Shown here: positions 1 through 64,000 of the stretch, piece after piece | How the letters are laid out: every line of letters begins with the position of its first letter | Numbering within the stretch: position 1 is the first letter of the stretch | DNA from: Eledone cirrhosa | Taxonomy: Eukaryota | Direction of reading: 5' to 3' | DNA length: 64,000 bases | NCBI GenBank assembly: GCA_964016885.1 | Contig: OZ024746.1 | Span: 67,766,001-67,830,000 of the forward strand | Program-made: the position numbers and the translations under genes | The notes under the pieces: generated by a model | Database searches by the model: none | Told to the model about the DNA's origin: nothing | Seen by the model: the letters and a program-made list of their open reading frames with translations, nothing else

Positions 1-1050
1 ATAACATGGCTGGCTGTACAACAAGGGACTGTATTTCAAGTATTAACAATTGTTTCATTGATTAGGTGAGTCTAAAGGCTGCTAATCACTCGAAGTTGCG
101 TCACTCGACTTTAAATACAGTGTTTACCTCTGATCAAATCCTCAGAATACTAGAGAACTCATATATGGCAATGGTATATATAGATACCGCGTAGAATCAA
201 AACAATAACATCAATAATAAAATATAATGATAAACAGGTAAAAAAGTTACAGATGTAAAAAGTAAAGAAATAAAAAAAATATATAAGTACAGAATACGAT
301 AATTGATAATAGTGGGGGTGGAAAGCAACATTAGATACATGCATACATACATGGTGGTCAAAGGGTTAGAAGTAGAGAATACGAGGTAGTAACAAATGAC
401 AGATAAAAGATAAAAAACAATAAATTAAAAATTATGTGAGAGATACGAGGATCAGACATAAGGACTAAGGATGGACGGGGAAGGGGGATTTTGATATGTG
501 TGTGTGGTAAATATTTAGCCTGCTGATTGTCTTATCTTAATGGGGTTGATGTGGCTTCAGTGAGAGAGAGTGAAAGAAAGGTTAGGAGATTTATGATGTA
601 ATCACCAGTCGGTCAGTTGACAGCTAATAACAGTGTGGTGGTATGTATTCCGTACATTAAAATCCGGGTGGTTGAGCTCGAATTTTGGGATTGCTGGATC
701 GAATCATGCTGGTTTGAAATTTGTGAACTTGGTAGCTGCTTTGTGCATACAGAAAATTGATCTTTCTATTTTGCTGTTAAGCAGCATCTTATCATACTTT
801 AAAATATGGAATAGCTCCATATTGCAAAGTCCGCAGTGGGACATTCCATTGTTGTAGGAACCTTGCTTCCGATAATTTTGACCAACTAATCCTATATTCC
901 TGGTTTGTGTTCCTAAGCTGCCAGATTTTATTGGCCAGCGTTATAGAGTTCTCTAGTTTATGGTTCTTCATAGAGTGTCTGTGAATATACCATTTTTTTT
1001 AAACTCCTCAGCCGTGGAACCTATGTAGTGCCATGTTAAGTTGCCCATCT
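1..1050 (-). mobile_element. Penelope-like retroelement relic (C-terminal GIY-YIG endonuclease plus 3' pseudo-LTR)
   Basis: Minus-strand reading gives TWHYIGSTAEEF and, after frameshifts, SYNNGMSHCGLCNMELFHILKYDKMLLNSKIERSIFCMHK*, which is a typical PLE GIY-YIG C-terminus. A hammerhead lies in the downstream UTR. Confidence 0.75.
39..151 (-). ncRNA. Type I hammerhead ribozyme with long helix II (PLE pLTR type)
   Basis: Minus strand reads AGUAUU-CUGAGGA-U/UUGAU...AUCAA/U-GAAA-CAAUUG-UU^-AAUACU. Helix I has 6 bp and helix III is the palindrome ACAAUUGU. Confidence 0.7.
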
Positions 1051-1149
1051 ATCCCATTTAGTATTTATTTACTTAAGCATTCTTTTTTCTTGGAAACAAA
1101 ATCTTAAGTAGTATTGCACTACATTAATATAATAATTATGTTTTAATAT

Positions 1150-1465
1150 GTGAAGATGCATGGTTTAGAAGGTTAGAGTGTTGGGCTTACAATCATGATG
1201 TGTTGTGATCATAAGCAATACACTTCATTTCATGTTGTTCTAGTTTTCTCAGCTATAAAAATGAGTTGCAGCGTCACTGTTTCCCAGCTGTATTGGCCAT
1301 TGCCTTTCTCTTCGACAACATTGGTCGCGTATAGATGTGAGACCAGTATGCATGGGCAACTGTTGGTCTTCTACTAACAACCTTGCCCGCACTTGTGCCT
1401 ATGAAGGGAAACTTTATAGGTGCAAATCATATCGTCATTCGTGACTGAAGAGGGTCTTTACTCTT
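1150..1465 (+). mobile_element. tRNA-derived SINE, degenerate
   Basis: The head tggtttagaaggttagagtgttgg and the body tgttctagttttctcagctataaaaatgag resemble the copies at 29868, 49905, 59720 and 60480. Confidence 0.5.
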
Positions 1466-2789
1466 TCAATATGTATGAAATATGTAATAATTCACATTCA
1501 TGCATACTTCTGCATAATACCCAAATGGTTCACACAATTGTTGATCCTGAGTAAAACAGCCTGTAACTCCAAGTGTTGAACGTTCATTTAAGGTGCTATA
1601 AAACATCAAACTAGATGTAAAAATTCAAACGTTGAGGGGACTGGAAGCTGTGAAACATCAAACATATGTGGGTAAGCCATTAAAATTGACTCCATACATC
1701 CACACTGAACACCCACCCAACTCCATGTAGAATTACGAATTATGGAAAGGTGTCAGTTATATTGCAAGGAAACTCAACTGGGAGAGCAGAAACTGAACAT
1801 TTTGCATGAAGACATAAACCCTGAAAAGCTGCAGAATCTATAAGAACGGTACAGTGGAAAAAAAGTAAAGACAGCATGATAAAATGTAGACAATGATATA
1901 CACGAGTTTAAATGCCTTCGTGTCAGACACTAAATTGTTCCAATATTCTCTCTCTCCCTCAACAAGCCAAGCTTATTAATATTATATGATATCTACATTT
2001 AAATTTCAAAAGAAAATCTAGCGCTATATAGCGTTGAAAATATAGATACAAAAACAGAATTGAGATGGCAAAACAATTGAAATAGCGTAGATAGTAAAAG
2101 TTAACGGCTATGTTATCTTTAGCACATCATATGTAGCTGAGGTGTAAAACTGATGTAAACAATACAGTGAGAACTGTCAAACAGCGTAGTTTGTTTTCCA
2201 AACACTATTAGAAGAAACAAAATAAGAAAACTTGTTAAATTTCTTAAATGTGATATTTCTTAAGTTGCGTAGATTAATGTAAATTGAATTTCGATCGTCT
2301 GCTATCTTCAAACATCGTTTAGCTGACTGTTGAACCATATACATGGTGAAAAGTTATTAAACTTTGAAAATAGTTGCCTGAGAGAAAGTTCTTAAAATAA
2401 CTATGAGAATTGTCCTGAGAGACATACAGTCTGAAAGAGATACGAGACAAATTTAAGGGCGAAATGTCTTTGTTTTGTTTTATTTAGTTGTTTTTTTTTG
2501 TAAATCTAGACAGCGAAGTTCTTGTCATCGATGGAAACCAGCCTTACTGAGGTATCATGTGATGGGTGAGGGTACATGCTTGGTTCAGCACTGAATGGCT
2601 GGCGTAAGTCACATAAGTGAAATCTTTGTGATTTTTTTACACCAACTTTACAGTCGTAATTCATCTTTTTTACGATCGAGGAAAACAACGTGTACGAATT
2701 CTGAAGAAACAAATCAAAGCAACCTGAGTGACGGCCTTTTTTTTTTAATGTGAGCACGAATGTAAGTTAGCGCATGGGTCCGCCTGATG

Positions 2790-2839
2790 ATGAGTTTATT
2801 TCATGGTGCCCACTTCTCGAAAAAGGTTGCCCATGCCTG
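2790..2839. mobile_element. hAT-like terminal inverted repeat end
   Basis: aaaaaggttgcccatgcctg is the reverse complement of CAGGCATGGGCAA, a hAT-type terminus. No partner end was found. Confidence 0.35.
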
Positions 2840-3919
2840 GGTTAGACTGTCAGGCGACGAAAGATTATAACAAAATGCTGAACATCAAAAAGGAAATAAA
2901 TAGCTGCGACAGGTGGTGAGTCATTTTATAGAAGATCCGTCCAACTAATGCATCATTGAAAAACGAACACAAAATTATTCTGTTTCCATCTGCCAAATCT
3001 CTCTCATAAAGTATTAGTCATCTCGATACTACGCCAGGTGACACTAACCCTAAATGTTACACTTCCTACATTTTAAGTTTCTAGAAAATATATCTGCTGT
3101 TTTGCTCACATTGTAAACTTGAATTAAAAAAAAAAGTATCAAAATTTGTGAAAGATTTTTACTGGTCATTTCTGAAGCTTCTGAACGAACGTTCTCATTT
3201 GCGAAATGATTAAAGACGGTTTCAATCAATGACACAAGAGATATTGAATTCTCTGGCTATACTTTCGTACAACAAAGAACGGGACCTAGAGAATAAATCT
3301 GATTGCTGCTGAATTTGCTTTCTCAAATAAGAATCAAAGTAATTTCAACAGTTGGTGATTGATTGGATCGTAAATTGAGTTGGAAAAGGAAATTCTATAA
3401 TTACGACTGTCTTGACACCCCGAGAATACCATGGTGTAATTCATATTCTACTATACATACGTTACAAATTTTAATGTACACCTTCCAGACCTCCTAGTAG
3501 CGAAATATTAAATGTTACTGCAACAAGAAAACGATGGATTTTATTCATTTTCTGTTATTTCAATAAATAGGATGCATAAAAATGAAAAAAATTAGCAGAA
3601 GACAGACAATCAACGTTACAAGCAGAGGCGTTGGAGATTCCTACTAATAATTTCTAGGCAAACCTACGAAGAAAAATGCTTATGAAAACTCATATTTTCT
3701 TTGTTGTTGTATATGTGATATACATACTTTTTTTACAAGAAGCCAATGAGACTCGAAATTCAATTCGTGATATTTATATTTTTTTTTAATTTAAGGGTAC
3801 ATACATATATTTGGTATATTTGCATGTCATTAGGCTAAAAATGTGTAAATTTATATACAGACTTACTCAGTCACTGTTACCGCTATACTGAATATATACA
3901 AATATAACTTTATTGTGGA

Positions 3920-4100
3920 TTGGCAGTATCGGTAGAGGGTCGGACGCCATGCTTTGACGCATAGATTTACAGCCCTTTCCATTCTGAGTTCAAATCCCGC
4001 CGAGGTCAACTTTGCCTTTCATACTTACGGGGTCGATAAAATAAAGTACCAGTAATGTACTGGGTAACTGCTGGCCTTGTGCCAAAGGTAGAAACAATTA
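3920..4100 (+). mobile_element. tRNA-derived SINE, near full length
   Basis: Box A-like tggcagtatcggtag, box B gagttcaaatcc and the core gtcaactttgcctttcat...ggggtcgataaaataaagtaccagt. Related copies lie at 46185, 50495, 56858 and elsewhere. Confidence 0.8.
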
Positions 4101-4147
4101 TATATTACAGATGCTTAGCACACAACTTTATATATATATATATATAT

Positions 4148-4255
4148 ATTGTTTTACTTTGTGGGAGGGTCATGTTGCCAACAAAAACACACGTACCTGT
4201 CGGATTTCACTTCAATTTATTATAAATTTCCGGTTGGTTCGATAACCGGAAGATT
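4148..4255 (-). mobile_element. 3' end of a Penelope-like family (same family as 41450-41575)
   Basis: The motif ggagggtcatgttgccaa...ttcacttcaatttattataaatttccggttgg recurs at 4735 and, reverse-complemented, at the end of the PLE at 40626-41575. It abuts (TA)n. Confidence 0.65.
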
Positions 4256-4269
4256 GTTAAATTCACCAC

Positions 4270-4700
4270 CAAGTGCGACAATCGGTCGCACATCACAAGG
4301 GTCAACGGAAATTTTTGAGACAAGCCAAGACGCTTGCAGCATTACCAGCGAGGCTACGGCGCTGAAACAACCAGGCACCCTCACGGGCACCACCAGACAT
4401 CTCAGTAAGGTGAGTCGCCAATGATGACAAGAAATTAGCTCTCAGCGGCCAAACTCCTCCAAACGTCTCGAACACCACAGGCTGGAAAAAAAAATTTGTT
4501 GGATAGATCTCGGCATTTTCGTATTTTATTCCAATCGGCAACGGAAGCAGTGACACTCACATTTACTGCAGCATCCATGAATTGGGAAGGAGCAAAAGAG
4601 TCACTGACTGTGACGTCCAATATGAGACAAAGGGTAAGGTCGTCTGGTCTCTTCCAATAACTTCTGGATAACGTAGTCGGCTCTGAATTTGTTTTGAAAG
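4270..4700 (-). mobile_element. CRE/R2-type non-LTR retrotransposon fragment (restriction-like endonuclease domain), degenerate
   Basis: KRPDDLTL..LDVTVSDS...FQPVVFETFGGVW...REGAWLFQRRSLAGNAASVL matches the C-terminal RLE motif pattern (RPD..TL..WDVTV; F.P.AVET.G; QRLS.A.QRGNA). Confidence 0.7.
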
Positions 4701-4734
4701 ATTTCTTATCTAAAAACTTGTGTTGAAACAGATA

Positions 4735-5130
4735 TTGTTATACTTTGGGAGGGTCATGCTGCCAATAAAAACACACGCACCTGATGGTTTTCACTTCAAT
4801 TTATTATAAATTTCCGGTTGGTTGGTTCAATAACAGGATGGTTGTTTATGTATTGTCTTTCGACACATTCTGTGACTTCTTCAGTGACTGATTTCTTATT
4901 TTGTGTCTCACCTTTGTTCTGTCCCACACCATCTTCTTTATGTGTGTTGTGCCACACTTGCTGGAAATTTTTACCAGTACAAGTCAGGTCAGTTATATAT
5001 TATTTTTATTTGCACACATGACGCTACAATCATCACATACATTCTTTTTCTGTCGTTCATTGCTACAGATGATTTCATATGTTACATATAAAACCATTAA
5101 ACTTAGTGGTGTCTTGTTCATTTGTTAATT
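4735..5130 (-). mobile_element. Penelope-like pLTR copy with a truncated hammerhead
   Basis: Homologous to 41100-41575. The minus strand has GUCA-CUGAAGA-AGUCACAGAAUGUGUC-GAAA, but helix III is deleted. Confidence 0.6.
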
Positions 5131-5334
5131 CATAACCATGTGATATGGGAAAAACACTTCCCCCATGGTAATATCACTGCACACAACAAGCGACTATAAT
5201 TTCTTGTTTCCATGGCAATAGCTTCGCTTCTCTCGATCCACTGAGACCACTTCATAATCACTTCTACTACAAATAAACAAACGAATCAACCAGACAACAA
5301 CCTAACCAAAAACTTATACAATCGCTGCTAAATA

Positions 5335-5544
5335 CAGGGTGACCACAAAACACTCCTTGATTTCAAATACTTATAATATGAAAACTTAAATGAATATTCT
5401 TACAATATTTGTGGCTACAGTTACATAAACTAACAAAGTTATATGTGGTATTGGTTGATAAAATAGACACTCGATGTGTGCCCCTTTTGTTGCTCAGCAA
5501 ACATCAATGCGATAATCAACCTCTGAGTGATTTTGTGGTCACCT

Positions 5545-5546
<2 letters not shown>
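5335..5546. mobile_element. Tc1/mariner MITE
   Basis: TIRs CAGGGTGACCACAAAACACTC and GAGTGATTTTGTGGTCACCTTG, with TA on both sides. Confidence 0.75.
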
Positions 5547-5579
<33 letters not shown>

Positions 5580-5584
<5 letters not shown>

Positions 5585-5770
5585 TAAAAGGAAAAGAAAA
5601 TGCTGACAAATTTTTCCCAGTGAAAAATAGTTTAATTAGGAATAAGTATAAATTAGTAATAAGTATTGGTTAGTATTCAGTTTTAGTTTTAAGTTTTTAC
5701 CAGTTGCACATTTCTAATGCTTTTCAAAAATAATTTTGAGATAGAGCGCTTGTGATGTTTGCTCTAATCT
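5580..5770 (+). repeat. Unclassified ~190-bp interspersed repeat embedded in (TA)n
   Basis: A reverse-complement homologue lies at 34277-34460, also flanked by (TA)n. Confidence 0.65.
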
Positions 5771-7172
5771 ATATATATATATATTTGATTGCACTGTTTT
5801 GTTTTCACTTATGTATATTTTGAAAATGTTATTTATTCATTATAAAAATTACATGATACCATTCTATATATGGGTGGATTCCCTTTACCTCCTGGTTTTT
5901 GAGTTGGTAATAAATATATGTGACATAGTGGGTTAACTGCAATTCATACAAACCTAGCGGCTACTGAGAACTTGAATGTTCCTATCTCACTAGAACTGTC
6001 TCTAACAAAGACACTTCTCACAGTACAGTCTGTCTAGCTACAATATGAAACACAAAGTGAGGTACAGTTTACTACTGTAGCTAGCAAATGTATTTCCTAA
6101 TTATGCATTGATCCATAAATTGATGACCATTCATGGAGAAAACAAGAAAAAGACCACTCCAGCTTATCTTTTGTTAAATCTTCAGGGAAGTTCCCGAGTC
6201 CCACTGTATTAAAATCCATTACATGGCACCATGGAATATATACGAGAATGAATTTTAGATTGTAGTTTGGATTGATATTACATTGAATAGAATTAGTATA
6301 ATTCTCTATCACTATATCTCTGACTGTTTTCCATGGTAATAAATATATAAAAATAAAGTGTAAAATCAATGATGGGAAGTTGCTAGAAAAATAGGAGCAG
6401 CATTGCTTCCATTCCAAACTCTGTGATAGCCACAGAAGGTATTATTTGAATGCTGTTTCTTATTTTTTTCTCAGACACAAAATTAATCAAATTGATGGTT
6501 GCACTTATTTTAATTACTTTAAAAGAAAAAAAATAGTTTGTGCTTTTCTGAGCAGTGTAACATTTAAAGAAGATTTTTGGCTGCTGGGTGAAATGAAGAA
6601 TGAAAGCAGTGAATAAGCATTTTTTCTCAATAACTATACAAAATTACATCATTGAGAAACAGAATTTTTGACTGATAAAGATTAATAAATGTAACTTAAA
6701 AATAGCAAGACATATATTTTCCCAACTAAAAACTAAATCGATATAAAAGGAGGATGGAATGTTACTTCATGGTTTAAATGCTAGCAATATTAAAGTCATT
6801 CATCTGTAAAAACTATTGCTCATCTAAAACAATTTATCCATGATAGCTTAGAAAAAAATCTATATAAAACAAATATAAAAAAAGGAAAGAAAATTTAGGA
6901 TTGCTATTGGTTAGTTCTTTCTCTAAAGAATAAATAAATTCAATAACATATGTTCAAGCTAGGAATTTGTTTCCAGGCTATCTTTGTGTTTTTCATGCTA
7001 TAACCAAATATATTTATCTATTTACAAATGTACATCGACATATGAACTTCACCTCTACTTTTCAAAACCTATTCAATATTTTTTTATCTATTTTTCTATT
7101 TATCAAAGATGCTGTTACTATCCTTAGTCTGCTGATAGAAATCTTGTCACAAGCATTGTGTTATATCTTTAA

Positions 7173-7394
7173 ACCTTTAACATTTACATCATTCTTTATT
7201 TACTCATAGATTCGATATTATGTGAGATATGTGAAAATACATTAGTATTTTCACACATCTCACATAATATCGAATCTATGAGATTTTGATATTATTTATT
7301 TTGAGAACAATACCTTAACATCAGTATGAGTGGCTGATAACCAGTTTAAAGAGAAAGGGGTGAGAGAATTCTGGTCGGTTTAAATGCTAAAGGG
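7173..7394. mobile_element. piggyBac-type MITE with an internal 80-bp hairpin
   Basis: TTAA on both sides; TIR ACCTTTAACATTTA versus CCCTTTAGCATTTA (12/14). Internal near-perfect inverted repeat at 7203-7282; partial homologue at about 51987-52070. Confidence 0.65.
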
Positions 7395-7691
7395 TTAACG
7401 TTTATAACTGCCTAGCCAAAGGTTAGGTTTTTACTTCCTCTTTATAGCTGATTACTTGATATTAGGCCTAGAGGTCAGTTACAAAAAATTATTTAGAAAA
7501 ATGAAAATTTCAAAAGAAATCCAGTTCAAACCAAACATAGAAAACAGATGCAAACAATAAGAACAAAAATATATTTAGATATTTTTTGCAATGAGTTAGT
7601 AAAAATTAAAATTCACATCATTTGTATGTGCTGTATTTTGTTAACTTTTATAAGTTAAACAATAACATAAATGATTTGTTTTTATGTGTCA

Positions 7692-8326
7692 CTAGCAATG
7701 GTACCTGGCGTTGCACGGAATAAGGTATTTTGGAACGCAGGCCGCCAACAGACCTAATCGTGGAAAAACTGCATGCCTGGACAATATGTAAAGAAGATAA
7801 ACCAAATACTCTGATGGCTTGATAATATTTAAGATTTTCCTCGATGAAGCAAGAAAAATGTAGGTTTTCACTTAATGCAGGCCCTAGGGATCAAGAAAAT
7901 GAATTTTTTTTTTATGTGCATAATATGCCTTGAAATTTCGGGAAAAATTGGCTAAACGTAACGCCTCAAAAAAGCCGTAAAATGCTGAAAAAATGAAGTT
8001 TTTCATCTAATGCGGGCCCTAGGCCATAAAAAAGTTGGATTTTCTTTGCTCACGGTATGAAGAAGAGACTGACTAATACATAGTTACAACTTCAAGGAAA
8101 TCGGTCTGACGTAACACCTCAAATAACCCCTAAAAAGCTGAAAAAAACGCAGTTTTTCACCTAATGCGGGCCCTAGAGGATCAAAAAGGTGAATTTTTAT
8201 GTGCATAACACTCTCTAAAACCTAAGTAATACACATGCAAAGTTTGAAAAACATCGGTTGGGTACTTCTCGAGTTTTAGGGATTCAAACTCACACAGACA
8301 AACATCCTCAGTTTTATATATATAGA
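7692..8326 (-). mobile_element. Non-autonomous Helitron
   Basis: The minus strand starts A|TCTATATATATAAAA and ends with a GC-rich subterminal hairpin-like motif (ccgtgcaacgccagg) then CTAG|T. It contains three internal ~140-150-bp subrepeats (taatgc(a/g)ggccctag). Confidence 0.75.
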
Positions 8327-8846
8327 TTATTGATGTATATGTATGTATGTATGAATGAACTCATAAATCCTAGTGGAGTTGTGGGTATTTATGTCAGGTC
8401 TCATTCATCTTCAGGTCTAAACACAGCTGATTTCTTCTAGAGAAGGAGTGTGTGTTAGAGAGGAAGCAAGAAAGAGATATACTGTAGAGGAAGAATTGAC
8501 CTCAATACTGGACTGGTACTTTATTTATTGATCTTGAAAGGATGAAAAGCAAAGTTGACCTCAGTAGAATTTGAACTCAGAGCAAAAGTAAATACCACAA
8601 AGCATTCTCTCTAACATTCTAATGTCTCTGCCAATTCACTGCCAATATATTAACATAGATATATTTGTTTTATTGGGTTAAAATTAAACTTATCACCCAG
8701 AGAAGGACATAGTAACATGCTGCCACATTGCTTGCCTGCCATGTGGCAGGATGCTACTACATCCTCCTCTGGGTCAAAAACATAGCACACACCTTTTCTT
8801 TGCTTGTTTCCTTAAAGCTTACCATCATTCCTTTGGTACACAATTT

Positions 8847-8904
8847 ACACCTGATGAGGTCACCAGGTTCTTACGCAACCTGGCCACTGAAATGTGCATA
8901 GTGT
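8847..8904 (+). ncRNA. Type I hammerhead ribozyme, solitary
   Basis: ACAC-CUGAUGA-GGU.CA.CCAGGUU(cuuacgc)AACCUGG.CC.ACU-GAAA-UGUGCA-UA^-GUGU. Helix III is near-palindromic and helix I has only 4 bp. Confidence 0.6.
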
Positions 8905-11900
8905 TTATAGTAATAAAAAAAATTAAGGAAATTCAACATATTTGGCCTCCTGTCATTTCACTTTATGATATTTATATTTATATATAACTATAAAATTCCA
9001 CTTACAAGGCATTAGTCACTTGAGGGTACAGTAGAAGACACATACCCAAGATACTGTTGGGTCAAATCTGAAACCTTATAGTTGCAAAGCAAATTTCTTC
9101 ACCATATGGCTACACCTGTACATATGTTTATAAGTATTAAGTAAAATATGAAATAGATAGAAATAATATAAAAAATATATTACTAAGCAACCTTGAATAG
9201 AATACCTTGCTGATACATTCCTATCAATACCACGTCAACTTCATTGCAAACATTTAGACATGACCTCTGGTCTGAGACTAGCATATATCTTCATAAGTCG
9301 CTTCTAACTCGAACTTGCTATAAATCATGATCCCCCCCCCCCCCTTGTATCCACCATGTTATAGGGGTCCTGCAAAGACTCCAGGTGTATTCTTCTTACT
9401 CTGCTATGTGTTAGGACAATGTATGTGAAGAAGAATTCTGTAAAATTCAGATATGATATATGGAAAGCTTATATTTTATTTAGAGATTTATTACTACATA
9501 GTTATTTATAGAGATATGACTACCTACTAAAGCTTTCTGAATGCTGTGTCTAGAAATCGTTTAAAATGCTTCACTAAATATCATAACATACTTCTTTAGA
9601 GGTATAAATTACTTCCTTAGAAAACTGAAATCTTTCACAATGAAATCTAGATATTTTGTGAAAACAAACTCGACTTGCCAGACACCCAAATGTTTTCCAA
9701 TTCAGGAACACAGTTAGTTATTTCTATTTTCGTAAAGCACAACATTAGTAATAAGACTGACAATGTAAGAATTAAAACACCTATAATTTTTCTCTTGACT
9801 TTTGTTTAGAACACTGATTTTTGAGACAGATTCCGTTCTTTTATGCTGTTTCTTTCCTTATTGATCAAGCAAGTTATGATGGATGGACTGCATTACTATA
9901 TAATTTTCATCAATTGCTGACAAAAGATGATGGCTTGGCTGGCTGAATAACCTCTGACTTGTCATAAATCTATTGTGAGATTTCAAATTAAGTTGATTCA
10001 GGGCACCTTTAGAAATATCTTATTTCATATTTATTTCCTATTTGCTGGTATGTTCAGTTACCATTCATATTAGGTTTGGTTTGGTTATTGTTGTCCCTGA
10101 AAGTGTTGTTAATGACTATAATATATTTATTCTACTCACCAGAATTCATATTAATACCAAAGCCATCAAATATAGAAAATATTCTGTTTGATTCAGAACA
10201 GTGTAACCTATTTTCTTTCTTTTGAAAGCTGGTCAATAATATATTCCATATCTTTGCAATCATGGCAGTACAAAGTAAAAGAAAAGAAAACTTTTTCCTT
10301 TGATTAATATGTCGCTATAGAATTTGAAAATGGCTTAATTCTAATTTGTCAAACATACAATTTGTAATTACAAAAGTAAGAAGTTATTATATAGAAGACC
10401 ATATAGGTAATGTGGTACTAATTTTATTTTTAAATATATATTGATTTTATTTACATATATATTTGAATTGCTGTTCTTCAAATAATTTGTGAACTTTTAC
10501 TGATTTTGTAATATTGCAGTGTCCTTTGCATGTAAATCCATTGTTGATTCTACTTTAAGAAACCTTTTAAATGCGATACTATAGAAATACATTGAAGATT
10601 AAGCAAGAAAGTAAATAATGCTCAATTAAGTTTTTTTCTTTGTTTTTTTTAAAATCTCCCCTCTTGCTTTTGTATCAGTGTATTACAGTATTATATTTAT
10701 TCATAACATATGTATTTTGCAGGAGTGAGTAAGATTTATTGTAGGTTGTTTGTTCCCTGTAGTGGGAGTTATGATGAGTGAAGTTAAGACAATATGTTAG
10801 GCAGAGTCCATAGTAAGTGATACATGTGTGTATGTCTCAGTGAGAAAAATGTAGATTGTGATGCTTACCAGGGTCGATGAAACCAGTAGCCATAGTCGCT
10901 AGCTGCAGTGATGTGATATTGCCATGTTCCCCCATTACATTGCTGTGAAGTGTACAATTAACCTAAACTGCCAAATAATTTTTTTTTTTTGTTTGTTGAC
11001 ATGATTCATGCCAGAACCTTGTAAAAAATAGAAGACACAACAAATTGGTTGAAGTAATGTAAGTTTGTGTGTTGTTAGTGCATTATAAATTGTATTGGAA
11101 ATGAATGCAGAAATTCTGAATAAACTAACCTTCAATGAAATTTGGTAGATCTGGCTGGCTAGTATCTGTAGTAGTCTGCCAGTGAGTGTTCTGCCTAGAG
11201 CCTCAGATTTTCCTATGTATAAGGTCTGTGATATGACAGTTTCAAACACTAAAATGTATAGCAAAATCCTTACATATTGTTCTCATTGAAAGGAAATGTT
11301 TAACTACTGTTGAATTCACTGAGGTTATAGTTCAGTATGTTGGTGGGTTATAACAAATGTACCATTGCTTGCATCTTTGGGATTAATTCATAATCCCATT
11401 GCCATTAACAGAATATCTTTATGTATTTTATGAAGTGTATTAGACATTATTATCCAAAATAATTTAGTTTAACATTCATCAATGTTGATTATAATCATCC
11501 CCACCTCCATATTTTACTATATCATCTTTACAAATACAGATACATCAGGCACCATTCAATTTCACTTTATTGCCAAATTTTGCCAGGTTGTTTCGTTTTG
11601 TTTTGTGTCTTTTATGATACTTAAAATGAAAATTTACCCATTATTTATTATATACACAATGAAATAATCATTTTACCTACATAAACTGTAAAAATTACTT
11701 GTCATTTAACGTTTCACACTCTAGTTTTATAAATGAAAGAATCAAATCCCTCCCCTTCTCATTTTTCTCTACAGACTGACATCAAACAGCAGCATGACTA
11801 GTAAAATAAACCACTTTTTATTTGGGTAGTTCTAATCAACAGCCATACAGAATTATCATTCCTGTTATTCAGTTGACTGGGCTTTTATTTAGCAGCTTTG

Positions 11901-12497
11901 TTTCGAGTCACACATTGTTTTGTTTTTCATATGCAGACTTAACTAACAGCAACATGTTTCATGGTCACTGAAATATGATGGATGCACAAATTGTTGTTAT
12001 AAGACCATTTGTGCTTAAACCCAAAGCCACAAGCCTTTTTGCGGCCTTCAGAAGTGCTGACAGTTTTACAAGTCATGCAGAATTCTAGTGCATGTTTTAT
12101 ATGTGTAAAAAACAAAACAAAAAAACAGTTCAATATAAAACTGCAATTCAAATACACACTATGAAAGATTTAATACTAAAAATGTTATAGATTTCAGTTC
12201 ATCCTTTGCAGCAACTTAAACTCATTTACAGTAACAAGCAATTAAAAATTTGTTTACATGTGCTGTAGCTTACATTTTTATAGTTGCTAGTAGCTTTCGG
12301 TCTACACGTCTTTGTTTTGTCACAACTTACTGTTAACTATGATTAGAACCTATAAGTAATCTGATCACAACACAAAGATGAATCTTCTCGTTCTCAGAAA
12401 TAGGTCCATTTCAAGCTTATCAATTTTAATTGTTTAACATACAAAATTACTTTGTCATATCATTTACAATGAAAATACACAAATAATATATACAATA

Positions 12498-12720
12498 CTT
12501 CTTCTTCCTCTTATACCTCAGAGGGTCATGGGGGCAGATACTTCAAACACTCCTTCAAGTGGGTCATGTCAGAAGCAACCCTCTAAATAATCTAGCTGGA
12601 TCACCAAGCAAGACCAATCAAGCTTATGGATGTTATCCAACCATCTTGCTTGGGTTTAATCACTTTGCCCATAAAATCTGTCCAGCAATTATCTTTCCTG
12701 AGACATTCTAACCACATGCT
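12498..12720 (-). mobile_element. LINE 3' end with (GAA)n tail (RTE-like)
   Basis: Reverse-complement homologue of 45960-46108 (catgaccctctctggaataagtgg...gaagaag). Confidence 0.5.
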
Positions 12721-12864
12721 CATAATGTGTTTGGAATGACTTGTGATCTCCCAATTCGGAGATGCAGCAAAATCCAAACAAAAGAAAATATTAAATCAAC
12801 ACTAAGTGTGCCAAATTTTCACATACCACAAAGAGTAAACCAGATTATCTAGGGAGAGTCATGG

Positions 12865-13098
12865 ATCTTCAAGTACGACCCATTTTCCAGATGTGGACGC
12901 CATCAAGCGGGCTTTGATGACAGAGCTGCAGAGAATACCAAGAGAATCATTCCAGGAATGCATGGAGGCATGGCAGAGAAGGATGAGAAAGTGGGTTAGA
13001 CTTGGGGCGGTTATTTTGAAGGGGAAAACTTGTAGTTTGGATTTGAAATATTTTTTTTGCGACCCCAGTACTGTTTCTTTACTGACTCACTTCGTATG
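12865..13098 (+). mobile_element. mariner transposase C-terminal fragment
   Basis: DAIKRALMTELQRIPRESFQECMEAWQRRMRKWV..G matches the mariner C-terminal helices. It is followed by a probable TIR ending cttcg|ta. Confidence 0.7.
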
Positions 13099-14074
13099 GC
13101 TGAATACATCTTCCTAATGCCAGTCATGTTATTATAATGCCAGGTATAGGAGGCTTTTTATCATAGCACTAGCACGAGAGGTCATTATGTCCTCAGCAGA
13201 GATATATAAATATATTTATATATGTGTGTGTTTGTCTCTGTCTCTTTGCTTCACATTTGGCACAGTAAATGAAAACAGTGACATTTGTTTATATCCTGCA
13301 TAAACTGAAGTTCTATGGCTCAGTTTGACATACAAAGATCCATACCTTAAAAAAACAAGTGAGGGTTGGCATCAGGAATAGCATACAACTGTAGAATACT
13401 GTCTCAAAAAGATCTCATTAAGCCCATTAAAAAAGAACATAAACAACAATCATGTGTGAATGCTTGCATATCATCATCCTTTTACGTCTGCTTTTACTTG
13501 CTTGCAAGAGTGGGACAGGTCCTTTTCAGCACAGCATCTCTCCATTCATCATGGTCCTTCGTCATTTCCTCTGTGAGCTTCAGCGTGTGTGTGTAAATAT
13601 AAATAGATGTATATTCAGCTGTTTTATTATTGTGCTTTACCCACTGTGGTTGTTTGTCTTGTCAATTATTTAAACTTCCATCCATATTGGTAATCACAAG
13701 AACAATGCTTCCTTTGAATTCGAAGTCTTATAATAGTTCAAGGATATTGGATAACTTTCTTATATATATATATTTTTTCTTTTTGTGTGAATAAAAGCTG
13801 TTATATTCTATAAGTTCTTTCAAACTACATTTGCATGTTCTGCATGAAGCTTCTAAGTGTGTTGTCTTTTGTCTTTGATTCTACTTCAAAAATAATTCAA
13901 AAGATCTTGACATTTACTTTATGTTCTTTTAGTAATCTCTTTTAAAGCTAGTATATCTGCTGGTAACTCTTTTAAATCCAGAGCAGCTGGATACATCAAC
14001 TTCTTTGATACTTAAATCATATGGAAACTAAGAACAATCAATAGTAAATATTGAAAACCTTCAAATATAATGGT

Positions 14075-14434
14075 CATATATAAAAGTATATGTAAATATA
14101 AATGTATAAAAGTATATGTAAATATAAATGTATAAAAGTATATGTAAATATAAATGTATATATATATATGTATATATGTACATATATATGTATAAATGTA
14201 TATATATATATGTATATATGTACATATATATGTATATATGTACATATATATATATATGTATATATGTACATGTATATATATATATGTATATATGTACATG
14301 TATATATATATGTATATATATATGTGTATATGTACATGTATATATATATGTATATATATATGTGTATATGTACATGTATATATATGTATATATATGTATA
14401 ATTATGTATATATATATATATCTATATATATGTG
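14075..14434. repeat. (TA)n/(TATG) microsatellite, left flank of the array
   Basis: Direct reading of the sequence. Confidence 0.95.
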
Positions 14435-17400
14435 AAAACAAATAACGAAACGAAATTAAATTTCGTTTCGTTTGTAACTCACTTTTGTATGACTGACGCT
14501 TAAACAATTAAGTTAAAAATGTACATCCACATATGTATACTGAAATACTAGTATGCATATGAATACACACACGTGTACATATGTAGATGTACCGAGTTTT
14601 CACTGGTCACTTTACTGTGAGTGTCCAGCTATTCCGTATGTAGACACACAGACAAACCGGTTCTTAGAGTCATACTGGTTTTTGAGGAAACACCTTTCCT
14701 CTATTCTCCAGAAAGCCAGACAAGGAATATTGGACTAGTTTCGATGTTGTTACATCTCATCAGCAATATTTACCTATCTTCCGGCTTCTCTAGAGAATCG
14801 TGAAAGCACATATCGTTATATGCTTTTTCTATGAAAATTAGTAGTGGGCAGACCAATTTGCATAGAGCGTGAGTACGTACCGGTTCAACGGAGACGATAA
14901 AAACAAATAACGAAACGAAATTAAATTTCGTTTCGTTTGTAACTCACTTTTGTATGACTGACGCTTAAACAATTAAGTTAAAAATGTACATCCACATATG
15001 TATACTGAAATACTAGTATGCATATGAATACACACACGTGTACATATGTAGATGTACCGAGTTTTCACTGGTCACTTTACTGTGAGTGTCCAGCTATTCC
15101 GTATGTAGACACACAGACAAACCGGTTCTTAGAGTCATACTGGTTTTTGAGGAAACACCTTTCCTCTATTCTCCAGAAAGCCAGACAAGGAATATTGGAC
15201 TAGTTTCGATGTTGTTACATCTCATCAGCAATATTTACCTATCTTCCGGCTTCTCTAGAGAATCGTGAAAGCACATATCGTTATATGCTTTTTCTATGAA
15301 AATTAGTAGTGGGCAGACCAATTTGCATAGAGCGTGAGTACGTACCGGTTCAACGGAGACGATAAAAACAAATAACGAAACGAAATTAAATTTCGTTTCG
15401 TTTGTAACTCACTTTTGTATGACTGACGCTTAAACAATTAAGTTAAAAATGTACATCCACATATGTATACTGAAATACTAGTATGCATATGAATACACAC
15501 ACGTGTACATATGTAGATGTACCGAGTTTTCACTGGTCACTTTACTGTGAGTGTCCAGCTATTCCGTATGTAGACACACAGACAAACCGGTTCTTAGAGT
15601 CATACTGGTTTTTGAGGAAACACCTTTCCTCTATTCTCCAGAAAGCCAGACAAGGAATATTGGACTAGTTTCGATGTTGTTACATCTCATCAGCAATATT
15701 TACCTATCTTCCGGCTTCTCTAGAGAATCGTGAAAGCACATATCGTTATATGCTTTTTCTATGAAAATTAGTAGTGGGCAGACCAATTTGCATAGAGCGT
15801 GAGTACGTACCGGTTCAACGGAGACGATAAAAACAAATAACGAAACGAAATTAAATTTCGTTTCGTTTGTAACTCACTTTTGTATGACTGACGCTTAAAC
15901 AATTAAGTTAAAAATGTACATCCACATATGTATACTGAAATACTAGTATGCATATGAATACACACACGTGTACATATGTAGATGTACCGAGTTTTCACTG
16001 GTCACTTTACTGTGAGTGTCCAGCTATTCCGTATGTAGACACACAGACAAACCGGTTCTTAGAGTCATACTGGTTTTTGAGGAAACACCTTTCCTCTATT
16101 CTCCAGAAAGCCAGACAAGGAATATTGGACTAGTTTCGATGTTGTTACATCTCATCAGCAATATTTACCTATCTTCCGGCTTCTCTAGAGAATCGTGAAA
16201 GCACATATCGTTATATGCTTTTTCTATGAAAATTAGTAGTGGGCAGACCAATTTGCATAGAGCGTGAGTACGTACCGGTTCAACGGAGACGATAAAAACA
16301 AATAACGAAACGAAATTAAATTTCGTTTCGTTTGTAACTCACTTTTGTATGACTGACGCTTAAACAATTAAGTTAAAAATGTACATCCACATATGTATAC
16401 TGAAATACTAGTATGCATATGAATACACACACGTGTACATATGTAGATGTACCGAGTTTTCACTGGTCACTTTACTGTGAGTGTCCAGCTATTCCGTATG
16501 TAGACACACAGACAAACCGGTTCTTAGAGTCATACTGGTTTTTGAGGAAACACCTTTCCTCTATTCTCCAGAAAGCCAGACAAGGAATATTGGACTAGTT
16601 TCGATGTTGTTACATCTCATCAGCAATATTTACCTATCTTCCGGCTTCTCTAGAGAATCGTGAAAGCACATATCGTTATATGCTTTTTCTATGAAAATTA
16701 GTAGTGGGCAGACCAATTTGCATAGAGCGTGAGTACGTACCGGTTCAACGGAGACGATAAAAACAAATAACGAAACGAAATTAAATTTCGTTTCGTTTGT
16801 AACTCACTTTTGTATGACTGACGCTTAAACAATTAAGTTAAAAATGTACATCCACATATGTATACTGAAATACTAGTATGCATATGAATACACACACGTG
16901 TACATATGTAGATGTACCGAGTTTTCACTGGTCACTTTACTGTGAGTGTCCAGCTATTCCGTATGTAGACACACAGACAAACCGGTTCTTAGAGTCATAC
17001 TGGTTTTTGAGGAAACACCTTTCCTCTATTCTCCAGAAAGCCAGACAAGGAATATTGGACTAGTTTCGATGTTGTTACATCTCATCAGCAATATTTACCT
17101 ATCTTCCGGCTTCTCTAGAGAATCGTGAAAGCACATATCGTTATATGCTTTTTCTATGAAAATTAGTAGTGGGCAGACCAATTTGCATAGAGCGTGAGTA
17201 CGTACCGGTTCAACGGAGACGATAAAAACAAATAACGAAACGAAATTAAATTTCGTTTCGTTTGTAACTCACTTTTGTATGACTGACGCTTAAACAATTA
17301 AGTTAAAAATGTACATCCACATATGTATACTGAAATACTAGTATGCATATGAATACACACACGTGTACATATGTAGATGTACCGAGTTTTCACTGGTCAC

Positions 17401-19435
17401 TTTACTGTGAGTGTCCAGCTATTCCGTATGTAGACACACAGACAAACCGGTTCTTAGAGTCATACTGGTTTTTGAGGAAACACCTTTCCTCTATTCTCCA
17501 GAAAGCCAGACAAGGAATATTGGACTAGTTTCGATGTTGTTACATCTCATCAGCAATATTTACCTATCTTCCGGCTTCTCTAGAGAATCGTGAAAGCACA
17601 TATCGTTATATGCTTTTTCTATGAAAATTAGTAGTGGGCAGACCAATTTGCATAGAGCGTGAGTACGTACCGGTTCAACGGAGACGATAAAAACAAATAA
17701 CGAAACGAAATTAAATTTCGTTTCGTTTGTAACTCACTTTTGTATGACTGACGCTTAAACAATTAAGTTAAAAATGTACATCCACATATGTATACTGAAA
17801 TACTAGTATGCATATGAATACACACACGTGTACATATGTAGATGTACCGAGTTTTCACTGGTCACTTTACTGTGAGTGTCCAGCTATTCCGTATGTAGAC
17901 ACACAGACAAACCGGTTCTTAGAGTCATACTGGTTTTTGAGGAAACACCTTTCCTCTATTCTCCAGAAAGCCAGACAAGGAATATTGGACTAGTTTCGAT
18001 GTTGTTACATCTCATCAGCAATATTTACCTATCTTCCGGCTTCTCTAGAGAATCGTGAAAGCACATATCGTTATATGCTTTTTCTATGAAAATTAGTAGT
18101 GGGCAGACCAATTTGCATAGAGCGTGAGTACGTACCGGTTCAACGGAGACGATAAAAACAAATAACGAAACGAAATTAAATTTCGTTTCGTTTGTAACTC
18201 ACTTTTGTATGACTGACGCTTAAACAATTAAGTTAAAAATGTACATCCACATATGTATACTGAAATACTAGTATGCATATGAATACACACACGTGTACAT
18301 ATGTAGATGTACCGAGTTTTCACTGGTCACTTTACTGTGAGTGTCCAGCTATTCCGTATGTAGACACACAGACAAACCGGTTCTTAGAGTCATACTGGTT
18401 TTTGAGGAAACACCTTTCCTCTATTCTCCAGAAAGCCAGACAAGGAATATTGGACTAGTTTCGATGTTGTTACATCTCATCAGCAATATTTACCTATCTT
18501 CCGGCTTCTCTAGAGAATCGTGAAAGCACATATCGTTATATGCTTTTTCTATGAAAATTAGTAGTGGGCAGACCAATTTGCATAGAGCGTGAGTACGTAC
18601 CGGTTCAACGGAGACGATAAAAACAAATAACGAAACGAAATTAAATTTCGTTTCGTTTGTAACTCACTTTTGTATGACTGACGCTTAAACAATTAAGTTA
18701 AAAATGTACATCCACATATGTATACTGAAATACTAGTATGCATATGAATACACACACGTGTACATATGTAGATGTACCGAGTTTTCACTGGTCACTTTAC
18801 TGTGAGTGTCCAGCTATTCCGTATGTAGACACACAGACAAACCGGTTCTTAGAGTCATACTGGTTTTTGAGGAAACACCTTTCCTCTATTCTCCAGAAAG
18901 CCAGACAAGGAATATTGGACTAGTTTCGATGTTGTTACATCTCATCAGCAATATTTACCTATCTTCCGGCTTCTCTAGAGAATCGTGAAAGCACATATCG
19001 TTATATGCTTTTTCTATGAAAATTAGTAGTGGGCAGACCAATTTGCATAGAGCGTGAGTACGTACCGGTTCAACGGAGACGATAAAAACAAATAACGAAA
19101 CGAAATTAAATTTCGTTTCGTTTGTAACTCACTTTTGTATGACTGACGCTTAAACAATTAAGTTAAAAATGTACATCCACATATGTATACTGAAATACTA
19201 GTATGCATATGAATACACACACGTGTACATATGTAGATGTACCGAGTTTTCACTGGTCACTTTACTGTGAGTGTCCAGCTATTCCGTATGTAGACACACA
19301 GACAAACCGGTTCTTAGAGTCATACTGGTTTTTGAGGAAACACCTTTCCTCTATTCTCCAGAAAGCCAGACAAGGAATATTGGACTAGTTTCGATGTTGT
19401 TACATCTCATCAGCAATATTTACCTATCTTCCGGC
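14435..19435 (-). repeat. 465-bp hammerhead tandem array, left block (10.75 units, ribozymes on the minus strand)
   Basis: Exact 465-bp periodicity, also visible as ORF-track repeats every 465 bp. No variants were seen between these units. Confidence 0.97.
14726..14770 (-). ncRNA. Type I hammerhead ribozyme, first of 11 minus-strand copies (every 465 bp to 19376-19420)
   Basis: Reverse complement is AAUAUUG CUGAUGA GAUGU AACA ACAUC GAAA C UA G UC CAAUAUU; every conserved core nucleotide is present. Confidence 0.92.
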
Positions 19436-19439
19436 CTAG

Positions 19440-22400
19440 TTGTCTGGCTTTCTGGAGAATAGAGGAAAGGTGTTTCCTCAAAAACCAGTATGACTCTAAG
19501 AACCGGTTTGTCTGTGTGTCTACATACGGAATAGCTGGACACTCACAGTAAAGTGACCAGTGAAAACTCGGTACATCTACATATGTACACGTGTGTGTAT
19601 TCATATGCATACTAGTATTTCAGTATACATATGTGGATGTACATTTTTAACTTAATTGTTTAAGCGTCAGTCATACAAAAGTGAGTTACAAACGAAACGA
19701 AATTTAATTTCGTTTCGTTATTTGTTTTTATCGTCTCCGTTGAACCGGTACGTACTCACGCTCTATGCAAATTGGTCTGCCCACTACTAATTTTCATAGA
19801 AAAAGCATATAACGATATGTGCTTTCACGATTCTCTAGAGAAGCCGGAAGATAGGTAAATATTGCTGATGAGATGTAACAACATCGAAACTAGTCCAATA
19901 TTCCTTGTCTGGCTTTCTGGAGAATAGAGGAAAGGTGTTTCCTCAAAAACCAGTATGACTCTAAGAACCGGTTTGTCTGTGTGTCTACATACGGAATAGC
20001 TGGACACTCACAGTAAAGTGACCAGTGAAAACTCGGTACATCTACATATGTACACGTGTGTGTATTCATATGCATACTAGTATTTCAGTATACATATGTG
20101 GATGTACATTTTTAACTTAATTGTTTAAGCGTCAGTCATACAAAAGTGAGTTACAAACGAAACGAAATTTAATTTCGTTTCGTTATTTGTTTTTATCGTC
20201 TCCGTTGAACCGGTACGTACTCACGCTCTATGCAAATTGGTCTGCCCACTACTAATTTTCATAGAAAAAGCATATAACGATATGTGCTTTCACGATTCTC
20301 TAGAGAAGCCGGAAGATAGGTAAATATTGCTGATGAGATGTAACAACATCGAAACTAGTCCAATATTCCTTGTCTGGCTTTCTGGAGAATAGAGGAAAGG
20401 TGTTTCCTCAAAAACCAGTATGACTCTAAGAACCGGTTTGTCTGTGTGTCTACATACGGAATAGCTGGACACTCACAGTAAAGTGACCAGTGAAAACTCG
20501 GTACATCTACATATGTACACGTGTGTGTATTCATATGCATACTAGTATTTCAGTATACATATGTGGATGTACATTTTTAACTTAATTGTTTAAGCGTCAG
20601 TCATACAAAAGTGAGTTACAAACGAAACGAAATTTAATTTCGTTTCGTTATTTGTTTTTATCGTCTCCGTTGAACCGGTACGTACTCACGCTCTATGCAA
20701 ATTGGTCTGCCCACTACTAATTTTCATAGAAAAAGCATATAACGATATGTGCTTTCACGATTCTCTAGAGAAGCCGGAAGATAGGTAAATATTGCTGATG
20801 AGATGTAACAACATCGAAACTAGTCCAATATTCCTTGTCTGGCTTTCTGGAGAATAGAGGAAAGGTGTTTCCTCAAAAACCAGTATGACTCTAAGAACCG
20901 GTTTGTCTGTGTGTCTACATACGGAATAGCTGGACACTCACAGTAAAGTGACCAGTGAAAACTCGGTACATCTACATATGTACACGTGTGTGTATTCATA
21001 TGCATACTAGTATTTCAGTATACATATGTGGATGTACATTTTTAACTTAATTGTTTAAGCGTCAGTCATACAAAAGTGAGTTACAAACGAAACGAAATTT
21101 AATTTCGTTTCGTTATTTGTTTTTATCGTCTCCGTTGAACCGGTACGTACTCACGCTCTATGCAAATTGGTCTGCCCACTACTAATTTTCATAGAAAAAG
21201 CATATAACGATATGTGCTTTCACGATTCTCTAGAGAAGCCGGAAGATAGGTAAATATTGCTGATGAGATGTAACAACATCGAAACTAGTCCAATATTCCT
21301 TGTCTGGCTTTCTGGAGAATAGAGGAAAGGTGTTTCCTCAAAAACCAGTATGACTCTAAGAACCGGTTTGTCTGTGTGTCTACATACGGAATAGCTGGAC
21401 ACTCACAGTAAAGTGACCAGTGAAAACTCGGTACATCTACATATGTACACGTGTGTGTATTCATATGCATACTAGTATTTCAGTATACATATGTGGATGT
21501 ACATTTTTAACTTAATTGTTTAAGCGTCAGTCATACAAAAGTGAGTTACAAACGAAACGAAATTTAATTTCGTTTCGTTATTTGTTTTTATCGTCTCCGT
21601 TGAACCGGTACGTACTCACGCTCTATGCAAATTGGTCTGCCCACTACTAATTTTCATAGAAAAAGCATATAACGATATGTGCTTTCACGATTCTCTAGAG
21701 AAGCCGGAAGATAGGTAAATATTGCTGATGAGATGTAACAACATCGAAACTAGTCCAATATTCCTTGTCTGGCTTTCTGGAGAATAGAGGAAAGGTGTTT
21801 CCTCAAAAACCAGTATGACTCTAAGAACCGGTTTGTCTGTGTGTCTACATACGGAATAGCTGGACACTCACAGTAAAGTGACCAGTGAAAACTCGGTACA
21901 TCTACATATGTACACGTGTGTGTATTCATATGCATACTAGTATTTCAGTATACATATGTGGATGTACATTTTTAACTTAATTGTTTAAGCGTCAGTCATA
22001 CAAAAGTGAGTTACAAACGAAACGAAATTTAATTTCGTTTCGTTATTTGTTTTTATCGTCTCCGTTGAACCGGTACGTACTCACGCTCTATGCAAATTGG
22101 TCTGCCCACTACTAATTTTCATAGAAAAAGCATATAACGATATGTGCTTTCACGATTCTCTAGAGAAGCCGGAAGATAGGTAAATATTGCTGATGAGATG
22201 TAACAACATCGAAACTAGTCCAATATTCCTTGTCTGGCTTTCTGGAGAATAGAGGAAAGGTGTTTCCTCAAAAACCAGTATGACTCTAAGAACCGGTTTG
22301 TCTGTGTGTCTACATACGGAATAGCTGGACACTCACAGTAAAGTGACCAGTGAAAACTCGGTACATCTACATATGTACACGTGTGTGTATTCATATGCAT

Positions 22401-25400
22401 ACTAGTATTTCAGTATACATATGTGGATGTACATTTTTAACTTAATTGTTTAAGCGTCAGTCATACAAAAGTGAGTTACAAACGAAACGAAATTTAATTT
22501 CGTTTCGTTATTTGTTTTTATCGTCTCCGTTGAACCGGTACGTACTCACGCTCTATGCAAATTGGTCTGCCCACTACTAATTTTCATAGAAAAAGCATAT
22601 AACGATATGTGCTTTCACGATTCTCTAGAGAAGCCGGAAGATAGGTAAATATTGCTGATGAGATGTAACAACATCGAAACTAGTCCAATATTCCTTGTCT
22701 GGCTTTCTGGAGAATAGAGGAAAGGTGTTTCCTCAAAAACCAGTATGACTCTAAGAACCGGTTTGTCTGTGTGTCTACATACGGAATAGCTGGACACTCA
22801 CAGTAAAGTGACCAGTGAAAACTCGGTACATCTACATATGTACACGTGTGTGTATTCATATGCATACTAGTATTTCAGTATACATATGTGGATGTACATT
22901 TTTAACTTAATTGTTTAAGCGTCAGTCATACAAAAGTGAGTTACAAACGAAACGAAATTTAATTTCGTTTCGTTATTTGTTTTTATCGTCTCCGTTGAAC
23001 CGGTACGTACTCACGCTCTATGCAAATTGGTCTGCCCACTACTAATTTTCATAGAAAAAGCATATAACGATATGTGCTTTCACGATTCTCTAGAGAAGCC
23101 GGAAGATAGGTAAATATTGCTGATGAGATGTAACAACATCGAAACTAGTCCAATATTCCTTGTCTGGCTTTCTGGAGAATAGAGGAAAGGTGTTTCCTCA
23201 AAAACCAGTATGACTCTAAGAACCGGTTTGTCTGTGTGTCTACATACGGAATAGCTGGACACTCACAGTAAAGTGACCAGTGAAAACTCGGTACATCTAC
23301 ATATGTACACGTGTGTGTATTCATATGCATACTAGTATTTCAGTATACATATGTGGATGTACATTTTTAACTTAATTGTTTAAGCGTCAGTCATACAAAA
23401 GTGAGTTACAAACGAAACGAAATTTAATTTCGTTTCGTTATTTGTTTTTATCGTCTCCGTTGAACCGGTACGTACTCACGCTCTATGCAAATTGGTCTGC
23501 CCACTACTAATTTTCATAGAAAAAGCATATAACGATATGTGCTTTCACGATTCTCTAGAGAAGCCGGAAGATAGGTAAATATTGCTGATGAGATGTAACA
23601 ACATCGAAACTAGTCCAATATTCCTTGTCTGGCTTTCTGGAGAATAGAGGAAAGGTGTTTCCTCAAAAACCAGTATGACTCTAAGAACCGGTTTGTCTGT
23701 GTGTCTACATACGGAATAGCTGGACACTCACAGTAAAGTGACCAGTGAAAACTCGGTACATCTACATATGTACACGTGTGTGTATTCATATGCATACTAG
23801 TATTTCAGTATACATATGTGGATGTACATTTTTAACTTAATTGTTTAAGCGTCAGTCATACAAAAGTGAGTTACAAACGAAACGAAATTTAATTTCGTTT
23901 CGTTATTTGTTTTTATCGTCTCCGTTGAACCGGTACGTACTCACGCTCTATGCAAATTGGTCTGCCCACTACTAATTTTCATAGAAAAAGCATATAACGA
24001 TATGTGCTTTCACGATTCTCTAGAGAAGCCGGAAGATAGGTAAATATTGCTGATGAGATGTAACAACATCGAAACTAGTCCAATATTCCTTGTCTGGCTT
24101 TCTGGAGAATAGAGGAAAGGTGTTTCCTCAAAAACCAGTATGACTCTAAGAACCGGTTTGTCTGTGTGTCTACATACGGAATAGCTGGACACTCACAGTA
24201 AAGTGACCAGTGAAAACTCGGTACATCTACATATGTACACGTGTGTGTATTCATATGCATACTAGTATTTCAGTATACATATGTGGATGTACATTTTTAA
24301 CTTAATTGTTTAAGCGTCAGTCATACAAAAGTGAGTTACAAACGAAACGAAATTTAATTTCGTTTCGTTATTTGTTTTTATCGTCTCCGTTGAACCGGTA
24401 CGTACTCACGCTCTATGCAAATTGGTCTGCCCACTACTAATTTTCATAGAAAAAGCATATAACGATATGTGCTTTCACGATTCTCTAGAGAAGCCGGAAG
24501 ATAGGTAAATATTGCTGATGAGATGTAACAACATCGAAACTAGTCCAATATTCCTTGTCTGGCTTTCTGGAGAATAGAGGAAAGGTGTTTCCTCAAAAAC
24601 CAGTATGACTCTAAGAACCGGTTTGTCTGTGTGTCTACATACGGAATAGCTGGACACTCACAGTAAAGTGACCAGTGAAAACTCGGTACATCTACATATG
24701 TACACGTGTGTGTATTCATATGCATACTAGTATTTCAGTATACATATGTGGATGTACATTTTTAACTTAATTGTTTAAGCGTCAGTCATACAAAAGTGAG
24801 TTACAAACGAAACGAAATTTAATTTCGTTTCGTTATTTGTTTTTATCGTCTCCGTTGAACCGGTACGTACTCACGCTCTATGCAAATTGGTCTGCCCACT
24901 ACTAATTTTCATAGAAAAAGCATATAACGATATGTGCTTTCACGATTCTCTAGAGAAGCCGGAAGATAGGTAAATATTGCTGATGAGATGTAACAACATC
25001 GAAACTAGTCCAATATTCCTTGTCTGGCTTTCTGGAGAATAGAGGAAAGGTGTTTCCTCAAAAACCAGTATGACTCTAAGAACCGGTTTGTCTGTGTGTC
25101 TACATACGGAATAGCTGGACACTCACAGTAAAGTGACCAGTGAAAACTCGGTACATCTACATATGTACACGTGTGTGTATTCATATGCATACTAGTATTT
25201 CAGTATACATATGTGGATGTACATTTTTAACTTAATTGTTTAAGCGTCAGTCATACAAAAGTGAGTTACAAACGAAACGAAATTTAATTTCGTTTCGTTA
25301 TTTGTTTTTATCGTCTCCGTTGAACCGGTACGTACTCACGCTCTATGCAAATTGGTCTGCCCACTACTAATTTTCATAGAAAAAGCATATAACGATATGT

Positions 25401-28400
25401 GCTTTCACGATTCTCTAGAGAAGCCGGAAGATAGGTAAATATTGCTGATGAGATGTAACAACATCGAAACTAGTCCAATATTCCTTGTCTGGCTTTCTGG
25501 AGAATAGAGGAAAGGTGTTTCCTCAAAAACCAGTATGACTCTAAGAACCGGTTTGTCTGTGTGTCTACATACGGAATAGCTGGACACTCACAGTAAAGTG
25601 ACCAGTGAAAACTCGGTACATCTACATATGTACACGTGTGTGTATTCATATGCATACTAGTATTTCAGTATACATATGTGGATGTACATTTTTAACTTAA
25701 TTGTTTAAGCGTCAGTCATACAAAAGTGAGTTACAAACGAAACGAAATTTAATTTCGTTTCGTTATTTGTTTTTATCGTCTCCGTTGAACCGGTACGTAC
25801 TCACGCTCTATGCAAATTGGTCTGCCCACTACTAATTTTCATAGAAAAAGCATATAACGATATGTGCTTTCACGATTCTCTAGAGAAGCCGGAAGATAGG
25901 TAAATATTGCTGATGAGATGTAACAACATCGAAACTAGTCCAATATTCCTTGTCTGGCTTTCTGGAGAATAGAGGAAAGGTGTTTCCTCAAAAACCAGTA
26001 TGACTCTAAGAACCGGTTTGTCTGCGTGTCTACATACGGAATAGCTGGACACTCACAGTAAAGTGACCAGTGAAAACTCGGTACATCTACATATGTACAC
26101 GTGTGTGTATTCATATGCATACTAGTATTTCAGTATACATATGTGGATGTACATTTTTAACTTAATTGTTTAAGCGTCAGTCATACAAAAGTGAGTTACA
26201 AACGAAACGAAATTTAATTTCGTTTCGTTATTTGTTTTTATCGTCTCCGTTGAACCGGTACGTACTCACGCTCTATGCAAATTGGTCTGCCCACTACTAA
26301 TTTTCATAGAAAAAGCATATAACGATATGTGCTTTCACGATTCTCTAGAGAAGCCGGAAGATAGGTAAATATTGCTGATGAGATGTAACAACATCGAAAC
26401 TAGTCCAATATTCCTTGTCTGGCTTTCTGGAGAATAGAGGAAAGGTGTTTCCTCAAAAACCAGTATGACTCTAAGAACCGGTTTGTCTGTGTGTCTACAT
26501 ACGGAATAGCTGGACACTCACAGTAAAGTGACCAGTGAAAACTCGGTACATCTACATATGTACACGTGTGTGTATTCATATGCATACTAGTATTTCAGTA
26601 TACATATGTGGATGTACATTTTTAACTTAATTGTTTAAGCGTCAGTCATACAAAAGTGAGTTACAAACGAAACGAAATTTAATTTCGTTTCGTTATTTGT
26701 TTTTATCGTCTCCGTTGAACCGGTACGTACTCACGCTCTATGCAAATTGGTCTGCCCACTACTAATTTTCATAGAAAAAGCATATAACGATATGTGCTTT
26801 CACGATTCTCTAGAGAAGCCGGAAGATAGGTAAATATTGCTGATGAGATGTAACAACATCGAAACTAGTCCAATATTCCTTGTCTGGCTTTCTGGAGAAT
26901 AGAGGAAAAGTGTTTCCTCAAAAACCAGTATGACTCTAAGAACCGGTTTGTCTGTGTGTCTACATACGGAATAGCTGGACACTCACAGTAAAGTGACCAG
27001 TGAAAACTCGGTACATCTACATATGTACACGTGTGTGTATTCATATGCATACTAGTATTTCAGTATACATATGTGGATGTACATTTTTAACTTAATTGTT
27101 TAAGCGTCAGTCATACAAAAGTGAGTTACAAACGAAACGAAATTTAATTTCGTTTCGTTATTTGTTTTTATCGTCTCCGTTGAACCGGTACGTACTCACG
27201 CTCTATGCAAATTGGTCTGCCCACTACTAATTTTCATAGAAAAAGCATATAACGATATGTGCTTTCACGATTCTCTAGAGAAGCCGGAAGATAGGTAAAT
27301 ATTGCTGATGAGATGTAACAACATCGAAACTAGTCCAATATTCCTTGTCTGGCTTTCTGGAGAATAGAGGAAAGGTGTTTCCTCAAAAACCAGTATGACT
27401 CTAAGAACCGGTTTGTCTGTGTGTCTACATACGGAATAGCTGGACACTCACAGTAAAGTGACCAGTGAAAACTCGGTACATCTACATATGTACACGTGTG
27501 TGTATTCATATGCATACTAGTATTTCAGTATACATATGTGGATGTACATTTTTAACTTAATTGTTTAAGCGTCAGTCATACAAAAGTGAGTTACAAACGA
27601 AACGAAATTTAATTTCGTTTCGTTATTTGTTTTTATCGTCTCCGTTGAACCGGTACGTACTCACGCTCTATGCAAATTGGTCTGCCCACTACTAATTTTC
27701 ATAGAAAAAGCATATAACGATATGTGCTTTCACGATTCTCTAGAGAAGCCGGAAGATAGGTAAATATTGCTGATGAGATGTAACAACATCGAAACTAGTC
27801 CAATATTCCTTGTCTGGCTTTCTGGAGAATAGAGGAAAGGTGTTTCCTCAAAAACCAGTATGACTCTAAGAACCGGTTTGTCTGTGTGTCTACATACGGA
27901 ATAGCTGGACACTCACAGTAAAGTGACCAGTGAAAACTCGGTACATCTACATATGTACACGTGTGTGTATTCATATGCATACTAGTATTTCAGTATACAT
28001 ATGTGGATGTACATTTTTAACTTAATTGTTTAAGCGTCAGTCATACAAAAGTGAGTTACAAACGAAACGAAATTTAATTTCGTTTCGTTATTTGTTTTTA
28101 TCGTCTCCGTTGAACCGGTACGTACTCACGCTCTATGCAAATTGGTCTGCCCACTACTAATTTTCATAGAAAAAGCATATAACGATATGTGCTTTCACGA
28201 TTCTCTAGAGAAGCCGGAAGATAGGTAAATATTGCTGATGAGATGTAACAACATCGAAACTAGTCCAATATTCCTTGTCTGGCTTTCTGGAGAATAGAGG
28301 AAAGGTGTTTCCTCAAAAACCAGTATGACTCTAAGAACCGGTTTGTCTGTGTGTCTACATACGGAATAGCTGGACACTCACAGTAAAGTGACCAGTGAAA

Positions 28401-28957
28401 ACTCGGTACATCTACATATGTACACGTGTGTGTATTCATATGCATACTAGTATTTCAGTATACATATGTGGATGTACATTTTTAACTTAATTGTTTAAGC
28501 GTCAGTCATACAAAAGTGAGTTACAAACGAAACGAAATTTAATTTCGTTTCGTTATTTGTTTTTATCGTCTCCGTTGAACCGGTACGTACTCACGCTCTA
28601 TGCAAATTGGTCTGCCCACTACTAATTTTCATAGAAAAAGCATATAACGATATGTGCTTTCACGATTCTCTAGAGAAGCCGGAAGATAGGTAAATATTGC
28701 TGATGAGATGTAACAACATCGAAACTAGTCCAATATTCCTTGTCTGGCTTTCTGGAGAATAGAGGAAAGGTGTTTCCTCAAAAACCAGTATGACTCTAAG
28801 AACCGGTTTGTCTGTGTGTCTACATACGGAATAGCTGGACACTCACAGTAAAGTGACCAGTGAAAACTCGGTACATCTACATATGTACACGTGTGTGTAT
28901 TCATATGCATACTAGTATTTCAGTATACATATGTGGATGTACATTTTTAACTTAATT
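19440..28957 (+). repeat. 465-bp hammerhead tandem array, right inverted block (about 20.5 units, ribozymes on the plus strand)
   Basis: Reverse complement of the left block. Only two substitutions were noticed (26025 T>C and 26909 G>A). Confidence 0.97.
19858..19902 (+). ncRNA. Type I hammerhead ribozyme, first of 20 plus-strand copies (every 465 bp to 28693-28737); predicted cleavage after C19895
   Basis: Helix I AAUAUUG/CAAUAUU; core CUGAUGA at 19865-19871; helix II GAUGU-AACA-ACAUC; GAAA at 19886-19889; helix III ACUAGU; GUC triplet. Confidence 0.92.
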
Positions 28958-29012
28958 ATATATATGTGTATGTACATATATATATATATATATATCTATA
29001 TATATGTGTATG

Positions 29013-29050
<38 letters not shown>

Positions 29051-29080
29051 CATGTATATGGATATATGTATATATATATA
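28958..29080. repeat. (TA)n/(TATG) microsatellite, right flank of the array
   Basis: Direct reading of the sequence. Confidence 0.95.
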
Positions 29081-29206
29081 ATGTAGGAGGTGAGTTTTAT
29101 TGTAGTACAATAAAGCAATGCAGATATCGGATAAGAAGCACTCTACAGTTTGTAGGACTGGAGTATACATAATATAAGATCAAAAGATGGTTAAAGGAGT
29201 TCCATG

Positions 29207-29274
29207 TATTTTATTATGCGCATTTCAAAAACAAACATCATGCAATAATATTTGTGTTTTCATCAGATAAAACA
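29207..29274 (-). ncRNA. Type I hammerhead ribozyme, left arm
   Basis: Minus strand reads UGUUUUAU-CUGAUGA-AAACACAAAUAU..AUGUUUGUUUUU-GAAA-UGCGCA-UA^-AUAAAAUA. Confidence 0.8.
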
Positions 29275-29455
29275 GGAGAACATGATATGAAGGCTAAAAA
29301 ACACTTGTGGGTAGTGCAGTTTTAAATCAACATGAAACAGGAGAACATGATATGAAGGCTAAAAAACACTTGTGGATAGTGCAGTTTTAAATCAACATGT
29401 TGATTTAAAACTGCACTACCCACAAGTGTTTTTTAGCCTTCATATCATGTTCTCC

Positions 29456-29526
29456 TGTTTTATCTGATGAAAACACAAATATTATTGCATGATGATGTTT
29501 GTTTTTGAAATGCGCATAATAAAATA
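29456..29526 (+). ncRNA. Type I hammerhead ribozyme, right arm; predicted cleavage after A29518
   Basis: UGUUUUAU-CUGAUGA-(helix II 29471-29506)-GAAA-UGCGCA-UA^-AUAAAAUA, with palindromic helix III AUGCGCAU. Confidence 0.8.
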
Positions 29527-29589
29527 CATGGAACTCCTTTAACCATCTTTTGATCTTATATTATGTATATATATATATATATGTACATG

Positions 29590-29626
<37 letters not shown>

Positions 29627-29703
29627 GTACATGTATATATATATATGTATATATATATATGTACATGTATATATATATATATGTATATATATATATGTAC
29701 ATG

Positions 29704-29734
<31 letters not shown>

Positions 29735-29867
29735 GTACATGTATATATATATATATGTACATGTATAATACATGTATATATATATGTATATATATATATA
29801 TGTATATATATATGTACATGTATGTATGTATGTATGTATGTATGTATGTATGTATGTATGTATATGT

Positions 29868-30000
29868 GAAGGCCCATGGCTTAGTGGTTAGAGCATTGGC
29901 GTTGCAATCAAAAGGCTGTAAGTTCAATTCTCAGACCGGGTGATATGTTGTTTCCTTGAGCAAGACACATTATTTCACATTGCTCAGCTGTAGAAATGAG
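29868..30000 (+). mobile_element. tRNA-derived SINE
   Basis: Box A tggcttagtggttagagc, box B-like aagttcaattc, and body tccttgagcaagacac. Confidence 0.7.
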
Positions 30001-30019
30001 ATGATAGGACTGGGGTCTC

Positions 30020-30297
30020 TATCATTCCACTGCAAAGTGGTCATGGAGGTGCCACGGGAAAAAAAGCACCCAGCCCACACTGTAAAGTGGACATGTAGGT
30101 GTCATGGAAAAAAAAGCACCAAGCACTCACTGTAAATGAGGTTGGTGTTAGGAATGGCATCCAGCTGTAGAAATCAATCCAGAATCAGTTCCCATATGAA
30201 CAAGACAAGGTCAGCCGACCGGACACTTCCCACAACAGGACAACCCGTCTAACCCATGCTAGCATGGAAGAATGGTCATAAAACGATGATGATGATG
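30020..30297 (+). mobile_element. RTE LINE 3' UTR fragment with (GAT)n tail
   Basis: Homologous to the RTE 3' ends at 50820-51080 (reverse) and 54280-54526. Confidence 0.75.
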
Positions 30298-30594
30298 TAT
30301 ATAGATATATATATGTATATATATATATATATGTATATATATATGTATATATGTATATGTATATATGTATATGTACATGTGTATATATGTATATATATGT
30401 GTATGTATATATGTATTTATGTGTATATGTGTATGTATATATATATATATATATATACATGTACATGTATATTTATGTGTATATATGTATGTGTATGTAT
30501 ATATATATATATGTACATGTATATACATACGTACATATGTATATAGATATGTACATGTATATATGTATATATACAGGATATGTATATATATATA

Positions 30595-31290
30595 CAGAGT
30601 GCAGACAATATTTGCTCGCAAGGTTACTGTCTAGGAAAAAATAACACAGTAGTTTTATTTTTTAAGATTTATTTATCAAACTTGGGTCAGTTTGTCTTCA
30701 TGACTTGTTCTTTCGATCTCACTCGATAAATCCTCCATTGGCTTTGATGACGGCCTCAAAGCGGCCTCGGAATCGGCTACAGGCTATCGTTACTGTCCGC
30801 CGACTTAGGCCCCTAAAAGCACTTGTGATCCTGACCTTCAGATCGTCTTTCGTATTGCAGCTAGATCTGTTGGTGTCTCGTTCCACTGCACCCCCACACA
30901 AAGAAGTCGAGGGGGTTGCAGCCAGGCGAGCTGGGAGGCCAGATGTCAGGTGAAGTGTGGTTGACGAAGTTCTCTGGCAGCCAGGCTTGGGCCTTTCGGC
31001 TGGTATGGCAAGGTGCTGAGTCTTGTTGTCACACGTACGGCCTACCTGCAGCTACCTGGTCGATCCAGGGCTTTACTACCTCGCTCAGAACGCGGATGTA
31101 GCCATCGGTGTTCAACTTGAGGCCCTCAGGGAAGAAGTGAGGTGGCATGACGTCACCTTGACTGCTGACGACACCTAAGACCAATGTTATCACAGGAAAC
31201 TTTGTCTGCATGACTCTGGGCACGTCTTTGGATGAGACAGCGAACCACCTGTTCTGGGAGTTGATCTTCTGGTCTTATTTGTCCTCCCGG
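30595..31290 (-). mobile_element. maT/DD37D Tc1-mariner transposon, 3' part, pseudogenised
   Basis: VLGVVSSQGDVMPPHFF...KPWID...YV*QQDSAPCHTS...WPPSSPGCNPLDFFVWG. Exactly 37 residues separate the catalytic D of QQDSAP from the D of NPLD. The end reads TA|CAGAGTG, and the 5' part is interrupted by the PLE. Confidence 0.85.
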
Positions 31291-31300
31291 CGTGGATTCC

Positions 31301-35215
<3,915 letters not shown>

Positions 35216-35683
35216 GAAAGATTTGAATGGATACAGTTTAGTTGAAAGGAATTTATTGACACGTGTTTCTATAACAGTTACATAACCTAAAACAGCTATC
35301 TACAAACTTTTAGTTATGCAGACATTCAATATTTCAATGTTATTGTTTACTGTCATTTCATCAGAATAATATTACTGAGGACCTATTTAGTTTTTATAGA
35401 GAATATTAGGAGGAAGGGGTGAAGTTGTTAGAAGAATAGTTGAAGGAGTGGTTTTTCGATAGCAGTGAGAATTCTTGGTGGCAGTGATTAATTAGATTCC
35501 CATCTGTTGTTTTGACATTTTTTATAGAATATATTATTGGTTATTTTTCTAAATCTATAGAAGGATTAGAGATAGTAAAGATATGCGTGGTTGGTTTTGT
35601 GTTTGCACTTAACATTCAGACTTAAATTTTTCTTTCAAGTGTACGTATTCTTTCACCCACGCATTCACACACAAATATATTTG
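35216..35683 (-). mobile_element. Probable PLE 3' end (pLTR), cut by the assembly gap
   Basis: The minus strand has LNVKCKHKTNHAYLYYL*, resembling a PLE C-terminus, followed by a UTR containing a hammerhead. Confidence 0.5.
35253..35369 (-). ncRNA. Type I hammerhead ribozyme with long helix II
   Basis: UUAUU-CUGAUGA-A/AUGACAGU...ACUGUUAU/A-GAAA-CACGUG-UC^-AAUAA, with palindromic helix III ACACGUGU. Confidence 0.7.
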
Positions 35684-35883
35684 NNNNNNNNNNNNNNNNN
35701 NNNNNNNNNNNNNNNNNNNNNNNNNNNNNNNNNNNNNNNNNNNNNNNNNNNNNNNNNNNNNNNNNNNNNNNNNNNNNNNNNNNNNNNNNNNNNNNNNNNN
35801 NNNNNNNNNNNNNNNNNNNNNNNNNNNNNNNNNNNNNNNNNNNNNNNNNNNNNNNNNNNNNNNNNNNNNNNNNNNNNNNNNNN
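35684..35883. other. Assembly gap (200 N)
   Basis: Run of N. Confidence 1.
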
Positions 35884-40475
<4,592 letters not shown>

Positions 40476-40477
40476 AC

Positions 40478-40628
40478 TACGACTGGGTACTGAGACAACT
40501 ACTAGACAGCTCACATGTGGACGTGATATATCTTGACTTTGCGAAGGCCTTTGGACAAGGTCGACCACGGAATGATATGTCACAAACTACACGGATTCGG
40601 CATAACTGGAAAAGTAGGTGAGTGGCTG
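40478..40628 (+). mobile_element. CR1-like LINE RT fragment
   Basis: VDVIYLDFAKAF/DKVDH..HKL..FGITGKVGEWL, with a frameshift. Confidence 0.7.
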
Positions 40629-41574
40629 TAGGGGGTTGTATCGATGAACATTACACCCATAGAGGTGAATTAGCTTACAAATTTAGAAGGGCCTTAGATA
40701 AACATAAACTCAATATTAAGATAGTAGAAAGACCAGGTACCTCCTTAAAAACACTTATTAGCAAGACATCCTCTTTTCAAAGACCCTCATGTATAGATAA
40801 GAAATGTATAACCTGTAAAATAAGCCCCTATATTAACTGTAAAACTAGAAATGTAGTGTATAGCATAAGATGTACTAAAGGACAATGTAGTGACAAAAAT
40901 ATAGTGTACATAGGTGAGACAGCGCGTAGTGTAGGGGAACGGATAAATGAACACTGGCGAGACCTTCAAGATAGTAAAGAATCATTTGCACTCTACCAAC
41001 ATGCTAAAATAGAACACAAGGGTAAATTAGAGAACATAGAAATAAAAATAGAATCTACACACAGAAAACACGCAATGTTTAGACAAATCACATAGGCAAT
41101 AAATATAAAAGAATTACAACCAAAATTAAATAGAAAATATGAGTGGAACAGCAACATCACAACTTACAATTAAGGACAAAATGAAAACACACACACACAT
41201 AGAACAAACAACCAACCAGTAACATGTAAATAAATAAACAAATAAATAAATGAACATAAACACACACAGACTCCCGGATGTGGCGCATACGCAGACTGAG
41301 CACACAACACACACACAGAAACAAAATGGCGTAGGACAGAACAAAGGAGAGGCACAGAAACAAAGAAAGGAATCCCCAGTCACTGAAGAGGTCACAGAGT
41401 GTGTGACAAAAGAACTATGACAATATATAAACAGCTATCTGGTTGTGGAACCAACCAACCAACCAGAAATTTATAAATTTATAAATTTATTATAAATTTA
41501 TTATAATAAATTGAAGTGAAAGCAACTGGTGCGTGTGTTTCTTATTGGCAACATGACCCTCCCAAAGTATAACA

Positions 41575-41575
<1 letters not shown>
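40626..41575 (+). mobile_element. Penelope-like element 3' part (GIY-YIG ORF plus pLTR)
   Basis: ORF 40622-41095 reads C..C..C...CKTRNVVYSIRCTKGQC...VYIGETARSVGERINEH...ALYQH. A degenerate hammerhead lies at 41379-41421 (GUCA-CUGAAGA-..-AAAA-..-UGAC), and the element ends in (TA)n. Confidence 0.85.
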
Positions 41576-41610
<35 letters not shown>

Positions 41611-41611
41611 G

Positions 41612-41660
<49 letters not shown>

Positions 41661-41661
41661 G

Positions 41662-41861
<200 letters not shown>

Positions 41862-41867
41862 CATATG

Positions 41868-41899
<32 letters not shown>

Positions 41900-42100
41900 C
41901 ATATATATATATATGTATATATATATACATATATATATATATGTATATATATATATGTATATATATATACATATATATATATATGTATATATATATACAT
42001 ATATATATATATGTATATATATATACATATATATATATACATATATATATATATATGTATATATATATATGTATATATATATGTATGTATATATATATAT

Positions 42101-43324
42101 TGATTTCAGCAAGTCCTTTGTCAGGGTTGATCACAACATTCTACTGAGAAAGCTGTCCAATATTGGTGTCACTGGAAGGCTGCTGCAGTGGATCAAGTGC
42201 TTCCTGTCAAACAGAACCCAACATGTTGTAGTTGAAGGAGTCAAATCCAGCCCAGCCAAAGTCAGTAGTGGGGTCCCACAAGGCACTGTGTTGGGCCCAC
42301 TTCTCTTCATCATCTATATTAATGACATCACTGACATCATCAAACACAGCAACATTAGAATTTTTGCTGATGATTCCAAGCTCCAAAAGGTCATCAATGG
42401 CGTGGATGACCGGATAAGCCTTCAGTCAGTCCTACTGGCTGTTACCCAATGGGCGGAAAAGAACAACATGTTACTGAACGAAGAGAAATTCGAACTGATC
42501 CACTTTGGAAAAGAGGATGCTCTGAAACTCCCATACTCCCTTCCCTCCCGTGAAACTCTCATGGCATCTAACAACATCAGAGACTTGGGAGTAACCGTGA
42601 ACAGCAACATAAGCTGGGCCACGCATATAAGCAGCAAAGTTGACATGGTCCGCAGAATGTGTTCCTGGATCCTCAGAACCTTCCAGTCGAGAGATTCCCA
42701 CACCATTATCCTTCTCTTCTCCACTTTTGCCCGACCACACCTTGAATACTGTTGTCCACTGTGGTCTCCCCACAGGAAACAAAGTATCATGAAACTTGAA
42801 GCTCCCCAAAGGGCAATCACGAAAAAGATAGATGGCATGTCAGACCTTGGGGTCGACTAGAAAAGCTGAAACTTTACTCACTCCAACGTCGCCGTGAGCG
42901 TTATATTATCTGCATGATGTGGAAAATGTTTCATCAGCACTGCCCAAATGATGTTGGCATCACCTTCAAAATACACCCAAGGCTTGGGCCCCGTGCTATC
43001 CATCCCAAACAAAAATCTAAATCGCAACACATAACAACAATACGACACAATTATTTCACCTCAATTGGCCCTGCTCTCTTCAACATCACACCAGGACACG
43101 TCAAAACAGAAACTGACCACACAAAATTCAAGAAGTCTTTGGACAAATTCCTCCAAGTAATCACGGACAAACCACCCGGATATGTCTCCTCAAACAGTAA
43201 TTCTCTTCTCGAATGGGCCATGGTGCCCAAATCCTGAGTTGAAAGACTTCGCCAGGTGGTGCTATTAAGTTAGACATGGCCTGGGCCAATACTGACCAAA
43301 ACATTTCAAAGTTATTCAAAGTTA
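42101..43324 (+). mobile_element. CR1-group LINE, 5'-truncated, inserted in (TA)n
   Basis: [11 protein letters not shown]...[20 protein letters not shown]...IFADDSKL...RDLGV...[13 protein letters not shown], with a frameshift near 42850 and a short caaagtta(tt) 3' repeat. Confidence 0.9.
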
Positions 43325-43416
43325 TATATATGTTATATATATATATATACATACATATATATATATATACATACATATATATATATATATACATACATAT
43401 ATATATATATACATAC

Positions 43417-43468
<52 letters not shown>

Positions 43469-43579
43469 GTATATATATATATATATGTGTACATGTATAT
43501 ATATATATATGTACATATATATATATATATATGTACATATATATATATATGTATATATATATGTAAATGTATAATATCT

Positions 43580-45613
43580 GAAGAGACTTGTGGCTGGAGT
43601 AATCTCCAATGAGACAGATGGTGACCTGGTAGTGGAACAGCATGGTAGGTAGAGCCATTAAAGACAAAAGACAAGGGTGGGGGTAAAGATCGATACTCAG
43701 CCGCTAAAAGAGAGGCTAGATGTCAAGTACACTTAGCACGCAGGGAAGCTGAGAGTAGAATATTTTCCTATGTTCTGCAACTAGAAGATCAGAGATGTGC
43801 GGTGTTCCACATTGCAAGGCAATGTGTCAGTTTAAATCAGGATGTTGTTGAAGATAAGTTTCTTTGAAATTATGCCGGTGTACTTAGAGTCACTGATGCT
43901 GAAAAAAAGGAGGCCTGGAAATGTCATTATGAGAGACTGATGAATGGGAGAGAGAGAAACTGTCCCCAGAAGACCCAACAGAGGTACCAGCTATTGAGAT
44001 TCATGACTATAGGGTCAAAGGCAATTAAGGAAATGAAAAGTGGTAAGGCCACTGGACCATCAGGGATAGTTACTGAGATGCTGAAGGCATCAGAAGTAGG
44101 AACTAAACTGGTTGCAAGCATAGTCAATCAAGCTATATATGGCGGAGTCATACCCAAAGACTGGTGCAGCAGTTATTCTTATAAATTGCTACAAAGGTAA
44201 AGAGGTTGCTCTGTGAAGGAGCAATTATAGGGGCATAAAACTATGGATCAGGTTATGAAAGTGACAGAAAGAATGCTAGCACAATAATTAGAGAAAGGTT
44301 CAAATTAGATGAGATGCAATTTGGTTTTGTGCCAGGGAAAAGTACAACAGAAGCCCTCTTCTTAGGGAGACAACTACAAGAGAGGTTCTTAGAGAAGAAT
44401 AAGCCACTATACTTAGCTTTTGTTGACATAGAAAAGGCCTTTGATAGGGTACACCGATCTGTCATCTGGTGGTCCCTAAGGAAACTAGGTGTAGAGGAAT
44501 GGCTTGTGAGGACAATGCAAGCTATGTACAGAGGAGCTGTCAGTAAAGTGAGAGTAGGAATGGAGTTTAGTGAGGAATTCCAGATACAAGTAGGAGTGTA
44601 TCAGGGTTCGGTCCTCAGCCCACTCTTATTCATTATAGTTCTCCAAGCCATAACAGGAGTTTAAGACTGGCTGCCCATGGGAACTTTTCTATGCTGATGA
44701 TCTGGTACTTATAGCAGAATCAATAGAGGAGCTAGAGAATAAATTCTGGCTATGGAAACAGCAGTTGAAATCAAGAGGACTGAGAGTGAACATAGCTAAG
44801 TAGGAAAGAGGACAAAACTCTGATTCCATCAGGGAAATGGCCATGTTCGATATGTAGAAAAGGAGTTGGCATAAATTCTATAGAATGTACACAATGCAGA
44901 TCTTGGATACACAAGAGGTGGAGTGGGATAGCAGGAAAACTAACAGGTAGAGAAAACTACATATACAGTAGATGTTCAGGGAAATTTGATAGAAGTGACA
45001 ATGATAGAAACATTTTCCAAATGCAGGTAGGATCTAAAGAGGTGGCTGATAGCTTCTGATACCTAGGTGATCAGATTAGCAAGGGAGGACGGTGCTCCGA
45101 GGCCTAGAATAAGGACGGGCTGAAAGAAATTTAGGGTGCTGTTTCCTCTGTTGACAAAGAAGGGTTTCTTCCTATAAAGGAAAGGCCTGTTATATGATAC
45201 CTCTGTGAGATGCCTGATGCTGCATGGTAGTGAGACATGGGCAACAACTGCGGAGAGAAATGAAACGAGCATGTTCCGATGGATGTTAATGTGCGTGAAC
45301 GACCAAGCATAGATTAGTTGAGAGAGAAACTGTAGTGTGCGGGAGAGAAGACTGCATTAGTATGGACATGTGATGTGCATGGAGGATGACCGTTGGGTAA
45401 AGAAGTGCTAAGAAATCCCAGTAGAAGGAAAACGCAGTAGAGGAAGATCACGAATATCATGGGGGGGGGGGGGAGGTGGTGAGAGCTGACCTCAGATTGC
45501 TGAAGCTCACAGAGGAGATGATGAAGGACCATGACAAATGGAGAGATGATGTGCTGAAAAGGACCCGTCCCACCCTTGCAAGCAAGGAAAAGTGGACATA
45601 AAATGATGATGAT
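43580..45613 (+). mobile_element. RTE-clade LINE, degraded
   Basis: MKSGKATGPSGI, QFGFVPGKSTTEA, AFVDIEKAFDRV, QGSVLSPLLF and YADDL are interrupted by many stops; (GAT)n tail. Confidence 0.9.
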
Positions 45614-45759
45614 ATATATATGCACACATATATATTGATATGAAACAAATGCTAGTATAAACTTTTATTTCTGAATATTTGAATCACAAGGCTGCATTCA
45701 ATGGTAAATATGGTAATGCTAGTACATATTACTTAATATCCAGAGAGCATATATATATT

Positions 45760-46108
45760 CTCCTGGGCCTCGGTGCTGCGAAAACTGAAACGATCTTCCT
45801 CTCAATGAAGCCTGCGCAGTGCACTCTACATGTGAATGGAGTTCCACTGAAGCAGGTGCAGAAGTTCACATATTTTGAGGTCATATTTTGAGGTCATGTT
45901 TACGAGTGATTGCAGGCATGAGGTTGAATAAAGTGCAAGAATCACTGGTCAGTGATGGTTGGATAACATCCATGAGCTTGGCTGGTCTCGCCTAGGGATC
46001 CAGCCTGATTAGTTGGAGACGGTTGCTTCTGACAGGATCTGTTGGAAGGAGTGTTTGAGGACTCTTCCCCCATGACCCTCTCTGGAATAAGTGGGCAAAG
46101 AAGAAGAT
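45760..46108 (+). mobile_element. RTE-like LINE fragment with (GAA)n tail
   Basis: KTETIFLS..P..C.LHVNGVPLKQVQKFTY matches the RT thumb region. Confidence 0.55.
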
Positions 46109-46184
46109 ATTCATATTTTTCATATACATATTCTATATTGTTAATGGAAATATTTGTAGTACATACAATAGTGAGTTGTTAAAT

Positions 46185-46290
46185 AATTGTTTCTACTTTA
46201 GGCACAAGGCCAGCAATTAACCAGTGCATTACTGGTACTTTATTTTATCGGCCCCGTAAGGATGAAAGGCAAAGTCAACCTCGGCGGGAT
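46185..46290 (-). mobile_element. SINE fragment (same family as 3920-4100)
   Basis: Reverse complement of the SINE core and tail. Confidence 0.7.
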
Positions 46291-47792
46291 TGTAATTGAG
46301 GTAAATCATCTGAAACAAGAAAGAATTGCAAAGAAAGTACTGAACTCAAAATTGATATTTTCATTTTGAAAATTAACCAGATCATTTTATTAAATTATTT
46401 ATAATGTTAACAACAAAGATACAATAGTTTGTCCAACAAACAATAAATTATTAAAAAAAAAAAACAAAGCATCATTTCTATTCAACAATGTAGGTTATTT
46501 TTTTAACAAACCATATTTCTTAGAAATCTAAATGACACAAAAGATAACAAAACAAACTGTGACAAATGCTTGAAAAAGGCCTTCAAAGATATTATCACAT
46601 TTGAGAAGTCCACGTTAGTTTAGAATTAGTATATAAAAATAATAATAAAATATTTCAGGGAAAAACGTTTCCTCCATTTTCTATTTTGTCATGAAAAACA
46701 GGTTATTACAGTTGATTTTTTTTTGTCATCTTTTAATCATATTAACTTCTCCTGACCACAAAATGTTACCTTTGTTTTGCAAGTTTAAAACACTTCATTG
46801 AAGCCATCCTATTGTTCCTCAACCCAGGAAAAAATGTCACTACATATAGCATAATCTGAAATATTTCAGTACTTCTCTTATTTAATCTATTATGGTTTTA
46901 CCATCAATTAATATAAAGATTGTATTCAAGGAATGTTTAAAATTTACTACAAAGACTAATTCTATTTATGTAAGTTCTAATCTGCAAATGATATTATTAA
47001 TTAAACATAATTAAACACAGGCTGTTACAGTTAAATTGTGTTAATGAGCAGCTGAAGATGTTGTAAAGCAGATTATTATTTCTTTACATTCTATATGAAA
47101 TTATACTTCATGTGTTTATTTTCTGATTCAAAATTATACATCTTATGCTTCAAGATACAAATTACTTTGATTTGCACAAAGTTGCAATTTCTGTTACCAG
47201 ATATTCTTGTAATGAAGATAAGACACTTTGACATTTTTGCAGTCGTTTGTCATTCAACATACAAAATTGATTGGTTTCTTACATTGGCACACGACCATAA
47301 ATTGATTGAATTGATCCCAGTGCCTGACTGGTTCTCATTTTATGGACCCACAAAGGGATGAAAGACAAAGTCAGTTCAGGTGAGATTTGAACTCAGCATG
47401 TAAAGGGATGTTACTAAATACAATACCACACAAGGTATTTGATTTGTTTCTCTCACTCCACCATTCTTATTTCATATATATATATTTATTTGTTCAAAAC
47501 TGATTATTCACTCTGCCATTACTTAGTTTCTCACTGTGTGCAATCTTCAGGCAACAGAAAACTTTACCTGAAGAATCACGTGTGGCAAGAAACTTTGAGT
47601 AGTTGTGAAGTGAATTTTCAGCTTCAAACAAAAACACAAATACATAAACTCTACATGCATTGAGTACTCTTTCTCCCATTGTTTTACCCAAACATATATA
47701 TAATGATTGCCAGGTGGTTGAGGTAATTTCTCTGAAAGCTATGGTTTCTTTAAAGTAAGCAGCAAATAAAATATCCTTATTGAACTGGTAGC

Positions 47793-48680
47793 TCAGGGAT
47801 ATTCCAAAGACTTTATAGTCATCAAAAATGTGCGTAGTAAAGACGCCAGACATAAGGCTTGCCTCATTAGAAGCTGCACATGTGGGTCAGTGTTTGGTTT
47901 GCCAGCAGCAGTAAATACTGCCTGAAGAGTATTTTTGAAAGACTGTGCAAGACTACATAATTCTGATCCAAGATGTTGAGATTTTTGCACTGAATTCAAA
48001 GCAACCATAGTCGCATAAGCAAAGAAGAACACTTTTGTGAGAGAATGCATGCATGTACTTAAACTGTTCTGTAGCTTCTCTTTGGTGAGAGCTGCATTGA
48101 TTAGAAAAAACTTTGTATGGTTGATGAATTGCTTGGTTTGAAGATAAAGTTTTCTTTGAGATTCCTCAAAATCATTTTTATTTTTAATACTTTGTAGTTC
48201 ATTAAATTTTTCTAAATCTACTTGCATGTCATTTACAAGAGTTTCAATATCTTTTGATGCCACGGATAAGCTCACTTCTCCACTATAGACTCGACTCAGT
48301 AACTCAGATTTTGATTCAGAAAATTGATTTTCAGGAATGTTTTCTATTGAAGAAAGATCAGTTCCAGTTTGGAAATGAGTGTCACTTTCAAAATTCTGCA
48401 TTTTAAAAGAATCCCATATATGTTTAAATGTGGCATAATGATTCATCCGTGATGGATCCTCTAAATATTGGTTACCACACACAATTGGTTGCCACATATG
48501 TATAGAGCAGATAGGATTGTCTGAAAAATGTTTGCAATTTGCTTCAAATTTATTGGAAGAAGCATTTGTTGCTGTGTTTGCTTCCCTTAAAACTGATGGT
48601 TTTGTCGGTATTCCTGGAATATGCTGTAGGGCTTTCAATGGGCCTGGTTTACAGCTTGTTGTGCTTTGTTTCTGGGATTG
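47793..48680 (-). CDS. Terminal coding exon of a FERM and PDZ domain-containing (FRMPD4/FRMPD1-like) protein, encoding a C-terminal helical domain
   Basis: Acceptor tcttttgcag|CAATCC (phase 0), then 296 codons to TGA. The C-terminus TKQFINHTKFFLINAALTKEKL..SLSTCMHSL...AAGKPNTDPHVQLLMRQALCLASLLRTFLMTIKSLE resembles, from memory, the C-terminus of invertebrate FRMPD4-like proteins. Confidence 0.75.
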   Translation of the reverse strand, partial: QSQKQSTTSCKPGPLKALQHIPGIPTKPSVLREANTATNASSNKFEANCKHFSDNPICSIHMWQPIVCGNQYLEDPSRMNHYATFKHIWDSFKMQNFESDTHFQTGTDLSSIENIPENQFSESKSELLSRVYSGEVSLSVASKDIETLVNDMQVDLEKFNELQSIKNKNDFEESQRKLYLQTKQFINHTKFFLINAALTKEKLQNSLSTCMHSLTKVFFFAYATMVALNSVQKSQHLGSELCSLAQSFKNTLQAVFTAAGKPNTDPHVQLLMRQALCLASLLRTFLMTIKSLEYP

Positions 48681-49904
48681 CTGCAAAAGAAGAAAATAAC
48701 AAAATATTAATACAATATATAGTAAAATGAGAAATATTACTTTGGAATATTTTGCTTTGGAATGTTTCCATGGAATTTTGTTGTAGTTCAGAGAAGATAG
48801 TTCAGTTTGGTTTTGTGTTTCATACCATAGATAAGGATTAATGAGGAAAATAGTTTTTTAAATTCTATATGCCATGCTTCATTGGATGGAACTAGTTAAA
48901 GATTTGGCTTTGTTATGAGTTATATAAGTGATCATTTATACACTGTTCTCTTTTAAATCAAACTTTTAATTTGCGTGTGAAACTGAGTGACATAACAAGA
49001 ACTCTATGTGTGTCTGTAAGTGATATTCATAGTGTAAATTTTAAAGTGAAAAATGAAGTCAAGTTTGTGGTAATTTCTCAAAATTGATGAATATATAATA
49101 CTTTTATTCATAAAATCAATTTAAGATGCTCTAGTCTTCACATAACTCTATTTGCATCATAATGGCTACACTTCCTTTTCAGAGTCAGAAATCTTTTTAG
49201 CCTTGATAAAAATAAATCTCTTTACAATGTTTTAGAACATGACAGATTTGATTTTTAACATGTAATTTTATTGATTTAAATTTAATATTTTGCACAAATC
49301 TGTGTTAAGGTCTAAAAGTGTATAATTTATAAATCTTTGTAAAAAATTAGCAGTTGAGATATTTTATTAGGGTTAATCAGAAGCCAATGAGGGATCCTCT
49401 ATGCAATCACCGAACTTGCTAGAAACAGCAGCTAAATGTATCTTGAATCAGGCTTAATGTAGTTCTAAGTGTTCTACTTGAAAATAAATGTGGTGGTTAT
49501 GACTGGAACATCTTTGAATATAAATCTGCTTAATCAGACTTAACTCTGTGCTGAATTATAAAAACAATTTTGTACATCTCGTTCTTGTTTAGCTCCAGGT
49601 CAGTTCTGATGTAGGATATTGAAGCTATAGCCATCCAAACTTATAAGTTTATTTAACTGTAAAACATGTAGTTTTACAGCTAAATATACTTCATAGTGTC
49701 ATTTCTTTTGAGAAATCAGTTTGCTATGTTGTGTTTGAGTATAATGCAGTAGCAGAGTTTAAATGTCTTTCATTCAGTGTTCTTGTCCTTACAGATGATA
49801 AACCAGAGGTAGGAAAAGTATCAGTGTAATTTGAAATATAAACAGTATATGCCACACGCATGAACAAGTATGTTCAGTTTGAATACAATGTATGAGTTCA
49901 ACCG

Positions 49905-50180
49905 AAAGCACGTGTCTTTGTAGTTAGGGTATTCAGCTTACAATTGTAAGGTTGTGAGTTTGATTCCTGGCAGCATATTGTGTACTTGAGCAAGACACTT
50001 TAGTTCACTCAGCTGTCAAAAATGAGTTCTACCTGTAGTTCAAATGTCCAGCCATGTCACATTCTGTGTCACACTGAATCTCTCTAAAATCTATGTTAAG
50101 GATACATGTGTCTGTGGAATGCTCAACCACTTGCACGTTAATGGATCAACTGGAACACTCATCGTCATAACCGACGGAAT
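49905..50180 (+). mobile_element. tRNA-derived SINE
   Basis: tagttagggtattc...gagtttgattcc...ttgagcaagacacttt. Confidence 0.6.
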
Positions 50181-50494
50181 GCGTCAGTCGGTCAGTCATG
50201 ACTTCAACCATTCCACTACATGCGATATTCTCTATTATATAAGATATACATTTTTAGCCCAAGAAATCTGTCTACTTTCTATATATTGAAAATATAAATG
50301 TAGTAATAATTCTTTATATTTTTGTCAGAAGGCCAGCAATGTGGGGAAAGGGGAAAGTTGAGTATATTCACCCCAGTAATTGACTGGTACTTTATTTAGT
50401 TGACATTGGTGGAATTTGAAATAAGAACTCAAACAAATACTGCTATGCATTTTTCCAATATTCCAATGCCAAGACATAAAAGTGAAAAATATAA

Positions 50495-50672
50495 TAATTG
50501 TTTCTACTTTAGGCACAAGGCCAGCAATTACCCAGTGCATTACTGGTACTTTATTTTATCGACTCCGTAGGGATGAAAGGCAAAGTCAACCTCGGCGGGA
50601 TTTGAACTCAGATCGTAAAGGGACATAACTATGCTGGAAAGCATGGCGTCCAACCCTCTACCGATACTGCCA
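50495..50672 (-). mobile_element. tRNA-derived SINE (same family as 3920-4100)
   Basis: Near full-length reverse-complement copy, including ggatttgaactc (box B) and ctaccgatactgccaa (head). Confidence 0.8.
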
Positions 50673-50817
50673 ATATAATAATGATATGTATACTATACAT
50701 ATGTCGTGTAAAAGTGTAGCTTCATAGTTAAACAGGCATGCACAGTTTAGTTCAGTGATTGCCAAAGTGGGGATTTTGTATTTTTGAATTTTCTGTAAAC
50801 ACTTTACCTCATATAAT

Positions 50818-51982
50818 TATCATCATCACCGTTTTACATCCGTTCTTCCATGCTAGCATGGGTTAGACGGGTTGTCCTGTTGTGGGCAGTGTCTGGTCGG
50901 CTGACCATGCCTTGCTCATACAGGAACTGATTTTGGCTTGATATCTACAGCTGGATGCCCTTCCTAACACCAACCTCATTTACAGTAAGTGCTGGGTGCT
51001 TTTTTCCGTGACGCCTACACGTCCACTTTACAGTGTGGGCTGGGTGCTTTTTTGCCGTGGCACCTCCACGACCACCTTGCAGTGGGAGGGTGTGGGGGCA
51101 TATTGTCTATATGCTTCAGCTTGTACCCATGGGAGGTCGGGTACTCTGTATTACTGCGTGACGCCAGAGGTCACGGTTGTGTGTCATCGCCTTTGAGAGG
51201 TGTAATTGGGTACGGTCGGCTTTTATCATCTCATCCCAGGTCTTCTTGGGTCTCCCCCATCCGCAGTTTCCATTGACTTCTAGTGCTCTGCACCTTTTTA
51301 TGCAGCTGTCATCCTTCATATGCATCACATGTCCATACCAACGCAACCGCCTCTCCTGCACACAGCATTTGATTCCTCTTATGCTCAGTCTCTCTCTCTC
51401 AATTCATTTATGCTTTGTCGTTCGCGTATATTACTATTACACATCCATCGGAGAATGCAGGCTTTGTTTCTTTCTAATCTACATGTCTTCCACCTTCAGC
51501 GCCCAGATCTCACTACCATGTAACATTGCTGTTCGGATACACTCATCATACAGTCTGCCTTTCATTTTGAGGGAGAAGCCTTTTGCAGCTAGCAGTGGCA
51601 GTAGTTCCCTGAACTTCTTCCATCCCGTTCTTACCCTAGTTATTGTACTTTCTGAACACCCACCTCCACTGCTAATTCGGTCACCTAGGTAGCAGAAGCT
51701 GTCTACTGTTTCTACAGAGCCCTCCCAGAGATTGGTGGTACTTGTTTCCTCTGGCTGTTTGCTGTTGGCTGTCCCAGCACAGCTGCTGCATGTGAAGCCT
51801 ACATTCTTAATTAAGCTTCCTGAGATCCCGCTACATCTCTTGTGTACCCATTGTTTGCATTTGGGGCAGAGAATGGAGATCCTACCTACACCTTTCCTAC
51901 ATACTGAGCATGGCCATTTCCCTGAGGGGATCTGGGTTCTGTTTTCTCGTCTACTTATAAGGACCTTAGTCTTTGTCATGTT
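50818..51982 (-). mobile_element. RTE LINE, 5'-truncated
   Basis: ORFs 51479-51979 and 51116-51361 (WPCSVCRKGVG..CPKC..WVHKRC; RRLRWYGHVM; GRPKKTW), with a (GAT)n tail. Confidence 0.9.
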
Positions 51983-52511
51983 GAATTATCTCACATAATA
52001 TCAAATCTATGAGATTTTGATATTATTTATTGTGACAACAATACCTTACCATCAGTATAAGTGGCTGAGTTAAAGAATGCTCAATGAGTTTGATAGAAAA
52101 ATGTTTGCTTTTCACAAATGCTAGCATGGAAGAATGGACATAAAATGGTGATGATGATTGTAGATTTAAGCAAAGAAACTCTTTTTGAATTTTCTCAATT
52201 AGCAAATATGGATGAAATCCTTTTAACTTTTGTTCTTCCAAGTAATAAAACTATTACTTTTGAGACTATTGGATATTAGAAATGCACTATACAGTGGTAT
52301 TAGCCTATTGTGTAGATGGAACTAAATTATTTCCAATGTTAATATTTTAAAGGAAAACAATGCATAAAGAACATTTATTCAGTTGTATTTATGTTCATGT
52401 GTATGACCAGGGATGTGTAAAGAAGGAATACTTTTTGTTATAAAACCTTTTGGTCTAAACAAACATTAAGGGATTTATTAAAAATGCTTCTCTACTCATC
52501 TGGAATTCATT

Positions 52512-54526
52512 TAGAGACAATCAAAGATATGAAGACGGGTAAGGCGGCTGGGCCTTCGGAAATAGTTGCTGAGATGCTGAAGGCCTCTGGAACGGTGGGA
52601 CACACCATGGTCACCCGGATAGTAAACCAAGTCATACAGAATGGGATTGTTCCGAAGGACTGGCGTAGCAGCATCATCATTAACTGTTACAAGGGTAAAG
52701 GAGACGCCCTAGATAGGAGTAACTATAGAGGCATTAAATTAATCAACCAGGTCATGAAGGTCATGGAAAAAGTAATAGTGCAACTAATCAGAGAGAGAAT
52801 CGATCTAGATGAAATGCAGTTCGGGTTTGTGTCAGGCAAAAGTACCACAGACGCTCTTTTCATTGTACGACAACTACAGGAGAAGTACCTAGCTAAAAGT
52901 AAACCCCTATACTTAGCTTTTGTCGACTTGGAGAAAGCCTTTGACAGAGTCCCCCGTTCCATTATCTGGTGGGCTCTTAGAAAACTAGGTGTTGATGAAT
53001 GGCTTGTGAGAGCTATACAAGCCATGTATAAAGAAACAGTCAGCAAGGTTAGAATTAACAACGAATATAGTGAAGAGTTTAGCGTAAAAGTTGGTGTTCA
53101 TCAGGGCTCTGTTCTTAGCCCCCTACTATTTATTATTGCCCTACAGGCTACAACAGTGGAGTTCAAGACCGGCTGCCCATGGGAACTCCTATACGCAGAT
53201 GATCTAACGCTCATAGCTGAATCAATGGCCGAGCTAGAGAAGAAATTCCAAACATGGAAGCACGGCCTAGAATCAAAAGGCCTTAAAATTAACCTGGCTA
53301 AGACTAAAGTTCTAGTTTGTAGGAAAGAAAATAAGGCGCCGGTCCCTTCCGGGAAATGGCCATGCTCAGTGTGTAGGAAAGGCGTAGGTAGAAACTCCAT
53401 TTTATGTCCCAAATGCAAAGTATGGGTGCATAAAAGATGTAGTGGGATCACAGGTAAGCTAACTAAGAACATAGATTTTACATGTGGCCGGTGCTCTGGT
53501 GCAATAAGTAGCAGAAAGTGCCCAAAAAATACTAGCTCTTTCAATTGCACAGAGGGTTCTATAGAAATAGTGGACAGCTTCCGTTACCTGGGTGACAAAA
53601 TCAGCAGTGGGGGAGGGTGCTCTGAAAGTACAGTAGCTAGAGTCAGAACTGGATGGAAAAAGTTCAGAGAGCTTATACCACTATTAGCCGCTAAAGGGTT
53701 CTCCCTAAAAATGAAAGGCAGGCTGTATGACGCCTGCATACGAACAGCAATGTTGCATGGCAGTGAGACCTGGGCATTGTGTGCAGAGGATATACGCAGA
53801 CTAGAGAGGAACGAAGCTTGCATGCTCCGCTGGATGTGTAATAGTAATATACGCGAACGGCAAAGTATAAACGAACTAAGGGAAAAATTAGAAATAAGAG
53901 GGATCAGATGTTGTTTAGTCGAGAGAAGGCTACGTTGGTATGGTCACGTGATGCGCATGAAAGACGACAGCTGTATAAAAAAGTGCAGGGCAATAAAGAT
54001 AGACGGTAGCCACGGAGTAGGCAGACCCAGAAAAACCTGGGACGACCTGATAAATTCCGACCTCACACACTTACACCTCTTGAAGACAATGTCACTGGAC
54101 CGAGATCTTTGGCGGTACTCAGTAATAGAGAAGACCCGCCTTACCTGAAATACAAAGTAAAACCTACTACAGTCAGTAGGCATCTCTAACAAAACGCACC
54201 CCACGCTCCCCCCATCCACACCACCCCTTTCAATGTAAAGTTATGTTGGTGCCACAGCATCCAGGCCGAAACAAATGAGATCATGTAGGTGTCACGACAA
54301 AAAAACACACAGTCCACGCTGTAATGTGGCCGTATAGGCAACACGGTAAAAACCTCCCAGTCCCACACTGTAAATGTGGTTGGTGTTAGGAAGGGCATCC
54401 AGCTGTAGAAAACCCGCCAGACCGTCCTATGCGAGCAAGACAACCACTCTTGCCTCAAGTGGGAAAACTCCCGTCCAAACCCATGCAAGCGTAGAACCTG
54501 GACGTTAAACGATGATGATGATGATG
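52512..54526 (+). mobile_element. RTE LINE, 5'-truncated, with an uninterrupted RT ORF (52484-54148, 554 aa)
   Basis: RT motifs NYRGIKL, QFGF, FVDLEKAFDRV, GVHQGSVLSPLLF and YADDL; a Cys/His-rich finger; 3' UTR and (GAT)n tail. It lies in the host intron, antisense to the gene. Confidence 0.95.
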
Positions 54527-56857
54527 AATGAGATAGTGAATTAAAGACTATATTCATCTAACCCATGCCAGCATGGAAAAATGGACGTTAAACAGTGATG
54601 ATGATGATGATTGAGTGGATTAAGAACTTGAATACAACTTCTTGATATTACTGTTAATAAGGCCATAAAGACTTTCATGAGAGAATAAAGGAACAATTGT
54701 ATGCAGCAGGAACATTTTTCTGCAACTCCTCGTGGGTAAAAGAAAAAAAAACAGGGTTGGTTCATGTGTGCATGTGGCTGAAAAATTTGTAGAAAATTGT
54801 GTCTAATAGAAATTTCTTAAATTTTGCTATTTTTAGTACTTCATCGTTTGTGTTCTGTCTATGATAGTTTCAAATATCTTCTATATGCCCACATCTCTAA
54901 GACTTCTGATAATGTTAATATTTAGTTTACATGGTAACCATTTATAATATTTTTTTTTATGTAGCTTCAGTAGTTTTTGAGATACAAGAGTAGAAATTGA
55001 AGTAATAGATCAAGCAATCAAACAAAACAAAACATTGGCACCAAAGTTTTTCGAGTAGTAATATAGATATCATTTCCAGAGATCTTACTAGGGCAACCAT
55101 AACATTCTAGATGTCATGTATGAAACTTTTATTTATTCTGTGGTAAAATCTTAATTCAATTGTATGAGTGTAATCCACTAAATACACACCAATATTGATT
55201 TTAATTTAAAACAGAAAGCTATTCTACTTTAGTGCAGGAATGTTAATCTGCATTTTGAAATGTTAGCTTCGTTTAATTAGTCAGGCTTCTGACTCTGAGG
55301 GCATTGAAAACATGCTTATATCTGGTAAAGTAGCAGGTTTCTCTCAGAGGAAAACTATTGAAAATCTAATGATATGGTGCAGAAGCATAAATCACCCTAG
55401 CACATACTTTAAGACTATCAAGAAGTATAAATGTTGCATCTTAGGAATAAAAGTTTGATAATGTTTGACTAGAAAGTAAAAATAAAATTGTTTTAAGAAA
55501 ATAATTTTAAAATGGGATAAATATACATAAAATGTTAATGCTCATATGAATCAATAAAAAACATTTTAAGAAGCCATTTTGTTAAAATATATAAATCATG
55601 TAGTCCTTTTTTATTTTCAATTATCAGAGATACATTTTGTAGCTATCTCCTATACACAAGAGATATCAACATAGTTGATGTTCAGTTGGAATGGTTGCAG
55701 GTTGACACAAATGGAATCTCTATATTCCAGTAAATTGCAGTTCTGGAAATTTTACTGGTCATATGATTGGATTTATGGTAGGGGTCTTATTCTGAATGCA
55801 ATCAAGCATATTTGTTGCCCTGAATGAACAGACTTTATCAAAGGTGTTTCAACTATGACCTTCTCATCTTATTTTAAGATGAGCCCTCTAGAGTTGGTGA
55901 AACAAAATGCACCTTGTACACTCTGTAAAGAGATCAATGTTAGGAGGAGCATTTAGCCATAGAAACCACACTAAATATATAATATATGAGCAAGACAATT
56001 TCCTTTAATCTGTCATGGAAGGCAGTAATTCCATGTTTTAGTTAGATGAGTGATCACCTAGAGGCTACCATCTTGATTCAAGGATATATGAGCTGAACTC
56101 CAATGTCAATTCTCAAAGATCAACAATTGACCAGAGTTACTAGGCATAAAAAAGGAAAAAACTAGTATTTGTGATGTAGTTTTGGTAATGTTCCATACTG
56201 AGGTCAAGAGCAACAACATGTTTGCGTGACCTGCTTGAAATAGCAGACAAATCTCTAAACTCCGTCATACTATCTTGAAAAAAAGGACATTAGAACATTA
56301 GTCCATGATGTTTTTTTCCCACAAAATGTATTTTTATTGTTATGGCTCAAACCTGTGCAGGTTTCACTGGCTTCTTGTGAGATTGGCATAGCGTAAATAT
56401 TCTTGATCTTGAGTGGTGTAATAATAAAGCGCCAATCCTATCATGTCGCCATTTTACTAGTGGCAGGAATCAAGATTTGAAGCTAGAACACACAGAACTG
56501 GAACAGATACTCCAAGGTATCCCATTTGATGATGTAACTATTTAAGCAATCCTGGACTGGTATTTTATTTATCGAACTCGAAAGTTGAACTTGATGAGAT
56601 TTGAACTCAAAGCACAGAGCGTAAGCCATTTAATCTAACACACTAATGACTCTACCATTTAACTGCCTTGAAATTAAGTTGGGATGATCATGACTGAATT
56701 CCCTTTATTATAAGTTTGTTCAATTGGAGCTAACCTAAGGCTAAAAAATACATCTGAGATTGTGAGATGACAGAGTCATATTAATTGTGATGACTTTAAT
56801 TGTGTTAATGTGTCATGAGAATAGGAGGCAAGGTCGTAGAGATTGCCTTATATTATT

Positions 56858-56965
56858 GTCCCGCCGAGGTTCACTTTGCCTTTCATCCTTACGGGGTTGA
56901 TAAAATAAAGTACCAGTAATGAACTGGGATAATTGCTGGCCTTGTGCCAAAAAGTAGAAACAATT
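56858..56965 (+). mobile_element. SINE fragment (same family as 3920-4100)
   Basis: cccgccgaggttcactttgcctttcatccttacggggttgataaaataaagtaccagt. Confidence 0.7.
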
Positions 56966-57640
56966 ATTGTTGAAACAGAACCTGTTTTCATGACCTAATT
57001 GGAAAAGGTTTCCAAGGATTCTGTTGGTAAAATTGTCTGTTGTGTAGCTGAGACTTGTTTGCAGGAAAATGGATAAGGAGGAATGAAAGTTGGTAACATC
57101 AGTAGAGGTGTGTGTATATTGTTAGAAGTAACAGCAAGTGGATCGTTAATGGAAAGAAAAGTGTTGGATACAAACTTAGGGTACACAAGAGTTGATAGAA
57201 TGTTGATTAAAAGAGCCACATTAATGAATGTTCCAATGTAAGCATATGACAGGAAACCTCTAATCCAAAGAATCTGACAAATTAAGTCTTTGTAGAGTGA
57301 CTTGATTCAGGCTTTCTTGTTAGATGAAGGTGAGGATTTTGCTGAAGTCAATGAGAAATGTTGAAACTCTCTCCACTGAGAAAGGAGAGAGTTTCAAAGA
57401 AATATTGTTTAATTTGAAGTCTGTCCTAATTGAACAAACCTATGACAAAAGTATTCCAGCCATGGCCATTGTGTCCAGGTTATGTTTTCAGGCTTTGGAA
57501 AAAATATGTATATATTTGTTGTTCAGACATTTTTCAGCTTCTTATAGATAAGAGATTCCATACTGAAAAAAAGGGCCATGCAAGCATGGAAAAAGGGACG
57601 TAAAACAATGATGATGATGAAGTATATTGTTAATGCTTAC

Positions 57641-59074
57641 CTTATTTAATGTTGTCCTTGGACGAAGGGCCGAGTTTGATTGTGAAGAAATACCTTGCAT
57701 CATCAATGACTGTTTATGAATAACTTCAGACATAGCCTTGCTTTTATCAGAGCTATCAGATGTTGAATTGGAAGCACTTTTTCCCTTTCCTACATTATTT
57801 AAATGTTTACTTTCAAGACTAGAAGTTCTTTTCCAGCAGGTACTAGAATCGTGTCTAAAGAGTGTTAAAGAATTGGATCGCTGCAAATCCTTATTTTTAC
57901 ATGTATTAGATCTTGATTTCCTTTTTAAGAGTAAGTCACGATAAGCCTGCAGTTTTGTTTTGAGAGCAGTAAATGTTTCACTACTACTGCAAACTTGGGT
58001 ACAATGAATCTCTTCAGATGCTTGAGTAAAGTCTAATGATTTAGATTTACTAAGATACTGAGTAGATATGTTATCTTCAAGGAATGGCGATGAACTTCCA
58101 TTCAAAGACAAATCCCTAAATAAAGTTTGTGTTTTTGTTTCGTGGAATGATTTGTTATCACATTGAGAATTAAAATTTGGATCAGCATTTCTTTCCATAT
58201 CATCACAATAGTTACCATTTTTCAATGTTACTGCATCACTCTGACAACTTGATTGAGAGATACCAGAACTGTGGGATGTTTTGTAATGTTTTGGAATAAA
58301 ATTGTCCATACTTTTATTATCACAGCTAAAATTGGATCCTTCTTTGCTTTTAAATTTCTGCATGTTATCATCAATATTATCTTTTTCATTGATAGGTGTT
58401 TGGTAACAGACATTATCGTCTAGTGTGGTATCCTGCAAACTTTCAATGTCACTGCTACTATTCCTCAGCAAGCTCTTTAGTGATGCAGATTCTGAATAGC
58501 TTTGCATCATAGGAGAATTAGTTTTAGAAGAGGTGAGACCTGAATCTGGAAGTGTTGAGGTTTTTGTGAATGTTTGAGATCGTTGAACATTTGTTGGGGG
58601 TATCAAGTGAAAAAGAGTTTTTAGTTTTTCTGAAACAGAGGTAGGGGATTGAATATTTTCCCTGTAACAACCTTTTGATTCCTGTTTGCTTTCATCTTCT
58701 GATAATAAAGTTACAAGTGATTGACTTTCAACAGATTCTTTGGAACCAAACTTTTGAATACTCTGATCATCTTCAATTTCCTCAAAAAGCAAATCAATTG
58801 AGTTTGCCTTCATATACGAGGAAGATTTTCGGAATCGTGTTAATATAGGTGATGGGGATAATGCTGTGGAAGGTGTTGACTGAGGTTTTTCTAGTCGATG
58901 ACATGATTCTGAGGAAGATGAAGATGATGATAAGGGAGGTGGTGGTATTACTAGCAAGGAAATGTCCTCTTCTACAGATAGGTTGCCGCTGTCATGGCCA
59001 CCCTGACTCGTGTCGGAGTAACTGCCATCCCCTGACCAACCACTCCAACTGGGAGTCCTTGCTTGGGCAGCAGC
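57641..59074 (-). CDS. Large Ser-rich internal exon (478 codons) of the same FRMPD-like gene
   Basis: Acceptor tttgatag|GCTGCTGCC and donor AATAAG|gtaagc, both phase 0, and open throughout (AAAQARTPSW...LLVIPPPP...RTTLNK). It splices in frame to 48680. Confidence 0.8.
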
Positions 59075-59719
59075 CTATCAAATAGTAAAAAGAAAAACAG
59101 CAAGAATATATTAAATATGAAATTTCAATACTTTAATTAGGCATACAAACACACATAAACATAATTATATTCTTCCCATATATATACATATGTTTATGAA
59201 TATGGTCACTGGAATTCATACATTTAACTATTTTCTTGTTTTAATACAAATAGAAAAACAAATACAAAGTAAGCTATATCATTAACATAATATGCTGATG
59301 CTTTGCTGATAAGGCTGCAATATGACTGAAACATGACTGGAGTCCCCTCCCATACTTACCAAAACAATTTTCATAATATTAATATTGTTTATTCCTCAAC
59401 ACATAATTATTTCTTGTTCAGTTTTTAATCCTGCCTCCATTAAATATATTGACAATAACCTAACTGTATCATGAAAATATTAATGTAAAACATATACCTA
59501 GAAAATGTATATAATAAAACAAATACAGTGGGTGCATAAGTTTTCTTGGGCAAATGAAGAACATTTGAGAACCATAAAGGAAAGCAATGTAAAAAAACAA
59601 ACAAATGAATATTATATTATTCAGAAATATTGTGAGTAAATGATGTAAATCGAATGAGTAATTTTGTGATTTGGGGGTTAAATTACGCTGCCTCAAAATT
59701 AAAGAAAAAAAATCAGTCA

Positions 59720-59970
59720 TTCTGGAGGCTTTCCTCAGTGCTAATCTTGGTTTCATGGGGTGTTAAGCAACTGAATACAAAACATGGACAATGTGCCAGT
59801 CTATAACAAAGTTAAGCTTCAGCGGTTACTCAGTTTTTCCAGTTGAGGGGCTTGAAATAAAATGAAATAAAGTGCATTGCTCAAGGACAAAACATGTCCA
59901 CTCAATCTAGAAATTGAACCCACAGTCTTATTATCACAAATTCAACACCTTAACCACTAGGTCACATGTC
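59720..59970 (-). mobile_element. tRNA-derived SINE, degenerate (similar copy at 60480-60735)
   Basis: ttgctcaaggaca...attgaaccc...caccttaaccactag is the reverse complement of the SINE head. Confidence 0.55.
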
Positions 59971-62587
59971 TTCAGTCCAAAAAATAGCTGAGATAAAAAT
60001 CTTAAGAAATAAAGAAAAGCTTAATGATGAGATCACTTATTAATGATGAGGTGAGCATAAAATATGAAATTTATAGTAACTTTACATTGAACACAATACT
60101 GTACATAGACAGAAACACAGATATAAACGATGATAAAGACAACAAGCATTTATGTGTCTGGACAAACAGCAAAATCAAAGAACAAACATATTATAATGTA
60201 ATGAATAAAAAAATACATAAAGATGAGCTAAAAATATGTAGGAATGACACACAGACAAGATGTGTAAACAAAACAATATGCAAACATATTCAGTGTGTGT
60301 GTGTGATACATAAAGACAAGCAAATGACTGCATTAAAATTATAAAGACAAGATGTTTATGCAACTTTCATTATAAGAGTAATTTAAACATGAATGGATAT
60401 GGAAACTAATGTATATGCAGTTGTTTGTGTGTGTAGTATTGGGGAATAAAAGGCATATGCAAGTTAAAAGTTAAAGGCTGTTTAAGTTCAGAGGCTCATC
60501 ACATTAGTACTTATCCCACTTTCTTTGTTGTTTAGCAACTGAGAGTATAAGACTCCCCCTGGACAGGACTCTAGTCCATCACAAGTTAACTCATCATTTA
60601 CCGCTGGTACTCATTTCTAGCTGTGTACTGGAACAATGTGGAACTAAGTGTCTTACTCAAGGACACATTGCAGCACCTTGTCCAGGAATTGAATCCACAG
60701 CATTACAATCATAAGTCCAACACCTTAACCAGTAGATTATTTTTTTTTAATGCACAGTAGAACAATATATTAATATAGCAACTAGGCTGATGAATATAAT
60801 AAGAAGTCGGTGTTTGTGTGTGTGTGTGTGTGTGCACACACACACACAATCATCGTCATCGTCGTCATTTAATGCCCATTTTTCCACGCTAGCATGGGTT
60901 ACATAAGTTGTCCTGTTGTAAGCAATGCTAAGTCAGGTGGCTATGTTTTGTTCATACAGAACTGATTCTGGTGTTATTTCTACAGCTGGATTCACTTTCT
61001 AATGCCAACCTCATTTACAGTGAGTACTGGGTGCTTTTTGTTGTGATGCTATACCTCCATTATGTCTGTATGTATGCATGTGTGAATTTATATGTACCAA
61101 AATTTAAATAATGGGAACAACCCTAAATTGATGAATTTGAAATGACTAATTAGCTTAGTTCAAGGTATGTTAATGATGGTAGTGAATATCATGTACCTTG
61201 TAATCTTTACATAATTTTTAATATCATAACTATGACATTAGAAATTATATTTCTATTTAATTTATTTAGTTTAATTTGCTTTCACAGCATTGTAGAGATG
61301 ATTTATCCTAACTCTTGAATTTTTTTTTAACTTTCTCTTAATGTGAAAAGCTATGATATTTTAACTACATATATATTAGTGATATATTGATGATTTCTAA
61401 TTGAGGCACAATGCCAGCAGATTTGGTGGGAAGGGCAAAGTTGAATAAATTGACCTCAGTATTTGACTGGTACTTTTGTCTTATCCACTGCAGAAGGATG
61501 AAAGGCCCAGAAGAAATACTGCAATGGTATTTTATCTGATGCTCTACTAATTCTGCCAAATTACCACCCTTTATATTAATGTTATTTTAACAGCATTGTG
61601 TTATCTCACATTATGTGATTGTTATCATTTTAATTATGTCTGTATTATGGCAACACTTTCCATAATGAGGCTCAAAGATTAGATTACAATATATAAAATT
61701 ATTAATTATATATATACTGAATTGAGCTTAAACAACGTTTTTCATTTGATTTTTGTTGGCAACTTCTTTTTTCATCTTTAAGTGCCTTTACCTCATTTTG
61801 TAGCATCTCCGTGTATGAGCACATCACTCTTTATGTATATATATGTGAGTCCTGGGTTCAATCGTGGGTAACCACTGAAAGTCCGGTACTCATCACATTA
61901 GTAGAGTGCATACATCCTTTGAATGAAAAACTTCTAGTCCTGTAGAAGCCATTTCTATATTAAATTTGTTTTATGTGTGTGTGCATATGTGTGTAAATCT
62001 GCAAAAATATTTTCTTCTAGTAATTGATTATAAACAAAAAAAATGTTTAATATTTTTATTCTTGATATGTATATTATAACTTAGAAGTAATTTCGATTTG
62101 CTATTTATTTCTTATCTAAAAACAAATAAAATAAAATAAAAACAAGTCAAAAATTATTTAGAATTTTTCTTTTCATAAACAACTTGCTTTAAACAAATAG
62201 CTGTTAAGAATAGTTACTGAAAAATTATCAGGAACAAAACAAAATCAATAAACAAAAATGCATAGTATATAATTTTTAGTTCTCTGCTGTAAGGAAGAAA
62301 TAGAATCTGAGCTTTTCAAAACTGGTTCTTTGATGCTTAAAGGAGAGACAGAGGGAGAAATATGTTGGTAGGAATGGAGAAATTTATTTTTCCAGTAATG
62401 ACTCACATGGTAGCAAGGCAGAAATAATGAAAGAGTGAAAGAGGAGGATATTATCAGGTGAGAAAACAAAGAAGGGGATGTAATTAAGATATAGGCAAAT
62501 GGAGATTATTGTAAGATTAGTGTTTGGTGTCTGAAGAGTGGACAGGGTTGTGGACAGTGTATGTGTTGTTTTGTGAGTGTGAGGTAT

Positions 62588-62594
<7 letters not shown>

Positions 62595-62671
<77 letters not shown>

Positions 62672-62683
62672 TGTGTGTGTGTG
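62595..62683. repeat. (GA)n/(GT)n microsatellite
   Basis: Direct reading of the sequence. Confidence 0.95.
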
Positions 62684-63759
62684 TACCTATTCTTCTAGAT
62701 GAAGCTGCAGTAGTTATTCAAACCATGTAGGTGTGCTACACCAAGACAGAAAATTAGTTATTCATGTTGCAACTGTGATAGAGGAAATCTGTAGAGAGGT
62801 GCAGAGAATTGTGATTATGTGAGCTGAAGTAGGAGACAATAGATGATTCAATGGTTTTTCATCATCTAGAGGTTTCCTTAAATGATTTGCTAGTTTTCCA
62901 CTAATCTCACCTACAGATTGGAAAATATATAGTTGGTATTTTACACAATATTCCTGCTGGTGTAGCTAAAATAGTTGGTGATATTGTTGTGTCCTGTTAG
63001 GGTGGTAATGCTGAAAGTTAAAAGATATGAGTATCAGCAGTGATGGGAACAGACAAATCAACTGCATATTACTTTCTAACTGTGAATGAAACACAGTCCT
63101 CTGACCTGATCTCTCACAAAGGGACAGCCTGTCCTACCCATGCTAGCATGGAAAATGGACGTTAAATGATGATGATGATGATGATGATATCCCCTAATGC
63201 AAACAGTTCAAGTCTATCTTATTACTTCAAGTCCTTATTTGCAGCTTTTCTATTTCTCAAACATGAGACCAACTATGCCCTCTACATTTTCCACTCTTTC
63301 TTTCCTCCTGAACCCTTCCAACTGCTTCCCCAGGGTGATTTAGTCCCTCTACACTGTCATCTGCCATAAAAACTGCCTCCTTGCCTTCAAATACTTCCTT
63401 GACCATTGTACTACTCACCTCCCCTCACTTCCTTTCACTAACAAGTCACCCTCCTCTAGTCACATACAACTACATGTGAACACACACATATACACACCCA
63501 TACACAAAACAACACAACCCACAGCCTTCACACACACCAACGTACTACAACACCCCTACTCACCTTCAACTGTTTCATCTTATACAGGATGTTTAGGTTA
63601 ATAAGATGACAATGAGCATCAGGATGGGTCCCAACTATGCTAAATATACTCATTAGTCATGTTGTACATCAGATGTCAAACCTGTGGCCAGCGGGCTGCA
63701 TGCAGCCCTTTACAATCACACCCACGGCCCGCACAAAGGTTTTTACAGTGTGAGTGTAA

Positions 63760-64000
63760 TCTGTATATAATAAAATTAAATGTGTGTGTCTGTGTGTCTG
63801 TGTATTACCTATAGGGGCCTACATCTTACAACCGATTTTCATGAAACTTTACAGGCTCATAGATTAGTCATCGGGGAGTGTTTTCTGTATATCAGCGTAT
63901 CGTTTTTTTATTCTGGGGTCATTCTGCAGATAAAAATCGTTAGGGGGGAGGTCACCTTTTTTTAGGTATCGAAAAATAAGATTTTTGGCTTTAGCTCCCA
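63760..64000 (+). mobile_element. 5' end of a non-autonomous Helitron-like element, inserted after a hAT-like MITE start (63668-63755)
   Basis: A|TCTGTATATAATAAAA followed by a (TGTC) microsatellite, as in 7692-8326. The upstream cagatgtcaaacctgtggcc..gcggg resembles a hAT TIR. The element runs off the window. Confidence 0.5.

Follow-up and report, generated by a model that had tools for sequence, protein, structure and literature searches.

A two-arm hammerhead array in Eledone cirrhosa belongs to a dispersed, probable retrozyme family and has the anatomy of a Penelope-like element insertion

How did a non-coding, ribozyme-bearing 465-bp repeat come to stand in two long arms of opposite orientation at one genomic position? 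This question is raised by positions 14435-28957 of the window, the 64,000-nt stretch of Eledone cirrhosa DNA analysed here. TRF reported two 465-bp tandem arrays, at 14435-19435 (10.8 copies) and 19440-28957 (20.5 copies). Hammerhead cores were found at exact 465-nt spacing, 11 on the minus and 20 on the plus strand, in agreement with the original prediction. Its claim that the array is young is supported; the 29 full units are identical except for 2 substitutions. Its claim that coding potential is absent agrees with the longest stop-free frame in a trimer of the unit (64 codons). What the original prediction overlooked is the main feature of the locus, the inverted two-arm layout with fixed outer ends. 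The array is near-identical over 14.5 kb and its size in the assembly may be wrong. Unit positions (q1-q465) are counted from the predicted cleavage site. The features are as follows.

14076-14434, no strand: left (TA)-rich target tract (TRF)
14423-14434, plus: probable 12-bp target-site duplication, left copy, TATATATATGTG; the same 12-mer is at 28957-28968
14435-19435, minus: left arm of 5,001 bp with 11 hammerheads; its outer end lies at q298 (site A) and its inner end at q413
14435-14505, minus: "tail", unit positions q228-298, at the outer end of the left arm only
19436-19439, no strand: inner joint between the arms, with four inserted bases, CTAG
19440-28957, plus: right arm of 9,518 bp with 20 hammerheads; its inner end lies at q10 and its outer end at q227 (site B)
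19858-19902, plus: type I hammerhead, representative copy; predicted cleavage after C19895; the palindrome ACUAGU makes up helix III
19896-20360, plus: predicted 465-nt monomer or circle, q1-q465
20116-20129, plus: small hairpin with the putative RT start site B (q224-232), from folds and a sister-family counterpart
20156-20184, plus: 13-bp hairpin immediately 5' of the putative RT start site A, from folds and a sister-family counterpart
20193-20196, plus: putative RT start site A (q298-301), from exact matches to the end plus TA
20230-20237, plus: octamer ATGCAAAT (q335-342), candidate internal promoter element, from copy counts
28957-28968, plus: probable 12-bp target-site duplication, right copy
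28957-29080, no strand: right (TA)-rich target tract (TRF)

Inspection of the 465-bp units bore out the type I hammerhead that had been described, with helix I AAUAUUG/CAAUAUU, CUGAUGA, helix II GAUGU-AACA-ACAUC, GAAA and GUC at 19893-19895. In the Rfam check proposed for it, no match in the window reached the gathering score, and Hammerhead_HH9 scored 38.9 bits (E 3.9e-8), under its cut-off of 52. Rfam miRNA and sRNA matches were rejected, being far under cut-off and tracking AT-rich hairpins. Folding of the monomer gives -156.7 kcal/mol (z -8.6), and the exact 39-nt ribozyme occurs 747 + 832 = 1,579 times in the genome against 0 for the reversed control; the ribozyme is therefore not a chance motif. 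In an alignment that includes sister families, double changes preserve the pairing of the hammerhead helices, while the core and the palindrome are invariant. Since helix III consists of ACUAGU alone, a stable fold requires two ribozymes, and modelling gives -16.4 kcal/mol for the double hammerhead compared with 2 x -5.7 for the singles. The ribozyme is thus predicted to be of the dimer-dependent type, like the short palindromic hammerheads of newt satellite 2 and axolotl retrozymes (PMC4209133, PMC7229834); the Eledone unit differs from these in length (465 vs about 330 bp) and is unrelated in sequence. Of nine Xenopus retrozyme dimers, only one cleaved in vitro, which counts against the reading favored below. 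The octamer ATGCAAAT is kept in 288 of 344 scored copies here and in 54 of 81 in sister families (the copies are not independent), and is a candidate internal promoter element; an snRNA-type promoter is known in newt satellite 2 (cited in PMC2220036), and a promoter role of the Eledone octamer is putative. Sequencing runs with matching sequence numbered 24 as listed, none recorded as RNA. Runs X4 and X5 each hold one contig, of 495 and 496 nt (unit + 30), which a tandem array or a circle would give equally. Many runs from other organisms contain the sequence at a small share, through relatedness or cross-contamination.

The array is not a local satellite; it represents a single insertion of a family that is dispersed through the genome. 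Exact matches to one end (site A end plus TA) number 1,952 genome-wide (control 0), and there are at least 36,415 related hammerheads. Classical satellite DNA was rejected as an explanation, as ends are fixed and short arrays are dispersed; turnover enters only as a later process. The earlier label "satellite" is misleading because the array represents a single retrotransposition event of a dispersed family. The assignment to non-LTR retrozymes is supported: the hammerhead-bearing tandem units are non-coding and dispersed with marks of retrotransposition, the layout is of multimeric arms and not an LTR-type dimer, and GC is about 37%, below the 50% limit of the class. As side observations on the source genome, an exon in the window is 69% identical to an Argonauta protein, and haemocyanin domains of molluscan type are present in the genome.

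We examined a family sample of 84 loci, 40 of which were not picked by their ends. Two arms are present at 61 of the 84, divergent in every case (61/61). At 54 of these 61 loci one end lies at unit position ~301 (A) and the other at ~227-232 (B), in (TA)n; like-end pairs are absent (0 A+A, 0 B+B). The A+B rule holds at 30 of 34 among the 40 loci not chosen for ends, and (TA)>=4 flanks both junctions in 53/54 A+B loci. An apparent B+B candidate pair was noticed at C1:141066902/141067633, outside the 84 loci. Junction overlaps of >=4 nt occur in 15/54, compared with 2.2% by chance, a BLAST-derived figure that is inflated at hairpins. A loose screen for target-site duplications gave no excess (10/54 vs 13% in the control). 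Sister retrozyme families, about 62-64% identical, obey the A+B rule in 3/3 distinct loci called automatically, and L211 and L218 also fit as judged by eye. Site B of a sister family also sits in a hairpin, of different sequence, and the 13-bp hairpin by site A has a counterpart.

The retrozyme family displays the insertion anatomy of Penelope-like elements (PLEs): an inverted arm, a one-sided tail and (TA)n. In this genome, two PLE families that code for protein (34 and 35 loci) show A+B in 10/10 and 5/5 of the end pairs seen, with tails of 89 and 60 nt. From two GIY-YIG fragments in the window, two abundant long-ORF PLE families were traced, neither of them similar to the unit. A comparison with 70 PLE loci from three families revealed no sequence in common with the unit, which counts against a PLE partner, and the RT + GIY-YIG ORF of an autonomous PLE is absent from the retrozyme element. 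Two partner candidates were discarded: L055, where the 5.5 kb between the arms is an RTE-like LINE plus a local inverted duplication, and L210, whose 780-aa PLE is merely a neighbour. Likenesses to published EN+ PLEs (Poseidon PAc, PMC11167929; Neptune, Naiad, Hydra, PMC8557442) include the inverted 5'-truncated copy, the tail at one end, the targeting of (TA)n, RT starts at two internal sites with both strands extended, and a hammerhead with palindromic helix III. The retrozyme differs from them in having no ORF, in arms that both span many units and in tail length (about 70-77 nt vs 30-40 bp). Purified anole PLE cleaved and extended both strands, and two internal RNA start sites define the tail (PMC11167929).

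Like the animal non-LTR retrozymes in the main texts of Cervera & de la Pena 2020 (PMC7229834) and Li, Clavereau & Pollet 2026 (10.64898/2026.07.22.740005), the family is dispersed, is built of non-coding tandem units that each hold a single type I hammerhead, has GC <50%, and co-occurs with PLEs. A 465-nt unit had been thought unusually long against a range of roughly 170-400 nt; the claim is not sustained, as the 2026 preprint gives 51-972 bp for animal retrozymes and the 2020 paper 150-450 bp. Unlike described animal retrozymes in those main texts, no pLTR homology to PLE was found here in the 70 loci. The main texts of these two papers name no cephalopod, and they mention neither insertions with two diverging arms nor a pair of fixed start sites nor a tail.

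We favor, at a probability of about 0.6, a reading in which a GIY-YIG PLE inserted a non-autonomous non-LTR retrozyme by reverse-transcribing the retrozyme's circular monomer from both target strands. An array would give a multimeric transcript, possibly via the internal octamer-type promoter. Adjacent hammerheads would pair by the ACUAGU palindrome and cut after GUC, giving 465-nt monomers which an RtcB-type ligase would close into circles, as in published retrozymes; by the same analogy a lone circle would be unable to form helix III and would therefore survive. The PLE protein, probably a dimer, would nick both (TA)n strands about 12 bp apart. Priming from one DNA end would begin at site A (q~301) and from the other end at site B (q~227-232), the two positions at which outer ends are seen, and both enzymes would copy inward for 0-30 laps. 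Across 108 arms, the cleavage site is traversed 296 times without a stop; no hard RT stop was found there (2 inner ends at q1-5 vs 1.1 expected). The two arms end at variable points and are joined by microhomology or a few added bases, as seen at the joints. Older arrays are afterwards reshuffled at the DNA level.

The strongest competitor, which we consider unlikely, keeps the two-strand priming by the PLE but has the enzyme copy a long linear multimer that was never cleaved and stems from a young, homogeneous array; the ribozyme would then do no more than free 5' ends, or would be a passenger. Anole PLE in vitro did use mainly uncleaved, unprocessed RNA (PMC11167929), dimer-dependent hammerheads can be slow, and inner ends at q1-30 are in mild excess (15 vs 6.9 expected, post hoc). 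Such a template would demand transcripts of 9.5-14 kb with 20-30 uncut ribozymes, and the helices are maintained through double changes. Linear copying cannot lengthen an array, nor can it fix a mutation of one unit across all laps of both arms. Over 43 informative loci, 22 variants that are locus-private (judged against 54 of the roughly 2,000 or more loci) are fixed in this way, and 202 are singletons. At L044, moreover, six identical units lie 4.9 differences away from the closest other locus. Counting against the circle are 30 shared non-mirror variants and 2 mirrored ones, the latter as the linear template would allow.

Still less probable is that short two-arm copies arise by PLE insertion and long arms, including 14435-28957, grow later by unequal crossing-over, a growth route proposed in the 2026 preprint (10.64898/2026.07.22.740005). 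Median arm lengths are just 615 and 689 bp, and periodic shared variants occur at L061 and in the old arms of L038, L046 and L215+216; DNA-level turnover therefore also builds arrays. Against growth of this kind at the present locus, the 29 units in the window carry only 2 singletons and the same haplotype as young loci on other chromosomes, and at several such young loci both arms are many units long. The lengths of the two arms are also correlated (rho 0.49, n 54), though not significantly among the 22 loci selected by their ends (rho 0.29, p 0.19). An assembly or amplification artefact behind the inversion or copy number is very improbable: the near-identical 14.5-kb repeat does approach long-read length and no examined contig spans the joint region, but polarity and end rule are common to 54 loci of differing age and varied joints on many chromosomes, the array ends bear the probable 12-bp duplication, and a short-read run contains the same ends against (TA)n plus many different joints.

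The circle-based insertion by a PLE may be extended, tentatively and at somewhat under even odds, to bidirectional rolling-circle target-primed RT: a dimeric PLE enzyme would use two strand-specific start sites on one ribozyme-made circle and turn a 465-nt template into as much as about 15 kb of DNA. In that case the retrozyme would be no pLTR fragment but a circular RNA parasite in its own right, whose structure imitates the PLE start signal, and the A+B rule would explain PLE tails and inverted ends generally.

Published proposals already cover the retrozyme class, its link to PLEs and the circular template, and tandem cDNA from a circRNA template has been hypothesised for animal non-LTR retrozymes in the main texts of PMC7229834 and 10.64898/2026.07.22.740005; the two-arm, two-start-site anatomy is what we did not find described for retrozymes there. 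The return of retrozyme RNA to the genome and the origin of tandem, inverted and tailed PLE copies are described as open questions in PMC7229834, PMC8557442, PMC11167929 and 10.64898/2026.07.22.740005. In the Eledone family the reaction has left thousands of natural products whose start sites are resolved to the base; protein-coding PLEs of this genome serve as a control and the 465-nt RNA as a test substrate, so that the in vitro assay already established for PLEs can put the circle model to a direct test. If true, a eukaryotic RT able to turn a small circle into multi-kb concatemers at each end of a break would also be relevant to RNA-templated DNA writing.

The 465-bp repeat array is genuine and young, and it belongs to the known class of non-LTR retrozymes. 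The original prediction of 11 minus-strand and 20 plus-strand hammerheads in 465-bp units agrees with our counts, and the unit indeed has no coding potential (longest frame, 64 codons). The mapped features of the window are listed here.

Mapped features of the window
14435–19435, minus strand: left 465-bp array, 11 hammerheads (tandem-repeat and motif mapping)
19440–28957, plus strand: right 465-bp array, 20 hammerheads (tandem-repeat and motif mapping)
32073–33620, minus strand: truncated copy of a very abundant GIY-YIG Penelope-like element (PLE) family, ending in (TA)n, two fixed ends
40622–41575, plus strand: truncated PLE copy of a second very abundant GIY-YIG family, ending in (TA)n, two fixed ends
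41520–43237, 43868–44664 and 51479–51985: LINE reverse-transcriptase fragments
52421–54148, plus strand: LINE reverse-transcriptase fragment
47793–48659 and 57605–59071, minus strand: final two large exons of a PDZ/FERM/WW protein gene (69% identity to an Argonauta protein)

The two arrays meet at a CTAG joint and are bordered by (TA)-rich tracts on both outer sides. Two substitutions account for all variation among the 29 full units, and the same sequence is found as the youngest haplotype at loci on other chromosomes. The monomer fold has a z of -8.6. The coding part of the PDZ/FERM/WW gene (exon with 69% identity to an Argonauta hians protein) ends at ~47.8 kb, ~19 kb away from the array. 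The genome also encodes molluscan haemocyanin domains (39 matches vs 0 among 14 controls), and together with the Argonauta identity this makes an octopod host likely. A 575-aa frame among the LINE fragments carries an RVT_1 match and a PHD-like finger. A 200-N gap at 35.7–35.9 kb adjoins a 4.6-kb degenerate (TA)n tract containing duplicated short unique inserts.

Nothing in the window reached the gathering score in an Rfam search. Similarity of the unit to Hammerhead_HH9 was seen (38.9 bits, E 3.9e-8), below the cut-off of 52. Helix III is the palindrome ACUAGU and nothing more. According to PMC4209133, a short palindromic helix III is typical of metazoan type I hammerheads, which cleave efficiently as dimers and leave monomeric circles intact. 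The computed energy is -16.4 kcal/mol for the double hammerhead vs -5.7 per monomer without helix III. Among the 14 commonest ribozyme variants at the loci examined, the core is invariant, the palindrome is retained in 13, the cleavage triplet is GUC, GUU or GUA, and helix II shows an A-U to U-A change (GAUGU/ACAUC to GUUGU/ACAAC). In sister families (related retrozymes with other unit lengths) both helices are swapped for different sequences that still pair. The paired helix changes, fixed core and retained palindrome suggest that the ribozyme fold is under selection; the cleavage is predicted from sequence.

The exact 39-nt ribozyme has 1,579 copies in the genome, one exact element end plus TA has 1,952 matches, and a loose ribozyme pattern, which also takes in sister families, has at least 36,415 (reversed control 0 in each case). 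Sister units are 422–538 nt long with 62–64% identity to the window unit across 330–356 nt. Four sister loci (L211, L212, L214 and L099; 422–538 nt, GUA triplet) share the two-arm rule and an octamer with the window family; some sister members contain a variable internal (TA)n, and sister families make up many of the loose-pattern matches listed. Three further loci (L103:2600-3400, L206:2631-3056 and L097) carry hammerhead-like motifs as inverted pairs (CTGA.GA...GAAA followed by a TATATA or TATGTA palindrome), probably additional families of like kind.

We mapped 84 loci: 40 found by ribozyme or unit match (including the window), 38 located through one of the element ends, plus 6 others. L134 belongs to L215+216 and L158 repeats L157, so neither was counted, and a 32-bp segment in the middle of L068 was disregarded. 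Two adjacent arrays (arms) occur in 61 loci, all 61 divergent in ribozyme sense. With unit positions (q) numbered so that q1 (19896) follows the predicted cleavage site, 54 of the 61 pair one outer end at q296–303 (A) with one at q222–233 (B). No A+A or B+B pair was found among the 61, and seven have a non-standard end. In the subset of 40 loci picked without regard to ends, 30 of 34 two-arm loci are A+B. Of the remaining 23 loci, 21 scored as one-armed, several being cut by a stretch boundary or carrying a 12–20 nt B stub. One apparent B+B insertion among the matches listed (G000:C1:141066902-141067664) is the sole A+B exception noticed. The setting is (TA)n for 53 of the 54 A+B loci. Duplications of 12 bp are anchored at the junctions in the window, L050, L059 and L175; a loose target-site-duplication screen of A+B loci gave no excess over control. 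Inner ends are scattered round the unit with a mild, post hoc excess at q1–30 and q249–279. Arm joints overlap by ≥4 nt in 15/54 (2.2% by chance) and carry added bases in 17/54. Retrozymes frequently lie within the (TA)n that ends an older insertion, either a PLE or another retrozyme, which produces nested clusters (L040, L042, L099, L092 and L141). L055 has a 798-bp inverted duplication (1972-2769 / 7290-8087, 99%) that includes part of a retrozyme and surrounds an RTE-like LINE, and an 85-bp tandem repeat at 8877-9856. L157 and L158 are near-identical 5-kb segmental duplicates ~17 kb apart on C1, a sequence of this genome.

We put the probability at about 90% that the retrozyme was mobilised by a PLE, a putative partner, via two-strand priming. 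Inverted 5'-truncated copies, (TA)n bias and a tail of 30–40 bp that is frequently confined to one end are described as PLE marks (Craig et al., PMC8557442). Frangieh et al. (PMC11167929) report that purified PLE, modelled as a dimer, cuts and extends both strands, and that reverse transcription begins at two internal RNA sites bounding the tail. The host genome is PLE-rich (31,515 and 61,364 first-look candidates with two GIY-YIG fragments as queries). Long ORFs exist in host PLE families; two of three tested have an RT match and one has none. Host PLEs with both ends visible are A+B in 5/5 pairs (60-nt tail) and 10/10 pairs (89-nt tail); tails of the window families at 32073–33620 and 40622–41575 are 89 and 60 nt. 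Sister retrozymes at B275 and B219 likewise follow the A+B rule, and sister retrozymes retain the two-hairpin layout with different sequence. None of the 70 PLE loci compared with the unit resembled it in sequence, and a simple motif scan of the terminal regions of both window PLE families gave no clear hammerhead. A short two-arm inverted element flanked by TA tracts lies at 29141-29560. It contains a 65-bp tandem repeat, and CTGATGA...GAAA motifs occur at 29266 (minus) and ~29465 (plus). Its sequence also adjoins other loci, and it may be a further hammerhead-like non-autonomous PLE derivative.

We infer that the template was probably a circular RNA, the best reading. An aged linear multimer copied by both enzymes would place donor mutations at the same lap of both arms. 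At 43 informative loci we found 2 such mirrored variants vs 22 locus-private variants (defined against 54 loci) fixed across all laps of both arms, which fits a single-unit founder, i.e. a circle; a further 202 variants were singletons and 30 were shared in other ways. A homogeneous young linear multimer may instead have been copied. Arm lengths are correlated (rho 0.49, p 0.0002, n=54), with rho 0.58 in 22 ribozyme-chosen C1 loci and 0.29 (p 0.19) in 22 end-chosen loci. DNA turnover acts on the arrays at a later stage, as seen from periodic shared variants in old arms; the window array, identical to the youngest haplotype elsewhere, has had little time for it. Cut linear monomers are not the template, since the cleavage site is traversed in 96 of 108 arms, with 296 crossings in total, and inner stops at q1–5 number 2 vs 1.1 expected.

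In the open-access main texts searched, we found no cephalopod retrozyme and no two-arm retrozyme insertion. A 2026 preprint (10.64898/2026.07.22.740005) connects retrozymes with PLE pLTRs through their sequences, reports sizes of 51–972 bp with no mollusc sampled, invokes unequal crossover for local expansion and observed cleavage of 1/9 dimers. Circular templates yielding more-than-unit cDNA were already proposed by Cervera and de la Pena (PMC4209133, PMC7229834). The insertion anatomy turns this published circle hypothesis into a base-level prediction open to test.

Follow-up and report, generated by a model that had tools for sequence, protein, structure and literature searches.

Animal non-LTR retrozymes, in the available portions of the two reports that treat them (Cervera and de la Pena 2020, PMC7229834; Li et al. 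2026, 10.64898/2026.07.22.740005), are non-coding tandem units with low GC, a strong fold, a target duplication of more than 4 nt and one type I hammerhead with a short palindromic helix III, the unit measuring 150-450 bp in the former report and 51-972 bp in the latter. They make circles (PMC7229834), and the copying of circles into tandem cDNA is proposed there as a model; the preprint uses phylogeny to connect retrozymes with Penelope elements and appeals to local amplification. The arrays described in these portions are head-to-tail only, with no description of a two-armed inverted build, of fixed start sites or of sequence evidence for repeated reading.

EN+ Penelope-like elements (Arkhipova 2013, PMC3846280; Craig 2021, PMC8557442; Frangieh 2024, PMC11167929), as far as the available parts of these papers go, carry an inverted, 5'-truncated arm placed head-to-head, possess two internal start sites and a tail at a single end, and enter TA-rich targets, duplicating a short stretch of them (8-10 nt in the rotifer examples). 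How the inverted ends and the tail on one side originate is described as unresolved in the available part of PMC8557442 and has been partly addressed in vitro: the Anolis Penelope protein, a predicted dimer, nicks and extends both strands, and two internal RNA start sites define the tail (PMC11167929). Self-priming has been proposed for Penelope inversions (PMC3846280).

The locus described here lies in a window of 64,000 nucleotides from Eledone cirrhosa (contig OZ024746.1) and is compared with both of these groups and with the twin priming of L1. In twin priming, a staggered cut supplies two 3' ends that both prime on a single RNA, and microhomology joins the two cDNAs to give an inversion.

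Structure of the insertion

The block at 14435-28957 (14.5 kb) is a young non-LTR retrozyme insertion, composed of two outward-pointing arms of a 465-bp hammerhead unit set head-to-head (Table 1). All ten whole units of the left arm are identical, as are 17 of the 19 whole units of the right arm to those of the left, with two single-base singletons. The left arm runs from unit position 298 at its outer end (the long end, A, usually at 301) to 413 at the inner end, and its tail contains a predicted 13-bp hairpin (unit 261-289). The right arm has its outer end at unit 227 (the short end, B) and its inner end at unit 10. The first hammerhead of the left arm sits within the 66-nt loop of the inversion (19374-19439); the first whole one of the right arm has helix I at 19858-19864/19896-19902, the core CTGATGA at 19865-19871, helix II at 19872-19885, GAAA at 19886-19889 and a palindromic helix III. 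The array forms a near-perfect 10-kb palindrome with unique flanks that are not mirrored, and the exact inner junction occurs a single time genome-wide.

Table 1. Features of the insertion and its surroundings (window coordinates)
Feature	Position	Strand	Remarks
Left TA-rich microsatellite, insertion target	14076-14434	none
Left copy of 12-nt target-site duplication TATATATATGTG	14423-14434	+
Left arm	14435-19435	-	10.75 units of 465 bp
Tail	14435-14505	-	~70 nt, unit 228-298, excess of A end over B end
First hammerhead of left arm	19376-19420	-	cleavage site between 19383 and 19382
CTAG filler at inner joint	19436-19439	none	candidate source unit 405 or 460
Right arm	19440-28957	+	20.47 units
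First whole type I hammerhead of right arm	19858-19902	+	cleavage after 19895
Right copy of 12-nt target-site duplication TATATATATGTG	28957-28968	+	first base common to arm
Right TA-rich microsatellite	28957-29080	none
Neighbouring two-armed element	29081-29568		start at 29081, one arm with 84 nt extra
Truncated Penelope-like element	31301-33625		no TA at the end of its left arm

The original prediction, made from the letters of the window, had the left arm ending in ...CCGGC, a CTAG following and the right arm resuming directly after it, with the left arm beginning, in ribozyme sense, 15 nt before helix I and the right arm 9 nt past the cleavage site. All of this was recovered, as was the outward divergence of both arms into TA tracts. 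Its statement that there is no target-site duplication does not hold, the 12-mer TATATATATGTG being present at both outer ends and duplications of 11-13 nt occurring in the family; because the flank is a degenerate microsatellite, that 12-mer alone is weak evidence at this one locus. The joining CTAG does equal the palindrome of helix III, as had been said, but its source in the ribozyme is ambiguous, since CTAG occurs three times per unit (positions 182, 405 and 460), once 4 nt beyond the end of the left arm. The same divergent geometry had been claimed for two neighbours: the one placed at 29164-29568 in fact begins at 29081, and the other is a truncated Penelope-like element.

The hammerhead unit and its family

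In common with published retrozymes (PMC7229834 and 10.64898/2026.07.22.740005, available portions), the tandem unit is without coding capacity (the longest stop-to-stop frame across six frames is 64 aa), is low in G+C (173 of 465 bp, about 37% and thus below 50%), folds far beyond shuffled sequences (z -8.6) and carries in every copy a type I hammerhead, of which the window holds 31 exact copies. Its size is above the first of the published ranges and inside the second. The right-arm hammerhead matches Rfam HH9 at 38.9 bits (E 4.3e-08), under the gathering score of 52, and at gathering scores Rfam gave no match anywhere in the window. Since the unit has no reading frame for an RT and GIY-YIG, the array can only be a passenger and not an autonomous EN+ Penelope-like element. 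The family is dispersed, with 1622 exact hammerhead 33-mers over many contigs, and young, with 174 exact matches to a subfamily 41-mer; a sister family keeps the hammerhead core with the sequence of helices I and II changed. The unit would be expected to cleave itself and to exist as linear and circular RNA, an RNA stage being implied by the hyper-edited copy described below. One 495-nt contig of a public run (X2) closes on itself over the unit, as tandem DNA would also do.

Penelope-like elements of the genome

An intact young Penelope-like element is present in the genome, with a 784-aa frame containing the Pfam domains RVT_1 and GIY-YIG. Among 12 of its insertions, all eight two-armed copies pair a long and a short end, about 40 nt apart, in TA, and in the family at 29081-29568 the six fully seen pairs each join one long and one short end; Rfam gave no hammerhead family at 29060-29600. 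No homology was found between the unit and the ends of the sampled Penelope-like families (784-aa and ~710-aa) of this 3.0-Gb genome, a homology search for a partner returned only neighbouring retrozyme copies and the sister family, and a simple pattern found no clear hammerhead core in two Penelope-like families. No homology to a Penelope pLTR was found in the two or three families sampled, which may set the unit apart from EN+ elements and from the MRC1-type non-autonomous elements of Chlamys, the latter sharing 3' sequence with their partners; most Chlamys elements are without hammerheads (PMC8557442, available part). Several TA-tract families are nested within the window, and at L175 and L177 two insertions lie side by side.

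Outer ends and target duplication

The family was sampled in two sets, most loci being selected on patterns in the hammerhead or close to it. In set 1, 38 of 48 loci are two-armed, and set 2 yielded 29 two-armed insertions in 28 of 45 regions, for a total of 67, of several ages (88-100% identity). Other arrays thus carry inversions too, and it is their outer ends that are fixed. In 61 of the 67 (33/38 in set 1, 28/29 in set 2) an end at unit 295-301 (A) is paired with one at unit 224-233 (B), and pairs of like with like (AA or BB) number 0 among the 67. This pairing is the Penelope 'tail' rule, and its strictness is counted here, unlike in the available parts of earlier EN+ descriptions (PMC3846280; PMC8557442; PMC11167929). 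Contigs of another sample likewise show ends at 301, 227 and 232 that pass into TA.

A direct repeat of 11-24 nt spans both ends at 10 of 13 informative loci, six of them with 12 nt, which is the mode for the family and longer than 4 nt; such a repeat is shown by 8 of 156 swapped end pairs. The remaining three loci are without duplication, one owing to a mis-set end. The array thus resembles EN+ Penelope-like elements in its head-to-head arm, one-end tail, two internal start sites, TA-rich target and short duplication, and differs from them in having no coding frame, a tail of about 70 nt rather than 30-40, and multimeric arms of up to 20 units.

The inner joint

The inner ends are scattered. 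Those inside the hammerhead number 18 of 134, against 14.4 expected, which is no enrichment, and those within 3 nt of the cleavage site 2 of 134, against 2.0 expected; the hammerhead-directed join or fold-back of the original prediction, and the clustering of inversion points at the ribozyme that would go with it, are accordingly not supported. Both inner ends lie within 15 nt of the hammerhead at one locus of 67, that of the window (1.84 expected), while pooled ends within that distance number 31 of 134 (22.2 expected, p 0.03). It is likely that the window's join adjoins the ribozyme by chance. The hammerhead would make the circle rather than the joint, and the position of the junction does not matter. 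Among the 61 loci with an A-B pair, the A arm continues beyond the cleavage site in 56 and the B arm in 57, counts that are inflated because most loci were picked by patterns near the hammerhead.

Of the 38 joints in set 1, 21 have an overlap, 13 a filler and 4 are blunt. Inner ends of B arms in set 1 depart from uniformity (Rayleigh p 0.002), and a post hoc window held 22 of 33 of them; fixed before set 2 was counted, that window failed there (11/28, p 0.33). Three young loci have a common joint, 211-214/436-440, within the hammerhead core.

One template for both arms

Sequence variants serve as barcodes of the template. All 21 genome matches to the variant 96A>G fall at a single locus, divided 10 to 11 between its two arms. 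One unit at C2:95.69 Mb carries 27 A>G changes (and 4 other changes) relative to the neighbouring unit; it alternates with the unedited one, N-H-N-H, along one arm, is found again in the opposite arm and forms both outermost units, and its 28-mer is private to the locus (5 matches). A private variant that fills both arms, and a hyper-edited unit alternating in them, indicate that one template was shared by both. At C5:63.09 Mb two haplotypes run a-b-a-b-a in one arm and b-a-b beside the joint in the opposite arm, with haplotype a in each outermost unit; the marker there is common to 14 places, so that its dimer could come from DNA. A general A>G excess was not found (149 A>G vs 139 T>C; locus-fixed 29 vs 21, p 0.26), and 96A>G therefore need not be an edit. 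The variants 85C, 423G and 271/272GG were dropped as private marks (32, 1053 and 61 matches, respectively), as was the long mixed array at C5:87.62-87.69 Mb as a heterogeneous source of 229C daughters, that array belonging to an older 467-bp subfamily of 94% identity.

Older arrays (L057, L065, L066, L205 and the 467-bp array with 142 anchors) show variants repeated block by block, and expansion after insertion is therefore real there; it could account for alternating patterns and for part of the window's 31 units. The window's own units have almost no markers, and many unlinked loci with a unit identical to the window's carry arms of 3-11 units.

Probable mechanism of insertion and alternative explanations

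We consider it probable that the two-armed array was inserted in one event by a Penelope-like RT/GIY-YIG enzyme acting in trans, with both strands primed, probably on circular RNA. The TA tract would be nicked on both strands about 12 nt apart, leaving 3' overhangs, and the two 3' ends would prime on a single RNA, at A (unit ~301) and B (~227-232) respectively, sites that would flank a hairpin. Each cDNA would be extended backwards round the template, crossing the ribozyme cleavage site and making turns that vary in number, on account of which the template would be simplest as a monomer or dimer circle. They would stop at unrelated points, microhomology or a few filler bases joining them into the head-to-head pair, and the arms may later be lengthened by unequal exchange. 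A single insertion by Penelope-type machinery with both break ends primed had been suggested in the original prediction and is supported by the A-B rule (61/67), the shared duplication and the barcodes; the repeated reading of one template, also suggested there, finds its support in the 21 units with 96A>G and in the hyper-edited unit of C2:95.69 Mb. Barcodes common to both arms support two-strand priming and a single RNA, in the simplest case circular, that was read repeatedly. Counting against this explanation are the lack of homology between the unit and the sampled Penelope-like families, the later expansion of older arrays, and the in vitro observations that uncleaved RNA is the main substrate and that the start site does not differ between strands (PMC11167929). 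With L1 twin priming the array would share two 3' ends primed on one RNA, joining by microhomology and the inversion; it differs in having no poly(A), a second priming site that is fixed rather than random, and arms that overlap and are multimeric.

It is rather unlikely that a Penelope-like enzyme primed both strands on a linear, uncleaved multimer, with short arms growing later by unequal exchange, although this agrees with the preferred in vitro substrate (PMC11167929), with the expansion visible in older arrays, with the local amplification favoured by Li et al. 2026 (10.64898/2026.07.22.740005, available portion) and with the near absence of markers in the window. A private variant in 21 units and a 25-site edit pattern in both arms would demand repeated reading of the RNA, or else separate later duplications, in register, in each arm, and the unlinked loci with the window's unit already have multimeric arms. 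An origin of the inversion in fold-back self-priming that the hammerhead hosts or causes is very unlikely: the window's loop does hold exactly one hammerhead and a filler equal to helix III, and the three young loci joined in the core, the pooled excess within 15 nt and the Rayleigh result of set 1 point the same way, but ends in the hammerhead proper are not enriched, the B-arm clustering was not repeated in set 2, and sampling favours the hammerhead. Moreover, which of the arms is longer varies, and unlike outer ends bound by a rule do not follow from the copy-back of one arm.

Two independent abutting insertions, or a satellite inverted by recombination, would be more improbable still; families do pile up in TA tracts, in the window and at L175 and L177, but AA or BB pairs are 0 of 61, a single duplication spans both arms, the joint is without TA, and private haplotypes are common to both arms. 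We give hardly any credence to an assembly artefact from chimeric fold-back reads. A near-perfect 10-kb palindrome is the usual look of such artefacts, but the arms differ in length and in the unit positions of their ends, the mirroring does not extend to the unique flanks, the same build with different joints occurs at 67 loci of several ages, and the outer ends recur in another sample. Copy numbers in the window may still be mis-assembled. Among the contigs of four public runs, none of the pieces listed crosses the joint of the window, and the alleles common in them are not those of the young subfamily, making them uninformative either way.

Returning to one-event insertion on a probably circular RNA, we lean slightly towards the wider reading that such arrays would preserve in the genome a record of rolling-circle reverse transcription in vivo, in which a dimeric Penelope enzyme would grip the ribozyme-made circle at the hairpin, prime both strands of a 12-nt staggered cut at A and B and spool up to 20 turns per arm, with edits frozen as barcodes of the molecule, the rule being general to Penelope inversions and tails. 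One A end, one B end and a 12-nt duplication make a sharp, testable geometry for Penelope-type insertion. On the origin of retrozyme arrays, by circle copying (PMC7229834) or by unequal crossover (the 2026 preprint) in the available portions, the private variants and hyper-edited unit give some direct sequence evidence. With a young family and an intact candidate enzyme in one genome, reconstitution is feasible; if the reading is true, genome-writing work would have an interest in an enzyme able to copy a 465-nt circle into multi-kb concatemers within TA tracts. Elsewhere in the genome, dozens of Eledone cirrhosa arrays have the same head-to-head build as 14435-28957.

The array and its family

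The array, carried on contig C6 of the 3.0-Gb assembly, consists of two head-to-head, outward-pointing arms of a 465-bp unit linked by CTAG. Unit position 1 is defined as the base directly 3' of the hammerhead cleavage site (window 19896). Of the 29 whole units in the window, 27 are identical and the other two carry one private base each. Every unit contains a predicted type I hammerhead whose palindromic helix III is short (38.9 bits against Rfam HH9, E 4.3e-08; gathering score 52), and the distances originally given to the inner ends, 15 nt from the hammerhead for the left arm and 9 nt from the cleavage site for the right, are both exact. The longest reading frame is 64 aa, while folding is strong (z -8.6 against shuffles), with a predicted -152 kcal/mol for the circle vs. 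-96 +/- 6 for 30 shuffles. The array is not an autonomous element; by every sequence feature checked it is a non-LTR retrozyme, with cleavage and expression as predictions only, and its sequence behaves like a Penelope insertion. Homology of the unit to a partner pLTR was not found among the Penelope-like families sampled.

Coordinates of the arms and of the endonuclease pieces nearby
Feature	Window position	Orientation	Detail
Left array of 465-bp unit	14435-19435	leftward in ribozyme sense	unit 413 to 298; 10.75 copies
Right array of 465-bp unit	19440-28957	rightward in ribozyme sense	unit 10 to 227; 20.47 copies
GIY-YIG pieces	32073-32901	minus	inside 31301-33625 element

Genome matches number 1622 for a hammerhead 33-mer and 174 for a 41-mer of the young subfamily. 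Set 1 comprised 48 loci, namely the window, 18 loci from 150 of 260 genome matches, and the 29 places found among the first 100 listed of the 1622; under a fixed rule 38 of the 48 are two-armed and divergent. Set 2, 45 regions chosen from further matches of the family, gave on reading by hand 29 two-armed insertions across 28 regions, after removal of L189 (a near-duplicate of L188), an older insertion cut off at the edge of L175, and 14 regions that were single-armed, gapped or unfinished; L205 and L215, with one end outside the region sequence, were also left out of the count. Unit words occur in public runs that carry the labels of 17 organisms, suggesting that relatives widely share the family.

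A fold-back read chimera was considered as an artefactual source of the two-armed build. It would be expected to give a mirrored flank and equal arms, but the window's flanks are not mirrored, its arms terminate at different unit sites, and subfamilies of 88-100% identity show the same arrangement joined at other points.

Outer ends and target-site duplication

The outer ends fall at unit 295-301 (site A) or 224-233 (site B). One A and one B end are present in 61 of the 67 two-armed insertions, two alike in none (0/67), and an end elsewhere in six; L205 and L215 both follow the A+B rule on longer sequence. Contigs of another sample show the same three outer end points (301, 227 and 232), each continuing into TA. 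Site A lies in a predicted unpaired U-rich stretch on the immediate 3' side of a 13-bp predicted hairpin (261-289), and site B in a predicted small hairpin on its 5' side. Unlike ends are also paired in all eight two-armed copies, among 12 insertions, of a Penelope-like element encoding 784 aa, and in 6/6 fully seen pairs of the family at window 29081-29568.

Most flanks are pure TA, and a locus was counted as informative if a non-TA letter lay within 8 nt of an end (13 of the 61 A+B loci). A direct repeat spans both outer ends at 10 of these 13, vs. 8/156 swapped pairs, its length being 12 nt at six loci and 11, 13, 15 and 24 nt at one each; it is absent at L046 (where an end was mis-set), L191 and L216. 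The window array, originally described as having no target-site duplication, does have one, with TATATATATGTG at both flanks. Duplication together with outward-pointing arms would be expected from staggered nicks leaving 3' overhangs, each 3' end priming. Two single-armed copies, L070:2445-2884 and L214:1300-2112, are flanked by direct repeats of ~11 nt (in non-TA sequence) and ~25 nt, respectively, an alternative closure of the insertion.

The inner joint and the hammerhead

Originally the arms were described as joined right at the hammerhead, which raised the question of whether the join is directed by it and whether inversion points cluster there. Across the 67 two-armed insertions we find no special placement: 18 of 134 inner ends lie inside the hammerhead (unit 426-465 and 1-10) vs. 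14.4 expected, two lie no more than 3 nt from the cleavage site vs. 2.0, and only at the window are both inner ends within 15 nt of the hammerhead (1/67 loci; 1.84 expected). In favor of a link, a wider hammerhead window holds 31/134 inner ends vs. 22.2 expected (p 0.03), the B-arm inner ends of set 1 are clustered (Rayleigh p 0.002), and a joint at 211-214 / 436-440 is common to three young loci; the clustering window, set before set 2 was analyzed, was not reproduced there (11/28, p 0.33). Hammerhead patterns were used to pick most loci, and the joint statistics carry this sampling. The window's exact joint occurs once genome-wide, and CTAG is found at three places within the unit, one being 4 nt past the end of the left arm. 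The position of the window's joint at the ribozyme is thus likely a coincidence, though inner ends may have a mild preference for the hammerhead.

Of 38 joints, 21 have overlap, 13 filler, and four are blunt. Three young loci on different contigs (L031, L035, L041) share a near-identical joint, 211-214 / 436-440, possibly a hot spot just beyond site B. Register jumps within a single arm at L035, L057, L058, L076 and L216 suggest template switching or internal deletion.

Template and priming

Within a locus, both arms have a common haplotype. Variant 96A>G is in every unit of L048, to which all 21 of its genome-wide matches are confined, and at C5:63.09 Mb two haplotypes, with a common marker found at 14 places, alternate in both arms. 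At C2:95.69 Mb an unedited unit type (N) alternates with a type (H) that differs from its neighbor by 27 A>G and four other changes, with U or A 5' of the changed A at 23 of the 27 sites, a pattern that looks like adenosine editing. The short arm reads N-H-N-H, the long arm has three whole and two partial H units, and the outermost unit of either arm is H, a type absent elsewhere in the genome by match search. In this single insertion (L220/L215, G000:C2:95.688-95.695 Mb) the hyper-edited unit (25-27 A>G) has been captured as genomic DNA in both arms. As an edit pattern arises on one RNA molecule, its identical repeats call either for repeated copying of that molecule or for later duplication in each arm.

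Against repeated reading of one template stand the lack of an overall A>G excess in family variants, the block duplications of older arrays (which reach 50-140 units), and uncleaved RNA as the main substrate in vitro in PMC11167929. Single-event priming from both strands is therefore the firmer part, well supported and very probable; a circular template is probable and less well supported. The family largely bears out the mechanism originally proposed, without its hammerhead-directed join and missing duplication. Two-armed retrozyme arrays, the pairing rule and edit barcodes were found in none of the titles and abstract openings searched, a search covering openly accessible papers; supplementary figures of PMC7229834 (S9) and PMC11167929 (S1-S2), together with the tables of 10.64898/2026.07.22.740005, may bear on novelty.

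In another array, at G000:C1:363.102-363.108 Mb, A and G alternate with period 2 along seven units of one arm. The 68-kb array of L118-L129 (G000:C5:87.618-87.686 Mb) holds ~145 units of a 467-bp subfamily whose hammerhead bases are altered; it terminates in TA at site A and is a retrozyme that has become a satellite.

Related and neighboring elements

The Penelope-like element of L160-L173 (e.g. G000:C5:17.088-17.097 Mb) is young and intact, with a 4.73-kb unit and many near-identical copies. Its second frame, of 784 aa, contains RVT_1 and GIY-YIG and is a candidate helper enzyme; its first, of 455 aa, matches no Pfam family. A sister retrozyme family (L110:2689-3157, L114:7015-7781, L167:70-920), 63-73% identical to the unit and inverted at L114 too, keeps the hammerhead core and helix III, with helices I and II changed.

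At window 29081-29568 a second non-coding family has inserted, again as two arms, with an 84-nt tail on the left arm and none on the right; by eye the insertion has a putative hammerhead-like core (CTGATGA at 29464, GAAA, palindromic TGCGCA), and an Rfam search found no hammerhead in it. The element at 31301-33625 is Penelope-like, 5'-truncated and broken, with an inverted arm; the family it belongs to is highly abundant, with 61364 first-look candidates, and has open frames of as much as 713 aa without a Pfam match. Short pieces of other TA-targeting families lie between TA tracts at 33735-33895 and 34280-34460, the latter by eye like the end of the 784-aa element, and the broken minus-strand frames at 30600-31300 are presumably, from their appearance, a putative Tc1/mariner transposase.

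What the first reader, a model, noticed from the sequence alone, without database searches (positions are those of the whole stretch)
19831..19924. Ribozyme built for dimer cleavage and set in an extended rod
Seen: helix III is only A-U and C-G around a 2-nt loop, and the sequence ACUAGU is self-complementary. Helix I extends into further pairing, with UUCUCUAGAGAAGCCGG (19831-19847) matching CUGGCUUUCUGGAGAA (19909-19924) through two G-U pairs and one bulge. Established: hammerheads with a tiny palindromic helix III (newt satellite 2, minimal PLE hammerheads) cleave efficiently as double hammerheads. Inference: cleavage would work in tandem transcripts but be poor in the circular monomer, which would stabilise the circle and make tandem organisation functionally required.
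Basis: partly seen in the sequence, partly recalled or inferred. Interest (0 to 1): 0.7.

Follow-up and report, generated by a model that had tools for sequence, protein, structure and literature searches.

The report
Dimer-cutting hammerhead in a jumping repeat
A 465-base non-coding jumping repeat carries a hammerhead self-cutting RNA motif whose tiny palindromic third helix is predicted to work well only when two copies pair, a known design in animal 'retrozymes', and here related repeats change the palindrome's letters but keep it a palindrome.

Summary
Observation confirmed. 19865-19895 is a type I hammerhead: helix III is one A-U pair plus CUAG, and helix I continues through internal loops into a rod of about 28 pairs. 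It sits in a 465-nt repeat (31 copies here, about 9,400 cores genome-wide), a non-LTR retrozyme.

Dimer-favoured cleavage is likely but already in print (newt, axolotl HHR_Amex1). New support: at least 48,221 of 50,853 matching cores read CUAG or CGCG, and rare ones read CAUG, so the loop letters change in complementary pairs. Folding models put the double hammerhead at +2.4 kcal/mol against +8.4 for the single. Against 'dimer only': the loop I-II contact that lets newt monomers cut is present, the rod must swap strands, and some broken-palindrome copies still moved.

Insertions carry a Penelope footprint: divergent arms in (TA)n, one ending at unit position 224-233 and the other at 298-302 (48 of 56 pairs). 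Most loci hold one haplotype, which fits copying from a circle; three loci point to multimer templates. The scan noted this footprint before on other repeats. No cleavage or RNA data.

The parts
19865..19895 (+). Type I hammerhead core (CUGAUGA, helix II, GAAA, CUAG, UC); predicted cut between 19895 and 19896. Repeated every 465 nt: 20 cores on +, 11 on -
19889..19894 (+). ACUAGU palindrome: A-U pair plus CUAG tetraloop in a monomer, predicted 6-bp inter-copy helix III in a dimer
   Evidence: sequence; covariation
19859..19864 (+). Helix I 5' strand (pairs with 19896-19901)
   Evidence: all 42 cells paired and 5 of 6 pairs changed on both sides in 7 sequences of related families
19872..19885 (+). 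Helix II with UAACAA loop (likely tertiary partner of the helix I bulge)
   Evidence: A-U to U-A swap in 24 of 72 loci
19856..19858 (+). UAA bulge of loop I (with U at 19902); U and A invariant in the 7 aligned sequences
19830..19855 (+). 5' strand of the helix I extension (rod)
19896..19925 (+). 3' strand of helix I and of the rod; the 5' end of a cleaved monomer
19896..20360 (+). One 465-nt non-coding unit, cut site to cut site (longest ATG ORF 61 aa)
14435..19435 (-). Left arm, 10.75 units, 3' end outward at unit position 298 (site B)
19436..19439 (.). Head-to-head junction; 4 extra bases (CTAG) between unit positions 413 and 10, which face each other across the rod
19440..28957 (+). Right arm, 20.5 units, 3' end outward at unit position 227 (site A); two single-copy substitutions
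20122..20196 (+). Stretch between the two recurrent 3' ends (site A 20122-20127, site B 20196 in this copy): a 69-74 nt Penelope-type 'tail'. Each site lies just 3' of a long hairpin (20036-20107; 20156-20184)
20230..20237 (+). ATGCAAAT octamer, also present in the 55%-identical family 2; possible promoter element (untested)
14076..14433 (.). Left (TA)n-rich target microsatellite
28958..29080 (.). Right (TA)n-rich target microsatellite

Best explanation
This is the type I hammerhead of a non-coding 465-nt retrozyme; it likely cuts efficiently when two neighbouring copies in a tandem transcript pair their ACUAGU palindromes and swap helix I strands, and likely cuts poorly in the released monomer. 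The rod would hold the monomer's two ends together for ligation into a circle (inferred). A Penelope-like RT/endonuclease would then nick a (TA)n tract on both strands and prime two cDNAs at two fixed internal sites 69-74 nt apart. The cDNAs would mostly run round one circle, and their truncated ends are joined head to head (inferred from insertion anatomy). Shown: the motif, the covariation, the insertion anatomy and one haplotype per locus. Not shown: transcription, cleavage, circles, or the identity of the RT.
For: Palindrome census on one scaffold pattern: 50,853 cores (reversed-pattern control 1); CUAG 38,730; CGCG at least 9,491, derived as 10,375 - 364 - 520; CAUG in 15 of the first 100 of 364 rows, mostly with different helix II sequences. 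The two middle letters cannot pair within one loop, yet they read U-A, G-C or A-U. Nearest-neighbour cost of the active fold: single 8.4 kcal/mol in monomer and circle, double 2.4 in a tandem dimer. The same order holds in 7 of 7 matched-palindrome pairs from three families (double 0.7-4.1, single 6.7-8.7) and is lost or nearly lost in 3 of 3 mismatched pairs (8.1-14.1). The unconstrained circle misfolds the core, CUG with UAG, P 0.8. Insertions: 48 of 56 adjacent minus/plus arm pairs have one site-A and one site-B end, and none has two of the same. This matches the PLE inverted copy plus one-sided tail (Craig et al.), which are two RT start sites (PMC11167929). There are 24 haplotypes among 37 loci of 3 or more copies, with both arms alike; 18 singleton against 1 shared substitution in 197 full copies of 18 young arrays; and 2 indels at 425 cut-site junctions.
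Against: No cleavage assay and no RNA evidence. The energy model omits tertiary contacts and core non-canonical pairs, and was not calibrated on hammerheads of measured rate. The census counts copies; the three palindromes are as few as two independent changes (chance about 1 in 16 taken alone). The loop I-II motif that permits monomer cleavage in newts is conserved. Strand swap costs 13.7 kcal/mol while the second copy is being made and 29.3 once both rods have formed (direct-path upper bounds). L193 has CAAG in both arms, and L194 has GUAG in both arms. L194, L084 and L180 show unit-level variants in register in both arms, which a monomer circle cannot give. Older long arrays (L065, L094, L097) grew at the DNA level. 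No autonomous PLE sharing sequence with the unit was found among 22 stretches of one family.
Confidence: 0.62

Rival explanations
1. The ribozyme works mainly as a single hammerhead. The helix I bulge docks on loop II and props up the weak helix III, possibly with protein help, and the palindrome gives only an optional second mode.
For: Newt monomers cleave given internally looped helix I extensions (review PMC6155905). The UA bulge, 3' U and NAANAA loop are conserved across families. The local rod forms first during transcription and is very stable (-35 kcal/mol). The anole PLE hammerhead is protein-assisted.
Against: It does not explain why the loop's middle letters stay complementary in three states. 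Axolotl HHR_Amex1 has these same contacts and still cut only 6% as a monomer.
Confidence: 0.22
2. Cleavage and circles are side products. The PLE enzyme copies uncut linear tandem transcripts from two internal sites, and arrays are lengthened afterwards by unequal exchange in DNA.
For: In-register variants in both arms at L194, L084 and L180. Shared block variants in L065, L094 and L097. Unprocessed RNA was the main substrate of the anole PLE in vitro. Li et al. 2026 favour local amplification by unequal crossover.
Against: Young arrays are long in both arms and have almost only singleton changes. Variants can be fixed through about 20 copies and both arms (C3f one variant seen in no other young locus; L101 21 differences, 0 polymorphisms), which needs a one-unit bottleneck. 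Selection on the palindrome and on helix pairing implies that cleavage matters.
Confidence: 0.13
3. The array is an ordinary satellite or an assembly artefact, and the motif is an inactive relic.
For: Near-identical long arrays can be homogenised or mis-sized in assembly. The Rfam score is below the gathering threshold.
Against: Thousands of dispersed copies with two fixed ends at (TA)n, compensatory changes in helices I and II, and an intact core.
Confidence: 0.03

Closest known systems
Axolotl HHR_Amex1 / newt satellite 2 hammerhead (Cervera and de la Pena 2020, PMC7229834; passages and Discussion read)
   Same: Type I, one-pair helix III capped by a palindromic tetraloop, loop 1-loop 2 contacts, tandem repeat of low GC; dimer more active than monomer there.
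   Different: Longer unit (465 against about 330 nt), a different animal genome, and activity untested here. Inverted arms and tails are not mentioned in that paper's main text ('inverted' 0 hits).
Animal non-LTR retrozymes as non-autonomous PLEs (Li, Clavereau, Pollet 2026, 10.64898/2026.07.22.740005; parts 1-3 of 5 read)
   Same: Non-coding hammerhead tandem repeats co-occurring with PLEs.
   Different: They argue from co-occurrence and pLTR homology and propose unequal crossover. Here the link is the insertion footprint, and no pLTR homology was found in the one PLE family checked.
EN+ Penelope-like elements (Craig et al. 2021, passages; Frangieh et al. 2024, PMC11167929, parts 1-2 of 4)
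   Same: 5'-truncated inverted copy, tail on one end only, two internal RT start sites, AT-rich or (TA)n targets.
   Different: No ORF; tail 69-74 nt rather than 30-40; canonical rather than minimal hammerhead; arms of up to 30 units.
Minimal PLE hammerheads (Cervera and de la Pena 2014, PMC4209133, passages)
   Same: Palindromic helix III and a proposed dimer mode.
   Different: Those have helix II of 7-8 bp, helix I of 4-5 bp and a poorly defined loop 1. This one has the canonical 6 bp / 4 bp layout with loop contacts.

Membership tests
Type I hammerhead ribozyme | Conserved core CUGANGA / GAAA / UH with three helices, open at helix I | tested here: met
   (HH9, E 2.7e-8, below gathering score)
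Type I hammerhead ribozyme | Site-specific self-cleavage | not testable with these tools
   needs an in vitro assay
Amphibian-type dimer-acting hammerhead | One-pair helix III with palindromic tetraloop | tested here: met
   sequence; census
Amphibian-type dimer-acting hammerhead | Dimer cleaves faster than monomer | tested here: inconclusive
   only modelled; no kinetics
Non-LTR retrozyme | Tandem non-coding repeats of a few hundred nt, GC under 45%, one type I hammerhead per unit | tested here: met
Non-LTR retrozyme | Dispersed, high copy number | tested here: met
   9,384 cores; 554 candidate places
Non-LTR retrozyme | Expressed as linear and circular monomer RNA | tested here: inconclusive
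   no RNA holder listed; contigs only
Non-autonomous PLE-mobilised element | Inverted 5'-truncated copy, one-sided tail, microsatellite target | tested here: met
   48 of 56 arm pairs; flanks
Non-autonomous PLE-mobilised element | Sequence shared with the pLTR of an autonomous PLE | tested here: inconclusive
   none in 22 stretches of one abundant family; other PLE families not checked
Minimal PLE hammerhead | Long helix II, short helix I, no defined loop 1 | tested here: not met
   helix I 6 bp, helix II 4-5 bp, loop I motif conserved

The most novel reading that the evidence does not exclude
This genome records the retrozyme life cycle directly. Selection keeps a two-copy helix III (CUAG, CGCG, CAUG), which is the switch that silences the circle. 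The rod limits strand swapping to a short co-transcriptional window. A dimeric PLE enzyme rolls two cDNAs off one RNA circle from two fixed sites. Mismatched neighbours (the alternating CAUG/CUAG array L180) would be skipped and released as dimer circles.
Probability: 0.35. Interest if true: 0.65.

Novelty: new member of a known kind. Interest (0 to 1): 0.38.

Why it matters
Cervera and de la Pena 2020 state that animal retrozyme circles must be protected from their own ribozyme by something other than self-pairing. A 2020 review says these repeats show no motif that reveals their helper element. This family makes both questions testable: natural palindrome variants give ready swap-and-rescue pairs, and the two fixed ends mark where a PLE RT would start on a non-coding RNA. 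The dimer idea itself dates from 1988, so the finding as written is confirmatory.

Tried and rejected
Rfam at the gathering threshold: no hit.

Expression: no RNA holder listed. Four runs of unrecorded kind were laid as contigs. Two hold a single 495-496 nt contig, which a circle or a collapsed array would give alike; it was not used as evidence.

Helper element: an abundant PLE family (ORF up to 1246 aa, C-terminal GIY-YIG-like motif read by eye, own minimal hammerhead, about 58-nt tail by eye, TA targets) has no BLAST similarity to the unit apart from a family-2 repeat lying in L143 and TA-rich noise. Pfam gave only a weak RVT_1 hit.

Host identity: the Atlas search gave nothing; the host was not identified.

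Pile-up of arm 5' ends at the cut site: not seen (128 arms, chi-square p 0.32). The 118 of 128 arms that cross the cut site, and the 0 of 16 variable core sites, were not relied on, because loci were picked by an intact core. Rod positions vary as often as the rest (10 of 56 against 67 of 393 sites), so the rod is supported by pair-keeping changes, not by invariance; some variants break pairs (7:428 in 6, 13:418 in 14, 19:412 in 11 of 72 loci).

The CTAG insert at the arm junction is too short to interpret. No paper on a satellite 2 octamer promoter was found. No look-alike note was found by sequence. No hammerhead was found on the opposite strand of the unit.

Full report
OBSERVATION. Window 19865-19895 carries a complete type I hammerhead core with a GUC triplet. 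Rfam HH9 matches it at E 2.7e-8, below the curated threshold. The 94-nt stretch folds as a rod (z -5.5, 0 of 200 shuffles). Helix III is best drawn as A-U plus a CUAG tetraloop. Helix I (6-7 bp) is followed by a UAA/U bulge, three pairs, an internal loop and 18 more pairs. In the circular 465-nt fold this rod (positions 1-30 with 400-434, counting from the cut) closes an otherwise branched structure, and the core is predicted to misfold through CUG:UAG.

CONTEXT. The motif repeats every 465 nt in two arms: 14435-19435 on the minus strand (10.75 units) and 19440-28957 on the plus strand (20.5 units). The arms are head to head, with (TA)n-rich tracts outside. 27 of 29 full units are identical. 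There is no ORF over 61 aa. The 3.0-Gb genome holds 9,384 cores of this family. A 55%-identical family of similar length and a 310-nt family share the ribozyme layout. This meets the sequence definition of a non-LTR retrozyme.

IS IT BUILT FOR DIMERS? (a) Census. One scaffold pattern finds 50,853 cores. CUAG accounts for 38,730. CGCG accounts for at least 9,491; this is derived, and 96 of the 100 listed rows were CGCG. Together they make at least 94.8%. CAUG appears in 15 of the first 100 of 364 rows, mostly with different helix II sequences. The listed non-palindromic rows are mostly one-step mutants, apart from a few motifs of other layout. Only the first 100 rows of each search were seen. 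In a 7-sequence alignment the middle loop letters read U-A, G-C or A-U, and helix I keeps all 42 cells paired with 5 of 6 pairs changed on both sides. Those two letters cannot pair within one loop, so the pattern points to pairing between copies. The caveat is that it rests on as few as two independent changes.

(b) Energies. Forcing the active secondary structure costs 8.4 kcal/mol in the monomer or circle, and 2.4 for a double hammerhead in a tandem dimer. Seven matched pairs from three families agree; three mismatched pairs lose all or nearly all of the advantage. Tertiary contacts are not modelled, and the model was not calibrated on measured ribozymes.

(c) Precedent. Cervera and de la Pena 2014 state that such helices impede monomer cleavage, work as dimers, and may spare monomeric circles (passages). 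Axolotl HHR_Amex1 has the same anatomy: 6% cleavage as a monomer, much more as a dimer (passages).

AGAINST 'DIMER ONLY'. A review reports that newt monomers cleave when helix I has its internally looped extension (PMC6155905, passages; the 1988 and 1991 originals were not read). That motif is conserved here. A double hammerhead needs helix I strands to swap. The swapped and local states are nearly equal in energy, but the direct-path barrier is 13.7 kcal/mol before the second rod can form and 29.3 after (upper bounds). So the rod is not simply a help. Insertions with CAAG (L193) or GUAG (L194) in both arms show that RNAs with a broken palindrome can be copied. In Li et al. 2026 only 1 of 9 Xenopus dimer constructs cleaved.

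HOW IT MOVES. I mapped 76 loci: the window, 21 top hits from 25 scored of 554 candidates, and 54 loci from the first listed rows on contig C1. One duplicate and one family-2 locus were dropped. Of 56 adjacent minus/plus arm pairs, 48 have one 3' end at unit 224-233 and the other at 298-302. None has two ends of the same class; the other 8 involve fragments, compound or interrupted loci. Flanks are usually (TA)n, and the arms usually abut within a few bases of overlap or insert. Family 2 shows two corresponding ends about 59 nt apart in the rows seen. This is the PLE signature of an inverted 5'-truncated copy and a one-sided tail (Craig et al., passages). Frangieh et al. traced that tail to two internal RT start sites of an enzyme that cuts and extends both strands.

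Both arms of a locus share one haplotype, while loci differ by up to about 10% (24 haplotypes in 37 loci). Young arrays have 18 singleton and 1 shared substitution in 197 copies, and 425 cut-site junctions show 2 indels. 17 of those 18 arrays were the window or were picked for identity to it, and assembly errors would add singletons. A monomer circle explains this most simply. Counter-cases: L084 and L194 carry unit-specific variants in register in both arms, and L180 alternates two unit types (CAUG and CUAG). These need multi-unit templates or conversion between arms. L065, L094 and L097 grew later in DNA. The helper PLE was not identified.

NOVELTY. The ribozyme type, the dimer model, retrozymes and the PLE link are all in print. 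Searches for retrozymes with inverted arms and tails and for retrozyme plus cephalopod returned no paper that, in the parts I read, describes this footprint for retrozymes. Subscription papers and the supplements of PMC7229834 and of the 2026 preprint were not seen and could bear on this. Earlier notes of this scan report the same footprint for other repeats. I had reached it independently, and those notes are not support. I did not see the three-state palindrome census in what I read. Verdict: a real feature, a new member of a known kind, with useful natural variants for testing; interest 0.38.

Noticed in passing
window 29166-29560: A second small inverted element next to the array, with hammerhead-like cores at 29266 (-) and 29464 (+), an 8-nt palindrome AUGCGCAU in helix III, a 65-nt duplication, and both arms ending at about the same site.
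   Followed up: partly
window 37383 and 39709: Two copies of a minimal hammerhead-like motif with an AGUACU palindrome, inside long (TA)n tracts.
   Followed up: no
L180 (G000:C1:319892500-319897800): Family-2 insertion whose minus arm alternates CAUG and CUAG units; modelled neighbours lose the dimer advantage (14.1 kcal/mol). It fits a heterodimer template or later block duplication; the plus arm differs at a few sites.
   Followed up: partly
window 20230-20237 and L156: The ATGCAAAT octamer and a nearby TAATTTTCATA are kept between families that are 55% identical. An snRNA-type promoter for newt satellite 2 is recalled, not found.
   Followed up: partly
G000 genome-wide: The cleavage triplet varies by lineage: GUU (6,130 cores) outnumbers GUC (at most 3,331) in this family; families 2 and 3 mostly use GUA.
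   Followed up: partly
window 40622-41095; L135-L144: Fragment of a very abundant PLE family (31,514 first-look candidates) with ORFs up to 1246 aa, a minimal hammerhead in its pLTR, inverted copies, TA targets and a tail of about 58 nt.
   Followed up: partly
window 32073-32901 (-): Broken ORFs that look PLE-like by eye (endonuclease-type motifs); no Pfam hit.
   Followed up: partly
window 52421-54148 (+): Non-LTR retrotransposon ORF with RVT_1 and an inserted PHD finger.
   Followed up: partly
L165-L171, L179: 310-nt CGCG family, about 9,500-10,000 cores, also two-armed; its two ends were not resolved by my script.
   Followed up: partly
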